From: a virus
Strand: one strand, 5' to 3'
IMG/VR virus record: IMGVR_UViG_3300045988_155830
Coordinates: 1-64,000 of that record
Length of the DNA: 64,000 nucleotides
The notes under the pieces were generated by a model. It did not search any database. It saw only the letters and a list, made by a program, of their open reading frames with translations, and was not told where the DNA came from. Shown here in pieces: positions 1-64,000 of the stretch. Both the position numbers and the translations under genes were made by a program. Position 1 is the stretch's first letter, and each line of letters opens with the position of its first letter.

Positions 1-153
1 GACAAGAACTGCGCACTCGAAATGGTACAGGCAGGCAATGTAAATACCGATTATGACAAACTTATTGACCGTCAGCTTGAAAGAGCGGCAATCACCTGTA
101 CCGCAGGTTTTTCAAAGATTTTTGCGGATTCCGTAAAGACTTTGTCTTACTAA
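1..153 (+). CDS. 3' fragment of a CDS entering from upstream (ends TAA at 151-153); hypothetical
   Basis: Open frame from position 1 to the stop at 151-153; no start in the window. Confidence 0.35.
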   Translation, partial: DKNCALEMVQAGNVNTDYDKLIDRQLERAAITCTAGFSKIFADSVKTLSY

Positions 154-209
154 TGAGGTGAAGTTTTGAATACGGGAAACATTGTTGAAAAATTTGAACT
201 GTTGAAGGA

Positions 210-536
210 ATGAAGAAAATGGATAATAAATTAAAAATCCGTGATTTCTGTGGTGATTATGCGTTGGATATACCATTCGCAGACGGTAGTGTAAACACGA
301 TATACTTTAATTCAAAACGAAATGCTGAAACAGTTAAGCATATTATTGAAGTTGACAAAAGTAAACCCAACGAAGCAACTGTGTGTGATATGCAAGAAAT
401 TAAACACGGAAAGTGGGAAGAAATTCGAGATTCTTATGGGCAACTTGAAGGATGGATTCATATTGAGTGTGGTAGAGAGGTAAAAATTAAAGAGAATTAT
501 TGTCCCTATTGCGGTGCGAAAATGGATAATATGTAG
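210..536 (+). CDS. hypothetical small protein with C-terminal CxxC zinc-ribbon
   Basis: 108-aa ORF with RBS-like GGAA upstream; C-terminal CPYCGAKMD motif. Confidence 0.5.
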   Translation: MKKMDNKLKIRDFCGDYALDIPFADGSVNTIYFNSKRNAETVKHIIEVDKSKPNEATVCDMQEIKHGKWEEIRDSYGQLEGWIHIECGREVKIKENYCPYCGAKMDNM

Positions 537-587
537 GGATTGATACTGAATACTTTACTCGGATTAAAATTATTGGAGGAAAATCAA

Positions 588-920
588 ATGAAAATTAAAG
601 CAGGTCAAGAGGAAAATTATAATCAGTTTGTTACAGTAAACAGTAAAGACCCTTATTCAAATGCAGTTGTGCGGTATGCAGAAAGATGGGCAAATCTTAT
701 GGAATCCAGAATTGCTTCGGGGGATAAAATTGTCGATATAGCAGATAGTACATCTCGTGAAGCAGATACAGAGGGTATTACTGGTTTTATGTATGGTTGT
801 GCTGTTAATGCCTTGTCTCAACTTTGGGAATACGGAGAGGAATTAAGGAAATGGCACAACAAAGAATATAACTATGAAGGCGATGGGGTAGTCAATCCAG
901 CTATTCTCACTATAGGATAA
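588..920 (+). CDS. hypothetical protein
   Basis: ORF in track (540..920); the likely true start is ATG 588, preceded by GGAGG. Confidence 0.45.
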   Translation: MKIKAGQEENYNQFVTVNSKDPYSNAVVRYAERWANLMESRIASGDKIVDIADSTSREADTEGITGFMYGCAVNALSQLWEYGEELRKWHNKEYNYEGDGVVNPAILTIG

Positions 921-934
921 AAGAGGTAATCATA

Positions 935-1687
935 ATGACTGAAAATATAACGGTTGAAGAAAACAAAATGTCTCCGCAGGAGTATTTTGATATTGTAAAA
1001 GAGAGGAAAAGGAAAATTACCGATAAACAATTAAAATCGGTATATGATAATTGTCTTGAACTTCTTAATAAATATAATATAACAGGTCAGCAGAGAGGTA
1101 TGGAAAAACTCTTATTTCATCTTAATTGCATTGAGAAAGAAAGAGAGATTGTTTCAATGGGTATTGATACATTTGTATATCGTGATGATATTGAGTTCTA
1201 TATCAATGAAGTTGCCTCTGATGTTGTCAAAATTATTGATATTCAAAGTTATGAGAGAGAAATTCCTGATGAGATTGTTGAAATTATTTCGCAGGTGAAA
1301 GATAAATTCGACCAGCTTTATATAGTGTTTACTGATTATACTGGCAGGATTGAACGAAAGGTAACAGAAGAACGTAGAAGAAAAGACCCTATTTTATTTG
1401 GAACATTTCAGAATGCCGAAACGAGAAGTGTTATTGACCGTTTTTATTATCTTGGTGATTGGGTTGATGAATATTGCGACCTTACACTTGATAAGATGGT
1501 CAATGAGACTGAACGAGTAGGTAAGAGAAACATTGTTCATACTATTAAAACACCAACAGATATTGAAGAATTAAAAGCACAGTTGAACAGCATTAAAAAA
1601 GTCAATTCAAGATTTGTTGTTGAGGAACAGAAAAAGAAAAGTTTTTTTGCAAGCATTAAGAACTTTATTGATAGGAAAAAGAAATGA
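935..1687 (+). CDS. hypothetical protein (250 aa)
   Basis: AAGAGG RBS 8 nt upstream of the ATG; compact spacing to neighbouring genes. Confidence 0.55.
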   Translation: MTENITVEENKMSPQEYFDIVKERKRKITDKQLKSVYDNCLELLNKYNITGQQRGMEKLLFHLNCIEKEREIVSMGIDTFVYRDDIEFYINEVASDVVKIIDIQSYEREIPDEIVEIISQVKDKFDQLYIVFTDYTGRIERKVTEERRRKDPILFGTFQNAETRSVIDRFYYLGDWVDEYCDLTLDKMVNETERVGKRNIVHTIKTPTDIEELKAQLNSIKKVNSRFVVEEQKKKSFFASIKNFIDRKKK

Positions 1688-2070
1688 TGAAATCAAATAT
1701 AGACTTAACATCAAATGAGATGTTTAGTCGGGAATCTGTGTCACTTCAATTATATGGTTTACAGTGGGATATGTCAAAAGTGGCTATTACCAAAAACGAC
1801 AGTGATTTAATTCCGAAATTTGAGGGTATCAGAACAGGAGATAAAAGATGTAGAGAACTAAAAGAATTGTGCGAAAGAGAAAGCACCGGAGATTATTGTG
1901 ATTGCTGTGGTTCTTATCTTAAAACAATTCCGTGGGATAGAACTTATGGATTGTGTAAGAAGTGTATGGCATATTACGCTAAAGAGGATTGGGCAAAAGA
2001 AGATTTACCCTGGGGTAAGTCACAAGAAATGAGAGGACAGATGGGAACAAATCCGTTATTTTGGGATTAA
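1684..2070 (+). CDS. hypothetical Cys-rich (zinc-finger-like) protein
   Basis: ATGA start/stop overlap with the upstream gene; CDCCGS...CKKC motif. Confidence 0.5.
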   Translation: MMKSNIDLTSNEMFSRESVSLQLYGLQWDMSKVAITKNDSDLIPKFEGIRTGDKRCRELKELCERESTGDYCDCCGSYLKTIPWDRTYGLCKKCMAYYAKEDWAKEDLPWGKSQEMRGQMGTNPLFWD

Positions 2071-2100
2071 AAATAATATTGAGAAAATTCAAAAATATTA

Positions 2101-2129
2101 TTGACATTCTGGCATACATATGATATACT
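2101..2129 (+). promoter_or_regulatory. sigma-70-type promoter (TTGACA-17-TATACT) upstream of the integrase
   Basis: TTGACA at 2101-2106 and TATACT at 2124-2129, separated by 17 bp. Confidence 0.5.
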
Positions 2130-2170
2130 ATCCATAGTAAATGATTTACTACACAGGAGGTAGCGAAATA

Positions 2171-3124
2171 ATGAATACAAACACAGTAAAAATCACACCA
2201 TTATTCCAGAAAGTCGGAATTGACATTGTTGAATTTCCACAACAGGATAAAGCAACGAAATTAAAGAAAGATGGAACGCCAAAAAATATTGTGTGCAACA
2301 AAAAGAAAGGCAAGAAATCAGAAGCTTATGCTATTGAAATTCCTGATATTAAGAAGTTAATAGATTTCTTTTATCAAAATGAAATGTGGCAACATTATTT
2401 GATTTTTGTTTTGTCCTGTAATATGGCTCGCCGTATTGGTGATACACTTACTTTGACTTGGGAGCATTTCTTTTATCCGACAACTGGTGCGATGAGAAAT
2501 GACTTGCTTGAAATCGTAGAGGACAAGACCGACAAGCTCGCAAATCCTCATATCAATTCAGCCTGCAAAAAAGCAATTCTGCTTTATATTGAAAAAACAG
2601 GTATCAATCCTGCCGAAAACAATTATAAGAATTATGTTTTTGTGCAGACCAGCGGAAACTATAAAGGTAGAGTTATTACTGATGATGGCTACCGTAAAGG
2701 CTTGAAAAAGGCTGCTGTTCAAGTTGGTATTGAGTATAACATTGGAACTCATAGTCCTCGTAAAACTTTTGGTATGATTAGTAGGATGTTGCATCCAAAT
2801 GATTATGATAGTATGGAACTCCTTCAGACTATCTATAATCATAGCGATACCAAAACAACAAACCACTATATCGGATTAACAAAGAAGAAGATTGACACCT
2901 ACTATAATGATATGGGTTCATTTTTTGATGATTATATCACAGGTGATAAAACATATATGGAAGTTGCAGAGCAGCCCGTAGTAAGTATTGATACTAATTC
3001 TTTGAGAGATATTATCAAAGAGGCATATAAAGCCGGAGCAGAAAATGCAGATAACACCGACCCTGTTATTCACATTGATGCAATCAACAAAATTATCGGT
3101 ATGATTGAAAGAGTGGCAAAGTAA
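2171..3124 (+). CDS. tyrosine site-specific recombinase / phage integrase
   Basis: ARRIGD (box I Arg), HSPRKTFG (H-x-x-R) and a C-terminal NHY(I) tyrosine motif, matching the R-H-R-Y catalytic signature; RBS GGAGG precedes ATG 2171. Confidence 0.6.
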   Translation: MNTNTVKITPLFQKVGIDIVEFPQQDKATKLKKDGTPKNIVCNKKKGKKSEAYAIEIPDIKKLIDFFYQNEMWQHYLIFVLSCNMARRIGDTLTLTWEHFFYPTTGAMRNDLLEIVEDKTDKLANPHINSACKKAILLYIEKTGINPAENNYKNYVFVQTSGNYKGRVITDDGYRKGLKKAAVQVGIEYNIGTHSPRKTFGMISRMLHPNDYDSMELLQTIYNHSDTKTTNHYIGLTKKKIDTYYNDMGSFFDDYITGDKTYMEVAEQPVVSIDTNSLRDIIKEAYKAGAENADNTDPVIHIDAINKIIGMIERVAK

Positions 3125-3330
3125 TGGATAAAAATGATTATGAAAATCACGAAGTTAAAGTCCAAATTAGAGAATATCTCGGATGTATATATAATGCTTG
3201 CCCGGAACTCCGCATAGGGCAAATAATGGTTAATGCAGCAGTAAAGGGTGGATGGACTCAAGGAGATATATTCTATTGTTCTGATGAAATTCTATTAAAA
3301 GGTTTGAAAATTTTATGGGATGAGGTGTAA
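3124..3330 (+). CDS. hypothetical protein (68 aa)
   Basis: ORF whose start overlaps the integrase stop. Confidence 0.35.
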   Translation: MDKNDYENHEVKVQIREYLGCIYNACPELRIGQIMVNAAVKGGWTQGDIFYCSDEILLKGLKILWDEV

Positions 3331-3359
3331 ATATAATTTATATTCTTATTCATAAGACT

Positions 3360-3737
3360 GTGAATAATGAAATATCAAAACATTTCGCAGTTAATAAAGA
3401 AGCTCAAAACCTTATGTGGAATGAATACGATGAAGTTCGTAAAAATTCTATTGATAAGGTATCTGGCAATCGTGGCGGTGATTGGTGTGAGATTATATAT
3501 TCCGATAAGTCAAAGGAAACTTGGAGTATATACCCTGTTGATATTCCAAAGACAGAGAAAATCTGTGTAACTTATAAGACAAGAACAGACATTGTATATT
3601 TCATCACTAAAAAAGAAATTACCGTTGATAATTTTTTCATATATCAATATGATATAAACAAAAGTGAAACAATTAAACTTGGTAAAGGTAATAATCCAAT
3701 TTTACTGGAGCAGAAGTATATAAAAAATATTTCTTAA
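3360..3737 (+). CDS. hypothetical protein (GTG start)
   Basis: 125-aa ORF from the track; a nested 67-aa ORF at 3367 is judged spurious. Confidence 0.35.
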   Translation: MNNEISKHFAVNKEAQNLMWNEYDEVRKNSIDKVSGNRGGDWCEIIYSDKSKETWSIYPVDIPKTEKICVTYKTRTDIVYFITKKEITVDNFFIYQYDINKSETIKLGKGNNPILLEQKYIKNIS

Positions 3738-3763
3738 TTTTAGAAACAATATTGAGAAAACCA

Positions 3764-3792
3764 TTGACAAACAGCACACCTTATGTTACAAT
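3764..3792 (+). promoter_or_regulatory. sigma-70-type promoter TTGACA-17-TACAAT, preceded by the conserved TTAGAAA..ATATTGAGAAA motif
   Basis: TTGACA at 3764-3769 and TACAAT at 3787-3792. Confidence 0.5.
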
Positions 3793-3941
3793 TATTATAG
3801 TAACAGATTTACTATAATTTATGGGCTGGAAGGAGCATTAAAAGATAGGAATTATAAGTCCACACATAATTACACACATATTATAATAAAGTTAATCCAG
3901 CCTATGAAGTTACATATTAAAGCCATAAGGTGGTATGGATT

Positions 3942-4325
3942 ATGCTTAATAAGACTAACTTAAATGAATACCCACGCTGCGGCGAAATTTGGATGTGCTA
4001 TCTGACTTCTAAAGATGGTAGTATTCAGAGTGGATATAGACCTGTTTTTATTCTCTCTAATGACAAAAACAATACATATAGCACTACACTTAACATAATT
4101 CCGTTGACTTCTAAAATGAATAAAAGAAAGTTGCCGGTACACGTTGAGTTGTGGAATTATCAAAAGTATGGACTCAAGACACCGAGTACATTGCTTGTAG
4201 AACAGATTACAACAATTACTATTGAATGTCTTGATAAATGTATTGGAAAAGTAAGCGATAAAGAAACATTATGTAATATTAGTAATGCTATCGCTATTCA
4301 ATTTCCTGTGATGGTAACAGTTTAA
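3942..4325 (+). CDS. hypothetical protein
   Basis: ATG 3942 with AGGTGG 7 nt upstream; the track's ORF begins at GTG 3930. Confidence 0.5.
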   Translation: MLNKTNLNEYPRCGEIWMCYLTSKDGSIQSGYRPVFILSNDKNNTYSTTLNIIPLTSKMNKRKLPVHVELWNYQKYGLKTPSTLLVEQITTITIECLDKCIGKVSDKETLCNISNAIAIQFPVMVTV

Positions 4326-4343
4326 AAACATTATTGAAAAGTC

Positions 4344-4372
4344 TTGACAGATAACTCTTAACTTGCTATAAT
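4344..4372 (+). promoter_or_regulatory. sigma-70-type promoter TTGACA-17-TATAAT
   Basis: TTGACA at 4344-4349 and TATAAT at 4367-4372. Confidence 0.55.
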
Positions 4373-4404
4373 TAAATTGTCATAATATTAAGAGGTGTGT
4401 AATT

Positions 4405-5394
4405 ATGGGCAAAATTTCTACTAAACAGTTAATAAACAGATACTTCAAAAGCATTGAAGGAACTCCGGCAGAAAAGCAAAGAGCAATTATTGATAAGACT
4501 GAATTATATGATTATGAGGAAAAAATCGGCAAAGAACTTATTGATATGGATGTTGATGATTTGTTTGGATTGATTAACGAGCTTAACAATAAGAAAAATG
4601 GTAAAGATATACCTTTTATGACGGCTCATTATTCATTCGACCATTTAACCGTATTATTGCGAGCAATCTTCAACTTCTACATTGATACGGTTGAGCCTAT
4701 CAAGAATCCTTTATATGATAAAAGAATGAAAGGCAAAGAAGCAACTAAAAGATTAGCACAAGGCAAAGAAACTCTCCGTTTTGATTATGTTCAAAGTATT
4801 ATAAATAAAGTTCATAATGATACAACCGAAGATAGAGCAGACTATGTTGAACTTATAATGTTGCTGTATTATTCAGGATTTGAAAATGCCGAAGAAATTG
4901 CTACATTCAAAGGTAGTGCAATCAATCATAGAAACAGAACTGTTGCAATGACAGGCAGAACGGTTCAGCTTACAGATAGATGCTATGAATTATTACAAAA
5001 ATTTGAAGGCATTGATGAATTAGTCGAATGGAGAACATACTACTTAATAACATATAGAGGCGGATATTTTAAGTTTATTGTTCAAGAAAAACAACTTGCC
5101 GAATTTGATGATAGAGATATAAGGTCTATATGTAATATGATTAACAGACAGATTTCTGTGTATGTTAATCAGCCATATAATACAAAAATTAACTTTAGCA
5201 TTCTCTACTGGCTCGGTTTTTATGATTCAATTGTTAAAAAGTACGGCGAAAAAGAAACTAATAGAATGTTGCTTTCATTCCGTAATTCGGATGATGTAAC
5301 AAAATTGATGAATTGCGCCAGAGATTATGGAGTAAAGGTTGATAATATTTCACACCTTAAAAGATTTTTAAGACCTTTTGTAAAAGTTGATTAA
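4405..5394 (+). CDS. hypothetical protein (329 aa)
   Basis: Strong RBS (AAGAGG); long uninterrupted ORF. Confidence 0.55.
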   Translation: MGKISTKQLINRYFKSIEGTPAEKQRAIIDKTELYDYEEKIGKELIDMDVDDLFGLINELNNKKNGKDIPFMTAHYSFDHLTVLLRAIFNFYIDTVEPIKNPLYDKRMKGKEATKRLAQGKETLRFDYVQSIINKVHNDTTEDRADYVELIMLLYYSGFENAEEIATFKGSAINHRNRTVAMTGRTVQLTDRCYELLQKFEGIDELVEWRTYYLITYRGGYFKFIVQEKQLAEFDDRDIRSICNMINRQISVYVNQPYNTKINFSILYWLGFYDSIVKKYGEKETNRMLLSFRNSDDVTKLMNCARDYGVKVDNISHLKRFLRPFVKVD

Positions 5395-5490
5395 CAGGAA
5401 ATATAGGCTGTTTCGGCAGCCTATATAAAAATCCTTTTAGAAATAATATTGAGAAACACCAATATAATAGTAAGAAAGCAGGTGGTTAAA

Positions 5491-6135
5491 ATGGGTGTTT
5501 ATGTCTTAACAGATGGGCAAGGAAACTATATCCGAAAAGACAATTTAACAGGAAGATATGTACCTGTCCGAAGTTTTAAACAGGCACAACAATGGGATAG
5601 CCAAGTAAAAGCTCATTCTATTTTGAATAACTCATTAGCAAAGTCAATTAGAAATAATTATGCCGTGCAACTTATTGCCACGGAAAACACTATCGAGAAA
5701 GACGATATGAGTAAACAAAAGGAACTTTGTTTTCGTGCTATTGATGATGGCAACATTGATGATTGGCTTGAAAAGGTTAATACAATTATGAATGTATTAT
5801 CTGGTTCTGATACAAGGAAAGATGAACTCGTAGCCAAGTTAAGTGAAATCGACAAAGAAATTGTTGATATTCAACATTACATAGAATTTGGAAAATTCAA
5901 CTGCTATCAAGGGTGGATGTGTTTCAAAATGTTACAAAATACTTTGCAGCAGAGAAGAAAATATAAAAATGAAATTGCAGTATTAAATTTGATAAAGCAA
6001 TGTAAATTTGATAAATCGTCTCTTGAGGCTCTGTCAGCTACAATAGCAGATATTCAAAATAAATGTTATAGACCAAGAGCATTCCCAGAATTGTTCAGTG
6101 GGAACGAAAGAAATCAGAATGAAAAAGAAAATTAA
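5491..6135 (+). CDS. hypothetical protein
   Basis: ATG 5491 with GGTGG RBS; the track's 5449 start is a TTG lying inside the intergenic motif. Confidence 0.5.
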   Translation: MGVYVLTDGQGNYIRKDNLTGRYVPVRSFKQAQQWDSQVKAHSILNNSLAKSIRNNYAVQLIATENTIEKDDMSKQKELCFRAIDDGNIDDWLEKVNTIMNVLSGSDTRKDELVAKLSEIDKEIVDIQHYIEFGKFNCYQGWMCFKMLQNTLQQRRKYKNEIAVLNLIKQCKFDKSSLEALSATIADIQNKCYRPRAFPELFSGNERNQNEKEN

Positions 6136-6265
6136 GTTATGGCTCTACTATAATAAGCCGAGAATTTATAATCTTCCACAGGTTGTTTACATAGTGTGGA
6201 GAAATAAAGAATACATATTTGAAAAATATAATACAAACCGATTTAGGTTTTAATTGGAGTATAAA

Positions 6266-6866
6266 TATGACAACAGAAAGAAAATACTCAACAGGAGATA
6301 GGGTTAAAGTAACAAGTGGCTGTTTAACTTCTGGCAAAATTGGAACTGTAACTGGTTATTGTAACGGATATAGTCATAATGTGGTAGTAGTCCATCTCGA
6401 CTGTGGATATTCGAGAAATTATAATGAACTTTCATTAACATTAATAGAAAAATATAAAGGAGAACAGATTATGGCACTCAAAGGAAATTTCAAAATTGCA
6501 ACAGTTAATTTTATTCAGGGTTATAACACAAGTAAGGAATATTGCTTTGCATTATTTGATGATGAAATCAAGGAAGGTGACATCGTTCTGTGTGATTCTG
6601 GCAATGGTTATAGTATAGCGAAGGTTGTCGGAATTATGACACAGGAAGAATATGGCAAATCAGTAACAAAAGAAATTGTTTGCAAATGTGATTTTGCACT
6701 TTTTGAAAAGAGAAAGGCAATAAGGAAGCAAAAAGCGGAAATTAAGAAGAAACTTGATAAAGCCGTAAAGGAAAATCAGGATTTAATTCTTTATAAGACT
6801 ATCGCACAGAATAATCCTGATGTTGCAGCGCTTCTTGCCGAATATGAAGCTCTTACTTCGGAATAA
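6266..6866 (+). CDS. hypothetical protein (KOW-like GDRVKV..GKIGTV N-terminus)
   Basis: ATG 6266 with GGAG RBS. Confidence 0.45.
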
Positions 6867-6959
6867 TGTGAATAAAAGACGGGTTTTATTGCCATAATTA
6901 CTACAATATATAGTAATTATGTAAAAGTTAAACACTATATATAGAAAGAGAACGATAAA

Positions 6960-7373
6960 ATGTTATATGAAGAAATGCGATTGCGAAAGACTGGCGAAAC
7001 TGTAAGAGTATATGCTATTAACCCTTCGGAAAATATAGCAACTATATTCTCTACTTCTCAATATACTAAAACAAATAACGGATGGCAGAAAATTAAGTTA
7101 TCGCAGTTAGTTCCGATGGATTTTCCTATTAACAATAAAGATTATATTTCTAAAACAAAGAAGAACAAAGCGAAAGATAGAATGAAATTGATTGAAGCTA
7201 CTTGGCAAACCAGTGACGGAAATCTTTGGAATCATTCTGACATTGATGCAGCAGTGGAACACGAACTTTTTCTTATGAGTTTAGAGGAAAATGGCAATAA
7301 GGAAAATAAAGACGGTAATGAAATTGTATATACTGCATCAGGAAAAATTGTAAAAATAGGAGGTCAAATATGA
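6960..7373 (+). CDS. hypothetical protein
   Basis: 137-aa ORF with a GAAAGAG RBS. Confidence 0.5.
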   Translation: MLYEEMRLRKTGETVRVYAINPSENIATIFSTSQYTKTNNGWQKIKLSQLVPMDFPINNKDYISKTKKNKAKDRMKLIEATWQTSDGNLWNHSDIDAAVEHELFLMSLEENGNKENKDGNEIVYTASGKIVKIGGQI

Positions 7374-8434
7374 TTAAGTTTATTGATAAAAAGAATAGAT
7401 TTGTTGAAATGTTTGACAAGAATACAGGTTTTTATGTTAGAAGTGGAGTTATGGGAGAATATGGAAAAGATACTGGTGTTGACCCATTTATGAGATGTTT
7501 TCCAGCACTTATTGATGTTGGTATTATGAATAAATGTGTTTGCGCTCATAAGTGTAATGTTGACTGTTATCAGAGAGCCATCGACCGTCACGGAGATAAT
7601 ATGTCTCTTGAAGATTATAAGTCAATTCTTGAACAGTGTAAAGGCAAAACATTTCAGTATGCTTTGGGTGGAGCAGGAGACCCTGATACACACGAAAATT
7701 TCAAGGAAATTCTTGAATTATCAAAAGAGTATGGTATCATACCAAACTTCACAACGTCAGGAATTATGATGACAGAAGAAAAAGCAAAACTTTGTAAAGA
7801 ATATTGTGGAGCAGTTGCCGTATCAGAACATTTTGCTGATTATACAAGAAAAGCTATTGATATGCTTTTGTCTGCCGGAGTAAAGACAAATATTCATTAT
7901 GTTCTTGGTTCTGATTCTATCGACTATGCTATTGAGCGGTTGAAGAACGGTGGGTTTGATAAAAGGATAAATGCTGTTGTATTTCTTCTTTACAAGCCCA
8001 TTGGTCTCGGAAGAAAAGAAAATATTTTAACAATGGATAATCCAAAAGTCAAAGAATTTTTTGAATTAGTTGATACAGGTAATTATCCTCATAAGATAGG
8101 CTTTGATTCTTGCTCGTGTGGTGGAATTGTAAACTTTTCACAGCATATTGATATGAACAGTATCGACTTCTGTGAGGGTGGCAGGTATTCAATGTATATT
8201 GATGCTGATATGAATGCTATGCCTTGTTCCTTTGGTAATCAGAATAGTAAGTATTTCGTGAGTCTGCGTAAATATTCTATTGAAGAAGCGTGGGAGAGTG
8301 AAATATTTAATCAATTCAGAAATTCTCTCAATCATTCTTGCCCTAACTGTAAAGATAGAGCAATGTGTGGCGGAGGTTGCCCCATTTGTCGAGATATTGT
8401 TTTATGTGACAGAAAGGAAAAACATTTACTATAA
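7370..8434 (+). CDS. radical-SAM-like / SPASM-domain enzyme, with a non-canonical N-terminal Cys cluster
   Basis: C-terminal CPNCKDRAMCGGGCPIC has the Cx2Cx5Cx3C SPASM/twitch spacing; a Gly-rich ALGGAGDP motif resembles the GGE motif; the N-terminal Cys cluster is CVCAHKCNVDC. Confidence 0.5.
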   Translation: MIKFIDKKNRFVEMFDKNTGFYVRSGVMGEYGKDTGVDPFMRCFPALIDVGIMNKCVCAHKCNVDCYQRAIDRHGDNMSLEDYKSILEQCKGKTFQYALGGAGDPDTHENFKEILELSKEYGIIPNFTTSGIMMTEEKAKLCKEYCGAVAVSEHFADYTRKAIDMLLSAGVKTNIHYVLGSDSIDYAIERLKNGGFDKRINAVVFLLYKPIGLGRKENILTMDNPKVKEFFELVDTGNYPHKIGFDSCSCGGIVNFSQHIDMNSIDFCEGGRYSMYIDADMNAMPCSFGNQNSKYFVSLRKYSIEEAWESEIFNQFRNSLNHSCPNCKDRAMCGGGCPICRDIVLCDRKEKHLL

Positions 8435-8541
8435 TGAAAATTAGAACAGATTTTGTAACAAACAGTTCAAGCAGTAGCTATGTTATTGCTTATAAAAAAA
8501 TACCAGAGATTGATGAAGATTTCATTATATTAGAGGATTAT
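8434..8541 (+). CDS. 35-aa peptide sharing the conserved N-terminus MKIRTDFVTNSSSSSYV (paralog 1 of 3)
   Basis: The ATG overlaps the stop of the rSAM-like gene (TAATG); the N-terminal 17 aa are conserved with the next two ORFs. Confidence 0.4.
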
Positions 8542-8546
8542 TAAAT

Positions 8547-8870
8547 ATGAAAATACGAAAAGATTTTGTGACCAATAGTAGCTCATCAAGTTTTATCATT
8601 TGTAAAGATTCTTTACCTGATGATATTAGAGAAAAAGTAGTATCATATATTGAAGAACATTTCGATGCAGCAACAGTTGAAAAAATGTATCAATATTATA
8701 AAGATTGTGATTTTGATTCTATTTATTATTTGGTAGATTATCATCCTAATGATAATGAAATGCACATATGGGTTACAAGAGATGAAAGTATGTGCGATGA
8801 TAACATAGATGATATTCTTTATAAATATGATAATACATCTATTGAGCCTAAATTTGATTTGCATTATTAA
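8547..8870 (+). CDS. 107-aa acidic protein with the conserved N-terminus MKIRKDFVTNSSSSSFI (paralog 2)
   Basis: Shares the N-terminal 17-aa motif; the nucleotide sequence diverges at synonymous sites. Confidence 0.5.
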   Translation: MKIRKDFVTNSSSSSFIICKDSLPDDIREKVVSYIEEHFDAATVEKMYQYYKDCDFDSIYYLVDYHPNDNEMHIWVTRDESMCDDNIDDILYKYDNTSIEPKFDLHY

Positions 8871-8881
8871 GGAGGTGTAAA

Positions 8882-9448
8882 ATGAAATACAGAAAAGATT
8901 TTGTAACGAACAGTAGTAGTTCGAGTTACATATGTGAAATATGTGGAAATTGTGAAAGCGGATATGATGTTGGGTTAAGTGAATTCGGAATGAGTGAATG
9001 TGTGAATGGTCATATATTTTGTGATGAACATAAACTCTCTATCACTGAAACAAAAGAGGATTTAATTAAATCAATTCTTGAAAATGAATATAATCATTCA
9101 ACAGAAGAAGAACTCAATGATATGGATATTGAAGAATTATTCAATAAAAAATATGATGGTGGTCATTATGAAATACCTGAATATATGTGTCCTATATGTC
9201 AATTCATTGAGTATAGTGAATCCGACCTTGCACAATATCTCTTAAAAGCATATCAAGTATCGAGAGATACTGTATTTGCCGAGGTTAAGAAATTCAACAA
9301 GAGAAGAAAGAAATTATATGACAGCGAATACATTACCTATGTTTGTCAACAGTATAATCTCATTCCGGCTGAAATTGTTTCAAGTTGGAAAGAGAAATTT
9401 GGAACATACGATAATTTCATAACATATCTGAATTCTCACGAAAATTAG
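8882..9448 (+). CDS. 188-aa Cys-rich protein with the conserved N-terminus MKYRKDFVTNSSSSSYI (paralog 3)
   Basis: GGAGG RBS; shares the N-terminal motif; multiple CxxC pairs. Confidence 0.5.
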   Translation: MKYRKDFVTNSSSSSYICEICGNCESGYDVGLSEFGMSECVNGHIFCDEHKLSITETKEDLIKSILENEYNHSTEEELNDMDIEELFNKKYDGGHYEIPEYMCPICQFIEYSESDLAQYLLKAYQVSRDTVFAEVKKFNKRRKKLYDSEYITYVCQQYNLIPAEIVSSWKEKFGTYDNFITYLNSHEN

Positions 9449-9478
9449 AAATAATTTTGACTTTTTTCAAAAACGTTA

Positions 9479-9507
9479 TTGACAAATGGGGATATGTATG
9501 CTATTAT
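9479..9507 (+). promoter_or_regulatory. sigma-70-type promoter TTGACA-17-TATTAT; the conserved motif lies downstream in the 5' UTR
   Basis: TTGACA at 9479-9484 and TATTAT at 9502-9507. Confidence 0.5.
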
Positions 9508-9559
9508 ATGAGTACAATAAAAACCGTATTGAGAAATACGCAAAAGAGAGGTTAATAAA

Positions 9560-10168
9560 ATGAAAGTTAATATTACAAACAACATTTCTAATGTAAATGT
9601 TACAGTCAATCAGAATGATGATGGCTCACTTGCTATTCTTCTTTTTGAAAAGACAGGCAAAAAGCTCGGTGATTTTAAGCCCGGTGAAACTGTAAAACTC
9701 GGCAAACGTGAGTATATTATTCTTGGTCACGGAGCAGAAACAACGGCAGTTGTGACAAAAGATATTTCAAAGGAAATGGAGTTCGGCAAGAGCTGGGATT
9801 ATTCAAAAAGTTATGTTCGTGATTACTGTAATGGAGATTTCTATAATGAACTTGCAGAAGCAGTCGGCAAGAACAATATTGTTCCTCACAGAGTAAATCT
9901 CACCTGTGACGATGGCTCAAACAAAGGTGTAACTTGTAAGGATGATGTTTCTATTCTCACAACTGAAAATTATCGCCGTTATCGTGAATATCTCCCTGCA
10001 CTCGGCAAACCTTGTTGGACTGCAACAGGTGTTACTACACTTGATAAGGATTATGCTCGTAGCGTTTGCTGTGTCAATTCCTACGGCATTCTTTGCTGGC
10101 GTGATTGTGACTTTGCCTTTGGTGTGCGTCCGTTTTGTATCTTGAATTCTTCAATCCTTGTATCTTGA
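9560..10168 (+). CDS. DGR target protein 1, with a variable C-terminus in a DUF1566/C-type-lectin-like domain
   Basis: The C-terminal 27 codons coincide with VR1; the ending YARSVCCVNSYGILCWRDCDFAFGVRPF resembles a DUF1566/CLec-fold C-terminus. Confidence 0.6.
   Translation: MKVNITNNISNVNVTVNQNDDGSLAILLFEKTGKKLGDFKPGETVKLGKREYIILGHGAETTAVVTKDISKEMEFGKSWDYSKSYVRDYCNGDFYNELAEAVGKNNIVPHRVNLTCDDGSNKGVTCKDDVSILTTENYRRYREYLPALGKPCWTATGVTTLDKDYARSVCCVNSYGILCWRDCDFAFGVRPFCILNSSILVS
10055..10134 (+). repeat. DGR variable repeat VR1
   Basis: 80 bp aligned to TR 10570-10649 has 9 mismatches, every one at a TR adenine (9 of 16 TR adenines substituted, 0 of 64 non-A positions). Confidence 0.8.
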
Positions 10169-10179
10169 ATTGACTTCAA

Positions 10180-10548
10180 ATGAGTGAAGAAACTAAATTT
10201 CTAATAGGTGAAAAAGCGGAAATACTATATACAGAGGTTTTTGACTTGACAACAAATAGACAACATTATCCTGTTAAGTTTCGCAGACTTGCCGACAAAT
10301 TACAAGAATATACACTTGATATACATAGTGATATTATGGATGCGAATTCATATCCAACTGATACGTTAAACCATAAGCAGAAAAGGTATGACTTACAAAC
10401 AAGTGCAATAACAAAGTGCAATAAACTTGCTTCTTTAGTAAAATATAGTTTACACGCTCATTTAATAAGTTTTAGTACAAGCGAGAAGTTGATAGCGTTG
10501 ATACACGATGTAAAATTTATGGCTCTCGCTTGGAGAAAGCAAACTTAA
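10180..10548 (+). CDS. avd: DGR accessory variability determinant (Avd)
   Basis: 122 aa, sitting between target and TR; internal YPVKFRRL...IMDANS and C-terminal LIALIHDVKFMALAWRK match the bAvd four-helix-bundle pattern as I recall it. Confidence 0.6.
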   Translation: MSEETKFLIGEKAEILYTEVFDLTTNRQHYPVKFRRLADKLQEYTLDIHSDIMDANSYPTDTLNHKQKRYDLQTSAITKCNKLASLVKYSLHAHLISFSTSEKLIALIHDVKFMALAWRKQT

Positions 10549-10569
10549 TATTGTGGGTTATATGCTGTT

Positions 10570-10649
10570 GCTCGTAACGTTTGCTATGTCAATTCCAACG
10601 GCATTCTTAACTGGAATGATTGTGACTATGCCTATGGTGTGCGTCCGTT
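10570..10649 (+). repeat. DGR template repeat (TR), non-coding
   Basis: Near-identical to VR1 and VR2; rich in AAC/AAT/TAT codons in the VR frame; lies between avd and the RT; the overlapping ORFs 10553..10771 and 10639..10848 are spurious. Confidence 0.8.
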
Positions 10650-10763
10650 CTGGTGGATTAGTGAGGTTTATAGACCACTTTTGTGGTCACAAAGAGTACA
10701 CCACTACATCAAAAGAGCATATAACCCTTCTCATAGAAAGTGGGATAAATACAAAAGATTATT

Positions 10764-12176
10764 ATGGATGATTTTCAGACCCTCGTTGATTTTGAAAATC
10801 TCTATAATTCTTACCGAACTTCTATGCGAGGTAAAGGTAAGAAATTGAGTGCGGCGAAGTTCGATGTTATGGCACTTGAAAACCTTTATGTGATGAAGAA
10901 ACAACTCATTAACCATACATATAGGATTTCACCGTATTCAGAGTTTATTGTAACAGAGCCAAAGAAAAGAATAATCAAATCAGGTTCATTTCGAGATAAG
11001 GTATTACAACATTGCTTATGTGATTATGTATTATTGCCAACTATGAAAGACCGTTTTATAAAGGACAATTATGCAGGTCAAATTGGTAAAGGAACATTAT
11101 TCGGACTAAATCGTTTGTCAGAAAATTTACATAATTTTTATGACAAATATGGTAGTGATGGATATATACTAAAATGTGATATAACCAAATTCTTTTATAG
11201 TATCAACCACGATATTATGAAAGAGAAGATAAGAGAAAATTTTTCGGATGAAGATATTCAATGGATTTGTGATAGTTTTATAGATAGTGTTGATGGAGAT
11301 GGGCTACCTCTTGGAAATCAAAGCAGTCAAGTATTTGCCCTGATATTCCTCAACGGACTTGACCATTATATTGTCGATGAGCTTGGATGTAAATATTATG
11401 GCAGATATATGGATGACTTTTATTTACTATCTAATGATAAAGAGTATCTAAAAGAATGTCTTATTAAAATCAAAGAGTATTTAGCTAACTTAAAATTAAC
11501 GCTTAATAACAAGACTGAAATTGTTTCTATGAGTAAAGGTATTAGATTTCTTGGTTTTCATACATATTTGACCGAGCAAGGTAATGTTATAAGAAAACTA
11601 AATGGAGATAACAAAAGACAAGTTAAAAAGCGTTTAAGAAAGTACACAAAGTTAGTAGTACAAGGAAGAATGAAACGAGAAAAGTTCAATGAGATTTACT
11701 GTTCTTGGCGGAATCACGCATCTCACGGTAACTGTTTCAAGTTGATTTATGGAATGGATTTGTTTGTGGAAAATTTATTTAATGAAGAAAAACCTGAAAT
11801 AAGGGTTATTATTGCCGGTAGTAGAGACTTTAATAACTACGAACTATTGGAAAAGCACCTTAATAAATTCGTCAAAGAACACCCTAATAATAAGATAACT
11901 ATTATAAGCGGTGCTGCTCGTGGTGCAGACCAACTCGGAGAAAGATATGCCAGAGAAAAGTGCATATTATTAAAGAGGTTTTCGGCAAATTGGGAACAAT
12001 TCGGTAAAAGGGCAGGTTATATTAGAAACATTCAAATGCTCGACTATATAGATGCATCTACCTGCGATTCATATGTGTTTGCATTTTGGGATGGAAAGAG
12101 TAAAGGAACAAAACAAATGATTGATAGTGCTAAAAAACGAAATATACCGTATCAAATTGTAGCATTTCAATCTTAA
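10764..12176 (+). CDS. DGR reverse transcriptase with an extra C-terminal SLOG/DprA-like domain
   Basis: YMDD motif; PLGNQSSQVFALIFLNGLD matches the DGR-specific [LI]GxxxSQ motif; C-terminal IISGAARGADQLGE resembles the Rossmann-like SLOG/DprA fold. Confidence 0.85.
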   Translation: MDDFQTLVDFENLYNSYRTSMRGKGKKLSAAKFDVMALENLYVMKKQLINHTYRISPYSEFIVTEPKKRIIKSGSFRDKVLQHCLCDYVLLPTMKDRFIKDNYAGQIGKGTLFGLNRLSENLHNFYDKYGSDGYILKCDITKFFYSINHDIMKEKIRENFSDEDIQWICDSFIDSVDGDGLPLGNQSSQVFALIFLNGLDHYIVDELGCKYYGRYMDDFYLLSNDKEYLKECLIKIKEYLANLKLTLNNKTEIVSMSKGIRFLGFHTYLTEQGNVIRKLNGDNKRQVKKRLRKYTKLVVQGRMKREKFNEIYCSWRNHASHGNCFKLIYGMDLFVENLFNEEKPEIRVIIAGSRDFNNYELLEKHLNKFVKEHPNNKITIISGAARGADQLGERYAREKCILLKRFSANWEQFGKRAGYIRNIQMLDYIDASTCDSYVFAFWDGKSKGTKQMIDSAKKRNIPYQIVAFQS

Positions 12177-12197
12177 AAAATAATTTTACAAAACCTC

Positions 12198-12226
12198 TTG
12201 ACAAACATCTAAATATATGATATAAT
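12198..12226 (+). promoter_or_regulatory. sigma-70-type promoter TTGACA-17-TATAAT
   Basis: TTGACA at 12198-12203 and TATAAT at 12221-12226. Confidence 0.55.
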
Positions 12227-12234
12227 ATAGAAGT

Positions 12235-12630
12235 AATCAAGAGTGCTGACCTAAAAGGTCAGCAATTCTAAATGCATTAAGAAATAATATTGAGCAACGC
12301 AAAAATAAATAAGCAACAATCGAGTAGTGAACAGCAAAGCCTTACGAGGATATGCCACAATGTACGAACCATTCAGAAAGACCGTACAATCACTGAATGG
12401 GTGGCAGGAATTAGAACTAATGGTGTAACGGTAGCATAGCGGCGGTGAGGTCGTGGCTCTGGTTCGACTCCAGAATGTTCGACCAAAAAGAAAGTTCCTT
12501 AAAAGTATCGGCGTTTGAAAAAGCAATGTAAAAATAGAAAGTAATTAAGAGAGATAATTGTTGGTACGTTGTGCGCAGACTAATCCAGCCATTGCTCCCA
12601 TAGGTGCGAGACCTATGGCTCGATTTTTAG
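12235..12630 (+). ncRNA. candidate structured ncRNA (promoter to terminator) containing a tRNA-like 3' element
   Basis: No + strand ORF of 60 aa or more; long-range stems (ccattcag/ctgaatgg, ggcgg/ccgcc); the tRNA-like stretch at 12431-12485 has a D-arm (tggtgtaacggtagca), a T-arm (tctggttcgactccaga), then atgttcg-ACCA. Confidence 0.35.
12598..12628 (+). terminator. rho-independent terminator candidate
   Basis: Hairpin ccatagg-tgcgaga-cctatgg followed by ctcgaTTTTT. Confidence 0.55.
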
Positions 12631-12669
12631 ATATAAAGAGAAATATAAAGAAATAAGAGGGAGTTAAAT

Positions 12670-14274
12670 ATGGCATCATTTCTCATTCCTATCGGAATTG
12701 CAATCGCAACAATTATTGTAGTTGTCATATTCTGTTGCTTAATTTATAAAGTTGCAGGTATTGACAAAGCACTCATCGTAACAGGTGGCAAAGAACCTAA
12801 AATTAAGGTATCTGGTGGTTCTTTTGTAATCCCGATTTTCCGAAAGGCTCAATATTTTGACCTTTGTATGTTGACTGTTACGGCAGACAGAGACGAAGTA
12901 AAGACCAAAACATCTGTGCCTATTGTAATTGATTGGACTGCACAGATTAGACCTGACACCGATAATATGGATAATTTGAAGAAAGCAATTATCTCATTCA
13001 AAGAACGAGGTCAAGACGGAATTATAAACGATGTAAAATTGACATTAACGGGTGCGGTTCGTGATATTGTTGCATCAATGACACCGGAAGAAGTTCTTCG
13101 TGACAAAGTTGCTTTTGCCGATAATGTTAAAAAAATTGTTTCTGATGAAATGGTAAATATGGGTATGGAACTTGTATCACTCAACATTCAGGACATTACT
13201 GACAATAACGGCTACTATGACAATATCGCTGCTCTTGATATGGAAGATAAGCGCCGCGAAGCAGAGAACAAAAAGGCGGTTGTTGACCAGGCAGTTCGTA
13301 CACAAAAAGCAGAATCCGAAAAGGTTGCTTCCCAGAATGAACTTGACTCCGAACTTGCTGTTGCTGCTAAACAAAGAGATAACAACTTGAAGATTGCGGA
13401 ATTTAAGGCAGAAACAGATAAGGCAGATGCCGATGCCGCAATCGCAGGTGAATTACAGAGAACGATTAGGCAGCAGGAAATTGCTCAACAGCAAGGTTGT
13501 ATCAAGGTTGTTGAACAAGAACAGGCTAATCTTGCGGCAATGAAAGAAAAAGAAGTAATTGCTACAAGAGCCGAGGCTGAAAAGCAAAAGAGACAAATTG
13601 AAGCAGAAGCCGATGCAAATGTCCGTAAGGTAAGTGCAGATGCTACCGTTGAGGTTGCAGAGAAAGAAGCAAGTGCTACCAAGATTACAGCAGAAGCTAC
13701 CGCAGAGAAAACTCGTAAAGAGGGTATTGCTGTTGCAGATGTTACTAAACAGAAAGGTATTGCAGAAGCAGAGGTTATTCGTCAGAGAGGTCTTGCCGAG
13801 GCGGAAGTTGAGAAACAGAAGTTAATGGCACAGGCAGAAGGCGAAAGAGCATTAGCAGAAGCTCGTGCCTCCAACGAAAAGGTCAACTTTGAGATTGAGA
13901 AGTTGAAGATTGAGAACGAAGCAAAGATTACTATCGCTACAAAGACAGCCGAGATTATGGCTAACATCGGTCAGAACGCAGAGTTCGTAAATATCGGTGG
14001 TGGCAATACTTCCAGCGGAACAGGAAATGTTCTTATCGACACTCTGGCAAGTGTCCCTGCCCTTATGAAGAAGTTGAATACAGAAAATCAGGCACTCAAC
14101 GGACAGTCATTTAATGATGAAATTCGTGGCTTGGTTTCAAGCATTGCCGAGCCTGTAAAGGGTTTACTTGCAACAACTACTAACACAACTGTTAATGGTG
14201 TTAAAGATGAAAATGTAAATTCTGACGGCGTAAAGGTTTTACCCGAAACATCTGTTGAAGATGGAACAGAGTAA
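12670..14274 (+). CDS. flotillin-like SPFH/band-7 membrane protein
   Basis: N-terminal transmembrane helix, an SPFH-like domain (GGSFVIPIFRKAQYFDL), then a long Ala/Glu-rich coiled coil (AEAE repeats) typical of the FloT/YqiK family. Confidence 0.7.
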   Translation: MASFLIPIGIAIATIIVVVIFCCLIYKVAGIDKALIVTGGKEPKIKVSGGSFVIPIFRKAQYFDLCMLTVTADRDEVKTKTSVPIVIDWTAQIRPDTDNMDNLKKAIISFKERGQDGIINDVKLTLTGAVRDIVASMTPEEVLRDKVAFADNVKKIVSDEMVNMGMELVSLNIQDITDNNGYYDNIAALDMEDKRREAENKKAVVDQAVRTQKAESEKVASQNELDSELAVAAKQRDNNLKIAEFKAETDKADADAAIAGELQRTIRQQEIAQQQGCIKVVEQEQANLAAMKEKEVIATRAEAEKQKRQIEAEADANVRKVSADATVEVAEKEASATKITAEATAEKTRKEGIAVADVTKQKGIAEAEVIRQRGLAEAEVEKQKLMAQAEGERALAEARASNEKVNFEIEKLKIENEAKITIATKTAEIMANIGQNAEFVNIGGGNTSSGTGNVLIDTLASVPALMKKLNTENQALNGQSFNDEIRGLVSSIAEPVKGLLATTTNTTVNGVKDENVNSDGVKVLPETSVEDGTE

Positions 14275-14422
14275 TACATAATTTAATCGGTTATTAAGGT
14301 GCTACGAAGTATATGCGATATATATAAGCCCAATTTGATGTTGGGGTTCGTTTCGGGTATCGTATATAAGGCAGAAGCAGTAGTAAATGGAATTTGATAA
14401 ACAGCCTTATAAATAACCACTT

Positions 14423-14497
14423 GCGAATATAGTGTAAAGGTTAGCACGCAAGTTTTCCAAACTTGAAGTGAGAGTTCGATTCTCTTTATTCGCTCCA
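14423..14497 (+). tRNA. tRNA-Gly (anticodon TCC), CCA encoded
   Basis: Acceptor gcgaata/tattcgc; anticodon stem caagt/acttg with loop tttccaa; T-arm gagagttcgattctc. Confidence 0.75.
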
Positions 14498-14502
14498 TAT
14501 AT

Positions 14503-14578
14503 TGGGGTGTTGCCAAGCGGTAAGGCACAGGACTTTGACTCCTGCATTTCGTTGGTTCGAGTCCAACCACCCCAGCCA
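14503..14578 (+). tRNA. tRNA-Gln (anticodon TTG), CCA encoded
   Basis: Acceptor tggggtg/cacccca; D-arm gccaagcggtaaggc; anticodon stem cagga/tcctg with loop ctttgac; T-arm gttggttcgagtccaac. Confidence 0.8.
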
Positions 14579-14887
14579 ATAATAGGCAGACAGGGTTTGC
14601 AAATAACAGCCTGGAATTAAATCTGTCGGAAGTCCGAAAAATTTGTATGCCTTTAAATCTATTAAAATGTTGTTTAAAGAGTATCGATGTTTACTTCGGT
14701 ATTCGTTAATATAGGCTTGGGCGGTAGGCATAGCGAAGTACAAGATAAATAGAGCCGCCATATAAACAGAAAGCAATTTAATTTTTTTACATAAAAATTG
14801 TGAGTAACGGCTGATTTGGCAGCCGAAGTGTGAGACATATATATTGTACTCATAAAAAACTATGTAGGTTAGTGGATAATATTTGAG

Positions 14888-15188
14888 GTTTTGGAACTGT
14901 ATTAAATTACATAGTTACCAAACGTATTGGCTATTAGTCAAATCAGTAACACGGTTTTGGAACTGTATTAAATTACATAGTTACCAAACGGTAAGCATAT
15001 GTACCCTGATTTACAACATTGTTTTGGAACTGTATTAAATTACATAGTTACCAAACACACATATAAACATAAATATATGTATGAAAGTTTTGGAACTGTA
15101 TTAAATTACATAGTTACCAAACAACCAGGGGACCTTATAGAATATGTAAAAGGTTTTGGAACTGTATTAAATTATATAGTTACCAAAA
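14888..15188 (+). CRISPR. CRISPR array: 5 x 36-bp repeat GTTTTGGAACTGTATTAAATTACATAGTTACCAAAC with 4 spacers (30-31 bp)
   Basis: Repeats at 14888, 14954, 15021, 15087 and 15153; repeats 1-4 are identical, and the gene-proximal repeat 5 carries 2 substitutions; the repeat is an imperfect palindrome; an AT-rich leader lies upstream. Confidence 0.9.
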
Positions 15189-15206
15189 ATACGAAGGAAA
15201 GTTAAA

Positions 15207-16553
15207 ATGACAAACACATATATAATTGCAAGAAAAATTCAACTGATACCAGTAGGAAAGAAGGAAGAAGTTAATCGAGTTTATACATATATTAAGGATG
15301 GTATAAAATCACAAAATATGGCAATGAACCAGTATATGAGTGCTTTATATACTTCAACTATTATGGAAATGACAAAAGATGATAGAAAAGAATTAAGCAG
15401 ACTATTTGGTAGAATTAGTACAAGCAAATTAGGAAGTGCTTATGATAAAACAATAGAGTTTGCAAAGGGGCTACCTATGGGTGGTGCAATTCAGCAAAAA
15501 GTCAAAAAAGATTTCGATAATGCAATGAAAAAAGGACTTAAATACGGCAAACTATCTTTACCATCATATCGTGATAGCAATCCTCTTTTGGTACACGTTG
15601 ATTATGTTAGACTTCGTTCTACGAATCCACATTTGGATAACGGCTTATATCACAACTATAGTAGCCACGAAGAATTTTTAAATCACTTATATAACGAAAA
15701 ACTTGAATTGTTTATTAAGTTCGCAAACAAAATTACATTCAAACTTGTTTTAGGCAATCCACGAAAATCAGCAGAAATCAGAAGTGTTTTCAAAAATATT
15801 TTTGAGGATTATTATCACATAAAAGGAAGCTCCATTGAACTTGACGGAACGAAAATTATCTTAAATATGTCGATTGAAATTCCGAAAAAGAAAGTTGTTC
15901 TTGACGAAAATGTTGTTGTTGGCGTGGATTTAGGAATCGCAATTCCTGCCGTATGTGCCTTGAATACCAATGACTATGTAAGAAAAAGCATAGGTTCACG
16001 AGATGATTTTTTGAGAGTAAGAACACAGATTAAATCTCAAAGGGACAGGCTTAAAAGGAAGTTGAAATATACAAGGGGCGGTCACGGCAGAGCGAAGAAA
16101 ATGCAGGCTATGGATAGGTTTACTGATTATGAGAAAAATTGGGTACAAACCTACAACCACAAAGTTAGCAAAGATGTCGTTGATTTTGCGTTGAAAAACA
16201 AGGCTAAATATATAAATCTCGAATGTTTAGACGGTTTCAGTAAGGATGATAAAAAGAAAAATTACTTATTAGCGAACTGGTCTTATTACCAGTTGCAACA
16301 ATACATAAAATACAAAGCCGAAAAATATGGAATTGTGGTTAGATTTGTAAATCCCGCTTATACCTCTCAAACCTGTAACTGTTGTGGTAATTTAGAAGAA
16401 GGACAAAGAGTTAAGCAATCAGAATTTATCTGTAAAAATCCAGAGTGTAAAAATTTTGGGAAGAAAATCAATGCTGATTTCAATGCGGCTCGCAACATCT
16501 CAATGTCAACAGACTTTGTTGAGAAAGAAGAAGAAAAAGAAAGAATTACATAA
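15207..16553 (+). CDS. compact type V effector (TnpB/Cas12f-like RuvC nuclease, 448 aa)
   Basis: RuvC-I VGVDLGIAIPAV; RuvC-II YINLECLDG; zinc finger CNCCGN...CKNPECKNFG; RuvC-III INADFNAARNI; ATG 19 nt after the last repeat with RBS GAAGGAAAG; no tnpA nearby. Confidence 0.75.
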   Translation: MTNTYIIARKIQLIPVGKKEEVNRVYTYIKDGIKSQNMAMNQYMSALYTSTIMEMTKDDRKELSRLFGRISTSKLGSAYDKTIEFAKGLPMGGAIQQKVKKDFDNAMKKGLKYGKLSLPSYRDSNPLLVHVDYVRLRSTNPHLDNGLYHNYSSHEEFLNHLYNEKLELFIKFANKITFKLVLGNPRKSAEIRSVFKNIFEDYYHIKGSSIELDGTKIILNMSIEIPKKKVVLDENVVVGVDLGIAIPAVCALNTNDYVRKSIGSRDDFLRVRTQIKSQRDRLKRKLKYTRGGHGRAKKMQAMDRFTDYEKNWVQTYNHKVSKDVVDFALKNKAKYINLECLDGFSKDDKKKNYLLANWSYYQLQQYIKYKAEKYGIVVRFVNPAYTSQTCNCCGNLEEGQRVKQSEFICKNPECKNFGKKINADFNAARNISMSTDFVEKEEEKERIT

Positions 16554-16567
16554 AGCAGCATAAATTT

Positions 16568-16643
16568 GTGGTTGTTGGTGTAACGGTTAGCACGCTTGTT
16601 TGTGGCACAAGTAGAGTGGGTTCAATTCCCACACTTCCACCCA
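16568..16643 (+). tRNA. tRNA-His (anticodon GTG) with encoded G-1, discriminator C and CCA
   Basis: Anticodon stem cttgt/acaag with loop ttgtggc; T-arm gtgggttcaattcccac; extra 5' G opposite discriminator C; the acceptor has two U-U mismatches, so confidence is moderate. Confidence 0.5.
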
Positions 16644-16651
16644 ATATATAT

Positions 16652-16727
16652 GTGCCAGTAGCTCAATCGGTAGAGCAATCGACTTTTAATCGGTAGGTCG
16701 GAGGTTCGATTCCTCTCTGGCACACCA
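16652..16727 (+). tRNA. tRNA-Lys (anticodon TTT), CCA encoded
   Basis: Acceptor gtgccag/ctggcac; D-arm gctcaatcggtagagc; anticodon loop cttttaa; T-arm ggaggttcgattcctct. Confidence 0.8.
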
Positions 16728-16732
16728 TTGAT

Positions 16733-16904
16733 GGCTGAAAATACTCATCCTTCTAAATCTTTTGCCTGTTAAGCAGGAGGTTGTCGGTTCAAGTCCGGCA
16801 CTGCCCCCGTGGGTAGTTAGCTCAATCGGATAGAGCGCCTACAAGAATAGAGTATAAAATTTCCATCAAATTTCCCTTAACGGCTATATTGAAACTTCCT
16901 TCTA
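16733..16904 (+). repeat. two copies (A and H) of the GGCTG-N8-TCATCCTTCTA motif with tRNA fragments (T-arm gtcggttcaagtccggc, then D-arm gctcaatcggatagagc)
   Basis: Motif A at 16733-16755 and motif H at 16882-16904; between them a T-arm followed by a D-arm without a canonical tRNA fold. Confidence 0.5.
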
Positions 16905-16971
16905 TTAAAGAAATTGGGTTCTAAATAGTTTCAATGATTACCGACAAATTAAAACAAAGGAGATTATTACA

Positions 16972-19218
16972 ATGAAGAATTTCAAATTAACAGAACTTGA
17001 TAAGATTTTGCTACGCCGTAAGCATTCAGTGATGTTTGAACCTGCTAATATGGCTTATGAGCAGAGCAAGACAGAAAAAGCACTCGTTGTTTCCGGCTTG
17101 AAAAATGTTCAGGCTCTTGGATTTACATTTTCAAAGGAACTTATTGAAAAAGCATTTCATTTTACAAGAGATGAGTTTACTGCTTTCTATGGTTTCCTTA
17201 TCCCTGCACTTAAAGAACTTGTTGGTGCGGATGTTGCATATAATCCAATGTACCCGAACTTTCCACAGCAGGTTGCAGAAGCAAGTGACATTGAGTTATT
17301 CATCAATGCAATCGTTCATTACTGGTCATTTGGCACATTGATTCCCGAATACGAAAAAAATGAGCGTTTACCGCTTATTGATGACAATAAAATGGCTCTT
17401 TTATCAGTAGGAAGTCACGATGATTTGATGACTATTTTCACAAATCTTGTTGAGAGCAAGACATCAATCTCGGAGCAGGACAAAGAGGACATTGAAACTA
17501 TCATTCTTGCTTGTCCTGATTATACTACATATTTTTCTGATACAATCCCTCTTAAAGAGAATGTTGCGTTCGTTGGAAAACTCATTATTGAAAAAGCACC
17601 AATCAAAAGCGCCGATTCAATAAGCAAATACTTCAAGACCGCAACGGATGTTTTACGACTTGTAACAGCACTTTCCGATGGCGACATTAGCCTTGCTTCA
17701 AAAACCAAGTACCGAAATCTTCGTAGGGTTGAACGCCGTATGATTATGGACTTGCTTACTGGCTGTGGTAACATAACAGAGGATTTATTCCGTTATCAGT
17801 ATGAATGGATTAGAGTTGCAGAAATTCTTCATCCGTTTGAATATAAAAAATCAAAGTATAGCAATGTCAACGCTGCATTCAATACTTTAAGAAACGAGAA
17901 AAAGCCTCTTATGTTTGCAGGAAAGGTTCAGGCAGCAATTACCGCAAAAGATATGCGTGAAGCTGCCACCTTGTTAAAAGCAAGACCCGGAGAGTTCGCA
18001 AGGAAACTTGACAAACTTATTCGTGATGCAGATAATCCGAATTATATTGTCAACTGTTTTAAGGAAGTTGCAACAGAAATCTCAACTCCTGTACTCCTTC
18101 AGGTAAGACAGCATTTCATAGGAAGAATGGAGAATGATAATCAGCCTGTAAGAGTATTCTTTCCTAAAGGAAACCTTGCAAAAGCTATGGTTATCAGAAA
18201 TGAACTTCCCAAAATCAATAGAAATGTATGTAAAAATGTTGCAAGGATTTGCCGTGAGGCTTTAATTGAACAGTACAAGGAAAAAGATTTTCTCGGAAAG
18301 GTTTATATTGATGAGGATTTCAAAAATTACCTTGTTCCGTTTAGTCAGAGAAGTGCAAGTAAGGCTGTTAAGACCATTGTTCGTGGTAGTAAGTTGCCTA
18401 TTAAGAAAGATGCTACGACTGTTCGTGGTTTTATTTGGTGGACTAATACTGATAACACGAGAAATGGCTGGGGTGAAGATAGGGTTGATATTGACCTTTC
18501 TGCAACCATTTATGATGAAAATTGGCAGTATGTTGACCGTGTATCATACACACAACTTCGCTCTGCAAAATATAGAGCATATCATTCGGGCGATATTACC
18601 AATGGCGGAAATGTTAATGGTGATGGCGTAGCAGAGTTCATTGATGTAGAAATTGATGCAGTTGCTAAAAACGCTGGTAGATACATTGCATTTCAGGTTT
18701 ATAGTTTTACACGACAGCATTTTTCTACGCTTCCTAATTGCCGTTTTGGATGGATGGAAAGAGAAGATGTAAACAGCGGTGAAATATTTGAGCCGAAAAC
18801 GGTTGGAATGAAAATTGACTTAACTGCTGACAGCACTGTTGCTATACCCGTTATATTCGATTGCGTTGAGCGTAAATTCATTTGGTGTGATATGAACCTT
18901 CAGAATGCAAGTTCGAGGTTTTATGGAAATAATCTTGAAAGTAATTTACACGGTGTAACCGCAACTTGCTATGGCTTAACACATCTTAATAAGGCAAATA
19001 TTTATGACCTCATAATGATGAACGCTGTTGCAAGAGGTAGTATTGTCACAGATAGAAATGAAGCAGACATCATTTTCAGTAATGATACAACAGTACCTTA
19101 TGAAATTGTAAATGAGCTTGACGAGGTTACGGGTACTACAAAACCTGTTATAAAGGAGAAGCCAGAAGTTCCGATTATCACGGCTTTCGATACCGATGAA
19201 TTATTTGCCTTGTTATAA
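16972..19218 (+). CDS. large protein (748 aa) with a TerD-like domain
   Basis: Region DIDLSATIYDENWQYVDRVSYTQLRS...YHSGDITNGGNVNGDGVAEFIDVEIDAV..RYIAFQVYSF matches the TerD consensus (HSGDn.tG.g.GDdE.i.vdL...rivf.v.iy); the N-terminal roughly 450 aa are unassigned. Confidence 0.5.
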   Translation: MKNFKLTELDKILLRRKHSVMFEPANMAYEQSKTEKALVVSGLKNVQALGFTFSKELIEKAFHFTRDEFTAFYGFLIPALKELVGADVAYNPMYPNFPQQVAEASDIELFINAIVHYWSFGTLIPEYEKNERLPLIDDNKMALLSVGSHDDLMTIFTNLVESKTSISEQDKEDIETIILACPDYTTYFSDTIPLKENVAFVGKLIIEKAPIKSADSISKYFKTATDVLRLVTALSDGDISLASKTKYRNLRRVERRMIMDLLTGCGNITEDLFRYQYEWIRVAEILHPFEYKKSKYSNVNAAFNTLRNEKKPLMFAGKVQAAITAKDMREAATLLKARPGEFARKLDKLIRDADNPNYIVNCFKEVATEISTPVLLQVRQHFIGRMENDNQPVRVFFPKGNLAKAMVIRNELPKINRNVCKNVARICREALIEQYKEKDFLGKVYIDEDFKNYLVPFSQRSASKAVKTIVRGSKLPIKKDATTVRGFIWWTNTDNTRNGWGEDRVDIDLSATIYDENWQYVDRVSYTQLRSAKYRAYHSGDITNGGNVNGDGVAEFIDVEIDAVAKNAGRYIAFQVYSFTRQHFSTLPNCRFGWMEREDVNSGEIFEPKTVGMKIDLTADSTVAIPVIFDCVERKFIWCDMNLQNASSRFYGNNLESNLHGVTATCYGLTHLNKANIYDLIMMNAVARGSIVTDRNEADIIFSNDTTVPYEIVNELDEVTGTTKPVIKEKPEVPIITAFDTDELFALL

Positions 19219-19292
19219 TTTATGAGGTGAATATTATAGTTAAGGTATGGAACAAACGGAAGGCTATATTAGTGAAATAAAATGAAATTATT

Positions 19293-19995
19293 GTGGCTGT
19301 GGACTTTCTTCCTTCTAAAAGAAAATAATTTCGATGGTTTAGCCATCTACATAATGATGATAAGATAGAAAGTCCGATTTCCACTATTCATAATTTGTGG
19401 CTGTAATGCTCATCCTTCTACATAATATCAAGAACTGCAAATTCTTCTAAAAAGAGTATTAAATTCCCACACCTCTTTCTAAATATTATGTGGCTATTGT
19501 TTTTTCATCCTTCTATGCCAATAGGCACTTGATTTGGGATTAAGATTTTAGAGAAACAAATTTCCACAATACAAAATATGCGGCTGACCAACATCATCCT
19601 TCTATATATCAGGGAACTATGTGTCGTGGGTTCGACTCCCACCATTCCATCTTCGATGGGATGTCGCACAGTTGGTAGTGCAATAGTATTATTAGATGTT
19701 AAAATTACCGCATCAAATAAATTTCAAATAATTAGAAATAATATTGAGAAAAACACTTGACAAATAGTAAAATGTGTGCTATAATATCTAATGTAAGTTA
19801 AATAAACATTCGGCTGTTGAGGTTCATCCTTCTACCTATTAGGAATAGACTTTTAATCTATATATTATAAGAACCTCAAATTTCTGAATATAAGCTGGCT
19901 GAAAGGTTTCATCCTTCTTCAAATACATAATACCAAGCTGCTAATCGTGGGTTCGATTCCCACCTATCTACATTGCTGGTAGTCGCCAAGAGGTA
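19293..19995 (+). repeat. array of about 90-110-nt degenerate tRNA-like units, each beginning with the conserved motif GGCTG-N8-(T)CATCCTTCTA (copies B-G)
   Basis: Motif copies at 19295-19317, 19399-19420, 19492-19515, 19582-19604, 19812-19834 and 19897-19919; units E and G contain a perfect T-arm (gtgggttcgactcccac / gtgggttcgattcccac) followed by a D-arm (gcacagttggtagtgc / gccaagaggtaaggc); unit F contains a Lys-type anticodon arm (atagacttttaatctat); none folds as a complete tRNA. Confidence 0.55.
19757..19785 (+). promoter_or_regulatory. sigma-70-type promoter TTGACA-17-TATAAT inside the tRNA-like array, preceded by the conserved intergenic motif
   Basis: TTGACA at 19757-19762 and TATAAT at 19780-19785. 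Confidence 0.55.
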
Positions 19996-20226
19996 AGGCA
20001 GCAGCCCTAAAATCAAAGAGACCGAAATTTCCAGCATCAAGAAACATTATTGAGCAAAACAAAATACGATAACTACAAAACCTAATCAGAATTTTTCACC
20101 TCTTTCTCTCCTTTCTATGTTTTTGCGTGTTTCATAAGATAAATTAAGAGTATTTTTTTTGTCTGATTAAAACCTGTTTAACAGGGGGCAAAGTTAGATA
20201 GATAAAGGTCTTTGCCATATACATAT

Positions 20227-20304
20227 GCGCCGATAGTTCAGTTGGAACAGAATGCTTGACTACGAATCAAGAGGTCGCAGGTTCGAGTCCTGCTCGGCGT
20301 GCCA
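20227..20304 (+). tRNA. tRNA-Arg (anticodon ACG), CCA encoded
   Basis: Acceptor gcgccga/tcggcgt; anticodon stem cttga/tcaag with loop ctacgaa; T-arm gcaggttcgagtcctgc. Confidence 0.75.
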
Positions 20305-20322
20305 AGAGTGAAAATTTAATAT

Positions 20323-20409
20323 GCTGGTATGATGGAATTGGCAGACATAGCGGACTTAAAATCCGCTGGCTGCAAAGCCGTGTCGGTTCGAGTCCGACTA
20401 CCAGCACCA
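20323..20409 (+). tRNA. tRNA-Leu (anticodon TAA), type II, CCA encoded
   Basis: Acceptor gctggta/taccagc; anticodon stem gcgga/tccgc with loop cttaaaa; long variable arm; T-arm tcggttcgagtccga. Confidence 0.8.
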
Positions 20410-20519
20410 CTAATTATTTAGGAAAGCAGTGATAATAAATTAAACAAGTTCCATTATATGAATTATTAAATGATGAACAATTTATTGATTGCTTTAATAA
20501 ATCTAATAGTTACACAGAA

Positions 20520-20810
20520 TTGTATCTTAATATTGGCTATTCATCTGCCAAACCAGTTAAGCCATCGAAAATAATTGGTATTAAAGAAAGAATCAAAGAA
20601 CTTGGTTTAGATGAGCATAAATTAAGTAATCGTAATTATTATAAGAAAAGTAAATATATAAACAAACATCTAAATTTTGTTTTAGACCACATTGACGGAA
20701 ACGCTTCAAACAATCGAGAAAATAATCTCCGATTGATATGTCCAAATTGTGATTCTCAATTAGACACATATAAATCTAAAAATAAAAATTCAGCAAGACA
20801 ATATAGATGA
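20520..20810 (+). CDS. HNH homing-endonuclease-like protein (short)
   Basis: HIDGNASNNRENNLRLICPNCD matches the HNH motif; located in the tRNA cluster. Confidence 0.5.
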   Translation: MYLNIGYSSAKPVKPSKIIGIKERIKELGLDEHKLSNRNYYKKSKYINKHLNFVLDHIDGNASNNRENNLRLICPNCDSQLDTYKSKNKNSARQYR

Positions 20811-20816
20811 TAATAT

Positions 20817-20906
20817 GGCGAGTTGACAGAGTATGGCTTATTGTGCTTAACTTGAAATTAAGCGGCGGTAACACGCCCGTGGGTTCAAATCCTACACTCG
20901 CCGCCA
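20817..20906 (+). tRNA. tRNA-Ser (anticodon TGA), type II, CCA encoded
   Basis: Acceptor ggcgagt/actcgcc; anticodon stem cttaa/ttaag with loop cttgaaa; long variable arm; T-arm gtgggttcaaatcctac. Confidence 0.75.
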
Positions 20907-21520
20907 ACATCCTGTTGGCGTAACAGGTTGGTTGAGAACCGACTCTCACGACCAATACCAAAAGTATAAAAGCCTCTTAACAATGCTCACTATTATGAAA
21001 AAGTTGGTTATTAAAATATTGCTGTCGCTGCGAATATAGGTGGGGTAAACATACTTTCATATGCAAATCGCAAAATCCTCATTAGCGAACTCCGTGGAAG
21101 CTGCTCCTATGGCTGATGGCTTCTGACAGCAACTATATAAATGAGAAGAAAGAAACTCTCTGTTTAGGGTGAAATGATATATCTCTAATCGGTGCTGACA
21201 CCTATCAGACATTTATATGGCGTTACGCCCTCTACCGATACGATAACTCGGGGTAACACAATGGTGAGGGAATTATAAATACGAGAGTGCAGGAATAACG
21301 AGTAGTCATTCAAAGGAATTGCAGTAAATGATTGTGCATTTATAACGAACTGCAAGAGTGAATGTATGAACAATGAATGACGGTGACTAAATATCAGTTA
21401 GTAATGGCAATATGAGGCGAGGATGTGGTGCGGCTATGCAAACCAACTCACAGTGTTTCGGCATAGAGTAGTTGAACTGTTGCTAACTGGTATTGAAATC
21501 ACTTTAGAAAGGAGAGAACA
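20907..21520 (+). ncRNA. candidate large structured ncRNA (about 600 nt, ORF-free) directly 3' of tRNA-Ser
   Basis: No + strand ORF; GC content visibly higher than the flanks; numerous local hairpins; this placement (after tRNAs in a phage) is typical of ROOL/GOLLD-class RNAs, but that is not verified. Confidence 0.35.
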
Positions 21521-21522
21521 AA

Positions 21523-21792
21523 ATGTTTTATAATGTAATAATCGGAAGTCCGATTGTAGAACCTAAAACATTGATTGCTCTTGATGATATAGATTGGGAA
21601 ACTAATGAAAAAGAAAAGACATTATTTACCGATACAAGATTTCTTCCGGCAATTATGAAAGAAGCCGGAATAGTGAAATCAATCGGAGAAGTTAGAAAGA
21701 ATAAGCCCGAACTTGTTTTTACTCTTAATGAACTTGATTGTTTATGGATTAAATGGGGCAAGAAGTTTCTCTATATTGTAGTCGGTAATTGA
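21523..21792 (+). CDS. hypothetical protein (89 aa)
   Basis: GGAGAG RBS upstream of the ATG. Confidence 0.45.
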   Translation: MFYNVIIGSPIVEPKTLIALDDIDWETNEKEKTLFTDTRFLPAIMKEAGIVKSIGEVRKNKPELVFTLNELDCLWIKWGKKFLYIVVGN

Positions 21793-22018
21793 TTGGAAAT
21801 CTATTATAAATAAAGATAAATTTGCGGAATTGATAAATGAAATATTTATAAGCGGCGTTGCTTATGGTATGGCTTATCAAACAAAAGTGATGCAGAGAAA
21901 TATCATATTATTGATGAAAAACAGATAAAATTTTATTTAGTGATTTTTAGTTAATGATTTGGCTATTTCTTTTTATCCAAGTGCGATTATTCCATCTGCT
22001 TTGAAAAATAAATGAATT

Positions 22019-22101
22019 GCTGGTGTGGTGGAATGGCAGACACGGCAGACTCAAAATCTGTTGCTATAAGCGTGCGAGTTCAAATCTCGCCACCAGCACC
22101 A
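22019..22101 (+). tRNA. tRNA-Leu (anticodon CAA), type II, CCA encoded
   Basis: Acceptor gctggtg/caccagc; anticodon stem gcaga/tctgt with loop ctcaaaa; T-arm gcgagttcaaatctcgc. Confidence 0.75.
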
Positions 22102-22103
22102 AA

Positions 22104-22197
22104 GGTTCATTGGTCAAGCGGTTAAGACACTGGCGGAGGTATGTAGTGTAAATCAGGCACACTGCCGGAGACATAGGTTCAAATCCTATATGAGCCA
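22104..22197 (+). tRNA. aberrant tRNA-like gene (94 nt) with an approximately 29-nt insertion or 9-nt loop in the anticodon region; no CCA
   Basis: Acceptor ggttcat/atgagcc; D-arm gtcaagcggttaagac; T-arm ataggttcaaatcctat; the region between D- and T-arms is 44 nt with nested stems ctggc/gccgg and agtgt/acact. Confidence 0.4.
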
Positions 22198-22253
22198 TAG
22201 ATAATCCTATTTCGTTGTTAAGTGTGGCTGACACTTTCAAAAACAGCCAATAT

Positions 22254-22329
22254 AGCAGGATAGAGAAGTGGTTATCTCGTCAGCCTCATAAGCTGAAAAT
22301 CGTGGGTTCAAATCCCACTCCTGCAACCA
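22254..22329 (+). tRNA. tRNA-Met (anticodon CAT), CCA encoded
   Basis: D-arm gagaagtggttatctc; anticodon stem tcagc/gctga with loop ctcataa; T-arm gtgggttcaaatcccac; a 1-72 A-A mismatch in the acceptor. Confidence 0.65.
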
Positions 22330-22357
22330 CAAAAAATAATAATAAGGAGTTATGATT

Positions 22358-22477
22358 ATGGATAATGTAAAAACTTGTCCTATGTGCGGACAGAGAATTG
22401 CTACATACAAACACAAACTAAATAAGGTTCTTATTTCTGCTTTGTTCAAATTAAGAGACCACAGCGGAATTGGTTGA
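22358..22477 (+). CDS. small zinc-ribbon protein (39 aa)
   Basis: Strong RBS AAGGAG 7 nt upstream; CPMCGQ motif. Confidence 0.35.
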   Translation: MDNVKTCPMCGQRIATYKHKLNKVLISALFKLRDHSGIG

Positions 22478-22705
22478 TAAAGAGGGTTGCATTTATATCC
22501 TTAATGAACTTGGCAGAAGGTTTCTTGAAAACAAAGCAAAGGTTTCTGTCGAGGTTTATATAAAACACGGACAGTTAATATGAACTTCTAATATGATATA
22601 TGCAAACTATATGCAAACCAAGTAGATGCTTATATTCAAGTAAAGGAAGAATGGAAAGAGCAAGCAGCTACGGCATAATATAATTCAAAAAAAGAGGATG
22701 AGAGT

Positions 22706-23515
22706 ATGAAATATGATGCATTTGATAAAAGAATGAAAAAGTATGAATTTGTGTCGAGACACTATTTGACAACTCGTACTCCTGTTATTATCCGAATTGA
22801 CGGTAAAACGTTTCATACATTCACAAGAGGTTTTCAAAGACCTTTCGATGATGTACTTTCTAAAACTATGCAGGAGACAATGAAATATCTTTGTGAAAAT
22901 ATTCAAGGTTGTGTTCTTGGATATACACAATCAGATGAGATTACTCTTGTCCTTGTTGATTACAAGAATATAGATACTTCTGCTTGGTTTGATTACAATA
23001 TCCAAAAGTGTGCGAGTGTTGCAGCAAGTATGGCAACAATGGCTTTTAATAAATTTTTCAATAACAGAGCCAATAATTATATAAATTCAGTTTTAGAACT
23101 CCAAGATACAGATATTCCATCCGAATTAGAATATATTAAGATACTTAAAAGAGCAATAGATAAAGGTGCAATGTTTGATGCTCGTGTATTCAATATTCCA
23201 AAAGATGAGGCTTGCAATAATTTACTTTGGAGACAGAATGATGCCACAAGGAACTCAATTCAGATGGTTGGCAGAGCATCTTTCTCTCACAAGCAATTAA
23301 ATAAAAAATCCACAAGCAATATTCAGGATATGCTTATGCTTGAAAAAGGCGTAAACTGGAATGATTATCCTACAAAATATAAGAGAGGTAGCTGTTGTAT
23401 TCGTAAGACTGATGAGACAACAGGTAGAAGTAAATGGATTATTGATAATGAAATTCCTATCTTTAAGGGAGATGGTCGAAAGTATGTCAATGATTTAATA
23501 TATGTGGGCGAGTAA
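22706..23515 (+). CDS. Thg1-like protein (tRNA-His guanylyltransferase family 3'-5' polymerase)
   Basis: VIIRIDGKTFHTFT and VLGYTQSDEITLVLV match the Thg1/TLP signatures (RIDGRxFHxF; GQSDEYSF); RBS GAGGATG upstream. Confidence 0.75.
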   Translation: MKYDAFDKRMKKYEFVSRHYLTTRTPVIIRIDGKTFHTFTRGFQRPFDDVLSKTMQETMKYLCENIQGCVLGYTQSDEITLVLVDYKNIDTSAWFDYNIQKCASVAASMATMAFNKFFNNRANNYINSVLELQDTDIPSELEYIKILKRAIDKGAMFDARVFNIPKDEACNNLLWRQNDATRNSIQMVGRASFSHKQLNKKSTSNIQDMLMLEKGVNWNDYPTKYKRGSCCIRKTDETTGRSKWIIDNEIPIFKGDGRKYVNDLIYVGE

Positions 23516-23516
23516 T

Positions 23517-23714
23517 ATGAGCTATCGCAGAAGTCAGGAAAGAAATCGTAGACTTAAAAACTTTATAATGAAACTAAGAATTTATATGGTGCTGGTGCTT
23601 GGTATGACGAGGAAAAAGGAAGATATACAAAATATTCTTGCGGTGGCAGGAAATATAAAAAGTATCTTAAAAAAATATCAAGCAAGAAAGCACGCAAATA
23701 TAAAGGGGATATGA
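23517..23714 (+). CDS. hypothetical basic protein
   Basis: ORF from the track trimmed to its first in-frame ATG; weak support. Confidence 0.3.
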   Translation: MSYRRSQERNRRLKNFIMKLRIYMVLVLGMTRKKEDIQNILAVAGNIKSILKKYQARKHANIKGI

Positions 23715-23738
23715 GACATTGCGATTACAAGAGAACAT

Positions 23739-24626
23739 TTGATTATTGGTGGGAGTTATTTTAATGAGAAGATTATTCATAAAATGAATATTTATACTAC
23801 ATATTTTGCAAATATTCGCCATTTGCCAAAAAGTATTATACCAGTTTCAATAGCTGGAAAACCGCCCGAAAAATGGGATGGAATTGAGTATAAGAAATTA
23901 GCACCTAAATGGAGTTTCTTTTCCGAGTGGAAAAAAACTAAAAATAACGATTATTATATTGAACATTTTTATGATGAAGTATTAAGTAGTCTTACTCCAC
24001 AAAATGCAATTGATGAACTAAATAAAATTAGTTCTAATAATGATAACAAAGATATTGCCCTTGTGTGTTACGAAATTCCAAGAGATTTTTGCCACAGACA
24101 TATTGTTTCCGGTTGGTTAAATCGTAATGGGGGATATTGTGTAAAAGAATATATTGATATGAATTCTATAAAAGATACAGATGACGGAATTACACATATC
24201 AATATTTATAGTAAAGGCAAAACTGATTTAGGAAAAATGTTAAGTAACTTTTATAAGTTTCCTATACATACAGATGACGGTGATTTTCTATCAGTTGAGG
24301 GATATTGGTATTGGTTATCTATTGATGATTCGGTGAGAGAAAGAGAAGAATTACGTTATTTATATGGATTTAATGCTAAAAGCAGAGGTAAAGAAATCTT
24401 AAAAGAAACAAATGATGGTAAAAGTAGTAGATTTGAGCCTGACTTTGAAAATAAGATTCTAAAAGCTATTTGGTATAAATTAAGAAGAAATGCAAATCTA
24501 TTAACACCTGAATATCGGAGATTACCAATAGTTCATTATTATTGTTATGGTGGAAAGGTTGTTGATGTTACAAGTAAATATCAATGGTTAATAGACGGAA
24601 TTACTAAAATGAGAGATTACTTATAA
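23739..24626 (+). CDS. hypothetical protein (295 aa)
   Basis: Long ORF; start uncertain. Confidence 0.45.
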   Translation: MIIGGSYFNEKIIHKMNIYTTYFANIRHLPKSIIPVSIAGKPPEKWDGIEYKKLAPKWSFFSEWKKTKNNDYYIEHFYDEVLSSLTPQNAIDELNKISSNNDNKDIALVCYEIPRDFCHRHIVSGWLNRNGGYCVKEYIDMNSIKDTDDGITHINIYSKGKTDLGKMLSNFYKFPIHTDDGDFLSVEGYWYWLSIDDSVREREELRYLYGFNAKSRGKEILKETNDGKSSRFEPDFENKILKAIWYKLRRNANLLTPEYRRLPIVHYYCYGGKVVDVTSKYQWLIDGITKMRDYL

Positions 24627-24671
24627 ATCATTATTAAATGACAGTTTTATTATTAAAAAGGAGATTAAATT

Positions 24672-25358
24672 ATGTCATATACAAAGAGAACAGAAAACAA
24701 TGTTTCAAATGAGAAATTTGTAGAAATTAAATGTAATATTGCATCAGCAAAAAATGTCAATAATTCAACTTTTACAATAGGTAGCTATGATTTTGATACG
24801 GCATTGATGCATCCTTCAAGCATACACTTTGGTAAAGTTCAAGATGGTGCAAAAACTTATATTGATAAGAATTACAGCAAAGGTATTCGTATTATTTATA
24901 ACGGTCTGTGGGGAATGGGTACTGCAACTAATGTAATTATTCCTCACATCAAAGATGTTCAGGTTATCAAAGATAGAGTTGTCATTGTAAGTTTTGCTGA
25001 TGACTCGCAAGAAAAAGCTGTGCTTGATAGTGCTGATACTTTCTCTTTGGAGCAGGGCATTTCGATTTGCATTACAAAGAAAATGCTTTCAATGGAGACA
25101 AACGGAAACGGAAGTTCGGCATATAACAAACTTATTAACCATTGCTTGAAAGTGTATGAGAACAGCCGAAAGACAGAAGAAAAAGCAAAAGCAGAAGAAC
25201 AGACTGCAAAAGAAAAGGAAAAGAAAGCAGCAGATAAGGCAAGAGCAAAGAGAATTAAGAAAGCCAACAAGAATCGTGAAAGAGAGATTGAAATTCAAAA
25301 AGAAGCATATCTCCGTGCAATGAGAGAATTCGGCGGCAATTCTGCTGTTAATGACTAA
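24672..25358 (+). CDS. hypothetical protein with a Lys/Glu-rich C-terminus
   Basis: RBS AAGGAG; 228-aa ORF. Confidence 0.5.
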   Translation: MSYTKRTENNVSNEKFVEIKCNIASAKNVNNSTFTIGSYDFDTALMHPSSIHFGKVQDGAKTYIDKNYSKGIRIIYNGLWGMGTATNVIIPHIKDVQVIKDRVVIVSFADDSQEKAVLDSADTFSLEQGISICITKKMLSMETNGNGSSAYNKLINHCLKVYENSRKTEEKAKAEEQTAKEKEKKAADKARAKRIKKANKNREREIEIQKEAYLRAMREFGGNSAVND

Positions 25359-25415
25359 TTAAGCATAGGGAGTGTGAAATATCACTCCCTTTAATTTATG
25401 AGGTAATAGCAAAGA

Positions 25416-26186
25416 ATGATTTATATAACAGGCGATACTCACGCAAATTTCAATAGATTTTCTACCAAGAATTTTCCTGAACAAAAGGAAATGACTAAAG
25501 ATGATTATATGATAATTTGTGGTGATTTTGGTGGAATTTGGAATTATCTTTATTCCGACAAAACAGAAACATATTGGTTAAAATGGCTTGAAGATAAACC
25601 ATTTACGATATTATTTGTTGATGGAAACCACGAGAATTTTGATAGATTGAGTAAAGAATTTAAGGTTGTTAATTATCACGGCGGTAAAGCTCATAGAATA
25701 CGCAGCAATATCTATCATCTTATGAGAGGTTATGTATTTGAATTTGAAGGCAAGAAATTCTTTACTTTTGGCGGAGCAAGTAGTCACGATATTCAAGACG
25801 GTATATTAAAAATTGAAGATTATTCAACATTGAGTGATTTGGTTAAGGATTATAATAAAAGAACCAGAGCAGGGCAAATGTTGAGAATTGACCACATATC
25901 TTGGTGGGAAAAGGAACTTCCATCATACTATGAAATGCAGAGAGGCAGACGGGAATTAGAAAAGGTAAATTATGAAGTCGATTATGTAATTACTCATTGT
26001 GCTCCTCAAGATATTGCTTCATATATTTCTCACGGATATTACAAACCTGATATTTTAACAATGTATCTTGGTGAAATAGCTCGTGAACTTAAATTTACCA
26101 AGTGGTATTTTGGTCATTATCATAATGAACAAGCCATTATGGATAAATTTATTCTTCACTATGATAAGATTGAGAGGATTATTTAA
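25416..26186 (+). CDS. metallophosphoesterase (calcineurin-like phosphatase superfamily)
   Basis: GDTHAN, GDFGG, GNHEN and GHYH motifs in the canonical order. Confidence 0.75.
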   Translation: MIYITGDTHANFNRFSTKNFPEQKEMTKDDYMIICGDFGGIWNYLYSDKTETYWLKWLEDKPFTILFVDGNHENFDRLSKEFKVVNYHGGKAHRIRSNIYHLMRGYVFEFEGKKFFTFGGASSHDIQDGILKIEDYSTLSDLVKDYNKRTRAGQMLRIDHISWWEKELPSYYEMQRGRRELEKVNYEVDYVITHCAPQDIASYISHGYYKPDILTMYLGEIARELKFTKWYFGHYHNEQAIMDKFILHYDKIERII

Positions 26187-26259
26187 TATGAAAAAGATTA
26201 TGTCAATGGGTTTAGTTATTACAATGACTTGTTTATGCTTTGGAGGAAATATATACTAA

Positions 26260-26625
26260 ATGACCGACATTGATTTTTATGTTCAATTTAGATTAGAGAT
26301 TGAACGAATGTATGCTCCTTATGTTCTAAATGAGTGTGAAACTATAAGAATTGAAGATGAAAAAACAAAAATAGGCATATTGCTTATCAAGGATAAATAT
26401 ATTGTAGGTCTGTATATTTTACCTGAATATAGACGGAAAGGCTATGGAAGAAAAGCAATTTTAGATTATGTATCAAAATATGGTATGTTAAAGGACTTAA
26501 CTATATTAAACTCAAACGAAACCGCCAAGTCTTTTTGGAATAACTTATTTGAGTTAGAAGTAATTAAAGAAAATTCCATAGATACCTATTATTCAATAAA
26601 ATCATTAAAATATAAAGAGGTATAA
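26260..26625 (+). CDS. GNAT-family N-acetyltransferase
   Basis: LYILPEYRRKGYGRKAIL matches the acetyl-CoA-binding motif (R/Q-x-x-G-x-G/A). Confidence 0.55.
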   Translation: MTDIDFYVQFRLEIERMYAPYVLNECETIRIEDEKTKIGILLIKDKYIVGLYILPEYRRKGYGRKAILDYVSKYGMLKDLTILNSNETAKSFWNNLFELEVIKENSIDTYYSIKSLKYKEV

Positions 26626-26627
26626 AA

Positions 26628-26792
26628 ATGAAAGTATTTTATCATTCAGACAATGATGTTGAATATAGAGTTAATGGGATAGAAACCTATAATAAATATA
26701 AAGGCCGAGTAGGTGAAACTGTAAACGCTACTATTGAAAAGAATAGTTATGATGATGGAACAGTTAAATATTCGGTTACTGCGTTGGAGTAA
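26628..26792 (+). CDS. 54-aa ORF whose first 10 codons duplicate the start of the DHH phosphoesterase gene (likely a gene remnant)
   Basis: 31-nt repeat atgaaagtattttatcattcaga(c/t)aatgatg at 26628 and 27098. Confidence 0.3.
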   Translation: MKVFYHSDNDVEYRVNGIETYNKYKGRVGETVNATIEKNSYDDGTVKYSVTALE

Positions 26793-26797
26793 CTAAT

Positions 26798-27088
26798 ATG
26801 AAAATTGCAAGGGCAGCTATTAAGTTTTTTGAATTAAATAACCCGAATAAAGAAAGAATTTATTTTGGTTGGAATCACGCAGAAATTTTTCAAAATATGA
26901 AAAATGATGGAATTATATATGATAGAACAAATTATGAAATGGGTTTCATAACCAACGAAAGACCAATTCATTTTGTTAATAGAACAGAAGCGGCTAAAAT
27001 TGCTTTTGAATCAGGACAGACCAAAGAATTACATAATGAATTGTTTTCCGAAGATTTTTGGAAAAACGGTCAATTTGATTATAGTTAG
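26798..27088 (+). CDS. hypothetical protein (96 aa)
   Basis: ORF with a start overlapping the upstream stop. Confidence 0.45.
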   Translation: MKIARAAIKFFELNNPNKERIYFGWNHAEIFQNMKNDGIIYDRTNYEMGFITNERPIHFVNRTEAAKIAFESGQTKELHNELFSEDFWKNGQFDYS

Positions 27089-27097
27089 GAGTGTTTT

Positions 27098-27979
27098 ATG
27101 AAAGTATTTTATCATTCAGATAATGATGGTAAATGTGCTGGTTATTGGGTAAAAACCTTAAATAAATTAACTGACAACTTTACCGATGAATATATCAAAA
27201 TAAATTATGGGATAGAATTCCCATTTGACTCTATTGGAAAGAATGAAATTGTATATATTGTAGATTATTCTATTTCTCCGGAAGAAATGGATAAGTTACT
27301 TGAAATTACGAGTAATGTCATTTGGATTGACCATCATAAATCAGCAATTGAAAAATATAAGAATTATGATAAAGATGTTAAAGGGTTAAGGTATGACGGG
27401 ATTGCTGGTTGTATGCTTACTTATTGTTATCTTTTTTTTCTTACTGATGGAGTTAAAGAATTTGAACCTGAAATGGTAGAGTCTGCTCCTTTATTTACAA
27501 AGTTAATTGCAGATTATGATGTTTGGACTTTTGAGTTTGGAGATAAGACAAGAAGATTTCAAAAAGGCTTTGAATTATATCCACACGAACCAGAGGATAA
27601 AATCTGGGATAATTTATGGAGCAATATATTCTGTGAATCAGATGAAATGAATCGGATTATAGAAGCAGGGAAGATAATTATTGAATATAGAAAATGTATG
27701 ATGGCAGAGTATTGTGAAAATAAGGGATTTGAAGCAAGTCTTGAAGATTATAAATGTTTTGCTATCAATATGGCTATGGTTAGTAGTGATGATTTTGTCA
27801 TTGATAATATAAACGATTATGATATTCTAATTGGATTCTCATATGATGGAGATAATTGGAATTATTCATTGCGTTCCACAAAGGTTGACTGTGCGGTGCT
27901 TGCTATGAAATATGGTGGTGGCGGTCATAAGGGTGCAGCAGGATTTAGTAGCCCCGACTTTGTGTTAAGAAAATTGTAA
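27098..27979 (+). CDS. DHH/DHHA1-family phosphoesterase (NrnA/RecJ-like)
   Basis: Motif I HSDNDG, motif III WIDHHKS, and DHHA1 GGGGHKGAAGF. Confidence 0.7.
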   Translation: MKVFYHSDNDGKCAGYWVKTLNKLTDNFTDEYIKINYGIEFPFDSIGKNEIVYIVDYSISPEEMDKLLEITSNVIWIDHHKSAIEKYKNYDKDVKGLRYDGIAGCMLTYCYLFFLTDGVKEFEPEMVESAPLFTKLIADYDVWTFEFGDKTRRFQKGFELYPHEPEDKIWDNLWSNIFCESDEMNRIIEAGKIIIEYRKCMMAEYCENKGFEASLEDYKCFAINMAMVSSDDFVIDNINDYDILIGFSYDGDNWNYSLRSTKVDCAVLAMKYGGGGHKGAAGFSSPDFVLRKL

Positions 27980-28140
27980 AGGAGGATTACCTATGGATTA
28001 GGCAAGTTTGAAGTTCTTTGTAAGCAAATCGTAATGGATTACGCAAATAAGCATTTAGACAAGAGTGATAATGCTGAAATTACAGAAAATGATGTTTATA
28101 TTGATTTAGAAAAATCATTTACAGAAAGCGAGGAATAGCA

Positions 28141-28359
28141 ATGGCTAAATATTGCAAGAAACCTGTTATTATTGAGGCATATCAGACCGACAAAGAAATG
28201 ATTATTCATACCCTTGAAGGCGATATGAAGGCAAGTATCGGTGATTATATTATCACAGGTGTAAACGGTGAGAAGTACCCGTGTAAACCCGATATTTTTA
28301 AGAAAACTTACGAGAAAGTAATTGATTTAGAAGAATTATTTACAGAAAGTGAGGAATAA
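28141..28359 (+). CDS. hypothetical protein (72 aa) whose C-terminal tail is duplicated
   Basis: Ends [12 protein letters not shown]; a 39-nt near-repeat of this tail sits at 28101-28139 (34-aa ORF ending [12 protein letters not shown]). Confidence 0.4.
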
Positions 28360-28662
28360 TTATGATAAATGTAAATTTTATTGAACTTGCAGTATCAGCG
28401 GATTAAATATTGTTGCTGAAAGTGCAGATTTTGCACTTAAAGCGGTAAATATTTACTGCAATAAAAATGGTTACAGAATTAAAGAAAACTCACTGCCTGA
28501 TAGATTAGGTAGTTAAATGGTGTTTGTACCACAAGAAGAATGTATTGATTGTTCTGGTTATAGAGAAAATGTCTTATATACAAAGTCAGGCAAAGAAAAG
28601 ATTGCTTATTTTTGTCCGACTTATGGTAGAAAATTCCAGTAAATTTTACAAAGGAGGCAGGT

Positions 28663-29295
28663 TTGAGAGTAGCGAAAATCAAAGGATTGATTTGTTTAGT
28701 TACTGTGCTGGCTGTTATCAGTACAACAGCAATTATAGCAACAGATTCAGAGATTGAACAAAGCGAAAACCAATCCAAAGAAGAAAGTACAGCAATTGTA
28801 ACTACTCAATTAGTAACAGAAGTTACAACTACTAAAAAGGTCGAGGAAACCACAGAAGAAATAACAGAAGTAACAACGGAGCAGGTAACAGAAAAGCCGA
28901 CAGAAGTTACAACGGTTAAACCTACTACAACAGTTAAGCCGACAACAAAACCTGTGGAAACTACGAAACCAAAAGAAACAGAAGCACAAATAGAAAAATC
29001 AGAAACAAGTGAGGCTTTATATTCAGCTTCAAAATTTATGAATATGGGTGTCATTTATTGGAATGGATGGAGATGGACTTGGTATAGCGAAAGGGTTCTT
29101 CCTGGCGGTGGTTTGAATATTCCAGGCAGACACGCAGATTCAAGTGGTTACATTTGCGATGGGAATGATTATATTTGTTTATCTTCTTCATCTTTAAGCA
29201 AAGGTACAGTAATAGCAACGCCATTTGGTAAGAGTGGTAAAGTATATGATACCGGTTGCGCAAGTGATACCATAGATGTTTATGTAAATTGGTAA
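28663..29295 (+). CDS. secreted Thr/Pro-rich protein with a C-terminal 3D (MltA-like) domain; candidate peptidoglycan hydrolase
   Basis: Signal-peptide-like N-terminus; TTVKPTTKP repeats; C-terminal GTVIATPFGKSGKVYDTGCASDTIDVYV resembles the 3D domain. Confidence 0.45.
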   Translation: MRVAKIKGLICLVTVLAVISTTAIIATDSEIEQSENQSKEESTAIVTTQLVTEVTTTKKVEETTEEITEVTTEQVTEKPTEVTTVKPTTTVKPTTKPVETTKPKETEAQIEKSETSEALYSASKFMNMGVIYWNGWRWTWYSERVLPGGGLNIPGRHADSSGYICDGNDYICLSSSSLSKGTVIATPFGKSGKVYDTGCASDTIDVYVNW

Positions 29296-29330
29296 AATAA
29301 AGAATGATGACATAATAGGAGGTCGGTTAA

Positions 29331-29483
29331 ATGTTTTGGATAGGATTTGGAATAGGTGTAATAATTGGAGCAATACTCGGAATTATGTGTATGGCTTTAG
29401 TTACAGCTAATCATAGAAGTGAGAAAGATAATAAAGAACAAGTAATGTATTTTGCTATGCAAAAAGATAGGAATGAGTTTTAA
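29331..29483 (+). CDS. small transmembrane protein (50 aa), holin-like by position
   Basis: Strong RBS AGGAGG; a single hydrophobic helix followed by a charged tail; located immediately after the putative lysin. Confidence 0.4.
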   Translation: MFWIGFGIGVIIGAILGIMCMALVTANHRSEKDNKEQVMYFAMQKDRNEF

Positions 29484-29488
29484 CATAA

Positions 29489-29905
29489 ATGTTAAAAATG
29501 ACACAAGAAGAAGCACAAAAAGTTCTTGATAAGAGAAATGAAAATTTTCAAATTATTTCTTATAATGGAATGAGAAATAACAGTGAGGTCATATGTTTAC
29601 ATTGTGGTTCACAATTTAGCACTTCCATAGATAGTTTATTGAGAAAATCAGGTACTTCGTTTGGATGTAGTTATTGTAATTTTCAAAGAATAAAAGATAA
29701 GTTGCAAAACAATTCACTTGAATTTATTTCAAGAAATAAAGATAAAACTATAAATGTTAAATGTAAAAATTATAATCATATTATAACAAATAGAGCTTCT
29801 ATTCTTACAAATCCTAATTTAAGAGGTTTATATGATTTTATTAAAATAAATTCTATTCCTGCAATGAAAAGAAAATGGAATAGGTTGGAGGTGTTAAGTG
29901 TATGA
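29489..29905 (+). CDS. hypothetical Cys-rich protein
   Basis: CLHCGS...CSYCNF motifs. Confidence 0.45.
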   Translation: MLKMTQEEAQKVLDKRNENFQIISYNGMRNNSEVICLHCGSQFSTSIDSLLRKSGTSFGCSYCNFQRIKDKLQNNSLEFISRNKDKTINVKCKNYNHIITNRASILTNPNLRGLYDFIKINSIPAMKRKWNRLEVLSV

Positions 29906-30480
29906 GTCAGATGTATTTTATAGCTGACTTGCATTAGCATTTCAGCCACAAAAATTGTCTCTCATTTGACAATAGACCATTTAAGACGATTGAAGAACAC
30001 GATACTGAACTTATAAGACGATGGAACGAAACTGTCGGATTTGATGATGATGTATGGATTCTCGGAGATATTAGTTGGGGTAACATAACAAAGACTATTG
30101 AGGTATTCAGTCAATTAAATGGAAACAAACATCTTTGCATAGGAAACCACGATAGAAAACTACTTAAAAGCAAGAATATCAGAGACTTGTTCGTTGAAAT
30201 TGTTGATTACAAAGAATTCAAAATTAACGGCAATGACATTATTTTATCCCACTACCCTATACCTTGTTTTAACCGACACTATTATGGTGCTTACCATTTT
30301 TACGGACACGTTCATAATTCATTTGAGTGGAATATGATGCAGAGAGTTAAATATGAAATGGTTGCTCTCTACGACAAGCCCTGCAATATGTTTAATGTTG
30401 GTTGTATGATTCCTTATATGAATTATACGCCGAGAACATTTGAAGAAATAATTCATAGTGAGGATAAAGAAAATGTATGA
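29902..30480 (+). pseudogene. second metallophosphoesterase gene interrupted by a single in-frame TAG (29935-29937)
   Basis: ADLH-TAG-H...GDISWG...GNHD...GHVH motifs lie in one frame, broken only by the amber codon at the position where a Gly is expected. Confidence 0.5.
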
Positions 30481-30733
30481 TAGATGTGTGAGTTGCGGAG
30501 CTTATGTTCCCGAAGGTAGAATGGTTTGTCCGAGTTGTGAGGCAAAGGCTAAAGAGCAAACTATTAAAATAAGGAAAATGCCTTTATGGAGAAAGATTAT
30601 TGCTTTCTTTATGGGCATTATAATGTGTTTTACATTTGCCGCTTGCTCCAATATTTTCATTAAGAACAATGCTATATTGGCATTTAGTGTTTCAGAACAA
30701 TATGATGGCTGTGTTTATATAATAGCGGCATAA
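30458..30733 (+). CDS. hypothetical zinc-ribbon / transmembrane protein
   Basis: CVSCGAYVPEGRMVCPSC, then a hydrophobic segment. Confidence 0.45.
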   Translation: MRIKKMYDRCVSCGAYVPEGRMVCPSCEAKAKEQTIKIRKMPLWRKIIAFFMGIIMCFTFAACSNIFIKNNAILAFSVSEQYDGCVYIIAA

Positions 30734-30750
30734 ATATAAGGAGATAAAAT

Positions 30751-31338
30751 ATGAGCAAACCATATGATGTAGGTGCTATTTGTGGCAGATTTCAAACTTT
30801 TCATATCGGTCACGAATCACTTGTTGATACAGCGTTAAAACTGTGTGATAGGGTGTTAATTTTGGTCGGTTCTTCGCAGGAATGTGGAACAGAAAGAAAC
30901 CCACTAAACATTGACACAAGAATAAGAATGTTGAGAGCTATTTACGGTGATGATGGCTCAATTATTATTAAGGGTATTTCTGATTTAACAGATGAAAATG
31001 ATATTAGACCTGAATGGGGTCGATACTTACTTGATAATATTGACCGTTATATTTATAAGACACCTGAACTTATGATATACGGTAATGATGAAAGCCGGTC
31101 TCGATGGTTTGACCCAGATGATATTAAGGATGTTACAGAAATTATTGTAAGCCGTGGAAAAATACCTATTTCGGCTACACAAGTAAGAGCCTTAATGGTT
31201 GCCGATAATCGCAGAGAATGGCAAAAATGGGTTAATCCAAAATTACACAAGATGTATGACGAAATTCGGAGAGAGTTAATGAGTGTTCCATTTTACACTT
31301 CGGAAGAATACATTGAGTCTATAAAAGAGGTGATGTAA
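30751..31338 (+). CDS. NMN/NaMN adenylyltransferase-like nucleotidyltransferase (HIGH-motif family)
   Basis: ICGRFQTFHIGH matches the (H/T)xGH signature of archaeal-type NadM/cytidylyltransferases. Confidence 0.6.
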   Translation: MSKPYDVGAICGRFQTFHIGHESLVDTALKLCDRVLILVGSSQECGTERNPLNIDTRIRMLRAIYGDDGSIIIKGISDLTDENDIRPEWGRYLLDNIDRYIYKTPELMIYGNDESRSRWFDPDDIKDVTEIIVSRGKIPISATQVRALMVADNRREWQKWVNPKLHKMYDEIRRELMSVPFYTSEEYIESIKEVM

Positions 31339-31500
31339 ATGAATAGATTAACTTATAAATCACTTATGGGAGATTATGGTTCTGCAAAAGCATTTGAAGA
31401 TGAATATTCAGAAAAATGTGCATTGAGAAACGCCCTTGGAAAGTATGAAGATTTGGGTTATACGCCAGATGAATTAAAAAACATAATCAAACAGAGTTAG
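31339..31500 (+). CDS. hypothetical small protein (53 aa)
   Basis: Start overlaps the upstream stop (TAAATG). Confidence 0.3.
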   Translation: MNRLTYKSLMGDYGSAKAFEDEYSEKCALRNALGKYEDLGYTPDELKNIIKQS

Positions 31501-31540
31501 TGTGATATTGCACAATAAAAAGAAGTAGCAGAAAGATGAA

Positions 31541-32149
31541 ATGAAAGATATGGATAATATGGAAAATGAGGATAGTGTAGTTCTCGCCAAAGATATTGAC
31601 GATTGCTCAAAGTGTCCTTTGTATGAGAGTGAATGTCCGGGCGGATGGACTTCCGATGGTTCTGGCAATCCCATAGAACCACCTTGCACTTCTTGGAATT
31701 ACGATGACGAGATTTGGGATGGTATACTTGAAAGTCAGCGTATTGATTGGGAAGAATCGGAAGAACGTCAAAGAAAATATGAGAGAAGTATGAAAGCCAA
31801 ACGAGCCGCAGCAACCAGAAAGAAATACGCTCACTTGGATAGTAAATATACAAAATTCAAAGAATGGCTTCCAAAGTCACGATGGAATTTGATTATTACA
31901 TCTCGTAGGTTGAACAAAGTATATATGAGGACAATAGGTAAGCGTTCAGCAAACTATTGTTTCAATCTTGAAACAGAGAAATTTTGTGTAATAAGGGGCA
32001 GAATTAGCCTCGCTGACAAAAATGTAATAAATCAATTTGAAAATGATTTCAAAGAGATGTTCTATGGCAAGAGACCAAAAGACAGAGATTTTGTTAAGGA
32101 AAGACAAGAAGAAGTCAATAATATTTTCAAAAAATTTTTTCAGATTTGA
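31541..32149 (+). CDS. hypothetical protein
   Basis: 202-aa ORF; Cys-rich N-terminus. Confidence 0.45.
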   Translation: MKDMDNMENEDSVVLAKDIDDCSKCPLYESECPGGWTSDGSGNPIEPPCTSWNYDDEIWDGILESQRIDWEESEERQRKYERSMKAKRAAATRKKYAHLDSKYTKFKEWLPKSRWNLIITSRRLNKVYMRTIGKRSANYCFNLETEKFCVIRGRISLADKNVINQFENDFKEMFYGKRPKDRDFVKERQEEVNNIFKKFFQI

Positions 32150-32163
32150 AGGGAACAAAACAA

Positions 32164-32900
32164 TGGGTGAATTTGTAAAACCTAAAACAGAATATGTTGC
32201 AGACAAGAATTATGTTGAGAAACTTGTTAATGTTCATTTGAAAAAGGATTTACACGGAGATGAGGAAATTTGCCAAGTTTGTCACGGCACAGGACTTGTC
32301 ATTCGTGAAAATCCTTATGGATTAAGTGATGACCCTGACAAAAGCAGAATGTTTCCTTACTCTCATCAGACTTTGACTTTTTGTCCACATTGTTTTAATG
32401 GCATTATCCACCGTTGTAATCTTTGCGGTGGTATCATTAAGCGTGGATATACAAAACATAATTGTGAACAACAAAGGGAGTTAGACAGAAAGCAATTTTA
32501 TCAACGGAGAGCCAAAGAATTAAATGATGCAGAACTTGCACCATCCGAAATAATTAAAAATATGGAATGTTTCTTTTCTGACGAGTATGGAAGAAATGAC
32601 GGTTTCTTTATGGATTGGGATGATTTCTTTGAGTATTGGGCAGAAGAACACGAACCTTCAGATATAAGACCTGAATTTGTATGGTCAACCGAACCCGTTA
32701 AAATTAGTATTGATGCACAAGGAATAGTTGAAGATGCAACAGAGGATTTGTATGAAGATGCATTCTATGATATTCCAAGTGAAAAAATCATTGAATTACA
32801 GAATTACCTTAATAAATGGTGTAAAGAATGCGGAGTCGGTACAACATATTTTGAGGGTAAATATAAGGTAAGGATTCCGTGGGAGGATTATGATGAGTAA
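32164..32900 (+). CDS. hypothetical zinc-finger protein
   Basis: ATG 32164 with RBS AAGGGA; the track's 32037 start overlaps the previous gene; CQVCHGTG..CPHC..CNLCGG motifs. Confidence 0.5.
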
Positions 32901-33177
32901 AGTTATTGCCAGAAAAAGATACATAATCGTCCGTAATGGTACACATATAATGTGTGGACTTGCGAGACAATATTATTTCAAGCCTATTGATGATATAGGT
33001 GATACACAGATTAAGACTTATTCAAGTGAGAAAAAGGCTATTGCTGGTTTTGAAAGAAGTTGGCATCGTAAAATAGGTGATGAATACCAAGTTGTTGAGG
33101 TTGAGGAAGTTATTAAGGTAAAAGATGACTTACATTCGGGGGAGAGACCGATAGCGGTGAGCAATGGGAACAATTAA
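32890..33177 (+). CDS. hypothetical protein (95 aa)
   Basis: Start overlaps the upstream stop. Confidence 0.45.
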   Translation: MMSKVIARKRYIIVRNGTHIMCGLARQYYFKPIDDIGDTQIKTYSSEKKAIAGFERSWHRKIGDEYQVVEVEEVIKVKDDLHSGERPIAVSNGNN

Positions 33178-33201
33178 CACTGAATATTTGAGGATATAAT
33201 A

Positions 33202-35151
33202 ATGAATGAAAATAGAGTAGAGGAAGTTAAATCCCTCGTTAAAAAATTAAATAAGTACAGAGATGAATACTATAACAATAATAATAGTATCATTTCTGAC
33301 AGAGAGTATGATGAACTCTTTGATAAACTAATTGTTTTAGAACGAGAGACAGGATGTATATTCTCAAATTCACCGACACAATCTGTTGGTTATATGAGCT
33401 TGAGTCAGTTACAGAAAGTCAAACATAGCCATCCTTTATTATCTCTTGGTAAGACAACAGATATTGATGAGTTTATTAAGTATTTCGGCAACAAAGATTT
33501 TCTTATTATGGCAAAACTTGATGGGCTTACTTGCTCCTTGACATATGATAATGGTAAACTCATAAGAGCCGAAAGTCGTGGTGACGGTGAAACCGGAGAA
33601 GATATTACCCACAATGCCAAAGTATTTTCTAATCTTCCAACGGAAATTCCATTTAAGGGTAAACTCGAAATTGATGGCGAGTGTATTATTACTTATGATG
33701 AATTTGAACGTATTAAAGCAAAAGAAAATACGGAATATAAAAATCCACGAAATCTTGTAAGTGGTTCAGTACGTCAGTTGAATAGTGAAATTGCTGCAAA
33801 ACGGAATATCAAGTTTATAGCTTGGAGGCTTCACGAAGCAGAAAATGTTGATATTCAGTATCATTCTGAAGGTTTTGAATTTCTATCAAATCTTGGCTTT
33901 GATGTAGTACCTTATTATACCAATAGTTTTAATACTATTGAATGGATTAAAGATGAATGCGAAACCAAACAGATTCCGATTGATGGAATAGTAGGAATGT
34001 TTGATGATATTGAGTATGGAAATTCTCTTGGTAGAACAGGACATCACCCAAGACATTCTCTTGCATATAAATTCTATCAAGAGGAAAACGAAACGGTTTT
34101 GCTTAACATTGAGTGGTCAACGAGCAGAACTGGTCTTGTAAATCCTGTTGCAATTTTTGAGCCTGTCGAGATTGATGGGACTACTGTATCTCGTGCTACT
34201 CTTAACAATGTAAGTATCATCCAAGAGCTTGAACTTGGTATTGGTGATACTGTAACTGTTATTAAAGCAAATCAGATTATCCCGAAAATCACACAAAATC
34301 TTACAAGAAGTAATACATACCAAATACCTTCAGTATGCCCATCTTGTGGAAATCCTGTGACAATAAAGAATGATAATGGTAGAGAAATGCTTTACTGCAC
34401 AAACAGACATTGTAAAGCAATTCTTCACGATAAAATTTCAAACTATGCTACAAGGGAAGCAATGAATATTGTAGGTATATCAGAAGAAAGGTTACGCTCT
34501 CTTATGGATATGGGTTATATTACAAGTTTTGAGAGCCTTTATCACCTTAAAGATTATCGTAATGAAATTGCAAAAGCAAAAGGTTTTGGTGAATCAAGCA
34601 TTGATAAGATTATCAATGCTATTGAAGTTAGTAAAAAATGTCAGTTAATCAATATTATTGTTGCTATTGGTATTCCGGGAATTGGTAAATCAGCAGCAAG
34701 AACGATGGCTGAATATTGTGAAGAAACAGGAGCAGAAAATACATTTCAAGAGTTTATCAATCTTGCAATATTAGGATTTGATTGGAGTGCATTACAGGAA
34801 ATCGGACAGGCAACAAGTGATAATATCAATTCATATGTTGTAGATAATTATGAAGATATTCAACCTCTTGTTAATATTCTCCAAATTGAAAAACCACGAA
34901 AATCAGATTTAAGTCAGAGATACAAAGGTAAAACATTTTGTATTACAGGAAAATTAGTTGAATTTGATAACCGTAATGCTCTTGTGTATGATATTGAAAC
35001 AAAAGGTGGAACGGTAGTTTCTTCCGTGACTTCTAAAACACAATATTTAATTACAAATGATAAGACTTCTGGTAGTTCTAAAAATAAAGCTGCCGATAAG
35101 TATGGAACAAAGATTATTTCTGAACTTGAATATATAATGGGAAATTTCTAA
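33202..35151 (+). CDS. ligA: NAD+-dependent DNA ligase
   Basis: KxDG adenylation motif (IMAKLDGLT); Cys4 zinc finger CPSCGN..C..C; HhH and C-terminal BRCT-like regions; length 649 aa. Confidence 0.9.
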   Translation: MNENRVEEVKSLVKKLNKYRDEYYNNNNSIISDREYDELFDKLIVLERETGCIFSNSPTQSVGYMSLSQLQKVKHSHPLLSLGKTTDIDEFIKYFGNKDFLIMAKLDGLTCSLTYDNGKLIRAESRGDGETGEDITHNAKVFSNLPTEIPFKGKLEIDGECIITYDEFERIKAKENTEYKNPRNLVSGSVRQLNSEIAAKRNIKFIAWRLHEAENVDIQYHSEGFEFLSNLGFDVVPYYTNSFNTIEWIKDECETKQIPIDGIVGMFDDIEYGNSLGRTGHHPRHSLAYKFYQEENETVLLNIEWSTSRTGLVNPVAIFEPVEIDGTTVSRATLNNVSIIQELELGIGDTVTVIKANQIIPKITQNLTRSNTYQIPSVCPSCGNPVTIKNDNGREMLYCTNRHCKAILHDKISNYATREAMNIVGISEERLRSLMDMGYITSFESLYHLKDYRNEIAKAKGFGESSIDKIINAIEVSKKCQLINIIVAIGIPGIGKSAARTMAEYCEETGAENTFQEFINLAILGFDWSALQEIGQATSDNINSYVVDNYEDIQPLVNILQIEKPRKSDLSQRYKGKTFCITGKLVEFDNRNALVYDIETKGGTVVSSVTSKTQYLITNDKTSGSSKNKAADKYGTKIISELEYIMGNF

Positions 35152-35179
35152 AAATAAGAAATAATTTTGAGAAAAACGC

Positions 35180-35208
35180 TTGACATATACTAAATTCTAT
35201 GATATGCT
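35180..35208 (+). promoter_or_regulatory. sigma-70-type promoter TTGACA-17-TATGCT, preceded by the conserved intergenic motif
   Basis: TTGACA at 35180-35185 and TATGCT at 35203-35208. Confidence 0.45.
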
Positions 35209-35236
35209 TTAGATAAAGTTGAAAAGAGGTGAGAAT

Positions 35237-35509
35237 ATGAAAGCAAAAATTGAGCTATCAAATATTACTGCCGTTAAAAAGTTTACCGATATAGTAAGCA
35301 CAGTTGATTGTGATGTGCGACTCGTAGGCAAAGATGAAAATGGAAATGATTGGGATATATCCGCAAAGTCATTGCTTTGTTCTTTGATTATGGCACAGAG
35401 AGAACAGTCTGAAAGAGAGCATACTGCTCACGAAGTAGATTGGAATACAATATGGTGTGTTTGCGAAAAGGATATTTATTCGGCAATTAGCGAATTTGTT
35501 GTTACTTAA
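35237..35509 (+). CDS. hypothetical protein
   Basis: ORF from the track trimmed to ATG 35237 (GAGGTG RBS). Confidence 0.45.
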   Translation: MKAKIELSNITAVKKFTDIVSTVDCDVRLVGKDENGNDWDISAKSLLCSLIMAQREQSEREHTAHEVDWNTIWCVCEKDIYSAISEFVVT

Positions 35510-35820
35510 AAACATTATTGAGCAACACAAAATACATAAAATAGCATTTTTATTACTCATAATGTACCTTAAACTCCCTATATTGCTATTTTTATGATGA
35601 CTATAATTGTAATATTAGAGCAGACCAAACAACGATTGGAACAATAACTTCAACGATAGGTCATAGTGCTTTAAGGAATTCATATAAATTGATAGAAATG
35701 CAATAATTTTTTGTCATTAAGAAATAATATTGAGAAATACATAAAAGGAGAACTTATGGATTTATTGGTAATGAGTAATTATATAATTTGCAAACCATAT
35801 TCTTTTCCAAAGGAAGGATA

Positions 35821-35973
35821 ATGAAAATGAAATGTAAATATGAACAAAGGGCAAATCTTGGTGAGAAATATATCAAGTGTGGACGTGACGGTTCAATCCG
35901 CCATTATCCCTGCCATAGTAATAAATACCATCAGACATTTTGGGAAAAGCTCAAAAGAAAACTTGGCTTTTAA
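35821..35973 (+). CDS. hypothetical small Cys/His protein
   Basis: RBS GGAAGG before the ATG. Confidence 0.35.
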   Translation: MKMKCKYEQRANLGEKYIKCGRDGSIRHYPCHSNKYHQTFWEKLKRKLGF

Positions 35974-35985
35974 TGAGGGCGTTTT

Positions 35986-36855
35986 ATGATAGATGTTAAA
36001 CCACATAATGAAATCAAATTAAGAGTACCACCCGAACAAAATGGAGATTGTGGCGAAATAGTCATTTTTAATGAAGATTGTTTCGTAACAATGAGTTCTA
36101 TAAGACAATCTTCTATTGATGTAATTTTGACAAGTCCATTTTATAACACAAATAAAAAAGCAGGTAATAACAGAACACTTGAAAATACAAAAGTTTTAGA
36201 TGGTCAATACAATTATGTTAGATATGACACCCACATCGACAATATGACGAATGATGAATACTGTAAATTTACAGAAAAATTATTTAATGAATTTGACAAG
36301 ATATTAAAAGATAATGGTGTGGTTTTATACAACATTAGTTATGGTTCTGAAAATACAGACTGTATGTTTAGGGCAATCAATTCTGTCATTATGAATACAC
36401 CATTCACCATCGGAGATGTAATTGTGTGGAAGAAGAAAACTGCTTTACCAAATAGTTGCTCACCTAATAAACTTACGAGAATTTGGGAGTTTGTATTTGT
36501 TATTTGTAGAAAGATAGAAATTAAATCTTTCAAATGCAATAAGAAAATCACAAGTTATCGTAAGACTGGACAGGCAGCATATGAGAATATCTACAACATA
36601 ATTGAAGCAAGAAACAATGACGGAAGTTGTCCTTATAACAAGGCGACATATTCAAGTGAATTATGTGAAAAGTTGTTGACATTATATGCTCCTGAAGGTG
36701 CAACGGTTTATGACCCATTTTTAGGTAGTGGTACTACTGCTGTTGCTTGTAAGAGATTAAGACTTAATTGTTATGGCTCTGAAATCTCAAAGAATCAATG
36801 CAAATGGGCATTTAACAGATTAAAAGAGGTTACATATGATTCGGGTTCGATATAG
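35986..36855 (+). CDS. DNA methyltransferase (beta-class N6A/N4C; motif IV precedes motif I)
   Basis: ILTSPFY (DPPY-like) is N-terminal and VYDPFLGSGTT (FxGxG) is C-terminal. Confidence 0.8.
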   Translation: MIDVKPHNEIKLRVPPEQNGDCGEIVIFNEDCFVTMSSIRQSSIDVILTSPFYNTNKKAGNNRTLENTKVLDGQYNYVRYDTHIDNMTNDEYCKFTEKLFNEFDKILKDNGVVLYNISYGSENTDCMFRAINSVIMNTPFTIGDVIVWKKKTALPNSCSPNKLTRIWEFVFVICRKIEIKSFKCNKKITSYRKTGQAAYENIYNIIEARNNDGSCPYNKATYSSELCEKLLTLYAPEGATVYDPFLGSGTTAVACKRLRLNCYGSEISKNQCKWAFNRLKEVTYDSGSI

Positions 36856-37171
36856 AGGGCAATTATTAAAACATAATGAGCTTAACGAGATTGCGAATAA
36901 TTACATATTAACAAAACACGCAAAAGAAATGATTGACAAAAGATGCCCTAACCTAAATATAAAACATTCAATTAAACATCCTATTTTGGCTTATTTTAAT
37001 ACGGATGGTAGCGTGAATATTGCAATAAATGGTTTTGAGTATTTAGTAGTATTACTTGATAGATTCCCGTATAAAATTATCACATTCAAAGAGAAATCAC
37101 ACAATGGTATAAATATTTATTTCAAAAGATATTTAGCTCAAATGGGATATTGCAGAAAATTATTTCAGTAA
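36836..37171 (+). CDS. hypothetical protein
   Basis: 111-aa ORF overlapping the methyltransferase stop. Confidence 0.45.
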   Translation: MIRVRYRGQLLKHNELNEIANNYILTKHAKEMIDKRCPNLNIKHSIKHPILAYFNTDGSVNIAINGFEYLVVLLDRFPYKIITFKEKSHNGINIYFKRYLAQMGYCRKLFQ

Positions 37172-37267
37172 GAGGTTTTTGAAATAAAATATCAGATGAT
37201 GACATTAACGACCATTCACAAAATTGGTTGTCTAATGATTACATAAATAGAGTCATTATTACAAACT

Positions 37268-38203
37268 ATGAAACGATGGATTTTAACAATAGAGGAATTT
37301 AATACAAAACCTTTAATTTATGCTGAATCTGCTGAAAAAGCAAGACAGGTTTTTAGCTCTGAAAATGTTACAGATATTCAACCATATACAGATATGTCCT
37401 ATCTTGATACTATTCAAGAGTTGAAAAGCAAATCTGAACTTTTAGCAATACACAAAATTCCTCAAAATAGAATAAAAGAATGGTATAAGTATCAATTACA
37501 AGATGGTATGTTGCGATTTAGGCTATATAAAGACAATACCGATGATTTGTATTATGACATTGTTGAATATCAGTTTATGTCAAATGATAGTTTAGTTTAT
37601 CCTATAACATTTACTTATTCTAATCCTGCCGAAGTTTACGAATTATTTTTTACAGCACCGCTTTCTTGTGAAGTGGTTTCATATAGATTTTACGGTCAGC
37701 CAAAATTATCAAGACCAGCAGAATTAAAAGGAGTAAAGCAAAGTTTTTCAGCGGATTGGATTTCAAACAAGTGCAAGTGTCAATGTGTTGTAAAAGGTGA
37801 TGACCTTTGGATTAAACACAGGGATTTCTTTTCACCCTTACATAGACCATCTGACCCAAGTGACAATGGAACGCCATTGGTATATCGTGCCAAAAAGTAT
37901 TTTGGCATTGATTTAAGTAGCAAAGAAAAGTTTTGTTATTCAGATTGTTGGGGCGAAATCATATTACGAAATGAGGCGTGGATTGTATTCCGAAATTTTG
38001 GTCAGGTAATACGCCGAGATAGACAGTCACCAATTCAAAATATGATTAAAGCATTTTCAAATAGTGATTTTTGTATTAAACACTCAATATCACAATACGA
38101 TTTGAGCAATGGTGATTGGGAAAGATTTTTTGAAAATGTATGTTGTAATTATAAAGCGCAGGTTGATATACTTGGCGCTTCGTTGAAAAATGAAAGGAGT
38201 TGA
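37268..38203 (+). CDS. hypothetical protein (311 aa)
   Basis: Long ORF. Confidence 0.5.
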   Translation: MKRWILTIEEFNTKPLIYAESAEKARQVFSSENVTDIQPYTDMSYLDTIQELKSKSELLAIHKIPQNRIKEWYKYQLQDGMLRFRLYKDNTDDLYYDIVEYQFMSNDSLVYPITFTYSNPAEVYELFFTAPLSCEVVSYRFYGQPKLSRPAELKGVKQSFSADWISNKCKCQCVVKGDDLWIKHRDFFSPLHRPSDPSDNGTPLVYRAKKYFGIDLSSKEKFCYSDCWGEIILRNEAWIVFRNFGQVIRRDRQSPIQNMIKAFSNSDFCIKHSISQYDLSNGDWERFFENVCCNYKAQVDILGASLKNERS

Positions 38204-39264
38204 TTATATGTCTTTCTATTACAGCAATGAAATTGTTTTTAGAGGACATCCCTGACAAAGTTTGCGACCAAATAAGTGATGCACTTCTTGATGCTTTTTT
38301 GAAACAGGATAAACATAGCAGATGCGGCATTGAAACTGTCGGTGGCAAAGGAAAAATATTCGTAACAGGTGAAGTAACTTCAAGAGCATTAGTCAATGTA
38401 ACAAACATTGTTAAAGAAGTTCTTCGTGATGTTGGATATGACCCAAATAAATATGAAGTTATTGATAACATCGGTAAACAGTCACCTGATATTGCGCAGG
38501 GCGTTGATGATGGAGGTGCTGGAGACCAAGGAATGATGTTCGGGTATGCGTGCAGAGATACAGTGGATTACATTCCTACGGCAATGGCTATCCTTCAAGA
38601 TTTATCGGCATTCTATGATAGACTTGTCAAAATTGATGACAGATTTCTCCCTGATGGCAAGGCACAGATAACAGGATTCTATGATGAAAATAACAAATTG
38701 GAGTATATAAATGATTTTATTATCTCATATCAGAACAAAGAAACAAATCGAGCAGAGACAGATAAAATTCTTACTGACTACTGTGAGACACTTTGTTCAA
38801 ATTACGGAATTGCAATCAGAGAGTTTCACATCAATCCGACAGGTAAATTCTTAATCGGTGGTTTTGATGGAGATGCAGGTCTAACCGGCAGAAAAATTGT
38901 AGTTGACAATTATCAGTCTTTTGCAAATGTCGGAGGTGGTGCATTCTCTGGTAAAGACCCAACAAAAGTTGACCGTTCAGCAGCGTATAAGGCAAGACAG
39001 CTTGCAATCGAATGTCTTGATACATCGCCCGATGTCAACTGGTGTGAAATTCAGATTTCTTATGCAATAGGTATGGATAAGCCTCTTGGAATTTATGCAA
39101 AGACAGATAAGGGAGTAATTGATATACCGGATTGTTTCTATGATGAATGCACACCAAAAAGGATTATCGAAGATTTGCATTTGATAGATGGAACATTTAA
39201 GTTTAATGATACTGCAAAGTTTGGTCACTTCGGTCATTCCGAATTTCCGTGGGAGTCAAGATAA
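38200..39264 (+). CDS. metK: S-adenosylmethionine synthetase (MetK), with a probable +1 indel near the N-terminus
   Basis: GGGAFSGKDPTKVDRSAAY signature and PDKVCDQISDALLDA. An ATG at 38208 with an AGGAG RBS opens another frame encoding ..FRGHP, which meets the canonical GHPDK only if one C of the CCC run at 38250-38252 is removed. Confidence 0.85.
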   Translation: MIICLSITAMKLFLEDIPDKVCDQISDALLDAFLKQDKHSRCGIETVGGKGKIFVTGEVTSRALVNVTNIVKEVLRDVGYDPNKYEVIDNIGKQSPDIAQGVDDGGAGDQGMMFGYACRDTVDYIPTAMAILQDLSAFYDRLVKIDDRFLPDGKAQITGFYDENNKLEYINDFIISYQNKETNRAETDKILTDYCETLCSNYGIAIREFHINPTGKFLIGGFDGDAGLTGRKIVVDNYQSFANVGGGAFSGKDPTKVDRSAAYKARQLAIECLDTSPDVNWCEIQISYAIGMDKPLGIYAKTDKGVIDIPDCFYDECTPKRIIEDLHLIDGTFKFNDTAKFGHFGHSEFPWESR

Positions 39265-39668
39265 TGTCGATATTTGAACAATCTAAAATCCGAGGTTATA
39301 AATTCCTCGATAGATGCATCACTTTATCGAACTACATAATTACTTTTTATATTGAAGATATGGTTTCAGCTAAAACAATGCTTGATGAAATCATTGAATA
39401 TTACAAGAAAGTGACTTATGATTGCGAGATAAAATCTATTGTTGAAGGTGAGCAAATTAAGATTGAGTTTTTCAATGGTAGCATTATCAATTTAATATTA
39501 ATAACCCAAGAGAATATGATTCCCGAAATTTGTTCACAAGTTATTTTTATGGATTCTCGAATAAGAGAAACATATATTCAAGAAGTTATTAAGCCAAAAA
39601 TTGACCAATATGTTCTCGGTGAGAGAAATGCAATACTCAATCCGAAACCAATTTATCTTGTTTTTTAA
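39249..39668 (+). CDS. hypothetical protein
   Basis: 139-aa ORF. Confidence 0.45.
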   Translation: MGVKIMSIFEQSKIRGYKFLDRCITLSNYIITFYIEDMVSAKTMLDEIIEYYKKVTYDCEIKSIVEGEQIKIEFFNGSIINLILITQENMIPEICSQVIFMDSRIRETYIQEVIKPKIDQYVLGERNAILNPKPIYLVF

Positions 39669-39684
39669 GTTAGGAGGATTAAAA

Positions 39685-40251
39685 ATGGCTAAAGAAAAAA
39701 GTAAATTCAGTTTGAAATTAACAGCAATTATTCTTGCTATTATTGTTGCCGTTTCAATGATGTTTATATTCGGTTTCAATGGTGTTAAAAACAAGGCGAT
39801 TTCTTATGAGGAGCAAATCAGTACGGCACAGTCTGACATTAAGGTTCAGGAAAAGCGCAGAGCAGACCTTATGCCTAATCTTGTTGATTGTGTTAAACAG
39901 TATGATAATCACGAATACGAAACCCTAATGGCTGTCGTTGAAGCAAGAGGCACATCGTCTGATAATTCTGTAAACGAGATTCAGACTATGATTAACGCAG
40001 TTGCAGAGGCTTATCCAGAATTAAAGAGCAATGAAAACTACAAAGAATTGATGTCGGAACTTACAACGACGGAGAATTTGATTGCAAATTATCGAAGTAA
40101 TTTTAATAAGTTTGTTAAATCTTATAATCAGTATGTAAGGCAATTTCCGAATAGTAATATTCTTGATATACTTGGCTATGAGGTAATTGAATATTCATAC
40201 TTAAATTATGATGTATCGGAAGATGCACCAACAAATCTTTTCGGAGATTAA
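39685..40251 (+). CDS. LemA-family membrane protein
   Basis: N-terminal transmembrane helix, then QEKRRADLMPNLVDCVKQYDNHEYETL, which matches the LemA signature; RBS AGGAGG. Confidence 0.75.
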   Translation: MAKEKSKFSLKLTAIILAIIVAVSMMFIFGFNGVKNKAISYEEQISTAQSDIKVQEKRRADLMPNLVDCVKQYDNHEYETLMAVVEARGTSSDNSVNEIQTMINAVAEAYPELKSNENYKELMSELTTTENLIANYRSNFNKFVKSYNQYVRQFPNSNILDILGYEVIEYSYLNYDVSEDAPTNLFGD

Positions 40252-40254
40252 CCT

Positions 40255-41025
40255 ATGGATAAGAGGTTAGTAACCAAGCGTGAAGTCCTCTTTAGTATTG
40301 TCATTATTTCTGTTATGCTTGTATTTGGTTTTATGATTTCATCAGGAATAAGTAATTCTTTAATGAATGATTATCAGGAATACAATACAGCATTGCAGAT
40401 AGACAATAACAAAGATGTGTTTCAACACGGTATGAGAACAAATATAGGTAATGCTTTCGTATATGGTAAACTTAAAGCTATTGATACAGTTTCTTATAAT
40501 GAAATTGAGGGAGACTTTTCCTACATAAAGAAAGTCAAAGAGAAATATACAAGACACACAAGAACGGTAACAAAAACGAGAACCAACTCAAAAGGCAAAA
40601 CCGAAACATATACGGAAACAGAAGAATATTATACTTGGGATTATGTTAGTCAAGAATCAAAAAGTTCTACAAAGATTGATTTTATTGGTGTTGAGTTTCC
40701 TTATGATACAATTCATTTACCAAGTGAAAGAGAAATAAAAACGATATATGTAGATGGTGATTGGTGGCATTCATCAGGAGATATAAGATATGTGTATTAT
40801 GCTGCTCCGGCCGAATGTAAAGGAACACTACACGCTGTACTTAAAGATAATACAATTTCTAATGTTCACTTTTATTATGATAAGAATATTGAAGATACAA
40901 TCGAAAACCTTGAGTCCGAATGGCAGATAATAGTTTTCTGGATTTTTTGGATATTACTTATAGGTGGATTGGTAGTAGGTTTTTATGTCATTGATAATAA
41001 GTGGCTTGAAGATAAAAAGAAATAA
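40255..41025 (+). CDS. membrane protein (N- and C-terminal transmembrane helices)
   Basis: Hydrophobic segments at both ends; follows lemA. Confidence 0.5.
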   Translation: MDKRLVTKREVLFSIVIISVMLVFGFMISSGISNSLMNDYQEYNTALQIDNNKDVFQHGMRTNIGNAFVYGKLKAIDTVSYNEIEGDFSYIKKVKEKYTRHTRTVTKTRTNSKGKTETYTETEEYYTWDYVSQESKSSTKIDFIGVEFPYDTIHLPSEREIKTIYVDGDWWHSSGDIRYVYYAAPAECKGTLHAVLKDNTISNVHFYYDKNIEDTIENLESEWQIIVFWIFWILLIGGLVVGFYVIDNKWLEDKKK

Positions 41026-41042
41026 TTAAAGGAGATTAAGAA

Positions 41043-41639
41043 ATGAATATGTTCAATGGTATGTTTGGTAAAGTAGCCAACGGAATGTGCAGACTTTCAA
41101 TGAATGGTGAGGTTGCCGTAAAGACAAGCGATGGTTATAAGACTTATAATATCAAGAAAAATAGACTTACAAATTGCAATAACTTCGTTTTCAATCTTGG
41201 TGAGGAATTTTTCTTTGTAATTCCTACTAATAAAGTTGAAGCTGGCGACATTATTCTTGTATCAGGCAAGCCAAAGTGTGTTATTGCAGTAAATAATGAT
41301 ACAATTAAGGTCATTGATTATGAGGATTCAACTGTTAAGGACATTCTTCCAGAACGCCACGTTTTTATGGGTAATACATATTTTTACGGCAAGATTGTTT
41401 CAATGTTCGGAAATGACTTGATGAAGGGTAAAAAAGGTATGGACAAAATGATGTCCTATATGATGATGTCTGAAATGATGAAGGGCAGCAATGGCGGAAC
41501 AATGGGTGATAATGGTATGGCTTCAATGCTTCCATTTATGTTGCTTGGTGGCGGAAATAGGTTTACCGATATATTTGATGGTATGTTCGATTCCGATAAC
41601 AATGATGAAGAAGTAACAGAAGATAAGGAGGCAGAATAA
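41043..41639 (+). CDS. hypothetical protein (Met/Gly-rich C-terminus)
   Basis: RBS AGGAG. Confidence 0.45.
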   Translation: MNMFNGMFGKVANGMCRLSMNGEVAVKTSDGYKTYNIKKNRLTNCNNFVFNLGEEFFFVIPTNKVEAGDIILVSGKPKCVIAVNNDTIKVIDYEDSTVKDILPERHVFMGNTYFYGKIVSMFGNDLMKGKKGMDKMMSYMMMSEMMKGSNGGTMGDNGMASMLPFMLLGGGNRFTDIFDGMFDSDNNDEEVTEDKEAE

Positions 41640-42496
41640 TGGGTTGCGGAACTTGGACTACAAGTGATTATACAATTTACTCAAAATCTGTTGGTAGAAC
41701 TGTTCTTGATGACGGTAATTTAGATAAGAGTTATTCTGCACAGGATTTATTTAAGTCAAGATGTATTCAACCTGAATTAGACCCTTATAATGTAGTTCGT
41801 CAGTGTTGTGATTCAGACGAACATCCTAATACAATCCCGGTTATTCTTGCTCTTGATGTTACGGGTAGTATGGGTAGTGCTGCCGCAGAAGTCGCAAAGA
41901 AACTCAATGAGGTTATGACAAGACTCTATGGGGAAGTAACTGACGTGGAATTCCTTGTTATGGGTATTGGCGATTTGGCTTATGATAATGCACCTATTCA
42001 GGCTTCACAGTTTGAATCAGATGTTCGTATTGCCGAGCAGCTTGATAAAATTTATTTTGAAAGAGGTGGTGGCGGTAATTCATTTGAGTCATATACTGCT
42101 GCGTGGTATTTTGGATTAAAACACACCGACCTCGATTGCTGGAAGCGTGGTAAGAAAGGCATTATCATTACAATGGGAGATGAATCATTAAATCCTTATC
42201 TTCCTGCAAATAGATTAAGTGCCATAACCGGAGATTCATTGCAGACTGATGTTGAAACAGAAACACTTTATAAGGCGGCAAGTGAAAAATTTGATATTTA
42301 CCACTTGGCTATTGATGATACTGCTACAAGTTATTCTTGGCATAAAGATGGTATTAACAATACTTATAGCAAGTATCTTGATAACAAACATTTCCTTACT
42401 GTTGGATTGAATAATATTGCAAGCACTATTGTTAATATTATAACCAATGCAAAAGATGAGGAAGTTGCAAATACAAATACTGAAATTTCTTGGTGA
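41639..42496 (+). CDS. von Willebrand factor A (vWA) domain protein
   Basis: MIDAS-like LALDVTGSMGS (DxSxS). Confidence 0.55.
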   Translation: MGCGTWTTSDYTIYSKSVGRTVLDDGNLDKSYSAQDLFKSRCIQPELDPYNVVRQCCDSDEHPNTIPVILALDVTGSMGSAAAEVAKKLNEVMTRLYGEVTDVEFLVMGIGDLAYDNAPIQASQFESDVRIAEQLDKIYFERGGGGNSFESYTAAWYFGLKHTDLDCWKRGKKGIIITMGDESLNPYLPANRLSAITGDSLQTDVETETLYKAASEKFDIYHLAIDDTATSYSWHKDGINNTYSKYLDNKHFLTVGLNNIASTIVNIITNAKDEEVANTNTEISW

Positions 42497-42502
42497 TAAA
42501 TA

Positions 42503-43702
42503 ATGAGTAAAGTTAAGGTCAAAGTAGTAATAGGTAGTAATTATGGAGATGAAGGAAAAGGATTGGCAACACATTTTTTCTCTCAATCCGAGAAAAATAA
42601 GTGCTTAAATGTTTTATTTAATGGAGGATGTCAACGAGGTCATACTGTCGAACTTAAAGATGGCACAAGGCATATTTTCCATCATTTTGGAAGTGGCACA
42701 TTTGATAATGCTCATACATACTTTGACCAAAACTTTATGGTTAATCCTGCAATCTTCATTCAAGAATATAATGAGCTTAAAAAATATGGCATCAAACCTA
42801 TATGTATGATTTCTCCTAAATGTAGAGTAAACACTATGTATGATATGTTTATCAATCAAATTGTTGAAATACATAGAGAGAATAAAAGACACGGTTCTTG
42901 TGGTTATGGTATTTGGGAAACACAAAAAAGGTATGATGATGGTGTTTTTGCATTAGATTATAACCAACTATCTCATATGAACGATAAAGATGTTGTAGAT
43001 TATCTACATAATATAGCAAATGTTTATTTACCTAAAAAATTATTTGAATACGGAATAACAGAAATTCCACAAGAGTATCAAGAGTTGATAAAGTCTAAAG
43101 GGTTAATTGAACATTTCGTTAGTGATTTAAGAGAAATGCAATATATAACTTTTATGTGTGATTTCGATAGAATCCGAAATAAGTATAATACCATTATATT
43201 TGAGGGTGCGCAAGGTCTTGAACTTGATGAGAATAATTTAAAAGCATTGCCATACATCACAGCAAGTAATACTACTTCTTATACACCCATTCAAAGAGTT
43301 AATGATTTTGATTGTGATGTTGAAATTTGTTATATTACAAGGTCTTATTTTACCAGACACGGAGCAGGAACATTGCCAACAGAATGTGATAAGTCGGATA
43401 TAAATGAAGATATAACTGACCTTACAAACTGTTATAACGATTACCAGCAAACAATAAGGTATGGAATGTTTGATTATGATGAGTTTATCAATAGAGTGAA
43501 AACTGATATACAAAGAGCAAGAGAAAAAATCAGCGGAACAAAAACTTCTGTTATGATTACTCATTTGAATTATACGGATAATGAAATTGCAGGTAATTGT
43601 AAAATTCAAGATTTGTTAAAACATTTCGATAATATATATTTATCTAATACAAAATTTTCAGAAGATATAAAGAGAACCAACAAAGGAAGTACAATACATT
43701 GA
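42503..43702 (+). CDS. adenylosuccinate synthetase-like enzyme (PurA/PurZ family)
   Basis: N-terminal VVIGSNYGDEGKG P-loop typical of PurA; 399 aa, shorter and more divergent than housekeeping PurA. Confidence 0.65.
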   Translation: MSKVKVKVVIGSNYGDEGKGLATHFFSQSEKNKCLNVLFNGGCQRGHTVELKDGTRHIFHHFGSGTFDNAHTYFDQNFMVNPAIFIQEYNELKKYGIKPICMISPKCRVNTMYDMFINQIVEIHRENKRHGSCGYGIWETQKRYDDGVFALDYNQLSHMNDKDVVDYLHNIANVYLPKKLFEYGITEIPQEYQELIKSKGLIEHFVSDLREMQYITFMCDFDRIRNKYNTIIFEGAQGLELDENNLKALPYITASNTTSYTPIQRVNDFDCDVEICYITRSYFTRHGAGTLPTECDKSDINEDITDLTNCYNDYQQTIRYGMFDYDEFINRVKTDIQRAREKISGTKTSVMITHLNYTDNEIAGNCKIQDLLKHFDNIYLSNTKFSEDIKRTNKGSTIH

Positions 43703-44439
43703 TTAAAATTAACACCCCCCTGCCAAATCTTATATGTGGAGAGTGTTTAACAGAATTAAGCAAAATACCAAACGAGAGCATTGATTTAATTGTAACAGAC
43801 CCACCTTATAAAATTACTTCTCGTGGGAACGCCGGAAATTCAGGTGGTATGTTACAAAAGAAAATCAATATGCGAGGTCAAGTATTTAAGCATAATAACA
43901 TTGATTGTTCAGAATATGCATCGGAGTTTTATAGAATATTAAAAGATGGCAGTCATTGTTATGTAATGACCAATCATATCAATCTTATTCATATGTTGAA
44001 CACTTTTACTGATTTAAGGACAGAGGAAGAAAAAGATAATGGCGTTAAGCCCTATGGTTTCCATTTTATTAAGTCTTTGATATGGGATAAAGGAAACAAA
44101 ATAATGGGTCAATTCTATATGTCACAGTTTGAATACATATTATTTTTCCGCAAAGGTCGTGGCGTAAGAATTAACCATTGTGGAACAAGCGATATTTTAT
44201 CTATACCAAACATCAAATTAAAAGGTATTGACGGAAAGAATTTACACGATACTGAAAAGCCTGTTAAGTTGATGAAAATATTGATTGACAATTCTTCTCA
44301 ACAAAACGGTATAGTATTAGACCCATTTATGGGTATAGGTAGTACAGGCATTGCTTGTAAAGAGCTTGACCGACAATTCATAGGTATAGAAATAGACCAA
44401 CAATACTACAATATTGCACAGGAACGAATTAAAGGATAA
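43699..44439 (+). CDS. DNA methyltransferase (beta-class N6A/N4C)
   Basis: LIVTDPPYK precedes VLDPFMGIGSTG. Confidence 0.8.
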   Translation: MIKINTPLPNLICGECLTELSKIPNESIDLIVTDPPYKITSRGNAGNSGGMLQKKINMRGQVFKHNNIDCSEYASEFYRILKDGSHCYVMTNHINLIHMLNTFTDLRTEEEKDNGVKPYGFHFIKSLIWDKGNKIMGQFYMSQFEYILFFRKGRGVRINHCGTSDILSIPNIKLKGIDGKNLHDTEKPVKLMKILIDNSSQQNGIVLDPFMGIGSTGIACKELDRQFIGIEIDQQYYNIAQERIKG

Positions 44440-44440
44440 A

Positions 44441-44728
44441 ATGACTGAAATAAAGTTACCTTATACACATCTTCTTTATGTTAGAAAATATTCTATCATT
44501 ACCAATGATTATGAACTTTTTATCGTTGGTGTGAATACTAAAGATATTTTCCATACTATGGGAGAATATTTGTATCGAAGCGAAACACAAGTCAAGAGAA
44601 TAGACAAAGTAGAATGCACACAAGAAAAACTTGACTTTTGGGCAAAAGAAGGATATGAGATTTATGAATTTAAGGACAAGTACATTGTTAAAAATAAAAG
44701 GAAAGAAGAAAATGCAGATTACCATTGA
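44441..44728 (+). CDS. hypothetical protein
   Basis: ATG 44441 with AAAGGA RBS. Confidence 0.4.
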   Translation: MTEIKLPYTHLLYVRKYSIITNDYELFIVGVNTKDIFHTMGEYLYRSETQVKRIDKVECTQEKLDFWAKEGYEIYEFKDKYIVKNKRKEENADYH

Positions 44729-45350
44729 TAGTGCAAATATAAAAATTGAAAATGGAAAGGTTACTATTGACCTTAATCCAGAGCAACTTGCAGCATTAAC
44801 TTGTTCTAATAAAGTTGAATTATCAACACTAAAATCAGGAGATGAATTTAAGCTCGGAGATGAAGTATTCATTGTAATGGAACATACTGATAAAGGAACA
44901 AGAGTTATTTCAAAAGAGTTTGCTTATAAAGAAGTAAAATTCGGCGATAATTCAAATTGGAATACATCTCCTATTCGTAGAATGCTCAATAATGAGTATT
45001 TCGAGAAGATTGCAGCTATCATCGGCGGAGAAAACAATATTATCTCTATGGATAGAGACCTCACTTCTCTCGATGGTTTGGATGATTACGGAACTTGCAC
45101 CGATAAGGTAAGTCTTTTAACCGCTATGGAATATGCAAAGTATCATAAGATTCTTGGCTTGAAATCCAACTATCCTGATTGGTGGTGGCTTATTACTCCT
45201 GCATCCACTCCGAGTAATAACTACGCTCGTCGCGTTTGCTATGTCGGTTCCAGCGGCATTCTTGACCAGAATGGCTGTGACTGTGCCTTTGGTGTGCGCC
45301 CGTTTTTAAATCTTGAATCTTCTATCTCGGTTCTTTTGAATAAGGATTAA
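44712..45350 (+). CDS. DGR target protein 2 (paralog of target 1) with a C-terminal VR
   Basis: The C-terminus YARRVCYVGSSGILDQNGCDCAFGVRPF is homologous to target 1; the nucleotide sequence aligns to TR. Confidence 0.55.
   Translation: MQITIDSANIKIENGKVTIDLNPEQLAALTCSNKVELSTLKSGDEFKLGDEVFIVMEHTDKGTRVISKEFAYKEVKFGDNSNWNTSPIRRMLNNEYFEKIAAIIGGENNIISMDRDLTSLDGLDDYGTCTDKVSLLTAMEYAKYHKILGLKSNYPDWWWLITPASTPSNNYARRVCYVGSSGILDQNGCDCAFGVRPFLNLESSISVLLNKD
45225..45304 (+). repeat. DGR variable repeat VR2 (remote)
   Basis: 80 bp versus TR: 13 mismatches, 9 at TR adenines and 4 at non-A positions; the 3' flank shares atcttgaat..cttc with the VR1 flank. Confidence 0.6.
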
Positions 45351-45781
45351 CGACTATCTATCCATTCACGGAATTGTGACAATACGATTGTTTCAAGACG
45401 AGAAGTTTGAAAAGCATTTTTTCTTGACAAGAGCATTTCAAAACGCTTAAATCGCTGATTTGCTAAATCAATAGGAAGTCTGGAAAGACTACTCATTTCT
45501 TCCGCAGATTTAACACCTAATTCTTTAAAAATAATCATAGGCGCAAGAATTCTAATGGCAAGGTATCTTGGAAATTCAGGATTCGCCATTCCAAAGATTT
45601 TCAAGATACATTCGGCAACGGAAAGAGTATTATCATATAAAGATTTAGAATTGTCAATTAAGTGTTGTAAATCATAAAGAGTAGCAATAGCATTTATATC
45701 AACTGGCAACCGTGAAATATTTGCATCAATGAGTAAATCCCACGCTAAATTTCGTATATGTTTATATTCTTGTTCTGTCAT
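45347..45781 (-). CDS. hypothetical protein (minus strand)
   Basis: 144-aa ORF, co-directional with the repressor module. Confidence 0.5.
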   Translation of the reverse strand: MTEQEYKHIRNLAWDLLIDANISRLPVDINAIATLYDLQHLIDNSKSLYDNTLSVAECILKIFGMANPEFPRYLAIRILAPMIIFKELGVKSAEEMSSLSRLPIDLANQRFKRFEMLLSRKNAFQTSRLETIVLSQFREWIDSR

Positions 45782-45842
45782 AAAAACACCTCATAGAGAT
45801 TGTTCCCTATGAGGTGTAAAATATAACGAATATATTATATTG

Positions 45843-46454
45843 TTAATAACTACCTTTTTGTTTATAAAGTTTAACAATATCATTTTCCCATGCAGTTTTG
45901 CGATGGTATTGTTTCCATTTTAAGTATTTTTTATAACGATAAAGAGAGGCTTCTGCTGATAATCCAAAAACATTTTGAACATCTAAAGGCGATTGAACGC
46001 TTAGATATTCATAAAGAGGAAACGGAGATAATATTGTTGCGGCAAAATAATCAGCTTCATTTTCAAATTCAGAATTTTCTGTGCACATAAAACTATTCTC
46101 CGATAATTTTGAATAAGCAGATGCAGAGTGGTGTTTGCAAAGAATATGCCCTATTTCGTGACTACAAGTCCATAATTGCCGACCAAAATTGTTATTGCCT
46201 TGTGTTGACTGATTGCAAAGAATTAAATATCTATCCTGTGAAATATCATAATGAGTGCAACCAGACCCGCTTTCGCACATTTGGATAACATCATTTATTG
46301 AACAATTATTTATTTTAGCGAATTTCTGATATGACATATATCTACAATTCGGAATGAGTTTAATTACTTCTTGAATATCTAAAGGAAATGTGATTTGTGG
46401 CAACATAGAATATATTTTCAACACCAAATTGTTTATATAAATATATCTAATCAT
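45843..46454 (-). CDS. ImmA/IrrE-family zinc metallopeptidase
   Basis: HEIGHILCKHH contains HExxH. Confidence 0.7.
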   Translation of the reverse strand: MIRYIYINNLVLKIYSMLPQITFPLDIQEVIKLIPNCRYMSYQKFAKINNCSINDVIQMCESGSGCTHYDISQDRYLILCNQSTQGNNNFGRQLWTCSHEIGHILCKHHSASAYSKLSENSFMCTENSEFENEADYFAATILSPFPLYEYLSVQSPLDVQNVFGLSAEASLYRYKKYLKWKQYHRKTAWENDIVKLYKQKGSY

Positions 46455-46807
46455 TAGGTGTTATTATCCTCCTCAAAGGCGTAATCGAAACCAACTTTAA
46501 GCATTCGCATCATTCGTTCTCTATCTTGTTGAGACATTTTTTGTCTTGCTCTTTGAAAAGATATAATATCATCATCTCCGAGTAATTTAGAAGCAGAACC
46601 TTTTATATCTGTTCTACCGAGTAAATAATCGACTGACACATCGAAGTATGTGGCAACCTTGATTATTTTATCAACGGATGGAGAATAAGTTGATTTCCAT
46701 TTTTGAATTGAAGATAATCCTACTCCTAAATCACTTTCAAGTTTGTTGACAGAAATACCTTTTTCAATACATAATTCTTTGATTCTCTGATATAATACAG
46801 TTTCCAT
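46454..46807 (-). CDS. XRE-family helix-turn-helix transcriptional regulator (CI/Cro-like)
   Basis: N-terminal QRIKELCIEKGISVNKLESDLGVGLSSIQKW is a typical HTH_3 domain. Confidence 0.8.
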   Translation of the reverse strand: METVLYQRIKELCIEKGISVNKLESDLGVGLSSIQKWKSTYSPSVDKIIKVATYFDVSVDYLLGRTDIKGSASKLLGDDDIISFQRARQKMSQQDRERMMRMLKVGFDYAFEEDNNT

Positions 46808-46835
46808 AACTTTCTCCTTATTTGGTAGTGATTTC

Positions 46836-46875
46836 TTGAAATTGTGTTGACATCAAGAAAATAATCTGATATAAT
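46836..46875 (+). promoter_or_regulatory. divergent promoter/operator: TTGACA-17-TATAAT with a 7-bp inverted repeat TTCTTGA..TCAAGAA flanking the -35
   Basis: TTGACA at 46847-46852 and TATAAT at 46870-46875; the palindrome arms lie at about 46836-46842 and 46853-46859. Confidence 0.5.
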
Positions 46876-46963
46876 GAGTCATAGTTCAAGAAAATACAAC
46901 TAAATTTAATTGTATTATACGCTGAATTTTCTTAATTGTCAAGATGATATGGAGGATTAAATA

Positions 46964-47221
46964 ATGTATTACGCAACATATAAAGGAATAGGAATGAGTG
47001 ACATTACTGCATTTGAGTCGGAGCAGGAAAGAAATGATTGGGTTGAATTTAAGGACGATTTTAGTTTACTCTGCGGAGTGACAAAAGAAAATTCAACTTT
47101 TGAAAGACAAATACTCACGAACAAAAGAGAAATTGAAAGAGTAGTTAATAACAAAAAAATTAAGAAAATTATAGATACATATAACCCGAAACAATGGTGG
47201 TTTTTAAGGAGTATAATATAA
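46964..47221 (+). CDS. hypothetical protein (85 aa)
   Basis: RBS GGAGG. Confidence 0.45.
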   Translation: MYYATYKGIGMSDITAFESEQERNDWVEFKDDFSLLCGVTKENSTFERQILTNKREIERVVNNKKIKKIIDTYNPKQWWFLRSII

Positions 47222-48015
47222 TGGCAATTAAAGGTGCAATCATAGGAGATATTATAGGTTCTCAATATGAGTTTCGTAAGCCTATGGAATTTGACAATAA
47301 AACGGCGATTTTATTATCAGAAAACTGCAAATTTACAGATGATACGGTGTTATCATTGGCAACTAAATATGCTATTAAACACAATATAAGTTTTGCCGAA
47401 GCCTATAAGTTTTTCGGATTGAAATACATAGATGCCGGATATGGTGGTTCATTTCGTGAATGGCTTAATAGTGATACCAATGAACCTTATGGTAGTTATG
47501 GCAACGGTTCTGCTATGAGGGTATCTTTTGTTGCAGATTATTATGATAGTATGCAAGATGTTGTTGAGAATGCAAGCAAAACAGCAGAATGTACTCATAA
47601 TCATCCTGAAGGAATAAAGGGTGCTGTTGTAGTAGCAATGTGTATTTGGATGGCAAAACACGGAATTTCAAAAGAAGATATTTTGAATTATGCTATTGGT
47701 CAATATCCAAAAGATAAATACGCATATAGTCCTGAACTCACTCTTGATGAAATTCGAGAAATATATCATTGGAATGATAATTGCCAAGGTAGTGTACCTG
47801 CTGCAATTAGATGTGTATATGAAGCAAATACTTATACAGAATTTATAAGAAATGTGTTGAGCTTGAAATGTGATGCAGATACATTATGTGCAATAGGTGG
47901 TGGAATTGCAGAAGAACTATTTGATAATAGAAAAGATGAAATTCTTCAATCAGCCGACCAAATATTAGGAAGGTATCTTGATGACTATTTAATGAAAGTT
48001 TTTTCTGAAAATTAG
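47221..48015 (+). CDS. ADP-ribosylglycohydrolase-family protein (ARH/DraG-like)
   Basis: N-terminal GAIIGDIIGSQYEF and GNGSAMR match the ARH signatures. Confidence 0.65.
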   Translation: MAIKGAIIGDIIGSQYEFRKPMEFDNKTAILLSENCKFTDDTVLSLATKYAIKHNISFAEAYKFFGLKYIDAGYGGSFREWLNSDTNEPYGSYGNGSAMRVSFVADYYDSMQDVVENASKTAECTHNHPEGIKGAVVVAMCIWMAKHGISKEDILNYAIGQYPKDKYAYSPELTLDEIREIYHWNDNCQGSVPAAIRCVYEANTYTEFIRNVLSLKCDADTLCAIGGGIAEELFDNRKDEILQSADQILGRYLDDYLMKVFSEN

Positions 48016-48034
48016 AAATAATATTGAGAAACTA

Positions 48035-48063
48035 CTTGACAAATAGGTAAATCGGTGCTATAA
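48035..48063 (+). promoter_or_regulatory. sigma-70-type promoter TTGACA-17-TATAAT, preceded by the conserved intergenic motif
   Basis: TTGACA at 48035-48040 and TATAAT at 48058-48063. Confidence 0.55.
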
Positions 48064-48094
48064 TATTCAATGTTAAGAAACGAGGGAATAAATT

Positions 48095-49126
48095 GTGAGT
48101 ATGATTGATATTAAAAAGATAATCCAAAACACAGAGTATGATTTTTTACGAACCAATGAAAATCTTGGTAGTAATATTTTTCTACTCGGATTTGGTGGCA
48201 GTTATGCTTATGGTACAAACAATGAAAACTCTGACATTGATATTAGAGGTATAGCCACAAATAGTAAAAGAAATATTCTTACAGGTAATGATTTTGAACA
48301 AGTTGTTGATATTGATACCGATACAACTGTATATTCATTCGATAAGATTATCAAATTGTTATGTTCTTGTAACCCGAATACAGTAGAAATGTTAGGATTA
48401 AAACCCGAACATTATTTCTATCTTACAAATATTGGTAGAGAACTCATAGAAAATAAATCATTATTCTTGTCAAAAAGAGCAATCCATTCATTTGGCGGAT
48501 ATGCAAACGCCCAGCTGCGAAGGTTGGAAAATAAATCTGTTCGTTTGGTTAGTCAAAGTCAGCAGGAGCAACATATTTTGAAAAGTATCGAACACGCTTC
48601 TGCTGATTTCAGAGAAAGATATTTTGATATGCCGGAAGATGCAATTACTCTGTATGTTGATAAATCGGAGCAGGAAGGTTATGATACGGAAATTTTCTGC
48701 GATGTTACATTAAAGCATTATCCTCTCCGAGATTATAAAGGAATGTTTTCCGATATGGGTACAATTATAAAGTCTTACTCAAAAATCGGTAAGAGAAATG
48801 AAAAGGCTATCGGGCATAATAAGTTGGGTAAACATATGATGCATCTTGTTCGTCTTTACCTTATGGCATTTGATATTCTTGAAAAAGGCGAAATCAATAC
48901 TTATCGAGATAAAGAACACGATTTCCTTATGAAAATAAGAAATGGTGGTTATCTCGATGAAAATAGACAGCCAACAAAGGAATTCTATGAAATTGTTGAT
49001 GAGTATGAAAACAGGCTTGATAGACTCAAGGCAACAACGGATTTGCCTGAAACAGTAGATATGAACAAGGTTATGGATTTTGTAGCCAAAGTAAATGAGA
49101 TGGTCGTTTCAGGAGGTAATATATGA
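48095..49126 (+). CDS. nucleotidyltransferase-fold protein (Pol-beta superfamily)
   Basis: GFGGSYAYGTNNENSDIDIRG matches the GS..D.D motif. Confidence 0.5.
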   Translation: MSMIDIKKIIQNTEYDFLRTNENLGSNIFLLGFGGSYAYGTNNENSDIDIRGIATNSKRNILTGNDFEQVVDIDTDTTVYSFDKIIKLLCSCNPNTVEMLGLKPEHYFYLTNIGRELIENKSLFLSKRAIHSFGGYANAQLRRLENKSVRLVSQSQQEQHILKSIEHASADFRERYFDMPEDAITLYVDKSEQEGYDTEIFCDVTLKHYPLRDYKGMFSDMGTIIKSYSKIGKRNEKAIGHNKLGKHMMHLVRLYLMAFDILEKGEINTYRDKEHDFLMKIRNGGYLDENRQPTKEFYEIVDEYENRLDRLKATTDLPETVDMNKVMDFVAKVNEMVVSGGNI

Positions 49127-50073
49127 CAAGGGAAGAAGTGCTGAATTCTATTCAGTTGAAAAAGAGATTCTGTAAAGATTGTAATATACCGATTGCCGTG
49201 TTTGATAATCCGTATTTTTGTGAAAGACTTATAACACTTGATACAATTTTTAATTGTGTTGAACAGTTTAATCTGTTTTGTGTAGAAATGCAGCAGTTCA
49301 ATAATGAGCAGGATTATTTTGAATACTATAATTTAGTAAAAGATAAAATGATTTCGGATATTAAAGGAAATCATACATATCAATCTTTCAATATAGATTT
49401 AAGTGGTAAATCTGAAACTGCCCTTAATATAGAAAGAGCAAAAGTCGGAAAGAAAAACCTTTATGTTGAAAATAATGACGGAAAGGCATTTATATCTATT
49501 GATATGAAAAAAGCAAACTTTTCATCAATGAACTTCTATTCGAGAGATATTTTCGATTGCGACACCTGGGAAGATTATGTTGGAAAATTTACGAATAGTT
49601 TACATATTCAAAATAGTAAATATATCAGACAGGTTGTATTAGGTGCTTGTAATCCTAAAAGACAAATTCAGTATGAGCATTCATTGATGTTAAAACTCTA
49701 TCTACATATCAAAGACACACTTAATGACAATGGTTTCACGGCTTACAGTATTGGCGAAGATGAAATACTTATAGAAGTAGGTCAGTTCCACCATCCGCTT
49801 AATAAGTTAAAAGAGGTTATTGATTCTTGTCCTTTAGGTATTGGTAATCTTGTAAGAGTTGAAATGTTTGATTTACAGAAAGCAGGAGATTATGGGTGGT
49901 TAAAAGTTATTTATGATGATAACCAGACCGTTAAATTCAAGTGTATTGATTCAGAGATATTTCATCAAATAGTTAAACACTATTACAATATACCAATTAC
50001 AGAAAATGACCTTGTATTTAGACATAATGGCAGACTTGCACGATTTTTAGAGGAGGTCAAAAATCCGTGGTAG
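49123..50073 (+). CDS. hypothetical protein (316 aa)
   Basis: Overlapping start and stop codons. Confidence 0.5.
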   Translation: MTREEVLNSIQLKKRFCKDCNIPIAVFDNPYFCERLITLDTIFNCVEQFNLFCVEMQQFNNEQDYFEYYNLVKDKMISDIKGNHTYQSFNIDLSGKSETALNIERAKVGKKNLYVENNDGKAFISIDMKKANFSSMNFYSRDIFDCDTWEDYVGKFTNSLHIQNSKYIRQVVLGACNPKRQIQYEHSLMLKLYLHIKDTLNDNGFTAYSIGEDEILIEVGQFHHPLNKLKEVIDSCPLGIGNLVRVEMFDLQKAGDYGWLKVIYDDNQTVKFKCIDSEIFHQIVKHYYNIPITENDLVFRHNGRLARFLEEVKNPW

Positions 50074-51392
50074 ATATAAAAATGCCTATGCCGGTTGAAT
50101 TTGCATTAAACAGATTGCATTCAAATGGTTATGAAGCTTATATCGTTGGTGGATGTGTACGTGATAGTATTATAGGAATTCAACCTCACGACTGGGATAT
50201 TTGCACATCTGCTTTGCCAGAGCAAGTCCAAGAAATATTCAAAGACTTAAAAGTAATTCCCACTGGTTTACAGCACGGAACAGTAACCGTTGTTTTTGAA
50301 GATGGCGATTGCAAGCAATGTCTTGAAATCACTACTTACAGAATTGACGGAGAATATAAAGATAACCGACACCCTGAAAATGTTAAGTTTGTATCTGACC
50401 TATCACTTGATTTAATGCGCAGAGATTTTACAATCAATGCTATGGCTTATAATGATAAAGAAGGCATCATTGATATGTTTGGCGGAGTTGAAGATATTGA
50501 AATGGGCTGTTTGAGATGTGTAGGAAATCCAGATGATAGATTTCAAGAAGATGCGCTCCGCATTATGAGAGCTATTCGCTTTGCAATTAGATATGATTTG
50601 CAAATTGATGATGAGATTATTAAATCAATTCAGAAAAACAAGATACTTTTGAAGAATGTATCTGTTGAAAGAATTTGTGCTGAATTGACAAAGATACTTG
50701 AATCAAATATCGGCAATGACGGTTCAAAGAAAAACAGGATTGAACTGATTGGTTATCTTATTGATTTTTTACAGGTAGTTCTTGATTACAAGATTGATTT
50801 TGATGAGCAAGAGGTTTACAACAGATTGGCTTTTGTTGAGCCAAATGTTCCATTAAGACTCGCAATCTTGTTTGATACTACTAATATTATGAATATCCTT
50901 AAAGATTTAAGGTTTTCAAACGATGTTGTATTTGCAGCACACGCTATCCGTGAATATGGTCATAAAATTCTTGACGAGAAAGATAAGCGGAGTAGCAAAT
51001 CAAGCATTGCGGCAGCAGTCAATAATCTGCATATAGGAGATAGAGAAGATAATGTTGAAGATGATAGCTCATTGCGTTACTATGCGAGACGGTCATTAAA
51101 AAACATTCATTCTTGCTCATTTGAATCCATAATATCGTTTGCAAAGGCTTATGTCAATGATGAATATATGTTTGTTGCATTAAACATTCTTCAAAGGCAA
51201 ATGCAATTTTGTAAAGAGAATGACGTATATTGCCTTCAGTATCTTGCCGTAAATGGCAATGATATTATGCAAGCCGGATTTGAGGGTAAGGATATAGGAG
51301 ATATATTAAATAAACTTCTCGATATGGTTATGCGAGAAGATGTCCGAAATAACAGAGAAGAATTGTTGGCTGCCGTATCAAAATTTAGATAA
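50067..51392 (+). CDS. tRNA nucleotidyltransferase (CCA-adding enzyme), class II
   Basis: GGCVRD, DWDI, RRDFTINAMAY and ERIxxE-like motifs. Confidence 0.8.
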   Translation: MVDIKMPMPVEFALNRLHSNGYEAYIVGGCVRDSIIGIQPHDWDICTSALPEQVQEIFKDLKVIPTGLQHGTVTVVFEDGDCKQCLEITTYRIDGEYKDNRHPENVKFVSDLSLDLMRRDFTINAMAYNDKEGIIDMFGGVEDIEMGCLRCVGNPDDRFQEDALRIMRAIRFAIRYDLQIDDEIIKSIQKNKILLKNVSVERICAELTKILESNIGNDGSKKNRIELIGYLIDFLQVVLDYKIDFDEQEVYNRLAFVEPNVPLRLAILFDTTNIMNILKDLRFSNDVVFAAHAIREYGHKILDEKDKRSSKSSIAAAVNNLHIGDREDNVEDDSSLRYYARRSLKNIHSCSFESIISFAKAYVNDEYMFVALNILQRQMQFCKENDVYCLQYLAVNGNDIMQAGFEGKDIGDILNKLLDMVMREDVRNNREELLAAVSKFR

Positions 51393-51405
51393 GGCGAGAT
51401 AAATA

Positions 51406-51732
51406 ATGAACTATAAATGTCAACAATGTGGTTGCGAAAAAGTTTATGCCAAACCAAGCGGCAGACGAATGGGTGTATATTGTTCAGATTGTAATAGTTG
51501 GATTTGTTGGACTACATATTCAAAGATGACAGAGCTTTATAAACAGATTGAAGAACAAGATTTGAATGATAAAGTCGCAATCAGAAAGATATTCAAACGC
51601 AGTGGAGTTACAAGAATGAACTGCTCCAAATGCGGATGTTTGCTATATAATTCGTGTTATTCAAGACCCGAAGGTCAATTCGATTTAGTTAATGCTAAAT
51701 TCTGTCCGAATTGTGGCAGAGAATTGATTTAA
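51406..51732 (+). CDS. hypothetical multi-CxxC zinc-ribbon protein
   Basis: Four CxxC pairs. Confidence 0.5.
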   Translation: MNYKCQQCGCEKVYAKPSGRRMGVYCSDCNSWICWTTYSKMTELYKQIEEQDLNDKVAIRKIFKRSGVTRMNCSKCGCLLYNSCYSRPEGQFDLVNAKFCPNCGRELI

Positions 51733-51797
51733 TTTTTTTAACGATTAGAAACCGTATTGAGCAACACGAAACAAATAACACATAAAGAGGTAAAAGA

Positions 51798-52654
51798 ATG
51801 TATAAGAATCCATTTAATTATACGGGTGCAAAATTCAAGTTGCTCCCACAAATATTGCCTCTTTTCCCGGACAAAATTAACACATTTGTTGACTTGTTCG
51901 GGGGAGTGGAGAATTAACATTCAATACACAAGCAGAGCATTACATATATAATGAGAAATCAAAACAACTGGTTAATATTTTCAATAATCTTGATGATGAT
52001 TTCATAATAGATGTTGAAAAGGTTATTCAACAATATGGTTTATCTAAAGAGAATAAACAAGGATTTCTTGATTTGAGAACATATTATAATACAAATCTTG
52101 GAACAATGTCTGATAGAGAAAATGCCATAATTTTGTATTGTTTATTGACTCACGCTTTTAATTACCAAATAGCATTTAATTCAAAAGGTGAGTATAATAT
52201 GCCATCTGGTAAAGGCAGGAGTTATTTTAGTCCACAACTTAAAGAAAAGCTGACTGCTTATATAGATAAGAATAAACAAAATGATATAAGGTTTTTATCA
52301 TATGATTTTGTTGATATAAATATTCCGTCTTTAGTTTCTTCTGATGATGCTTTTATATATGTTGACCCACCATATTACATAACAGTTGGTGCATATGAAA
52401 GAGATTATTTTTGTAAGTGGTCGGAAGAATACGAGAACAAACTACTTGCACTTCTTGATGATTTATCTACAAAGGGTTATAAATGGGCATTTTCAAATGT
52501 TTTTGAACATAAAGGTAAATCTAATGATTTATTAAAAAGTTGGGCAAGTAAATATACAATTCATTATCTCAATATGGACTATAAGAATTGTAATTATCAT
52601 ACAAAAGATAAGTCTGCAAATAGTAGTGTTGAGGTTTTAATTACTAACTATTAG
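51798..52654 (+). pseudogene. Dam-class N6-adenine DNA methyltransferase with a -1 frameshift in a G5 run (around 51903-51907)
   Basis: Frame 1 reads MYKNPFNYTGAKFKLLPQIL...VDLFGG then stops; the continuing frame reads (G)SGELTFN...YVDPPYY; one extra G restores DLFGGSGELTF (FxGxG) followed by DPPY. Confidence 0.6.
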
Positions 52655-52771
52655 AAACAGTATTGAGTAATAGAGGTTAAGTTATGAGCCATTTATGCTT
52701 GTGGATTTCAAGCAACAAGGTATTTCATTGAAACATACGAAGAAACAGATAATTAAATTAGGAGAATATAT

Positions 52772-53260
52772 ATGGAAAAATTTTATATCGTATCGAATGA
52801 CAGTGTTCTTGGCGAAAAATATCTTGAATATTTAGAAGCTGTTAATAAGATTACTGACTTATTTCGAGATTTTGCGGTAAGAAATAATATTCATACCAAC
52901 TCATTCCATCCAACTGTTACAAGGTTATGGATTGACCCTGATGCCGAGGACATTAAAAACTTTTCAACAGGTTTTATGGCTGATACTGCTGGCAAGTTCA
53001 AATTAAAAAATCCTCTCAATAAAGAATGGGTTTCATTATGTAAAGAAAACGGTCTTACAGAAAATGCCCGCAAACCTTATGTTCCATTCTATTTTACATT
53101 TGGTTGCTTTAAGTGTGGGTGGAGATTATTTGATGTTGATAATGTTATTTATTGCACCTTTTCATCTGAAGGTGATTTCAATGCTCCGGAAGGTTTAAAG
53201 GAAATAAAAGCAAGTGAGTTTTATTCCATTATGGAATCTAAAAAACTTATTATAAATTGA
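52772..53260 (+). CDS. hypothetical protein
   Basis: 162-aa ORF. Confidence 0.5.
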   Translation: MEKFYIVSNDSVLGEKYLEYLEAVNKITDLFRDFAVRNNIHTNSFHPTVTRLWIDPDAEDIKNFSTGFMADTAGKFKLKNPLNKEWVSLCKENGLTENARKPYVPFYFTFGCFKCGWRLFDVDNVIYCTFSSEGDFNAPEGLKEIKASEFYSIMESKKLIIN

Positions 53261-53352
53261 TTAAATAATTCTTTTATTAGTAAAGAATAGAGAATGGTCT
53301 ATATTGATTAGCATTTTAATACTAACAAAAAATAGGGAGTTAAAACATCAGA

Positions 53353-54313
53353 ATGGGCGATAAAAAATCTACTTCATTTGAAAATAAATATACAGTTGAA
53401 GATTTACGAATAATGCAATCGTGGTCATTGCAAAGAAAAATACAGGTCACACAAACACGAATAATCGAATGGTATCAGAAAAACAATGGAAAAGTTTATG
53501 TTTCTTTTAGTGGCGGAAAAGATTCTACCGTACTTCTTGATTTAGCAAGAAGAATTTATCCTGATATTCCTGCCGTTTTTATTGATACTGGGCTTGAATA
53601 TCCAGAATTAAGAGAGTTTGTTAAATCAATATCAAATGTAGTTTGGTTAAAGCCAGATATGAATTTTCGTAAAGTAATTGAAACATATGGCTATCCAATC
53701 ATTAGCAAGAATGTTAGCAGGGCAATACACGATGTCAAAAAATTAGGAAATAATTGTTGGTCTGCAAGAGCTTTTGATGGTAGAGAAACTGGTTTATACA
53801 ATTATACCAAATATAAATACTTACTTGATTCTCCGTTCAAAATTAGCAATCAGTGTTGTGAAGTTATGAAAAAGAAACCATTAAAAAAAATATGAAAAAC
53901 AGTCTGGAAACAAACCAATTATCGGAACAATGGCTTGTGAGAGTCAAGCAAGAAAAATCGCTTGGTTACATAATGGTTGCAACTCTTTTAGTGGTAAAAA
54001 TCAGAAATCACAACCTATGAGTTTTTGGACTGAACAGGATGTATTAGAATACATATCGCTCACTGGAATATCATATACGCAAGTTTATGGTGAAATTATT
54101 AAAGATAAAGATGGTAAATATCACACTACTAAATGCAATAGAACGGGATGTATATTTTGCGGTTTTGGATGCCATCTTGAAAAAGAACCAAATAGATTTC
54201 AAAGATTAAAAGAGACACATCCAAAGCTATGGGAATATTGTATGAGAGATTGGAATAGCGGAGGACTTGGAATGAAAAGTGTTCTTGAATATATAGGAGT
54301 AAAAATTGAGTAA
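53353..54313 (+). pseudogene. PAPS-reductase-family (ATP-pyrophosphatase fold) protein split by a 1-nt frameshift in an A8 run (53883-53890)
   Basis: N-terminal part has SFSGGKDS (PP-loop); C-terminal part has CGFGCHLE; removing one A fuses the two frames. Confidence 0.55.
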
Positions 54314-54872
54314 AACTATTTTAATTGATATAGATGATACCATTGAAAACCTTTGTGAAACCTGGGTTTCCTGGCTTAATAAACAATATGGTACTTCTGT
54401 TAAATATGATGAGATAACGGAATGGGATATAAGTAAATTCTTCCCATTATTAACCAAAGAACAGGTTTATGAACCATTACATAATCCATCATTATGGAGT
54501 TATGTTGAACCAAAGCCTGGAGCAGTTGAATATGTAAAGAAACTAATTGATGAAGGTTACAATGTTTATCTTTGCACAACAACTGATTATAGAAATGTTA
54601 AACCAAAGTTTGAGAGTGTTATTCAGAAACATTTTCCTTATATAAAGTGGAGTCAGGTTATTATTGCAAGTCAAAAACAAATGATAAACGCAGATGTTCT
54701 TATTGATGATGGAATACATAACCTTGAAAACGGTAATTATATCAAAATTCTTGTATCTGCTTCTCATAACAAAAACTATGATGCTGCAAGCAATGGTATG
54801 CACAGAGCCGACACTTGGGAAGAAATATATTCACTTATTCATTCATTGATAGGAGAACCATATGAGAGTTGA
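54306..54872 (+). CDS. HAD-superfamily 5'(3')-deoxyribonucleotidase-like hydrolase
   Basis: N-terminal ILIDIDDTI (DxDxT). Confidence 0.55.
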   Translation: MSKTILIDIDDTIENLCETWVSWLNKQYGTSVKYDEITEWDISKFFPLLTKEQVYEPLHNPSLWSYVEPKPGAVEYVKKLIDEGYNVYLCTTTDYRNVKPKFESVIQKHFPYIKWSQVIIASQKQMINADVLIDDGIHNLENGNYIKILVSASHNKNYDAASNGMHRADTWEEIYSLIHSLIGEPYES

Positions 54873-55428
54873 TATTTTTAATACATCAAATCAGTATAAC
54901 TTAATTCTTGCTGACCCACCCTGGAAACAGGCTAAAGGCGGCAAGAAGAAAGTTAGACCGGTCAGCAGTGGAACTGCACTTGACTACCCTGTATGTTCTC
55001 TTGATGAAATCAAAAGACATTTGGCACAAGCTACAAGTTTATGCAAGGGGGATAGCGTTCTTTTCTTATGGACTATTGATAAGTATTTATTTGAGGCACA
55101 ACAGATTGCAGAATCATTAGGTTATAAGTTACACGCAAGAATGATATGGAATAAGGTCACAGGTATTCCAGCAGCATTTACAGTTAGATATGGTCACGAA
55201 TATTTATTGTATATGTATAAAGGCAAACTTATCCCTGTGGCTACCGAAGAAAGAGGTAAGATACATACCGTTTTTACGGAAAAAGTTCAGAAACATAGTA
55301 AAAAGCCGGAAATTTCTTATGAAATTATCAATCGCCTTTATCCTAATTTAAAAAAGTTAGAGATGTATGCAAGAGAAGAAAGAGATAATTTCGATGTCTG
55401 GGGTAATGAAGTACCCGTACAAAACTAA
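54862..55428 (+). CDS. MT-A70-family adenine methyltransferase
   Basis: LILADPPWKQ (DPPW). Confidence 0.65.
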   Translation: MRVDIFNTSNQYNLILADPPWKQAKGGKKKVRPVSSGTALDYPVCSLDEIKRHLAQATSLCKGDSVLFLWTIDKYLFEAQQIAESLGYKLHARMIWNKVTGIPAAFTVRYGHEYLLYMYKGKLIPVATEERGKIHTVFTEKVQKHSKKPEISYEIINRLYPNLKKLEMYAREERDNFDVWGNEVPVQN

Positions 55429-55448
55429 TCTAAACGGAGGAACTTGTA

Positions 55449-55655
55449 ATGTTTAAATGTAAAAATTGTGGAACTGAAATGGAGAGAGTTTATTCTTTTG
55501 AAAATGAGAATGAAAGTTATCAGCAGATGAAGTGTCCTAACTGTGGCGGTGCTACAAAAAAGAGACCTATCGTGTATGACGATAACGGCAATCTCGTAAC
55601 CAATTTCAAGAAGAACAATAAAAAGAAAAAGCAGAGAAAGGCTAAAGAAGAATGA
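55449..55655 (+). CDS. hypothetical zinc-ribbon protein
   Basis: CKNCG...CPNCGG. Confidence 0.45.
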   Translation: MFKCKNCGTEMERVYSFENENESYQQMKCPNCGGATKKRPIVYDDNGNLVTNFKKNNKKKKQRKAKEE

Positions 55656-58600
55656 TTATCAATGATAAGAGAGCATTAGCCTATATCGTAACCATTGATG
55701 AAATTAGACCTATTCCGAATTACGATAGGGTTGAACACGCTCGTACAAATGGATGGTGGTGTGTAACTCGTCTTAATGAATTAAAAGTTGGAGACAAAGC
55801 GGTTTATTTTGAAGTCGATAGCAAAGTGCCGGCAGATGATGAGAGATTTAGTTTCCTTGAGGCTAAACACTACAAGATTAAAACTCAAAAAATGTGTGGA
55901 GTTTTTTCACAAGGTTTGCTAATGCCAGTTACATTATTTCCTGAATTAGCGGATATGGAAGTCGGAACAGATGTTACTGATATTCTTAAAGTTACATATT
56001 CTGTCATTGAAGATAATACAAGAAAATCCAAAAATGGAGACCCTGATGCAAAATATAAGTCTATGGCACAGCGACATCAAAAGATTTTTAAGAAACCTAT
56101 TGTGCGAAAGATTATGAAACACAAGCTCGGCAGAAAGATTATGTTCCTTTTCTTTGGAAAAAAGAAAGATAAACCATTATCATTTCCGACACATTTCCCA
56201 TTTGTTCATAAGACAGATGAAGAAAGGTGTTTAATTGGCGATACAAAAGTCCAAACAAACAATGGTGTTTTAAAAATTGCCGACATAGTAAATAAAGAGT
56301 TGCCTGTTGAGGTTTTATCTTATAATGAGAAAACAAAAACAGTTGAATATAAACCGATTATTTCTTATCAAAAATTTGCGAAGAAAGAAGATGAAGATTT
56401 AATCGAAATAAAATATCCTTACAGATTTGGAAATCAAAAAACAAATACTATTCGTTGCACCCCAGACCATAAATTTTATAATGGTTCAACTTATGTACGA
56501 GCTGATGAAATTCATCAAGGTGATAAAATTTTTATTCACCATCATTGTTATGATGACTATGTTATTCAAGTTGTTTTTGGAATGCTACTTGGAGATTCTT
56601 CAATTTATTATGATAAGAGAAGTGGTAGTAATAATATCCGCATCCAAACCTCACAAGGCGAAAAACAATTAGATTACTTAAAAATGAAGCAATCGTTGTT
56701 TGGAGAACAATTCTTTAAGATTTCCAAATGTAAAAGCGGATATTGTGACAATGTGGTTTATAAAGGGTGTCTATCGGCTGATTACAATATTTCTAAAGCT
56801 GTATTAGAAAATTGTTTTATTAACAATAAGAAAACAATTACACCTACAATGTTAAAATATATTACGCCACTTTCTCTCGCAATTTGGTATATGGATGATG
56901 GCAACCTTAAACATAAATATGATAGTTGTAGTCCATCAATTATTATTTCTACTTGTGGTTTTTCAAAAAATGAAAATGAATTGCTAATTGATATGTTGAG
57001 AAATAATTTTGGAATTGAGTGCAACTTGCGTAGAGAGAAAAATAAATATTGGAGCATTTATATTACAACTGAAGGAACAAAGAAGTTCCTAAAACTCATT
57101 ACTCAATATATCCCACCGTGTATGAGGTATAAAACATTACAAGAATATGAGAATGATTATTTTTCTATCCAAGATTTAAGATATAAAAAGCAGGAACGAT
57201 TGATGCCCATACCAGTAATATCAATTAAAAAATATAAGGGTATTAGACGATATAAAACTGTTTTTGATATTGAAGTTAAAGATAATCATAATTTCTTTGC
57301 GAACAATATATTAACTCATAATTGTGAGAATATGCCGTGGGTTCTTGGATATGAAAGACCGTTAATCGTGACTGAAAAACTTGATGGTTGTCTTGATAGA
57401 GATGTTAGCGTTGTTACAGATGCTGGTTCGTTTAAGATTTCAGAAATTGTAAACAAAAAACTTCCTGTGAATGTTCTCACTTATAATTCTAATTTGAATA
57501 TTTGCGAATACAAACCGATTGTAGATTATCACAAATGGGAAAGAGTATCGGATATGTATGACATAGTAGTATCTCAACAAGGTTATAAGTGTGAAAACAA
57601 ACCGAAACATATTCGCTGTACAAGTGAACACAGCTTTTATGTTGGTAACAATCAATACATAAAAGCTAAAGACTTAAAAAATACTGATATAATTTATCAT
57701 AGATATGAAATTATTGATACATTAGTAAAAGAAATCTTATTGGGAATTTTGCTTGGAGATGCCTCATTATCTTCTAAATACGGAGTAATAAATGGTGGCG
57801 TTGATTTTAGTCATTCTATTAAACAGAAAGATTATTTTAATGAGATAAAAAGATTGTTGGGTCAAAATATTTCAATAGATACAACAAAATCGGGATATAA
57901 TTCTGAAATGTTAAGAGGTCATTTTTATACTAATTCAGAATTTAAGGAGTTGTCAAATAAAATATGTGTAAGAAATCACAAAAAATATGTAACACAAGAA
58001 TGGGCAAATGAATTAACTCCCATATCTCTTGCATTTTGGTATATGGACGATGGAACTATCTCAAATGCTGATTCAAAGTTGTCAAGACCTACAATTAGTA
58101 TTGCTACAAATGGTTTTAGTTATGAGGAATGCGAAAACTTAAAAAGAGCATTATCAACAAAGTTTAATATTGAATCAGACATAAAAATGGGAGAATCATA
58201 TAAAGGGAATACACTCTATATGAATACAATGAATACGGCTAAATTTGCTTCCTTGATTGCTCCATATATTTGCGATGGTATGAAGTACAAGTTGCCAAAA
58301 TCAATGAGAAATATTAAGTATTGTCTCGGAGATTATATAGCGAGCAATGGTAGCTCAATTACTCCCACGAAAATTATTTCTGTAAGAAAAATTGACAATT
58401 ATAACCGCAAATATGTTTTTGATTTAACAGTCAAAGATAACCATAACTATTTTGCAAACGGTATTTTAACACACAATACCTCATCTACATATATTCTTGA
58501 AAGAAAAGGCAAGAAAAAATTCGAGTTTTATGTTCTATCAAGAAATGTTCGTCAAAAGACACCTGACCAAAAGTGCTACCACGATAAGAATATTTACTGG

Positions 58601-59011
58601 GATATGGCTATTAAAAACAATATTGAGCAACGCCTAAAAGAATATCTTATTGCAAATCCAGACTTGAAATATGTCTGCATACAAGGGGAGTCTGTTGGTA
58701 GTGTTCAAGGAAATCCACTTAAATTAAACGAAGATGAACTCTATGTATTTAACTTCATTCGTTCCGATGTGGGTAGATTATCATCTATTGACGGAAAAGA
58801 AATTATTGAGAGTTGGGGTATGAAATTTGTCCCAATATTGGAAACAGAATATTATGTACCAACTGATATGGAAACATTCAAAGAGTATGCAACTGCAAAA
58901 TCTGTTGTAAATCCGAATGTATTGCGTGAGGGCATTGTGCTTCGTGACCCGACCAATGATTTTAGCTTTAAGAATGTTTCCCGTGAGTATTTATTAAAAC
59001 ACGGAGGTTAA
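55652..59011 (+). CDS. RNA/DNA-ligase-family nucleotidyltransferase (KxDG) interrupted by two LAGLIDADG inteins; the extein is about 391 aa
   Basis: Extein motifs TEKLDG|TSST (motif I), IQGESVG (motif IV) and FSFK (motif V); two insertions with the intein hallmarks Cys1 and ..THN followed by C or T. Confidence 0.65.
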   Translation: MIINDKRALAYIVTIDEIRPIPNYDRVEHARTNGWWCVTRLNELKVGDKAVYFEVDSKVPADDERFSFLEAKHYKIKTQKMCGVFSQGLLMPVTLFPELADMEVGTDVTDILKVTYSVIEDNTRKSKNGDPDAKYKSMAQRHQKIFKKPIVRKIMKHKLGRKIMFLFFGKKKDKPLSFPTHFPFVHKTDEERCLIGDTKVQTNNGVLKIADIVNKELPVEVLSYNEKTKTVEYKPIISYQKFAKKEDEDLIEIKYPYRFGNQKTNTIRCTPDHKFYNGSTYVRADEIHQGDKIFIHHHCYDDYVIQVVFGMLLGDSSIYYDKRSGSNNIRIQTSQGEKQLDYLKMKQSLFGEQFFKISKCKSGYCDNVVYKGCLSADYNISKAVLENCFINNKKTITPTMLKYITPLSLAIWYMDDGNLKHKYDSCSPSIIISTCGFSKNENELLIDMLRNNFGIECNLRREKNKYWSIYITTEGTKKFLKLITQYIPPCMRYKTLQEYENDYFSIQDLRYKKQERLMPIPVISIKKYKGIRRYKTVFDIEVKDNHNFFANNILTHNCENMPWVLGYERPLIVTEKLDGCLDRDVSVVTDAGSFKISEIVNKKLPVNVLTYNSNLNICEYKPIVDYHKWERVSDMYDIVVSQQGYKCENKPKHIRCTSEHSFYVGNNQYIKAKDLKNTDIIYHRYEIIDTLVKEILLGILLGDASLSSKYGVINGGVDFSHSIKQKDYFNEIKRLLGQNISIDTTKSGYNSEMLRGHFYTNSEFKELSNKICVRNHKKYVTQEWANELTPISLAFWYMDDGTISNADSKLSRPTISIATNGFSYEECENLKRALSTKFNIESDIKMGESYKGNTLYMNTMNTAKFASLIAPYICDGMKYKLPKSMRNIKYCLGDYIASNGSSITPTKIISVRKIDNYNRKYVFDLTVKDNHNYFANGILTHNTSSTYILERKGKKKFEFYVLSRNVRQKTPDQKCYHDKNIYWDMAIKNNIEQRLKEYLIANPDLKYVCIQGESVGSVQGNPLKLNEDELYVFNFIRSDVGRLSSIDGKEIIESWGMKFVPILETEYYVPTDMETFKEYATAKSVVNPNVLREGIVLRDPTNDFSFKNVSREYLLKHGG
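56228..57322 (+). mobile_element. intein 1 (365 aa, LAGLIDADG homing-endonuclease type)
   Basis: Begins CLIGDT; internal LLGDSSIYY and AIWYMDDGN; ends NILTHN with C+1 (CENMP). Confidence 0.75.
57389..58477 (+). mobile_element. intein 2 (363 aa, LAGLIDADG type), inserted directly after the KxDG glycine
   Basis: Begins CLDRDV; internal LLGDASL and AFWYMDDGT; ends GILTHN with T+1. Confidence 0.75.
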
Positions 59012-59015
59012 GCAA

Positions 59016-59345
59016 ATGGCAATAACTAATGAGGAAGAAATTATGCTTGAAAAGTTATTCAGAACTGAATTACAGAAACATTTTTTGCGTGGTATCAAAG
59101 TCGGTATTCAAACTTGCAGTAAGGTTTGTCTTGAAAAACTTAATGACAATTCCAAGCCGTTAATGAAACGAATTGAAAATATCAAGAAATATTGTGCTGT
59201 TGCAACACAACTAGATTTTCTTACTAAAGGTATTGATGATACACCTTCAAAAGAAGATGTACCTGAAATTAAAGAAGTTGTGGTAGAAAAATCGGCACAG
59301 CAAAATTCTGATGAAACAAATGTTTCGCAATCCCCCAATAATTGA
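59016..59345 (+). CDS. hypothetical protein
   Basis: 109-aa ORF. Confidence 0.45.
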   Translation: MAITNEEEIMLEKLFRTELQKHFLRGIKVGIQTCSKVCLEKLNDNSKPLMKRIENIKKYCAVATQLDFLTKGIDDTPSKEDVPEIKEVVVEKSAQQNSDETNVSQSPNN

Positions 59346-59415
59346 GGGCTTGAATAACATTATTTGAAAATAAAACTACAATTTTATTTATAAAGATAAG
59401 AAAAGGGCAAATATT

Positions 59416-60420
59416 ATGAAATCAATTGTCAACTATAAAAGAATATGTGATAAACCATTCCTGATTATGATGTGTGGCCTGCCCGGAAGTGGCAAAAGTA
59501 CATTTGCTGAAAATTCCATCACGGTAACTTCGGGTGTAAAGCAGTATAAACCTGTAATCCATTCTTCTGATGGTTTACGCAAAGAGATTTATGGAAATGA
59601 ATCAACACAAGGAGATGCTAATAAGGTATTTGGAGAATTACATAAACGTATTAAGAACGACCTTATTGCCGGCAAAGATGTTATTTATGATGCGACTTGC
59701 ATTAAAAAGAAACAGCGTATTCAGTTTCTCAAAGAATTAAAAAATATATCTTGCACTCCTGTCTGTATTTGTATGGCAACAGAATATTCACTTTGTCTAT
59801 ATAACAATGAGCATAGAGAAAGAAAAGTACCTGTTGATGTTATTAAGCGTATGCAAATGAACTGGCAGCCTCCTCATTATAATGAAGGCTTTGAACAGAT
59901 TACATATATATTTTCTTATCTTGATAAAAATTACAATATAGTCAATGCAAGTCAAAAAGATAAATATAACCTCGGAAAATTCTTTGAAATAGCTAATTCA
60001 TTTGACCAAGAAAACCACCATCATAAACTTACACTTGGCAAACATTGTGAAAATGCAGGTCAAGGAATACAAGCAACAAACCCAGATAATTTTTGGCTTT
60101 TGATTGCTACTTTATTACACGATAATGGCAAGTTATATACAAAGACAAAAACTAATGCAAGAGGTATTGAAGATGGTGATTGCCACTATTACCAACATCA
60201 TTGTGTTGGAGCATATAATGCAATGTTCTATCTTCATAGTTTTGAAGATATTGAAGAAAAGAACATTGCATATGTTACGAATCTGATTTATTACCATATG
60301 CACCCGTATAATGAGTGGAAGCATTCTGAAAGAGTGCATAATAAAGATAAGTTACTTCTTGGCAAAAAATTATATAACGATATTCAACTGTTGCACGAAG
60401 CAGATTTGCTTGCACATTGA
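59416..60420 (+). CDS. polynucleotide-kinase-like P-loop kinase fused to an HD-domain phosphohydrolase
   Basis: N-terminal MMCGLPGSGKST (Walker A, T4 Pnk-like); C-terminal LIATLLHDNGK (HD motif). Confidence 0.6.
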   Translation: MKSIVNYKRICDKPFLIMMCGLPGSGKSTFAENSITVTSGVKQYKPVIHSSDGLRKEIYGNESTQGDANKVFGELHKRIKNDLIAGKDVIYDATCIKKKQRIQFLKELKNISCTPVCICMATEYSLCLYNNEHRERKVPVDVIKRMQMNWQPPHYNEGFEQITYIFSYLDKNYNIVNASQKDKYNLGKFFEIANSFDQENHHHKLTLGKHCENAGQGIQATNPDNFWLLIATLLHDNGKLYTKTKTNARGIEDGDCHYYQHHCVGAYNAMFYLHSFEDIEEKNIAYVTNLIYYHMHPYNEWKHSERVHNKDKLLLGKKLYNDIQLLHEADLLAH

Positions 60421-60434
60421 TGGAGGTTTTAACA

Positions 60435-60755
60435 ATGAAACTAATTGATAGAGAGCGTGGTTCTGGCAAAACTACGAAGTTGATTTATACAAGTGAAATG
60501 ACAGGTTATCCGATAGTGACACAAAATAGTCAAAGCGTAGAACATATAATAAGGCAAGCACAAGAGCTTGGTGCTAAAATTCCCAAGCCTATGACTGTCA
60601 AAGAAGTGTGTACTGTTCGAGGTATTAGGTTTGATAAGATACTTATAGATGAAGGTTTTTCGATTATCGAGAACGCCTTGAAGGCTTATTTTAACGGAGT
60701 AGGAGTCGCAACTGTTACATTCACTTCAAATGATTACAATAACACCTTCGGGTGA
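60435..60755 (+). CDS. small P-loop protein
   Basis: RGSGKTT; ATG 60435 with RBS GGAGG. Confidence 0.4.
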   Translation: MKLIDRERGSGKTTKLIYTSEMTGYPIVTQNSQSVEHIIRQAQELGAKIPKPMTVKEVCTVRGIRFDKILIDEGFSIIENALKAYFNGVGVATVTFTSNDYNNTFG

Positions 60756-60868
60756 TAATATATATACCTTACTTTGAAAAGTGGTGGTTCATTATGATTG
60801 TAAGAAACAAGTAAGAGCAAAACGAAAATAAATGATTAAAATTATTAAGATAGGAGAAAAATACAGAA

Positions 60869-61498
60869 ATGGCAGAAAGTATTTTTGAGACCTTAAACAA
60901 GGTTGATGTATCTAATAAGACCAAAGAAAAAGGTGGTCTTACATATCTTTCTTGGTCATCTGCTTGGGCAGAAGTCAAGAAAAAATATCCAGAAGCAACA
61001 TATGAAATTATTTCACAGGTCGTTGATGAAGGTGGAAACACGAGATTCTGGCACGATGACGGCAAGACCGGATGGGTTGAAGTTAAAGTAACCATTGGAG
61101 ATATTTCTCATACAGAGGTTCTTGCAATTATGGACTTTAAAAATAAGTCAATCCCTGCTGAAAACATTACATCTGTTGATGCAAACAAGTCCTTAAAGCG
61201 TTGTCTTGTTAAAGCTCTTGCTATGCACGGTCTTGGATTATATATCTACGAGGGAGAAGATTTGCCGGAGGAAGCCTCAAAGACAATCGAACTCAAAGAT
61301 AAGATTAAGGAACTTGTTAATAAAAAGGTTAAGTTATCAGATAAGGCAAAGGAAAAAGTTGCCGAACTTTGCAAAGCCGCAGAGAAACAGGCTAATCCTA
61401 CTCTTGATGATGATTTGATTACGGGAAATTACAACAATATCGAAGATGCCGAAGTGCTTGCTAATCTCGAAAGGCAGCTTTTGGCAGTAAGAAAGTAA
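60869..61498 (+). CDS. Rad52-family single-strand annealing protein (Sak-like)
   Basis: GGLTYLSWSSAWAEV and C-terminal MHGLGLYIYEGEDLP resemble the lactococcal phage Sak pattern (..LEYLSWAQVW.. / ..GLGLYLY). Confidence 0.6.
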   Translation: MAESIFETLNKVDVSNKTKEKGGLTYLSWSSAWAEVKKKYPEATYEIISQVVDEGGNTRFWHDDGKTGWVEVKVTIGDISHTEVLAIMDFKNKSIPAENITSVDANKSLKRCLVKALAMHGLGLYIYEGEDLPEEASKTIELKDKIKELVNKKVKLSDKAKEKVAELCKAAEKQANPTLDDDLITGNYNNIEDAEVLANLERQLLAVRK

Positions 61499-61513
61499 AG
61501 TGAGGTAAATATT

Positions 61514-61948
61514 ATGGGATTTAGACAGGCAGACAACGAAGGTCGTGGTGGTTTCGCACGCATTTGGTCTATCGAGAACAAGGGTAACTATTCAGTTGCA
61601 AAAATCAGTACAAGTAAAAAACGCAAAGATGGAGGTGGTTATGAGACCGATTTCCAGGACGGATTTGTTCGTTTAATTGGTTCTGCTCACGAAAAAGGTA
61701 AGACTTTAACCGTGACAGAAAAAGGTGTAGCAATTCAAATTACATCTTGCGAGGTTACTACCCCTTACAATGCAGAAACCAAAAAAGGTTATACAAACTA
61801 TGCAATTTTTGCTTTCAATATTCCCGAAGGCAATGATAATTCATCGACAACAAAGGGCGGCAAGAAGTCATCGGCAAAGACTTCAAAGGCAAAGACTAAA
61901 AAGGCTGCCGAAGTCGCAGATGAGCCAGAAGATGAGCTTCCGTTCTAA
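61514..61948 (+). CDS. ssb: single-stranded DNA-binding protein
   Basis: OB-fold-like N-terminus, Gly/Ser-rich linker, and acidic C-terminal tail ending DEPEDELPF. Confidence 0.7.
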   Translation: MGFRQADNEGRGGFARIWSIENKGNYSVAKISTSKKRKDGGGYETDFQDGFVRLIGSAHEKGKTLTVTEKGVAIQITSCEVTTPYNAETKKGYTNYAIFAFNIPEGNDNSSTTKGGKKSSAKTSKAKTKKAAEVADEPEDELPF

Positions 61949-62565
61949 TGGCTGAAACAAATCCTAATGTTGAGAGGTTTGAACAGTTATTAAAAAGCAC
62001 TAATAGAGAAGGTATAGATAGTCTGATTGACTTTATTAGGAAGTCAGACTTCTATACTGCTCCTGCATCAACAAGATTTCATTCTTGTCACGAAGGTGGG
62101 TTGTTAGAGCATACATTACTTGTTTATGACCGTCTCAACACAAAATTTGAAGATAAATTGTGGAGTGAGAAAGTTGATGTCAAAATTGAAAACATCATTA
62201 TTGCCGCACTACTTCACGATTTATGTAAGGTATATTACTACGGAACAGAGTTAAAAAATAAGAAGATTTACAGTGACCACGGAAAGAAATCAGATAGCAA
62301 TGGCAGGTATGATTGGGAGACAATTCCGGCTTATACAGTGGATGATAAAATCCCTTACGGTCACGGAGAAAAGTCAGCAATGATGGTAGAAGAATTTATC
62401 CGTTTAGAACCAGTTGAAAGATACGCTATTCGTTGGCATATGGGCTTTACAGAGCCTAAAGAGAATTGGAATACTCTTGGATGTGCAATTCGCAAATATC
62501 CTCTTATTTTGGCTCTACATACATCGGATTTAGAAGCAACATACTTGTTAGAAAAGGAAGAATAA
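61948..62565 (+). CDS. HD-domain phosphohydrolase
   Basis: H..H...D pattern; IAALLHDLCK. Confidence 0.6.
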   Translation: MAETNPNVERFEQLLKSTNREGIDSLIDFIRKSDFYTAPASTRFHSCHEGGLLEHTLLVYDRLNTKFEDKLWSEKVDVKIENIIIAALLHDLCKVYYYGTELKNKKIYSDHGKKSDSNGRYDWETIPAYTVDDKIPYGHGEKSAMMVEEFIRLEPVERYAIRWHMGFTEPKENWNTLGCAIRKYPLILALHTSDLEATYLLEKEE

Positions 62566-62568
62566 TAT

Positions 62569-63114
62569 ATGAGCAAAAAAACTGACATTAAGGTTTGCAG
62601 ATATGTTGACTGCCCATACGGAAAAGAAATTGATATTACCAAAGATGATTATAGAGTAGTCGGTAAAACAATGTATTATCACACTGATTGCCTCAAGAAG
62701 AAAAAAAAAGGTGAATGGAAAGATGAAAAAACAAAAGCCGATTTACAATATATCAAAAATGGTTGGGTTACTCATATTAGTAAAACCGTTATTTATAGTC
62801 AGTTGTTTCAATGCTTAAATGAACTCATTGCTCGTGGTATTTCTTCGGATTATCTTGTATTTGTGTTTGACTATATAGTTAGTCACAAATTGAATTTAAG
62901 GCATCCAAAAGGTTTCAAATATTTTGTTGATAAAGATGAAATAAAGGTTGCTTATAAGAAACAGCAGTCGCAGAAAATCAGTTCAATAAAACCAAGCAAT
63001 TTTTCCGGTACTACTGATAGTTCGGATGTTCCGAAGTTTGCTCTTAATAGAAAACCGAATGGATTTGGAAGTATTCTAAATCACAAGGAGTCAATAGATG
63101 AGAAAAAAGTATAA
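62569..63114 (+). CDS. hypothetical protein
   Basis: 181-aa ORF. Confidence 0.45.
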   Translation: MSKKTDIKVCRYVDCPYGKEIDITKDDYRVVGKTMYYHTDCLKKKKKGEWKDEKTKADLQYIKNGWVTHISKTVIYSQLFQCLNELIARGISSDYLVFVFDYIVSHKLNLRHPKGFKYFVDKDEIKVAYKKQQSQKISSIKPSNFSGTTDSSDVPKFALNRKPNGFGSILNHKESIDEKKV

Positions 63115-63283
63115 CACATATGATTTAGATTCCTTAATGAGTGTTAAAAATCAACGAATCAATTTAGGTAGATTCGATACTCTTGAAGATGCCATTGCTG
63201 CAAAACATAAGGCTCAAAATGAATATTATAAAAAATTTTCATATTTGAATAGCATTAAGCAAAGTGAAAGGATAGGTGAATGA
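63098..63283 (+). CDS. hypothetical small protein
   Basis: 61-aa ORF. Confidence 0.35.
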   Translation: MRKKYNTYDLDSLMSVKNQRINLGRFDTLEDAIAAKHKAQNEYYKKFSYLNSIKQSERIGE

Positions 63284-64000
63284 TATAAATACAAAAATTG
63301 AAGAATTATCAGATATACAATCTGAAAGTGGCATTATAGGAACACTCATTTATCATCCTGAATTTGTTCTTCATACTGATTATCTTAAACCAAATTATTT
63401 TTATGGCGTAGAGAATGGTTGTTGTTACTGGGCTATTCAAGAACTTTATAGAGAAGGCATTACAAATATTGATGCCTATAATATCTCAAATAAATTGCAA
63501 AGCCATCCAGGAGTAAGCAAAACAATCGAAAAATATAATATGCCAGCGGTACAAGATTTTATTGAACTCTATAAAGAAATCGCAAGACACTCTTTAGAGG
63601 AATATAAAATGCTTGCCGACAATATTGTGACCCTCGCCTTTAAGCGTGACTTGGTTAAAACTTTAGACAAAGTATCAAGAAGTTGTTTTAAGAATGATAT
63701 TGACCTTGATACATTAAGCAACAATGTATATGACGAACTTGATAACCTCACGCAAAAATATATATCCAGCACAGAAATACATACTCTCGGTACAGAAATA
63801 GATAGTATTTGGGAAGAAATATGCAATCGCCGTTCAGACAATGGTGTTTATGGAATACCATCAAAATTCAACATATTTAATGATTATTTCACTTACGAAA
63901 CTGGCGAATTAGTGGTAGTTCAAGCAAAATATAAAAGAGGTAAATCTGTTCTGCTTATGAACGAAGTTGTTCATAAACTTAGGAACGGTGTTCCAACTTT
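63276..64000 (+). CDS. replicative DNA helicase (DnaB-like), 5' portion; the gene continues beyond the window
   Basis: N-terminal domain (SESGIIGTLIYHPEF..ENGCCYWAIQELY) and the start of the RecA-like core (GIPSKFNIFNDYF...VVVQAKYKRGKSVLL); GTG start assumed. Confidence 0.6.
   Translation, partial: MNDINTKIEELSDIQSESGIIGTLIYHPEFVLHTDYLKPNYFYGVENGCCYWAIQELYREGITNIDAYNISNKLQSHPGVSKTIEKYNMPAVQDFIELYKEIARHSLEEYKMLADNIVTLAFKRDLVKTLDKVSRSCFKNDIDLDTLSNNVYDELDNLTQKYISSTEIHTLGTEIDSIWEEICNRRSDNGVYGIPSKFNIFNDYFTYETGELVVVQAKYKRGKSVLLMNEVVHKLRNGVPT

Follow-up and report, generated by a model that had tools for sequence, protein, structure and literature searches.

Two inteins interrupt a predicted phage RNA-repair ligase gene at its ATP-binding site

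An interrupted ligase gene and its alleles

In a window of 64,000 nucleotides (positions 1 to 64,000 of IMG/VR record IMGVR_UViG_3300045988_155830), we found two inteins, here called a and b, inserted into the ATP-binding site encoded by a phage gene for a predicted RNA-repair ligase. The open reading frame runs over 1119 codons plus a stop and encodes a 1119-aa precursor (Table 1), and is very probably best explained as the gene for a 391-aa Rnl5-type ATP-dependent RNA ligase carrying two selfish, self-splicing inteins. The initial annotation had described a ligase-family gene with two LAGLIDADG inteins 22 residues apart, one of them immediately after motif I, with canonical splice junctions and about two-thirds of the ORF made up of intein sequence. 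All of this held up: the Pfam models LAGLIDADG_2 (4.7e-65) and Intein_splicing (6.3e-29) each match twice, both inteins have Cys1 and an HN followed by C or T, intein b follows the G of KLDG, the middle extein is 22 aa long, and 728 of the 1119 residues (65%) are intein. The ligase-family host could be narrowed to an Rnl5-type ATP-dependent RNA ligase on its domains and its match to the Naegleria gruberi enzyme NgrRnl (E 5e-33).

Both intein boundaries are in frame and exact to the base, and a protein of 391 aa remains once the two segments are removed, which is 98-99% identical to dozens of homologues with exactly its length. In DNA of 29% G+C, where about 9% of random codons are expected to be stops, the two intein frames contain none (log10 P about -15 each), and the other two frames across the inteins hold 19-56. 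For the whole 3.36 kb, the probability of remaining open by chance in such AT-rich DNA is about -43 on the log10 scale. A chance origin of the open intein frames is excluded. The identical 1119-aa protein was independently assembled on at least five contigs, and 11 further contigs carry variants of equal length that fall into its 90%-identity cluster, for a total of at least 16. The source is a phage of gut Clostridia (Ruminococcus-like host) that is uncultured and probably temperate.

Table 1. Features of the intein-interrupted ligase gene and its neighbourhood (positions in the window)
Feature	Position	Strand	Description or basis
Precursor ORF	55652..59011	+	intein-interrupted Rnl5-type RNA ligase (predicted); identical protein P0121 on 5 independent contigs
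N-extein, residues 1-192	55652..56227	+	OB fold, linker, nucleotidyltransferase start; ends KTDEER
Synonymous markers 56221, 56225, 56227	56221..56227	+	GAA GAA AGG vs GAG GAA CGT; linked to intein a
Intein a	56228..57322	+	365 aa, class 1, Cys1...His-Asn, +1 Cys; precursor residues 193-557
Intein a block B (TxxH), C77-T-P-D-H81	56456..56470	+	conservation across 116 distinct relatives
Intein a homing-endonuclease domain (putative), residues 114-287	56567..57088	+	PF03161
Intein a LAGLIDADG motif 1, GMLLGD123	56579-56596	+	D123 invariant among relatives
Intein a LAGLIDADG motif 2, LAIWYMDDG225	56876-56902	+	G225 invariant, D224 99% conserved
Middle extein, 22 aa	57323..57388	+	CENMPWVLGYERPLIVTEKLDG; 100% nucleotide identity to empty allele
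Motif I KLDG	57377-57388	+	aligns to NgrRnl K170-L-D172-G173
Intein b	57389..58477	+	363 aa, class 1, Cys1...His-Asn, +1 Thr; precursor residues 580-942
Intein b block B, C77-T-S-E-H81	57617..57631	+	conservation among relatives
Intein b homing-endonuclease domain (putative), residues 114-286	57728..58246	+	PF03161, conservation, fold
Intein b LAGLIDADG motif 1, GILLGD124	57743-57760	+	conservation among relatives
Intein b LAGLIDADG motif 2, LAFWYMDDG222	58028-58054	+	conservation among relatives
C-extein, 177 aa, starts TSSTY	58478..59008	+	motifs III (QGES), IV (REGIVLR), V (FSFKNVS); PF09414
15-substitution tract 3' of intein b	58480..58927	+	candidate 3' co-conversion tract
Pnkp-like polynucleotide kinase domain fused to HD-like domain	59416..60420	+	neighbouring gene

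A check of the intein blocks and a search for uninterrupted homologues had been proposed in the initial annotation, and both came out in favour of inteins: the two inteins have blocks A, B, F, and G, which are conserved throughout a set of 116 distinct relatives, and precisely the intein segments are missing from the uninterrupted homologues. Among the homologues listed, at least 45 that are 97-99% identical are all uninterrupted proteins of 391 aa from syntenic phage contigs, and they align to the precursor without gaps apart from the two inserts. Compared with one intein-free syntenic contig (L001), the window falls into three blocks of 99.2%, 100%, and 97.2% nucleotide identity that break at the intein borders; at the DNA level, it is the L001 empty allele with two precise insertions. 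The segment of intein a is absent from the 391-aa homologues, and both the 391-aa and the 756-aa alleles are without intein b. One relative (P0050) has the same intein b with the endonuclease deleted, which we call mini-b. Close relatives, with 92.5-99% nucleotide identity in the ligase gene, include all four of the empty, a-only, a+b, and mini-b alleles; 45 representatives are empty against 2 with both inteins. Alleles with only intein a are common, and no near-identical full-length allele with only intein b was seen among the relatives examined.

The host enzyme and the two inteins

The extein is assigned to the Rnl5-type (NgrRnl/DraRnl-like) ATP-dependent RNA ligases, with a predicted preference for RNA. 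The spliced protein would have a PF21189 OB domain at residues 9-93 and a PF09414 nucleotidyltransferase domain at 205-379, and both domains align with NgrRnl (5COT), the closest solved relative. By this assignment, the host protein is not a DNA ligase; its OB fold matches PHA02142. The NgrRnl residues T145/R149/K170/D172/G173 align with T188/R192/K211/D213/G214, and E227, E312, and K326 with the Glu of QGES, the Glu of REG, and the Lys of FSFKNVS, respectively; K211 is predicted to be the AMP-accepting lysine. Because the spliced protein scores 97.5 bits against the TIGR02306 equivalog model and does not reach its trusted NCBIfam cut-off of 151.15, the Rnl5 assignment rests on domain architecture and the NgrRnl match, and we regard the ligase on this basis as a divergent Rnl5 relative rather than a certified equivalog.

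Both inserts are classed by their sequence as canonical class-1 inteins with a HINT splicing domain. The splice junctions (slashes) read KTDEER/CLIGD...ILTHN/CENMPW for intein a and TEKLDG/CLDRD...ILTHN/TSSTYI for intein b, with blocks F and G of the form VFDIEV...ILTHN/C and VFDLTV...ILTHN/T. Pfam Intein_splicing matches at 4.4e-15 (a) and 7.2e-17 (b), LAGLIDADG_2 (PF03161) at 1.1e-35 and 7.2e-31, and each is also recognized by the NCBIfam models intein_Nterm and intein_Cterm. Cys1 is present in both, and the TxxH motif reads TPDH (a) and TSEH (b). Conservation among the 116 distinct relatives is 99-100% for C1, H81, both LAGLIDADG Asp-Gly pairs, the Asp of block F, and the HN at the end (C1 and H81 are invariant, C77 99%, D347 and N365 100%, H364 99%). 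The Thr of TxxH, which both inteins here have, is not among the columns conserved at 85% or more across related inteins. Both appear to carry an I-SceI-like double-LAGLIDADG putative homing endonuclease, and the best sequence match of the endonuclease of intein a is I-SceI (3.8e-17).

An AF2 model of the precursor (mean pLDDT 83) has well-folded inteins, with pLDDT mostly 85-95. Its top Foldseek matches, which may be to either intein, are I-WcaI and I-SceI (TM 0.71-0.74 relative to target, rmsd about 3 A, 26-27% identity), and mini-inteins (Mtu RecA, NpuDnaE, NrdJ-1) match locally with TM 0.55-0.60 relative to target and rmsd 2.0-4.6 A. PI-PfuI, the PhoVMA intein, and PI-SceI are found at E 2e-11 to 2e-9, with a whole-chain TM of only 0.28-0.35 and rmsd of 17-19 A, and the NgrRnl match likewise combines a significant E (2e-11 to 2e-9) with a low whole-chain TM (0.28-0.35).

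Intein b lies between G214 and T215, right behind motif I (K211-L-D-G). Judging from the alignment, intein a is also located at an active-site residue, as it follows R192, which is aligned with NgrRnl Arg149, a residue that contacts the ATP gamma-phosphate (PMC7261155). The two inteins are about 36% identical to each other (E 1e-66) and their insertion sites are 66 bp apart. They are distant paralogues from two old site-specific lineages rather than the products of a recent duplication. Our sample of relatives contains 103 inteins at site a and 22 at site b, as well as a few at a third site directly behind the motif I lysine. Insertion sites, two in this gene and three when relatives are included, cluster around the ATP site of a single enzyme in a stretch of no more than 25 residues.

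The neighbouring gene encodes a Pnkp-like kinase domain fused to an HD-like domain (AAA_33 and KTI12; phrog_505 polynucleotide kinase), with matches to the C. thermocellum Pnkp kinase domain 4GP7 (2e-8), to bacter_Pnkp (2e-13), and to the HD region of the CCA enzyme (2.5e-6). Because of this combination of domains, its product is likely an RNA end-healing enzyme, and it is a probable functional partner of the ligase. The window also holds a CCA-adding enzyme, a Thg1-like enzyme, and 10 tRNA genes; the ligase gene is therefore found in what appears to be a tRNA-repair neighbourhood, suggesting a role for the ligase in tRNA repair. A neighbouring PAPS-reductase-like gene is frameshifted.

Predicted splicing and homing, and other readings

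Because the inteins interrupt the nucleotidyltransferase domain at the ATP site, the adenylylation pocket of the precursor is split into three pieces, and the unspliced precursor is presumed to be inactive. Each intein would excise itself by the standard class-1 pathway, in which an N-S acyl shift at Cys1 would be followed by transfer of the N-extein to the +1 nucleophile (Cys for a, Thr for b), cyclisation of the terminal Asn, and a rearrangement that forms the peptide bond. The two reactions would give ...KTDEER-CENMPW...EKLDG-TSSTY..., which is identical to the sequence of the intein-free alleles. In a co-infecting or resident relative, the endonuclease of each intein would presumably cleave the empty site, and recombinational repair would then copy the intein plus a short flank into the cut site. 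Candidate empty target sites are ACAGATGAGGAACGT/TGTGAGAATATGCCG and GAAAAACTTGATGGT/ACTTCATCTACATAT.

The population data point to active homing. Two phages with 93.5% identity in their exteins share the DNA of intein b at 98.0% identity (Fisher p = 1e-4), and intein identity exceeds extein identity by at least 15 points in 69 pairs at site a and 15 pairs at site b; among the top pairs listed, the inteins are 95-100% identical and the exteins only 70-84%. Three markers within 7 nt of site a are found in 5/5 intein-a alleles and 0/8 close empty alleles, and they occur on two N-extein haplotypes, each of which is also found empty. The two-intein allele has the tract of 15 substitutions 3' of intein b, which is missing from every a-only or empty allele examined. 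A donor of this tract of about 450 nt was not found, and the mini-intein allele (L007) shares just 6 of the 15 substitutions. These flank markers are consistent with co-conversion during homing, but they could alternatively reflect shared ancestry and recombination. As for the order of invasion, we infer that intein a came first, followed by b. In Haloferax, double inteins have been reported to mostly invade alleles that already contain a single intein (Turgeman-Grott et al. 2023, PMC10643990).

It is intriguing to consider that this gene is a phage counterpart of the Haloferax MCM double inteins, in which neighbouring inteins may hinder or help each other's homing and double or cross-splicing may gate or modulate tRNA repair, although we consider this improbable. 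Cross-splicing between the related intein halves would skip the 22-residue peptide that holds the catalytic lysine.

We find it very unlikely that one or both inteins no longer splice and that the two-intein allele is a dead ligase gene, a pseudogene created by double invasion and passively carried. The dominance of empty alleles among close relatives (45 against 2) would fit such a view, as would the frameshift in the neighbouring PAPS-reductase-like gene, because of which this genome copy is not free of lesions. However, neither intein has lost any of its splicing residues (C1, TxxH, the Asp of block F, HN, and the Cys or Thr at +1), the 3.36 kb are open in AT-rich DNA, and the same protein recurs on the contigs counted above. 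Independent two-intein alleles of 41-52% identity also keep both frames and junctions, which argues for long-term selection for an intact precursor.

It is likewise very unlikely that the inteins have been co-opted as a switch, with conditional splicing holding the RNA ligase off until a certain infection stage or stress signal. Both inteins lie within the ATP pocket, so splicing would be an obligatory activation step, and the Cys residues at positions 1 and +1 of intein a make redox control a possible trigger; regulatory roles of inteins at nucleotide-binding sites have also been discussed (introduction of bioRxiv 10.1101/2025.01.02.630785). However, most close relatives have neither intein and an identical mature sequence, so the inteins are dispensable for the phage. 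Selfish inteins are generally located at active sites, and a purely selfish cycle is in keeping with the presence/absence pattern, with the mini-intein derivative, and with the conservation of the endonuclease residues. Finally, two further views, of a long ligase isoform with the inserts as native accessory domains and of an ORF that is an assembly chimera, are refuted by homologues that lack the exact segments, matches to intein models, and independent assemblies in several samples.

Significance and comparison with known systems

On our preferred reading of two selfish, self-splicing inteins, the known intein hosts now include Rnl5-type RNA ligases from phages of gut Clostridia. The searchable literature covers inteins of this ligase family in one line only, in a 2025 actinophage survey. 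The elements themselves are of a textbook selfish kind with no new mechanism, and both an intein at the motif I position in cluster J mycobacteriophage RNA ligases and an a-only allele in RefSeq are already known. The case is a very clean natural one, with exact boundaries and empty, single, double, and mini alleles in close phages. In practical terms, it provides a pair of compact Cys1 inteins that differ in their +1 residue, two I-SceI-like putative endonucleases with defined candidate target sites, and a tractable phage population for asking whether neighbouring inteins hinder homing.

NgrRnl and DraRnl (Rnl5) share the N-terminal OB and C-terminal nucleotidyltransferase domains of the spliced extein, in which the NgrRnl motif I Lys, III Glu, IV Glu, V Lys, and Arg149 each have a conserved counterpart. 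NgrRnl has no intein, however, the interdomain linker of the extein is about 40 residues longer, and the +1 position of site a is Cys in the extein and Val in NgrRnl. I-SceI and I-WcaI are LAGLIDADG endonucleases encoded by mitochondrial group I introns, whereas the PF03161 endonucleases of inteins a and b are embedded in a HINT splicing domain. Other RNA ligases with LAGLIDADG inteins include the "intein-containing RNA ligase" of Pseudaeromonas phage KLEP7 (OM654377.1) and RtcB of Pyrococcus horikoshii. Intein a and the intein of KLEP7 are 29% identical, but the latter occupies another site (ISGEWAG/C...HN/SNIQ) in a different PF09414 ligase without an OB domain, and RtcB belongs to an unrelated GTP-dependent ligase family.

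The cluster J mycobacteriophage enzyme (for example, Mycobacterium phage Dallas gp153, MN062701.1, annotated only as "RNA ligase") shares the architecture of the host here, with PF09414 and an OB fold that matches PHA02142 weakly, at 20.3 bits and so below the cut-off of 27. Its intein sits directly behind the motif I G (ITQKLHG/C...VHN/SSIR), which is the position of intein b, with a junction of class 1 and a LAGLIDADG endonuclease of the PF03161 type, as here. In contrast, it is a single intein with no partner at site a, its +1 residue is Ser rather than Thr, and its extein has no significant BLASTP similarity to ours; at about 24% identity to intein b, it is either from a separate lineage or related at great depth. 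The inteins MCM-a and MCM-d of Haloferax mediterranei (PMC10643990) likewise both bear an endonuclease and occupy nearby sites of a single gene. In that population, alleles with one intein are common, as a-only alleles are here. The Haloferax host is an archaeal replicative helicase whose intein homing was shown experimentally, whereas here the host is a phage RNA ligase for which homing is inferred, and the two inteins, unlike the Haloferax pair, are recognisable paralogues (E 1e-66) only 66 bp apart.

Two insertions in an RNA ligase gene

The ligase ORF comprises 1119 codons in one uninterrupted frame, and its translation confirmed that the intein coordinates proposed in the initial annotation are exact and in frame (see table). 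That annotation had described both segments as LAGLIDADG inteins, and Pfam searches bore this out with two matches to LAGLIDADG_2 (4.7e-65) and two to Intein_splicing (6.3e-29), as did the NCBIfam models for intein N- and C-termini, each of which matched the precursor twice. The middle extein is 22 residues long, as had been noted, and the two segments make up 65% of the ORF, close to the earlier estimate of two-thirds. At the G+C content of the intein DNA (28-30%), stops are expected in about 9% of random codons; both intein frames are stop-free (log10 P about -15 each), and the other two frames contain 19-56 stops.

Removing both segments in silico gave a 391-residue protein, and a search of 5.8 billion proteins recovered at least 45 representatives that are 97-99% identical to it, all exactly 391 residues long. 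Their alignment contains no gaps except the two inserts, with junctions reading ...KTDEER-CENMPW...EKLDG-TSSTY..., and the comparison with uninterrupted homologs that had been proposed as a check thus yielded relatives lacking exactly these two segments. The same is seen in DNA: the intein-free syntenic contig L001 aligns with the window as three blocks, and we therefore regard the window as an L001-type genome with two precise insertions. With a slash marking the insertion point, the empty sites of L001 read ...GATGAGGAACGT/TGTGAGAATATG... (site a) and ...AAACTTGATGGT/ACTTCATCTACA... (site b). An assembly artefact was ruled out by recurrence, as the identical 1119-residue protein is found on at least five independently assembled contigs and 11 more contigs carry variants of equal length that belong to its 90%-identity cluster. 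No other intein copies were found in the 64-kb window using tblastn, where both inteins matched only themselves or each other, and Rfam at the gathering threshold identified 10 tRNAs only and neither group I nor group II intron RNA. L001 has a gene for an N6_N4 DNA methyltransferase (L001 2864-3679) that is missing at the matching place in the window (53285-53328), one of several small cassette differences between genomes that are otherwise 97-99% identical.

The host gene had been assigned only to the ligase family; this holds, and the PF09414 domain and the match to the Naegleria gruberi RNA ligase (NgrRnl) identify it as an RNA ligase and not a DNA ligase. NgrRnl, of the Rnl5 family, is the closest solved relative (E 5e-33, both domains aligned). 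Because the spliced protein scores 97.5 bits against TIGR02306, below the NCBIfam equivalog cut-off of 151 bits, we refer to it as Rnl5-type rather than as a certified orthologue. Residue equivalences were taken from the NgrRnl alignment and residue roles from PMC7261155. This alignment places intein a directly after the Arg149 equivalent and intein b directly after the motif I glycine G214, in agreement with the claim that one intein sits exactly at KxDG, and the predicted ATP pocket is split by both inteins.

Positions of the ligase inteins, the aligned contig blocks, neighboring genes and residues of the spliced protein
Feature	Position	Strand	Detail
Ligase ORF	55652-59011	+	
Intein a	56228-57322	+	365 residues, CLIGD...NILTHN; KTDEER before, CENMPW after
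Intein b	57389-58477	+	363 residues, CLDRD...GILTHN; TEKLDG before, TSSTYI after
L001 block 1	53328-56230		99.2% identity
L001 block 2	57322-57388		100% identity
L001 block 3	58477-64000		97.2% identity
RVT_1-SLOG/YAcAr gene	10764-12173		
tRNA array	14423-22329		10 genes: Gly, Gln, His, Lys-UUU, Arg, Leu x2, Ser, Pro, Met
TnpB-like ORF	15207-16550		OrfB_IS605 + Cas12f1-like TNB domain; between tRNA-Gln and tRNA-His
Thg1-like tRNA-His guanylyltransferase homolog	22706-23512		3'-5' polymerase homolog; upstream of ligase
Adenylosuccinate-synthetase homolog	42503-43699		phrog_1211
CCA-adding enzyme	50067-51389		upstream of ligase
PAPS-reductase-like gene	53353-54313		
Pnkp-like polynucleotide kinase fused to HD-like domain	59416-60420		immediately downstream of ligase
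Sak single-strand annealing protein	60869-61498		
PHA02142 OB fold	residues 9-93		spliced protein
PF09414 RNA-ligase domain	residues 205-379		spliced protein
T188	NgrRnl Thr145		ribose 3'-OH contact (PMC7261155)
R192	NgrRnl Arg149		bidentate contact, ATP gamma-phosphate (PMC7261155)
K211	NgrRnl Lys170		adenylylated lysine (PMC7261155)
D213	NgrRnl Asp172		catalytic metal binding (PMC7261155)
G214	NgrRnl Gly173		motif I, last residue

Intein anatomy and predicted splicing

Both inteins carry the full class-1 signature, namely Cys1, a TxxH motif in block B (TPDH for a and TSEH for b), the Asp of block F (VFDIEV and VFDLTV, respectively), a terminal His-Asn, and a +1 nucleophile, which is Cys after intein a and Thr after intein b. 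The splice junctions, initially called canonical, indeed show Cys1, the terminal His-Asn and the following C or T at both inteins. For the block alignment that had been suggested, we extracted 126 inteins from the best 120 intein-bearing relatives, and among the 116 distinct sequences C1, H81, D347, H364, and N365 are 99-100% conserved, as are G122-D123 and D223-D224-G225. The best solved sequence relative of the intein a endonuclease is I-SceI (3.8e-17), and we predict the endonuclease domain to be of the I-SceI type. When the full precursor was modelled with AlphaFold2, the mean pLDDT was 83, with both inteins confidently folded and the lowest confidence at the three splice junctions. Foldseek matched this model in the PDB to I-WcaI and I-SceI (TM 0.71-0.74 relative to target, rmsd about 3 Å) and to PI-PfuI, the PhoVMA intein, and PI-SceI (E 2e-11 to 2e-9, with low whole-chain TM of 0.28-0.35); NgrRnl and T4 Rnl2 were also among the matches.

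The anatomy and the population pattern of the inteins are observed, while we infer splicing from the pathway established for class-1 inteins. Each intein would begin with an N-S acyl shift at its Cys1; the N-extein would then move to the +1 residue, Cys for intein a and Thr for intein b, before Asn cyclisation and a final acyl rearrangement, with the ATP site rebuilt only after both splicing reactions. Homing would start when either endonuclease cleaves its empty site in the genome of a relative, during co-infection or in a lysogen, and repair off the occupied allele would copy the intein along with a short stretch of its flank.

Intein lineages and evidence for mobility

The two inteins are 37% identical by BLASTP (E 1e-66) and 35.8% identical in the 126-intein alignment. 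Most of the extracted inteins (103/126) occupy site a (KTDExR/C), 22 occupy site b (KxDG/T or C), and one occupies site c (TEK/C-DG), directly after the catalytic lysine. Clustering separated the site-a inteins cleanly from those of sites b and c, with identities of 30-100% within lineages and 24-38% between them, and the two inteins of the window represent two old, site-specific lineages. A recent duplication of one intein was rejected, as the two share only about 36% identity and each groups within the lineage specific to its site; an ectopic jump via similar targets was likewise rejected, as the 20 nt on either side of the empty sites match by eye at about 11/40 positions, which is the chance level. 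Further two-intein alleles (P0142-P0144, P0179) are 41-52% identical to that of the window. Homologs with inteins number roughly 260, and those without them several thousand. In a family-wide survey using one representative per 50%-identity cluster, we found one or more inteins in 22 of the 122 near-full-length representatives among the best 150 matches (site a in 14, site b in four, both sites in one, and site c in three), and we therefore consider inteins common and long-standing in this ligase clade. Five of these 22 have mini-inteins.

Site c was found outside the window, in the homologs P0196, P0268, P0281, and P0368, and lies three residues upstream of site b. Its junction reads TEK/C...HN/CDGTS, with Cys+1 taking the place of the L/I of KxDG. 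Site-c inteins group with the site-b lineage at 36-49% identity, and this clustering suggests a 9-nt shift of the insertion point of the lineage inside motif I.

Four occupancy states exist among closely related phages: empty (391 aa, L001), intein a only (756 aa, contigs L003-L006), both inteins (1119 aa, the window), and intein b only with its endonuclease deleted (544 aa, protein P0050 of contig L007). In the last of these (L007 1043-2677), 210 codons (630 nt) have been deleted in frame, which removed the whole endonuclease domain, and the resulting mini-intein of 153 residues, with intact junctions, is a degeneration stage of the homing cycle in a close relative.

The flanks and identities of these alleles bear on their transfer. 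Within 7 nt upstream of site a there are three synonymous differences (GAA GAA AGG vs GAG GAA CGT), and these markers are found in 5/5 intein-a alleles examined and 0/8 close empty alleles. The intein-a alleles comprise two N-extein haplotypes, each also found empty, between which intein a differs at 3/1095 positions. In the 450 nt downstream of intein b, the two-intein allele has 15 substitutions that no a-only or empty allele shares among those examined, as would fit a co-conversion tract derived from a donor outside our sample. L007 is not supported as this donor, since it shares only 6/15 markers. The window and L007 share 98.0% identity in the DNA of intein b and 93.5% in their exteins (Fisher p = 1e-4). 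Intein and extein identities are correlated across the family (r about 0.8), and the inteins are at least 15 points more alike than the exteins in 69 site-a pairs and 15 site-b pairs, the top listed pairs having inteins 95-100% and exteins 70-84% identical. P0133-P0135 share 99% identity in intein a and 74% in the N-extein, but we are cautious about them as proof of transfer because their backbone type (P0084) diverges chiefly within the first ~90 residues, making recombination in the OB domain an alternative; the window/L007 comparison and the family-wide pairs are better cases for transfer.

The site-a +1 residue (window codon 57323-57325) is Cys in 114/119 close empty alleles, while in most of the distant intein-free cluster representatives it is Ile (46), Val (23) or Leu, and Cys in only 14. 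The close empty alleles may descend from occupied ones, with Cys+1 as a footprint of past occupancy. Sequential invasion, a first and then b, fits the alleles listed, because near-identical a-only alleles are common and the only near-identical b-only allele found is the mini-intein of P0050/L007; in the full-length b-only alleles listed, identity of the intein to intein b does not exceed 72%. The same order was proposed for neighboring MCM inteins of Haloferax by Turgeman-Grott et al. (PMC10643990).

Genome setting and comparison with known systems

All genes of the window lie on the + strand in a phage-like setting that also includes an integrase, an NAD-dependent DNA ligase, and several methyltransferases, and genes for DnaB and DnaG lie further downstream in L001. 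The tRNA-repair toolkit around the ligase is unusually complete, comprising the Thg1-like homolog, the CCA-adding enzyme, and the Pnkp-like kinase/HD-like fusion. In cluster J mycobacteriophages, a kinase/phosphoesterase and ligase pair accompanied by phage tRNAs has been proposed to mediate RNA repair against host attack (PMC3706429), and from the gene context we infer that the ligase and its neighbors may have an RNA-repair role in the window phage. A Ruminococcus-like bacterium of the Clostridia is the probable host: the a-only allele WP_295249077.1 is in RefSeq as 'RNA ligase family protein [Ruminococcus sp.]', and relatives were also found in Lachnospira, Ruminococcus, and Clostridia MAGs. 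Megablast of positions 55000-60000 and 30001-55000 gave no match to GenBank phages, in which tblastn recovered at best ~30% identical RNA ligases; the phage is uncultured and undescribed among them.

Several other genes of the window deserve mention. The PAPS-reductase-like gene is split into ORFs of 180 and 127 aa by one extra A near 53883; it is intact (319 aa) in L001 and L048 and also split in L013, and possible causes of the split are a sequencing error in a homopolymer, recent pseudogene formation, and a frameshift site. The reverse transcriptase (RVT_1) fused to a SLOG/YAcAr domain may be of a defense or counter-defense type rather than an intron maturase, because Rfam shows no group II intron RNA nearby. 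The adenylosuccinate-synthetase homolog belongs to a PHROG family annotated as '2-aminooxy adenylosuccinate synthetase', which we take to be PurZ (2-aminoadenine pathway). The homolog retains a GDEGKG motif like that of PurA, and among solved structures it matches E. coli PurA best (1e-17); genes for a SAM synthetase and at least four DNA methyltransferases are located nearby.

Inteins at nucleotide-binding motifs and multi-intein proteins are well known, and the two-intein finding, correct and well supported, is mechanistically unsurprising. The a-only allele of this gene was already in RefSeq, with the JGI label 'intein/homing endonuclease'. Cluster J mycobacteriophages such as Dallas have an RNA ligase intein at the same motif I position (KLHG/S), present but unremarked in annotation; its host protein has PF09414 and a weak, sub-threshold OB-fold match and its endonuclease is PF03161-type as here, but this intein and intein b share only about 24% identity. 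The 'intein-containing RNA ligase' annotated in Pseudaeromonas phage KLEP7 carries its intein at a different site. We take IPR021122 to be the PF09414-type domain. In the literature searched, we found no paper on site a, the two-intein arrangement, or the shift between sites b and c, and nothing specific on inteins in Rnl5 or ATP-dependent RNA ligases except a 2025 survey that lists RNA ligase (IPR021122) among new actinophage intein hosts. Against this background, the ligase gene is an especially tidy natural example with some value for studies of neighboring-intein homing in phages, and a source of two inteins and two predicted I-SceI-like endonucleases.
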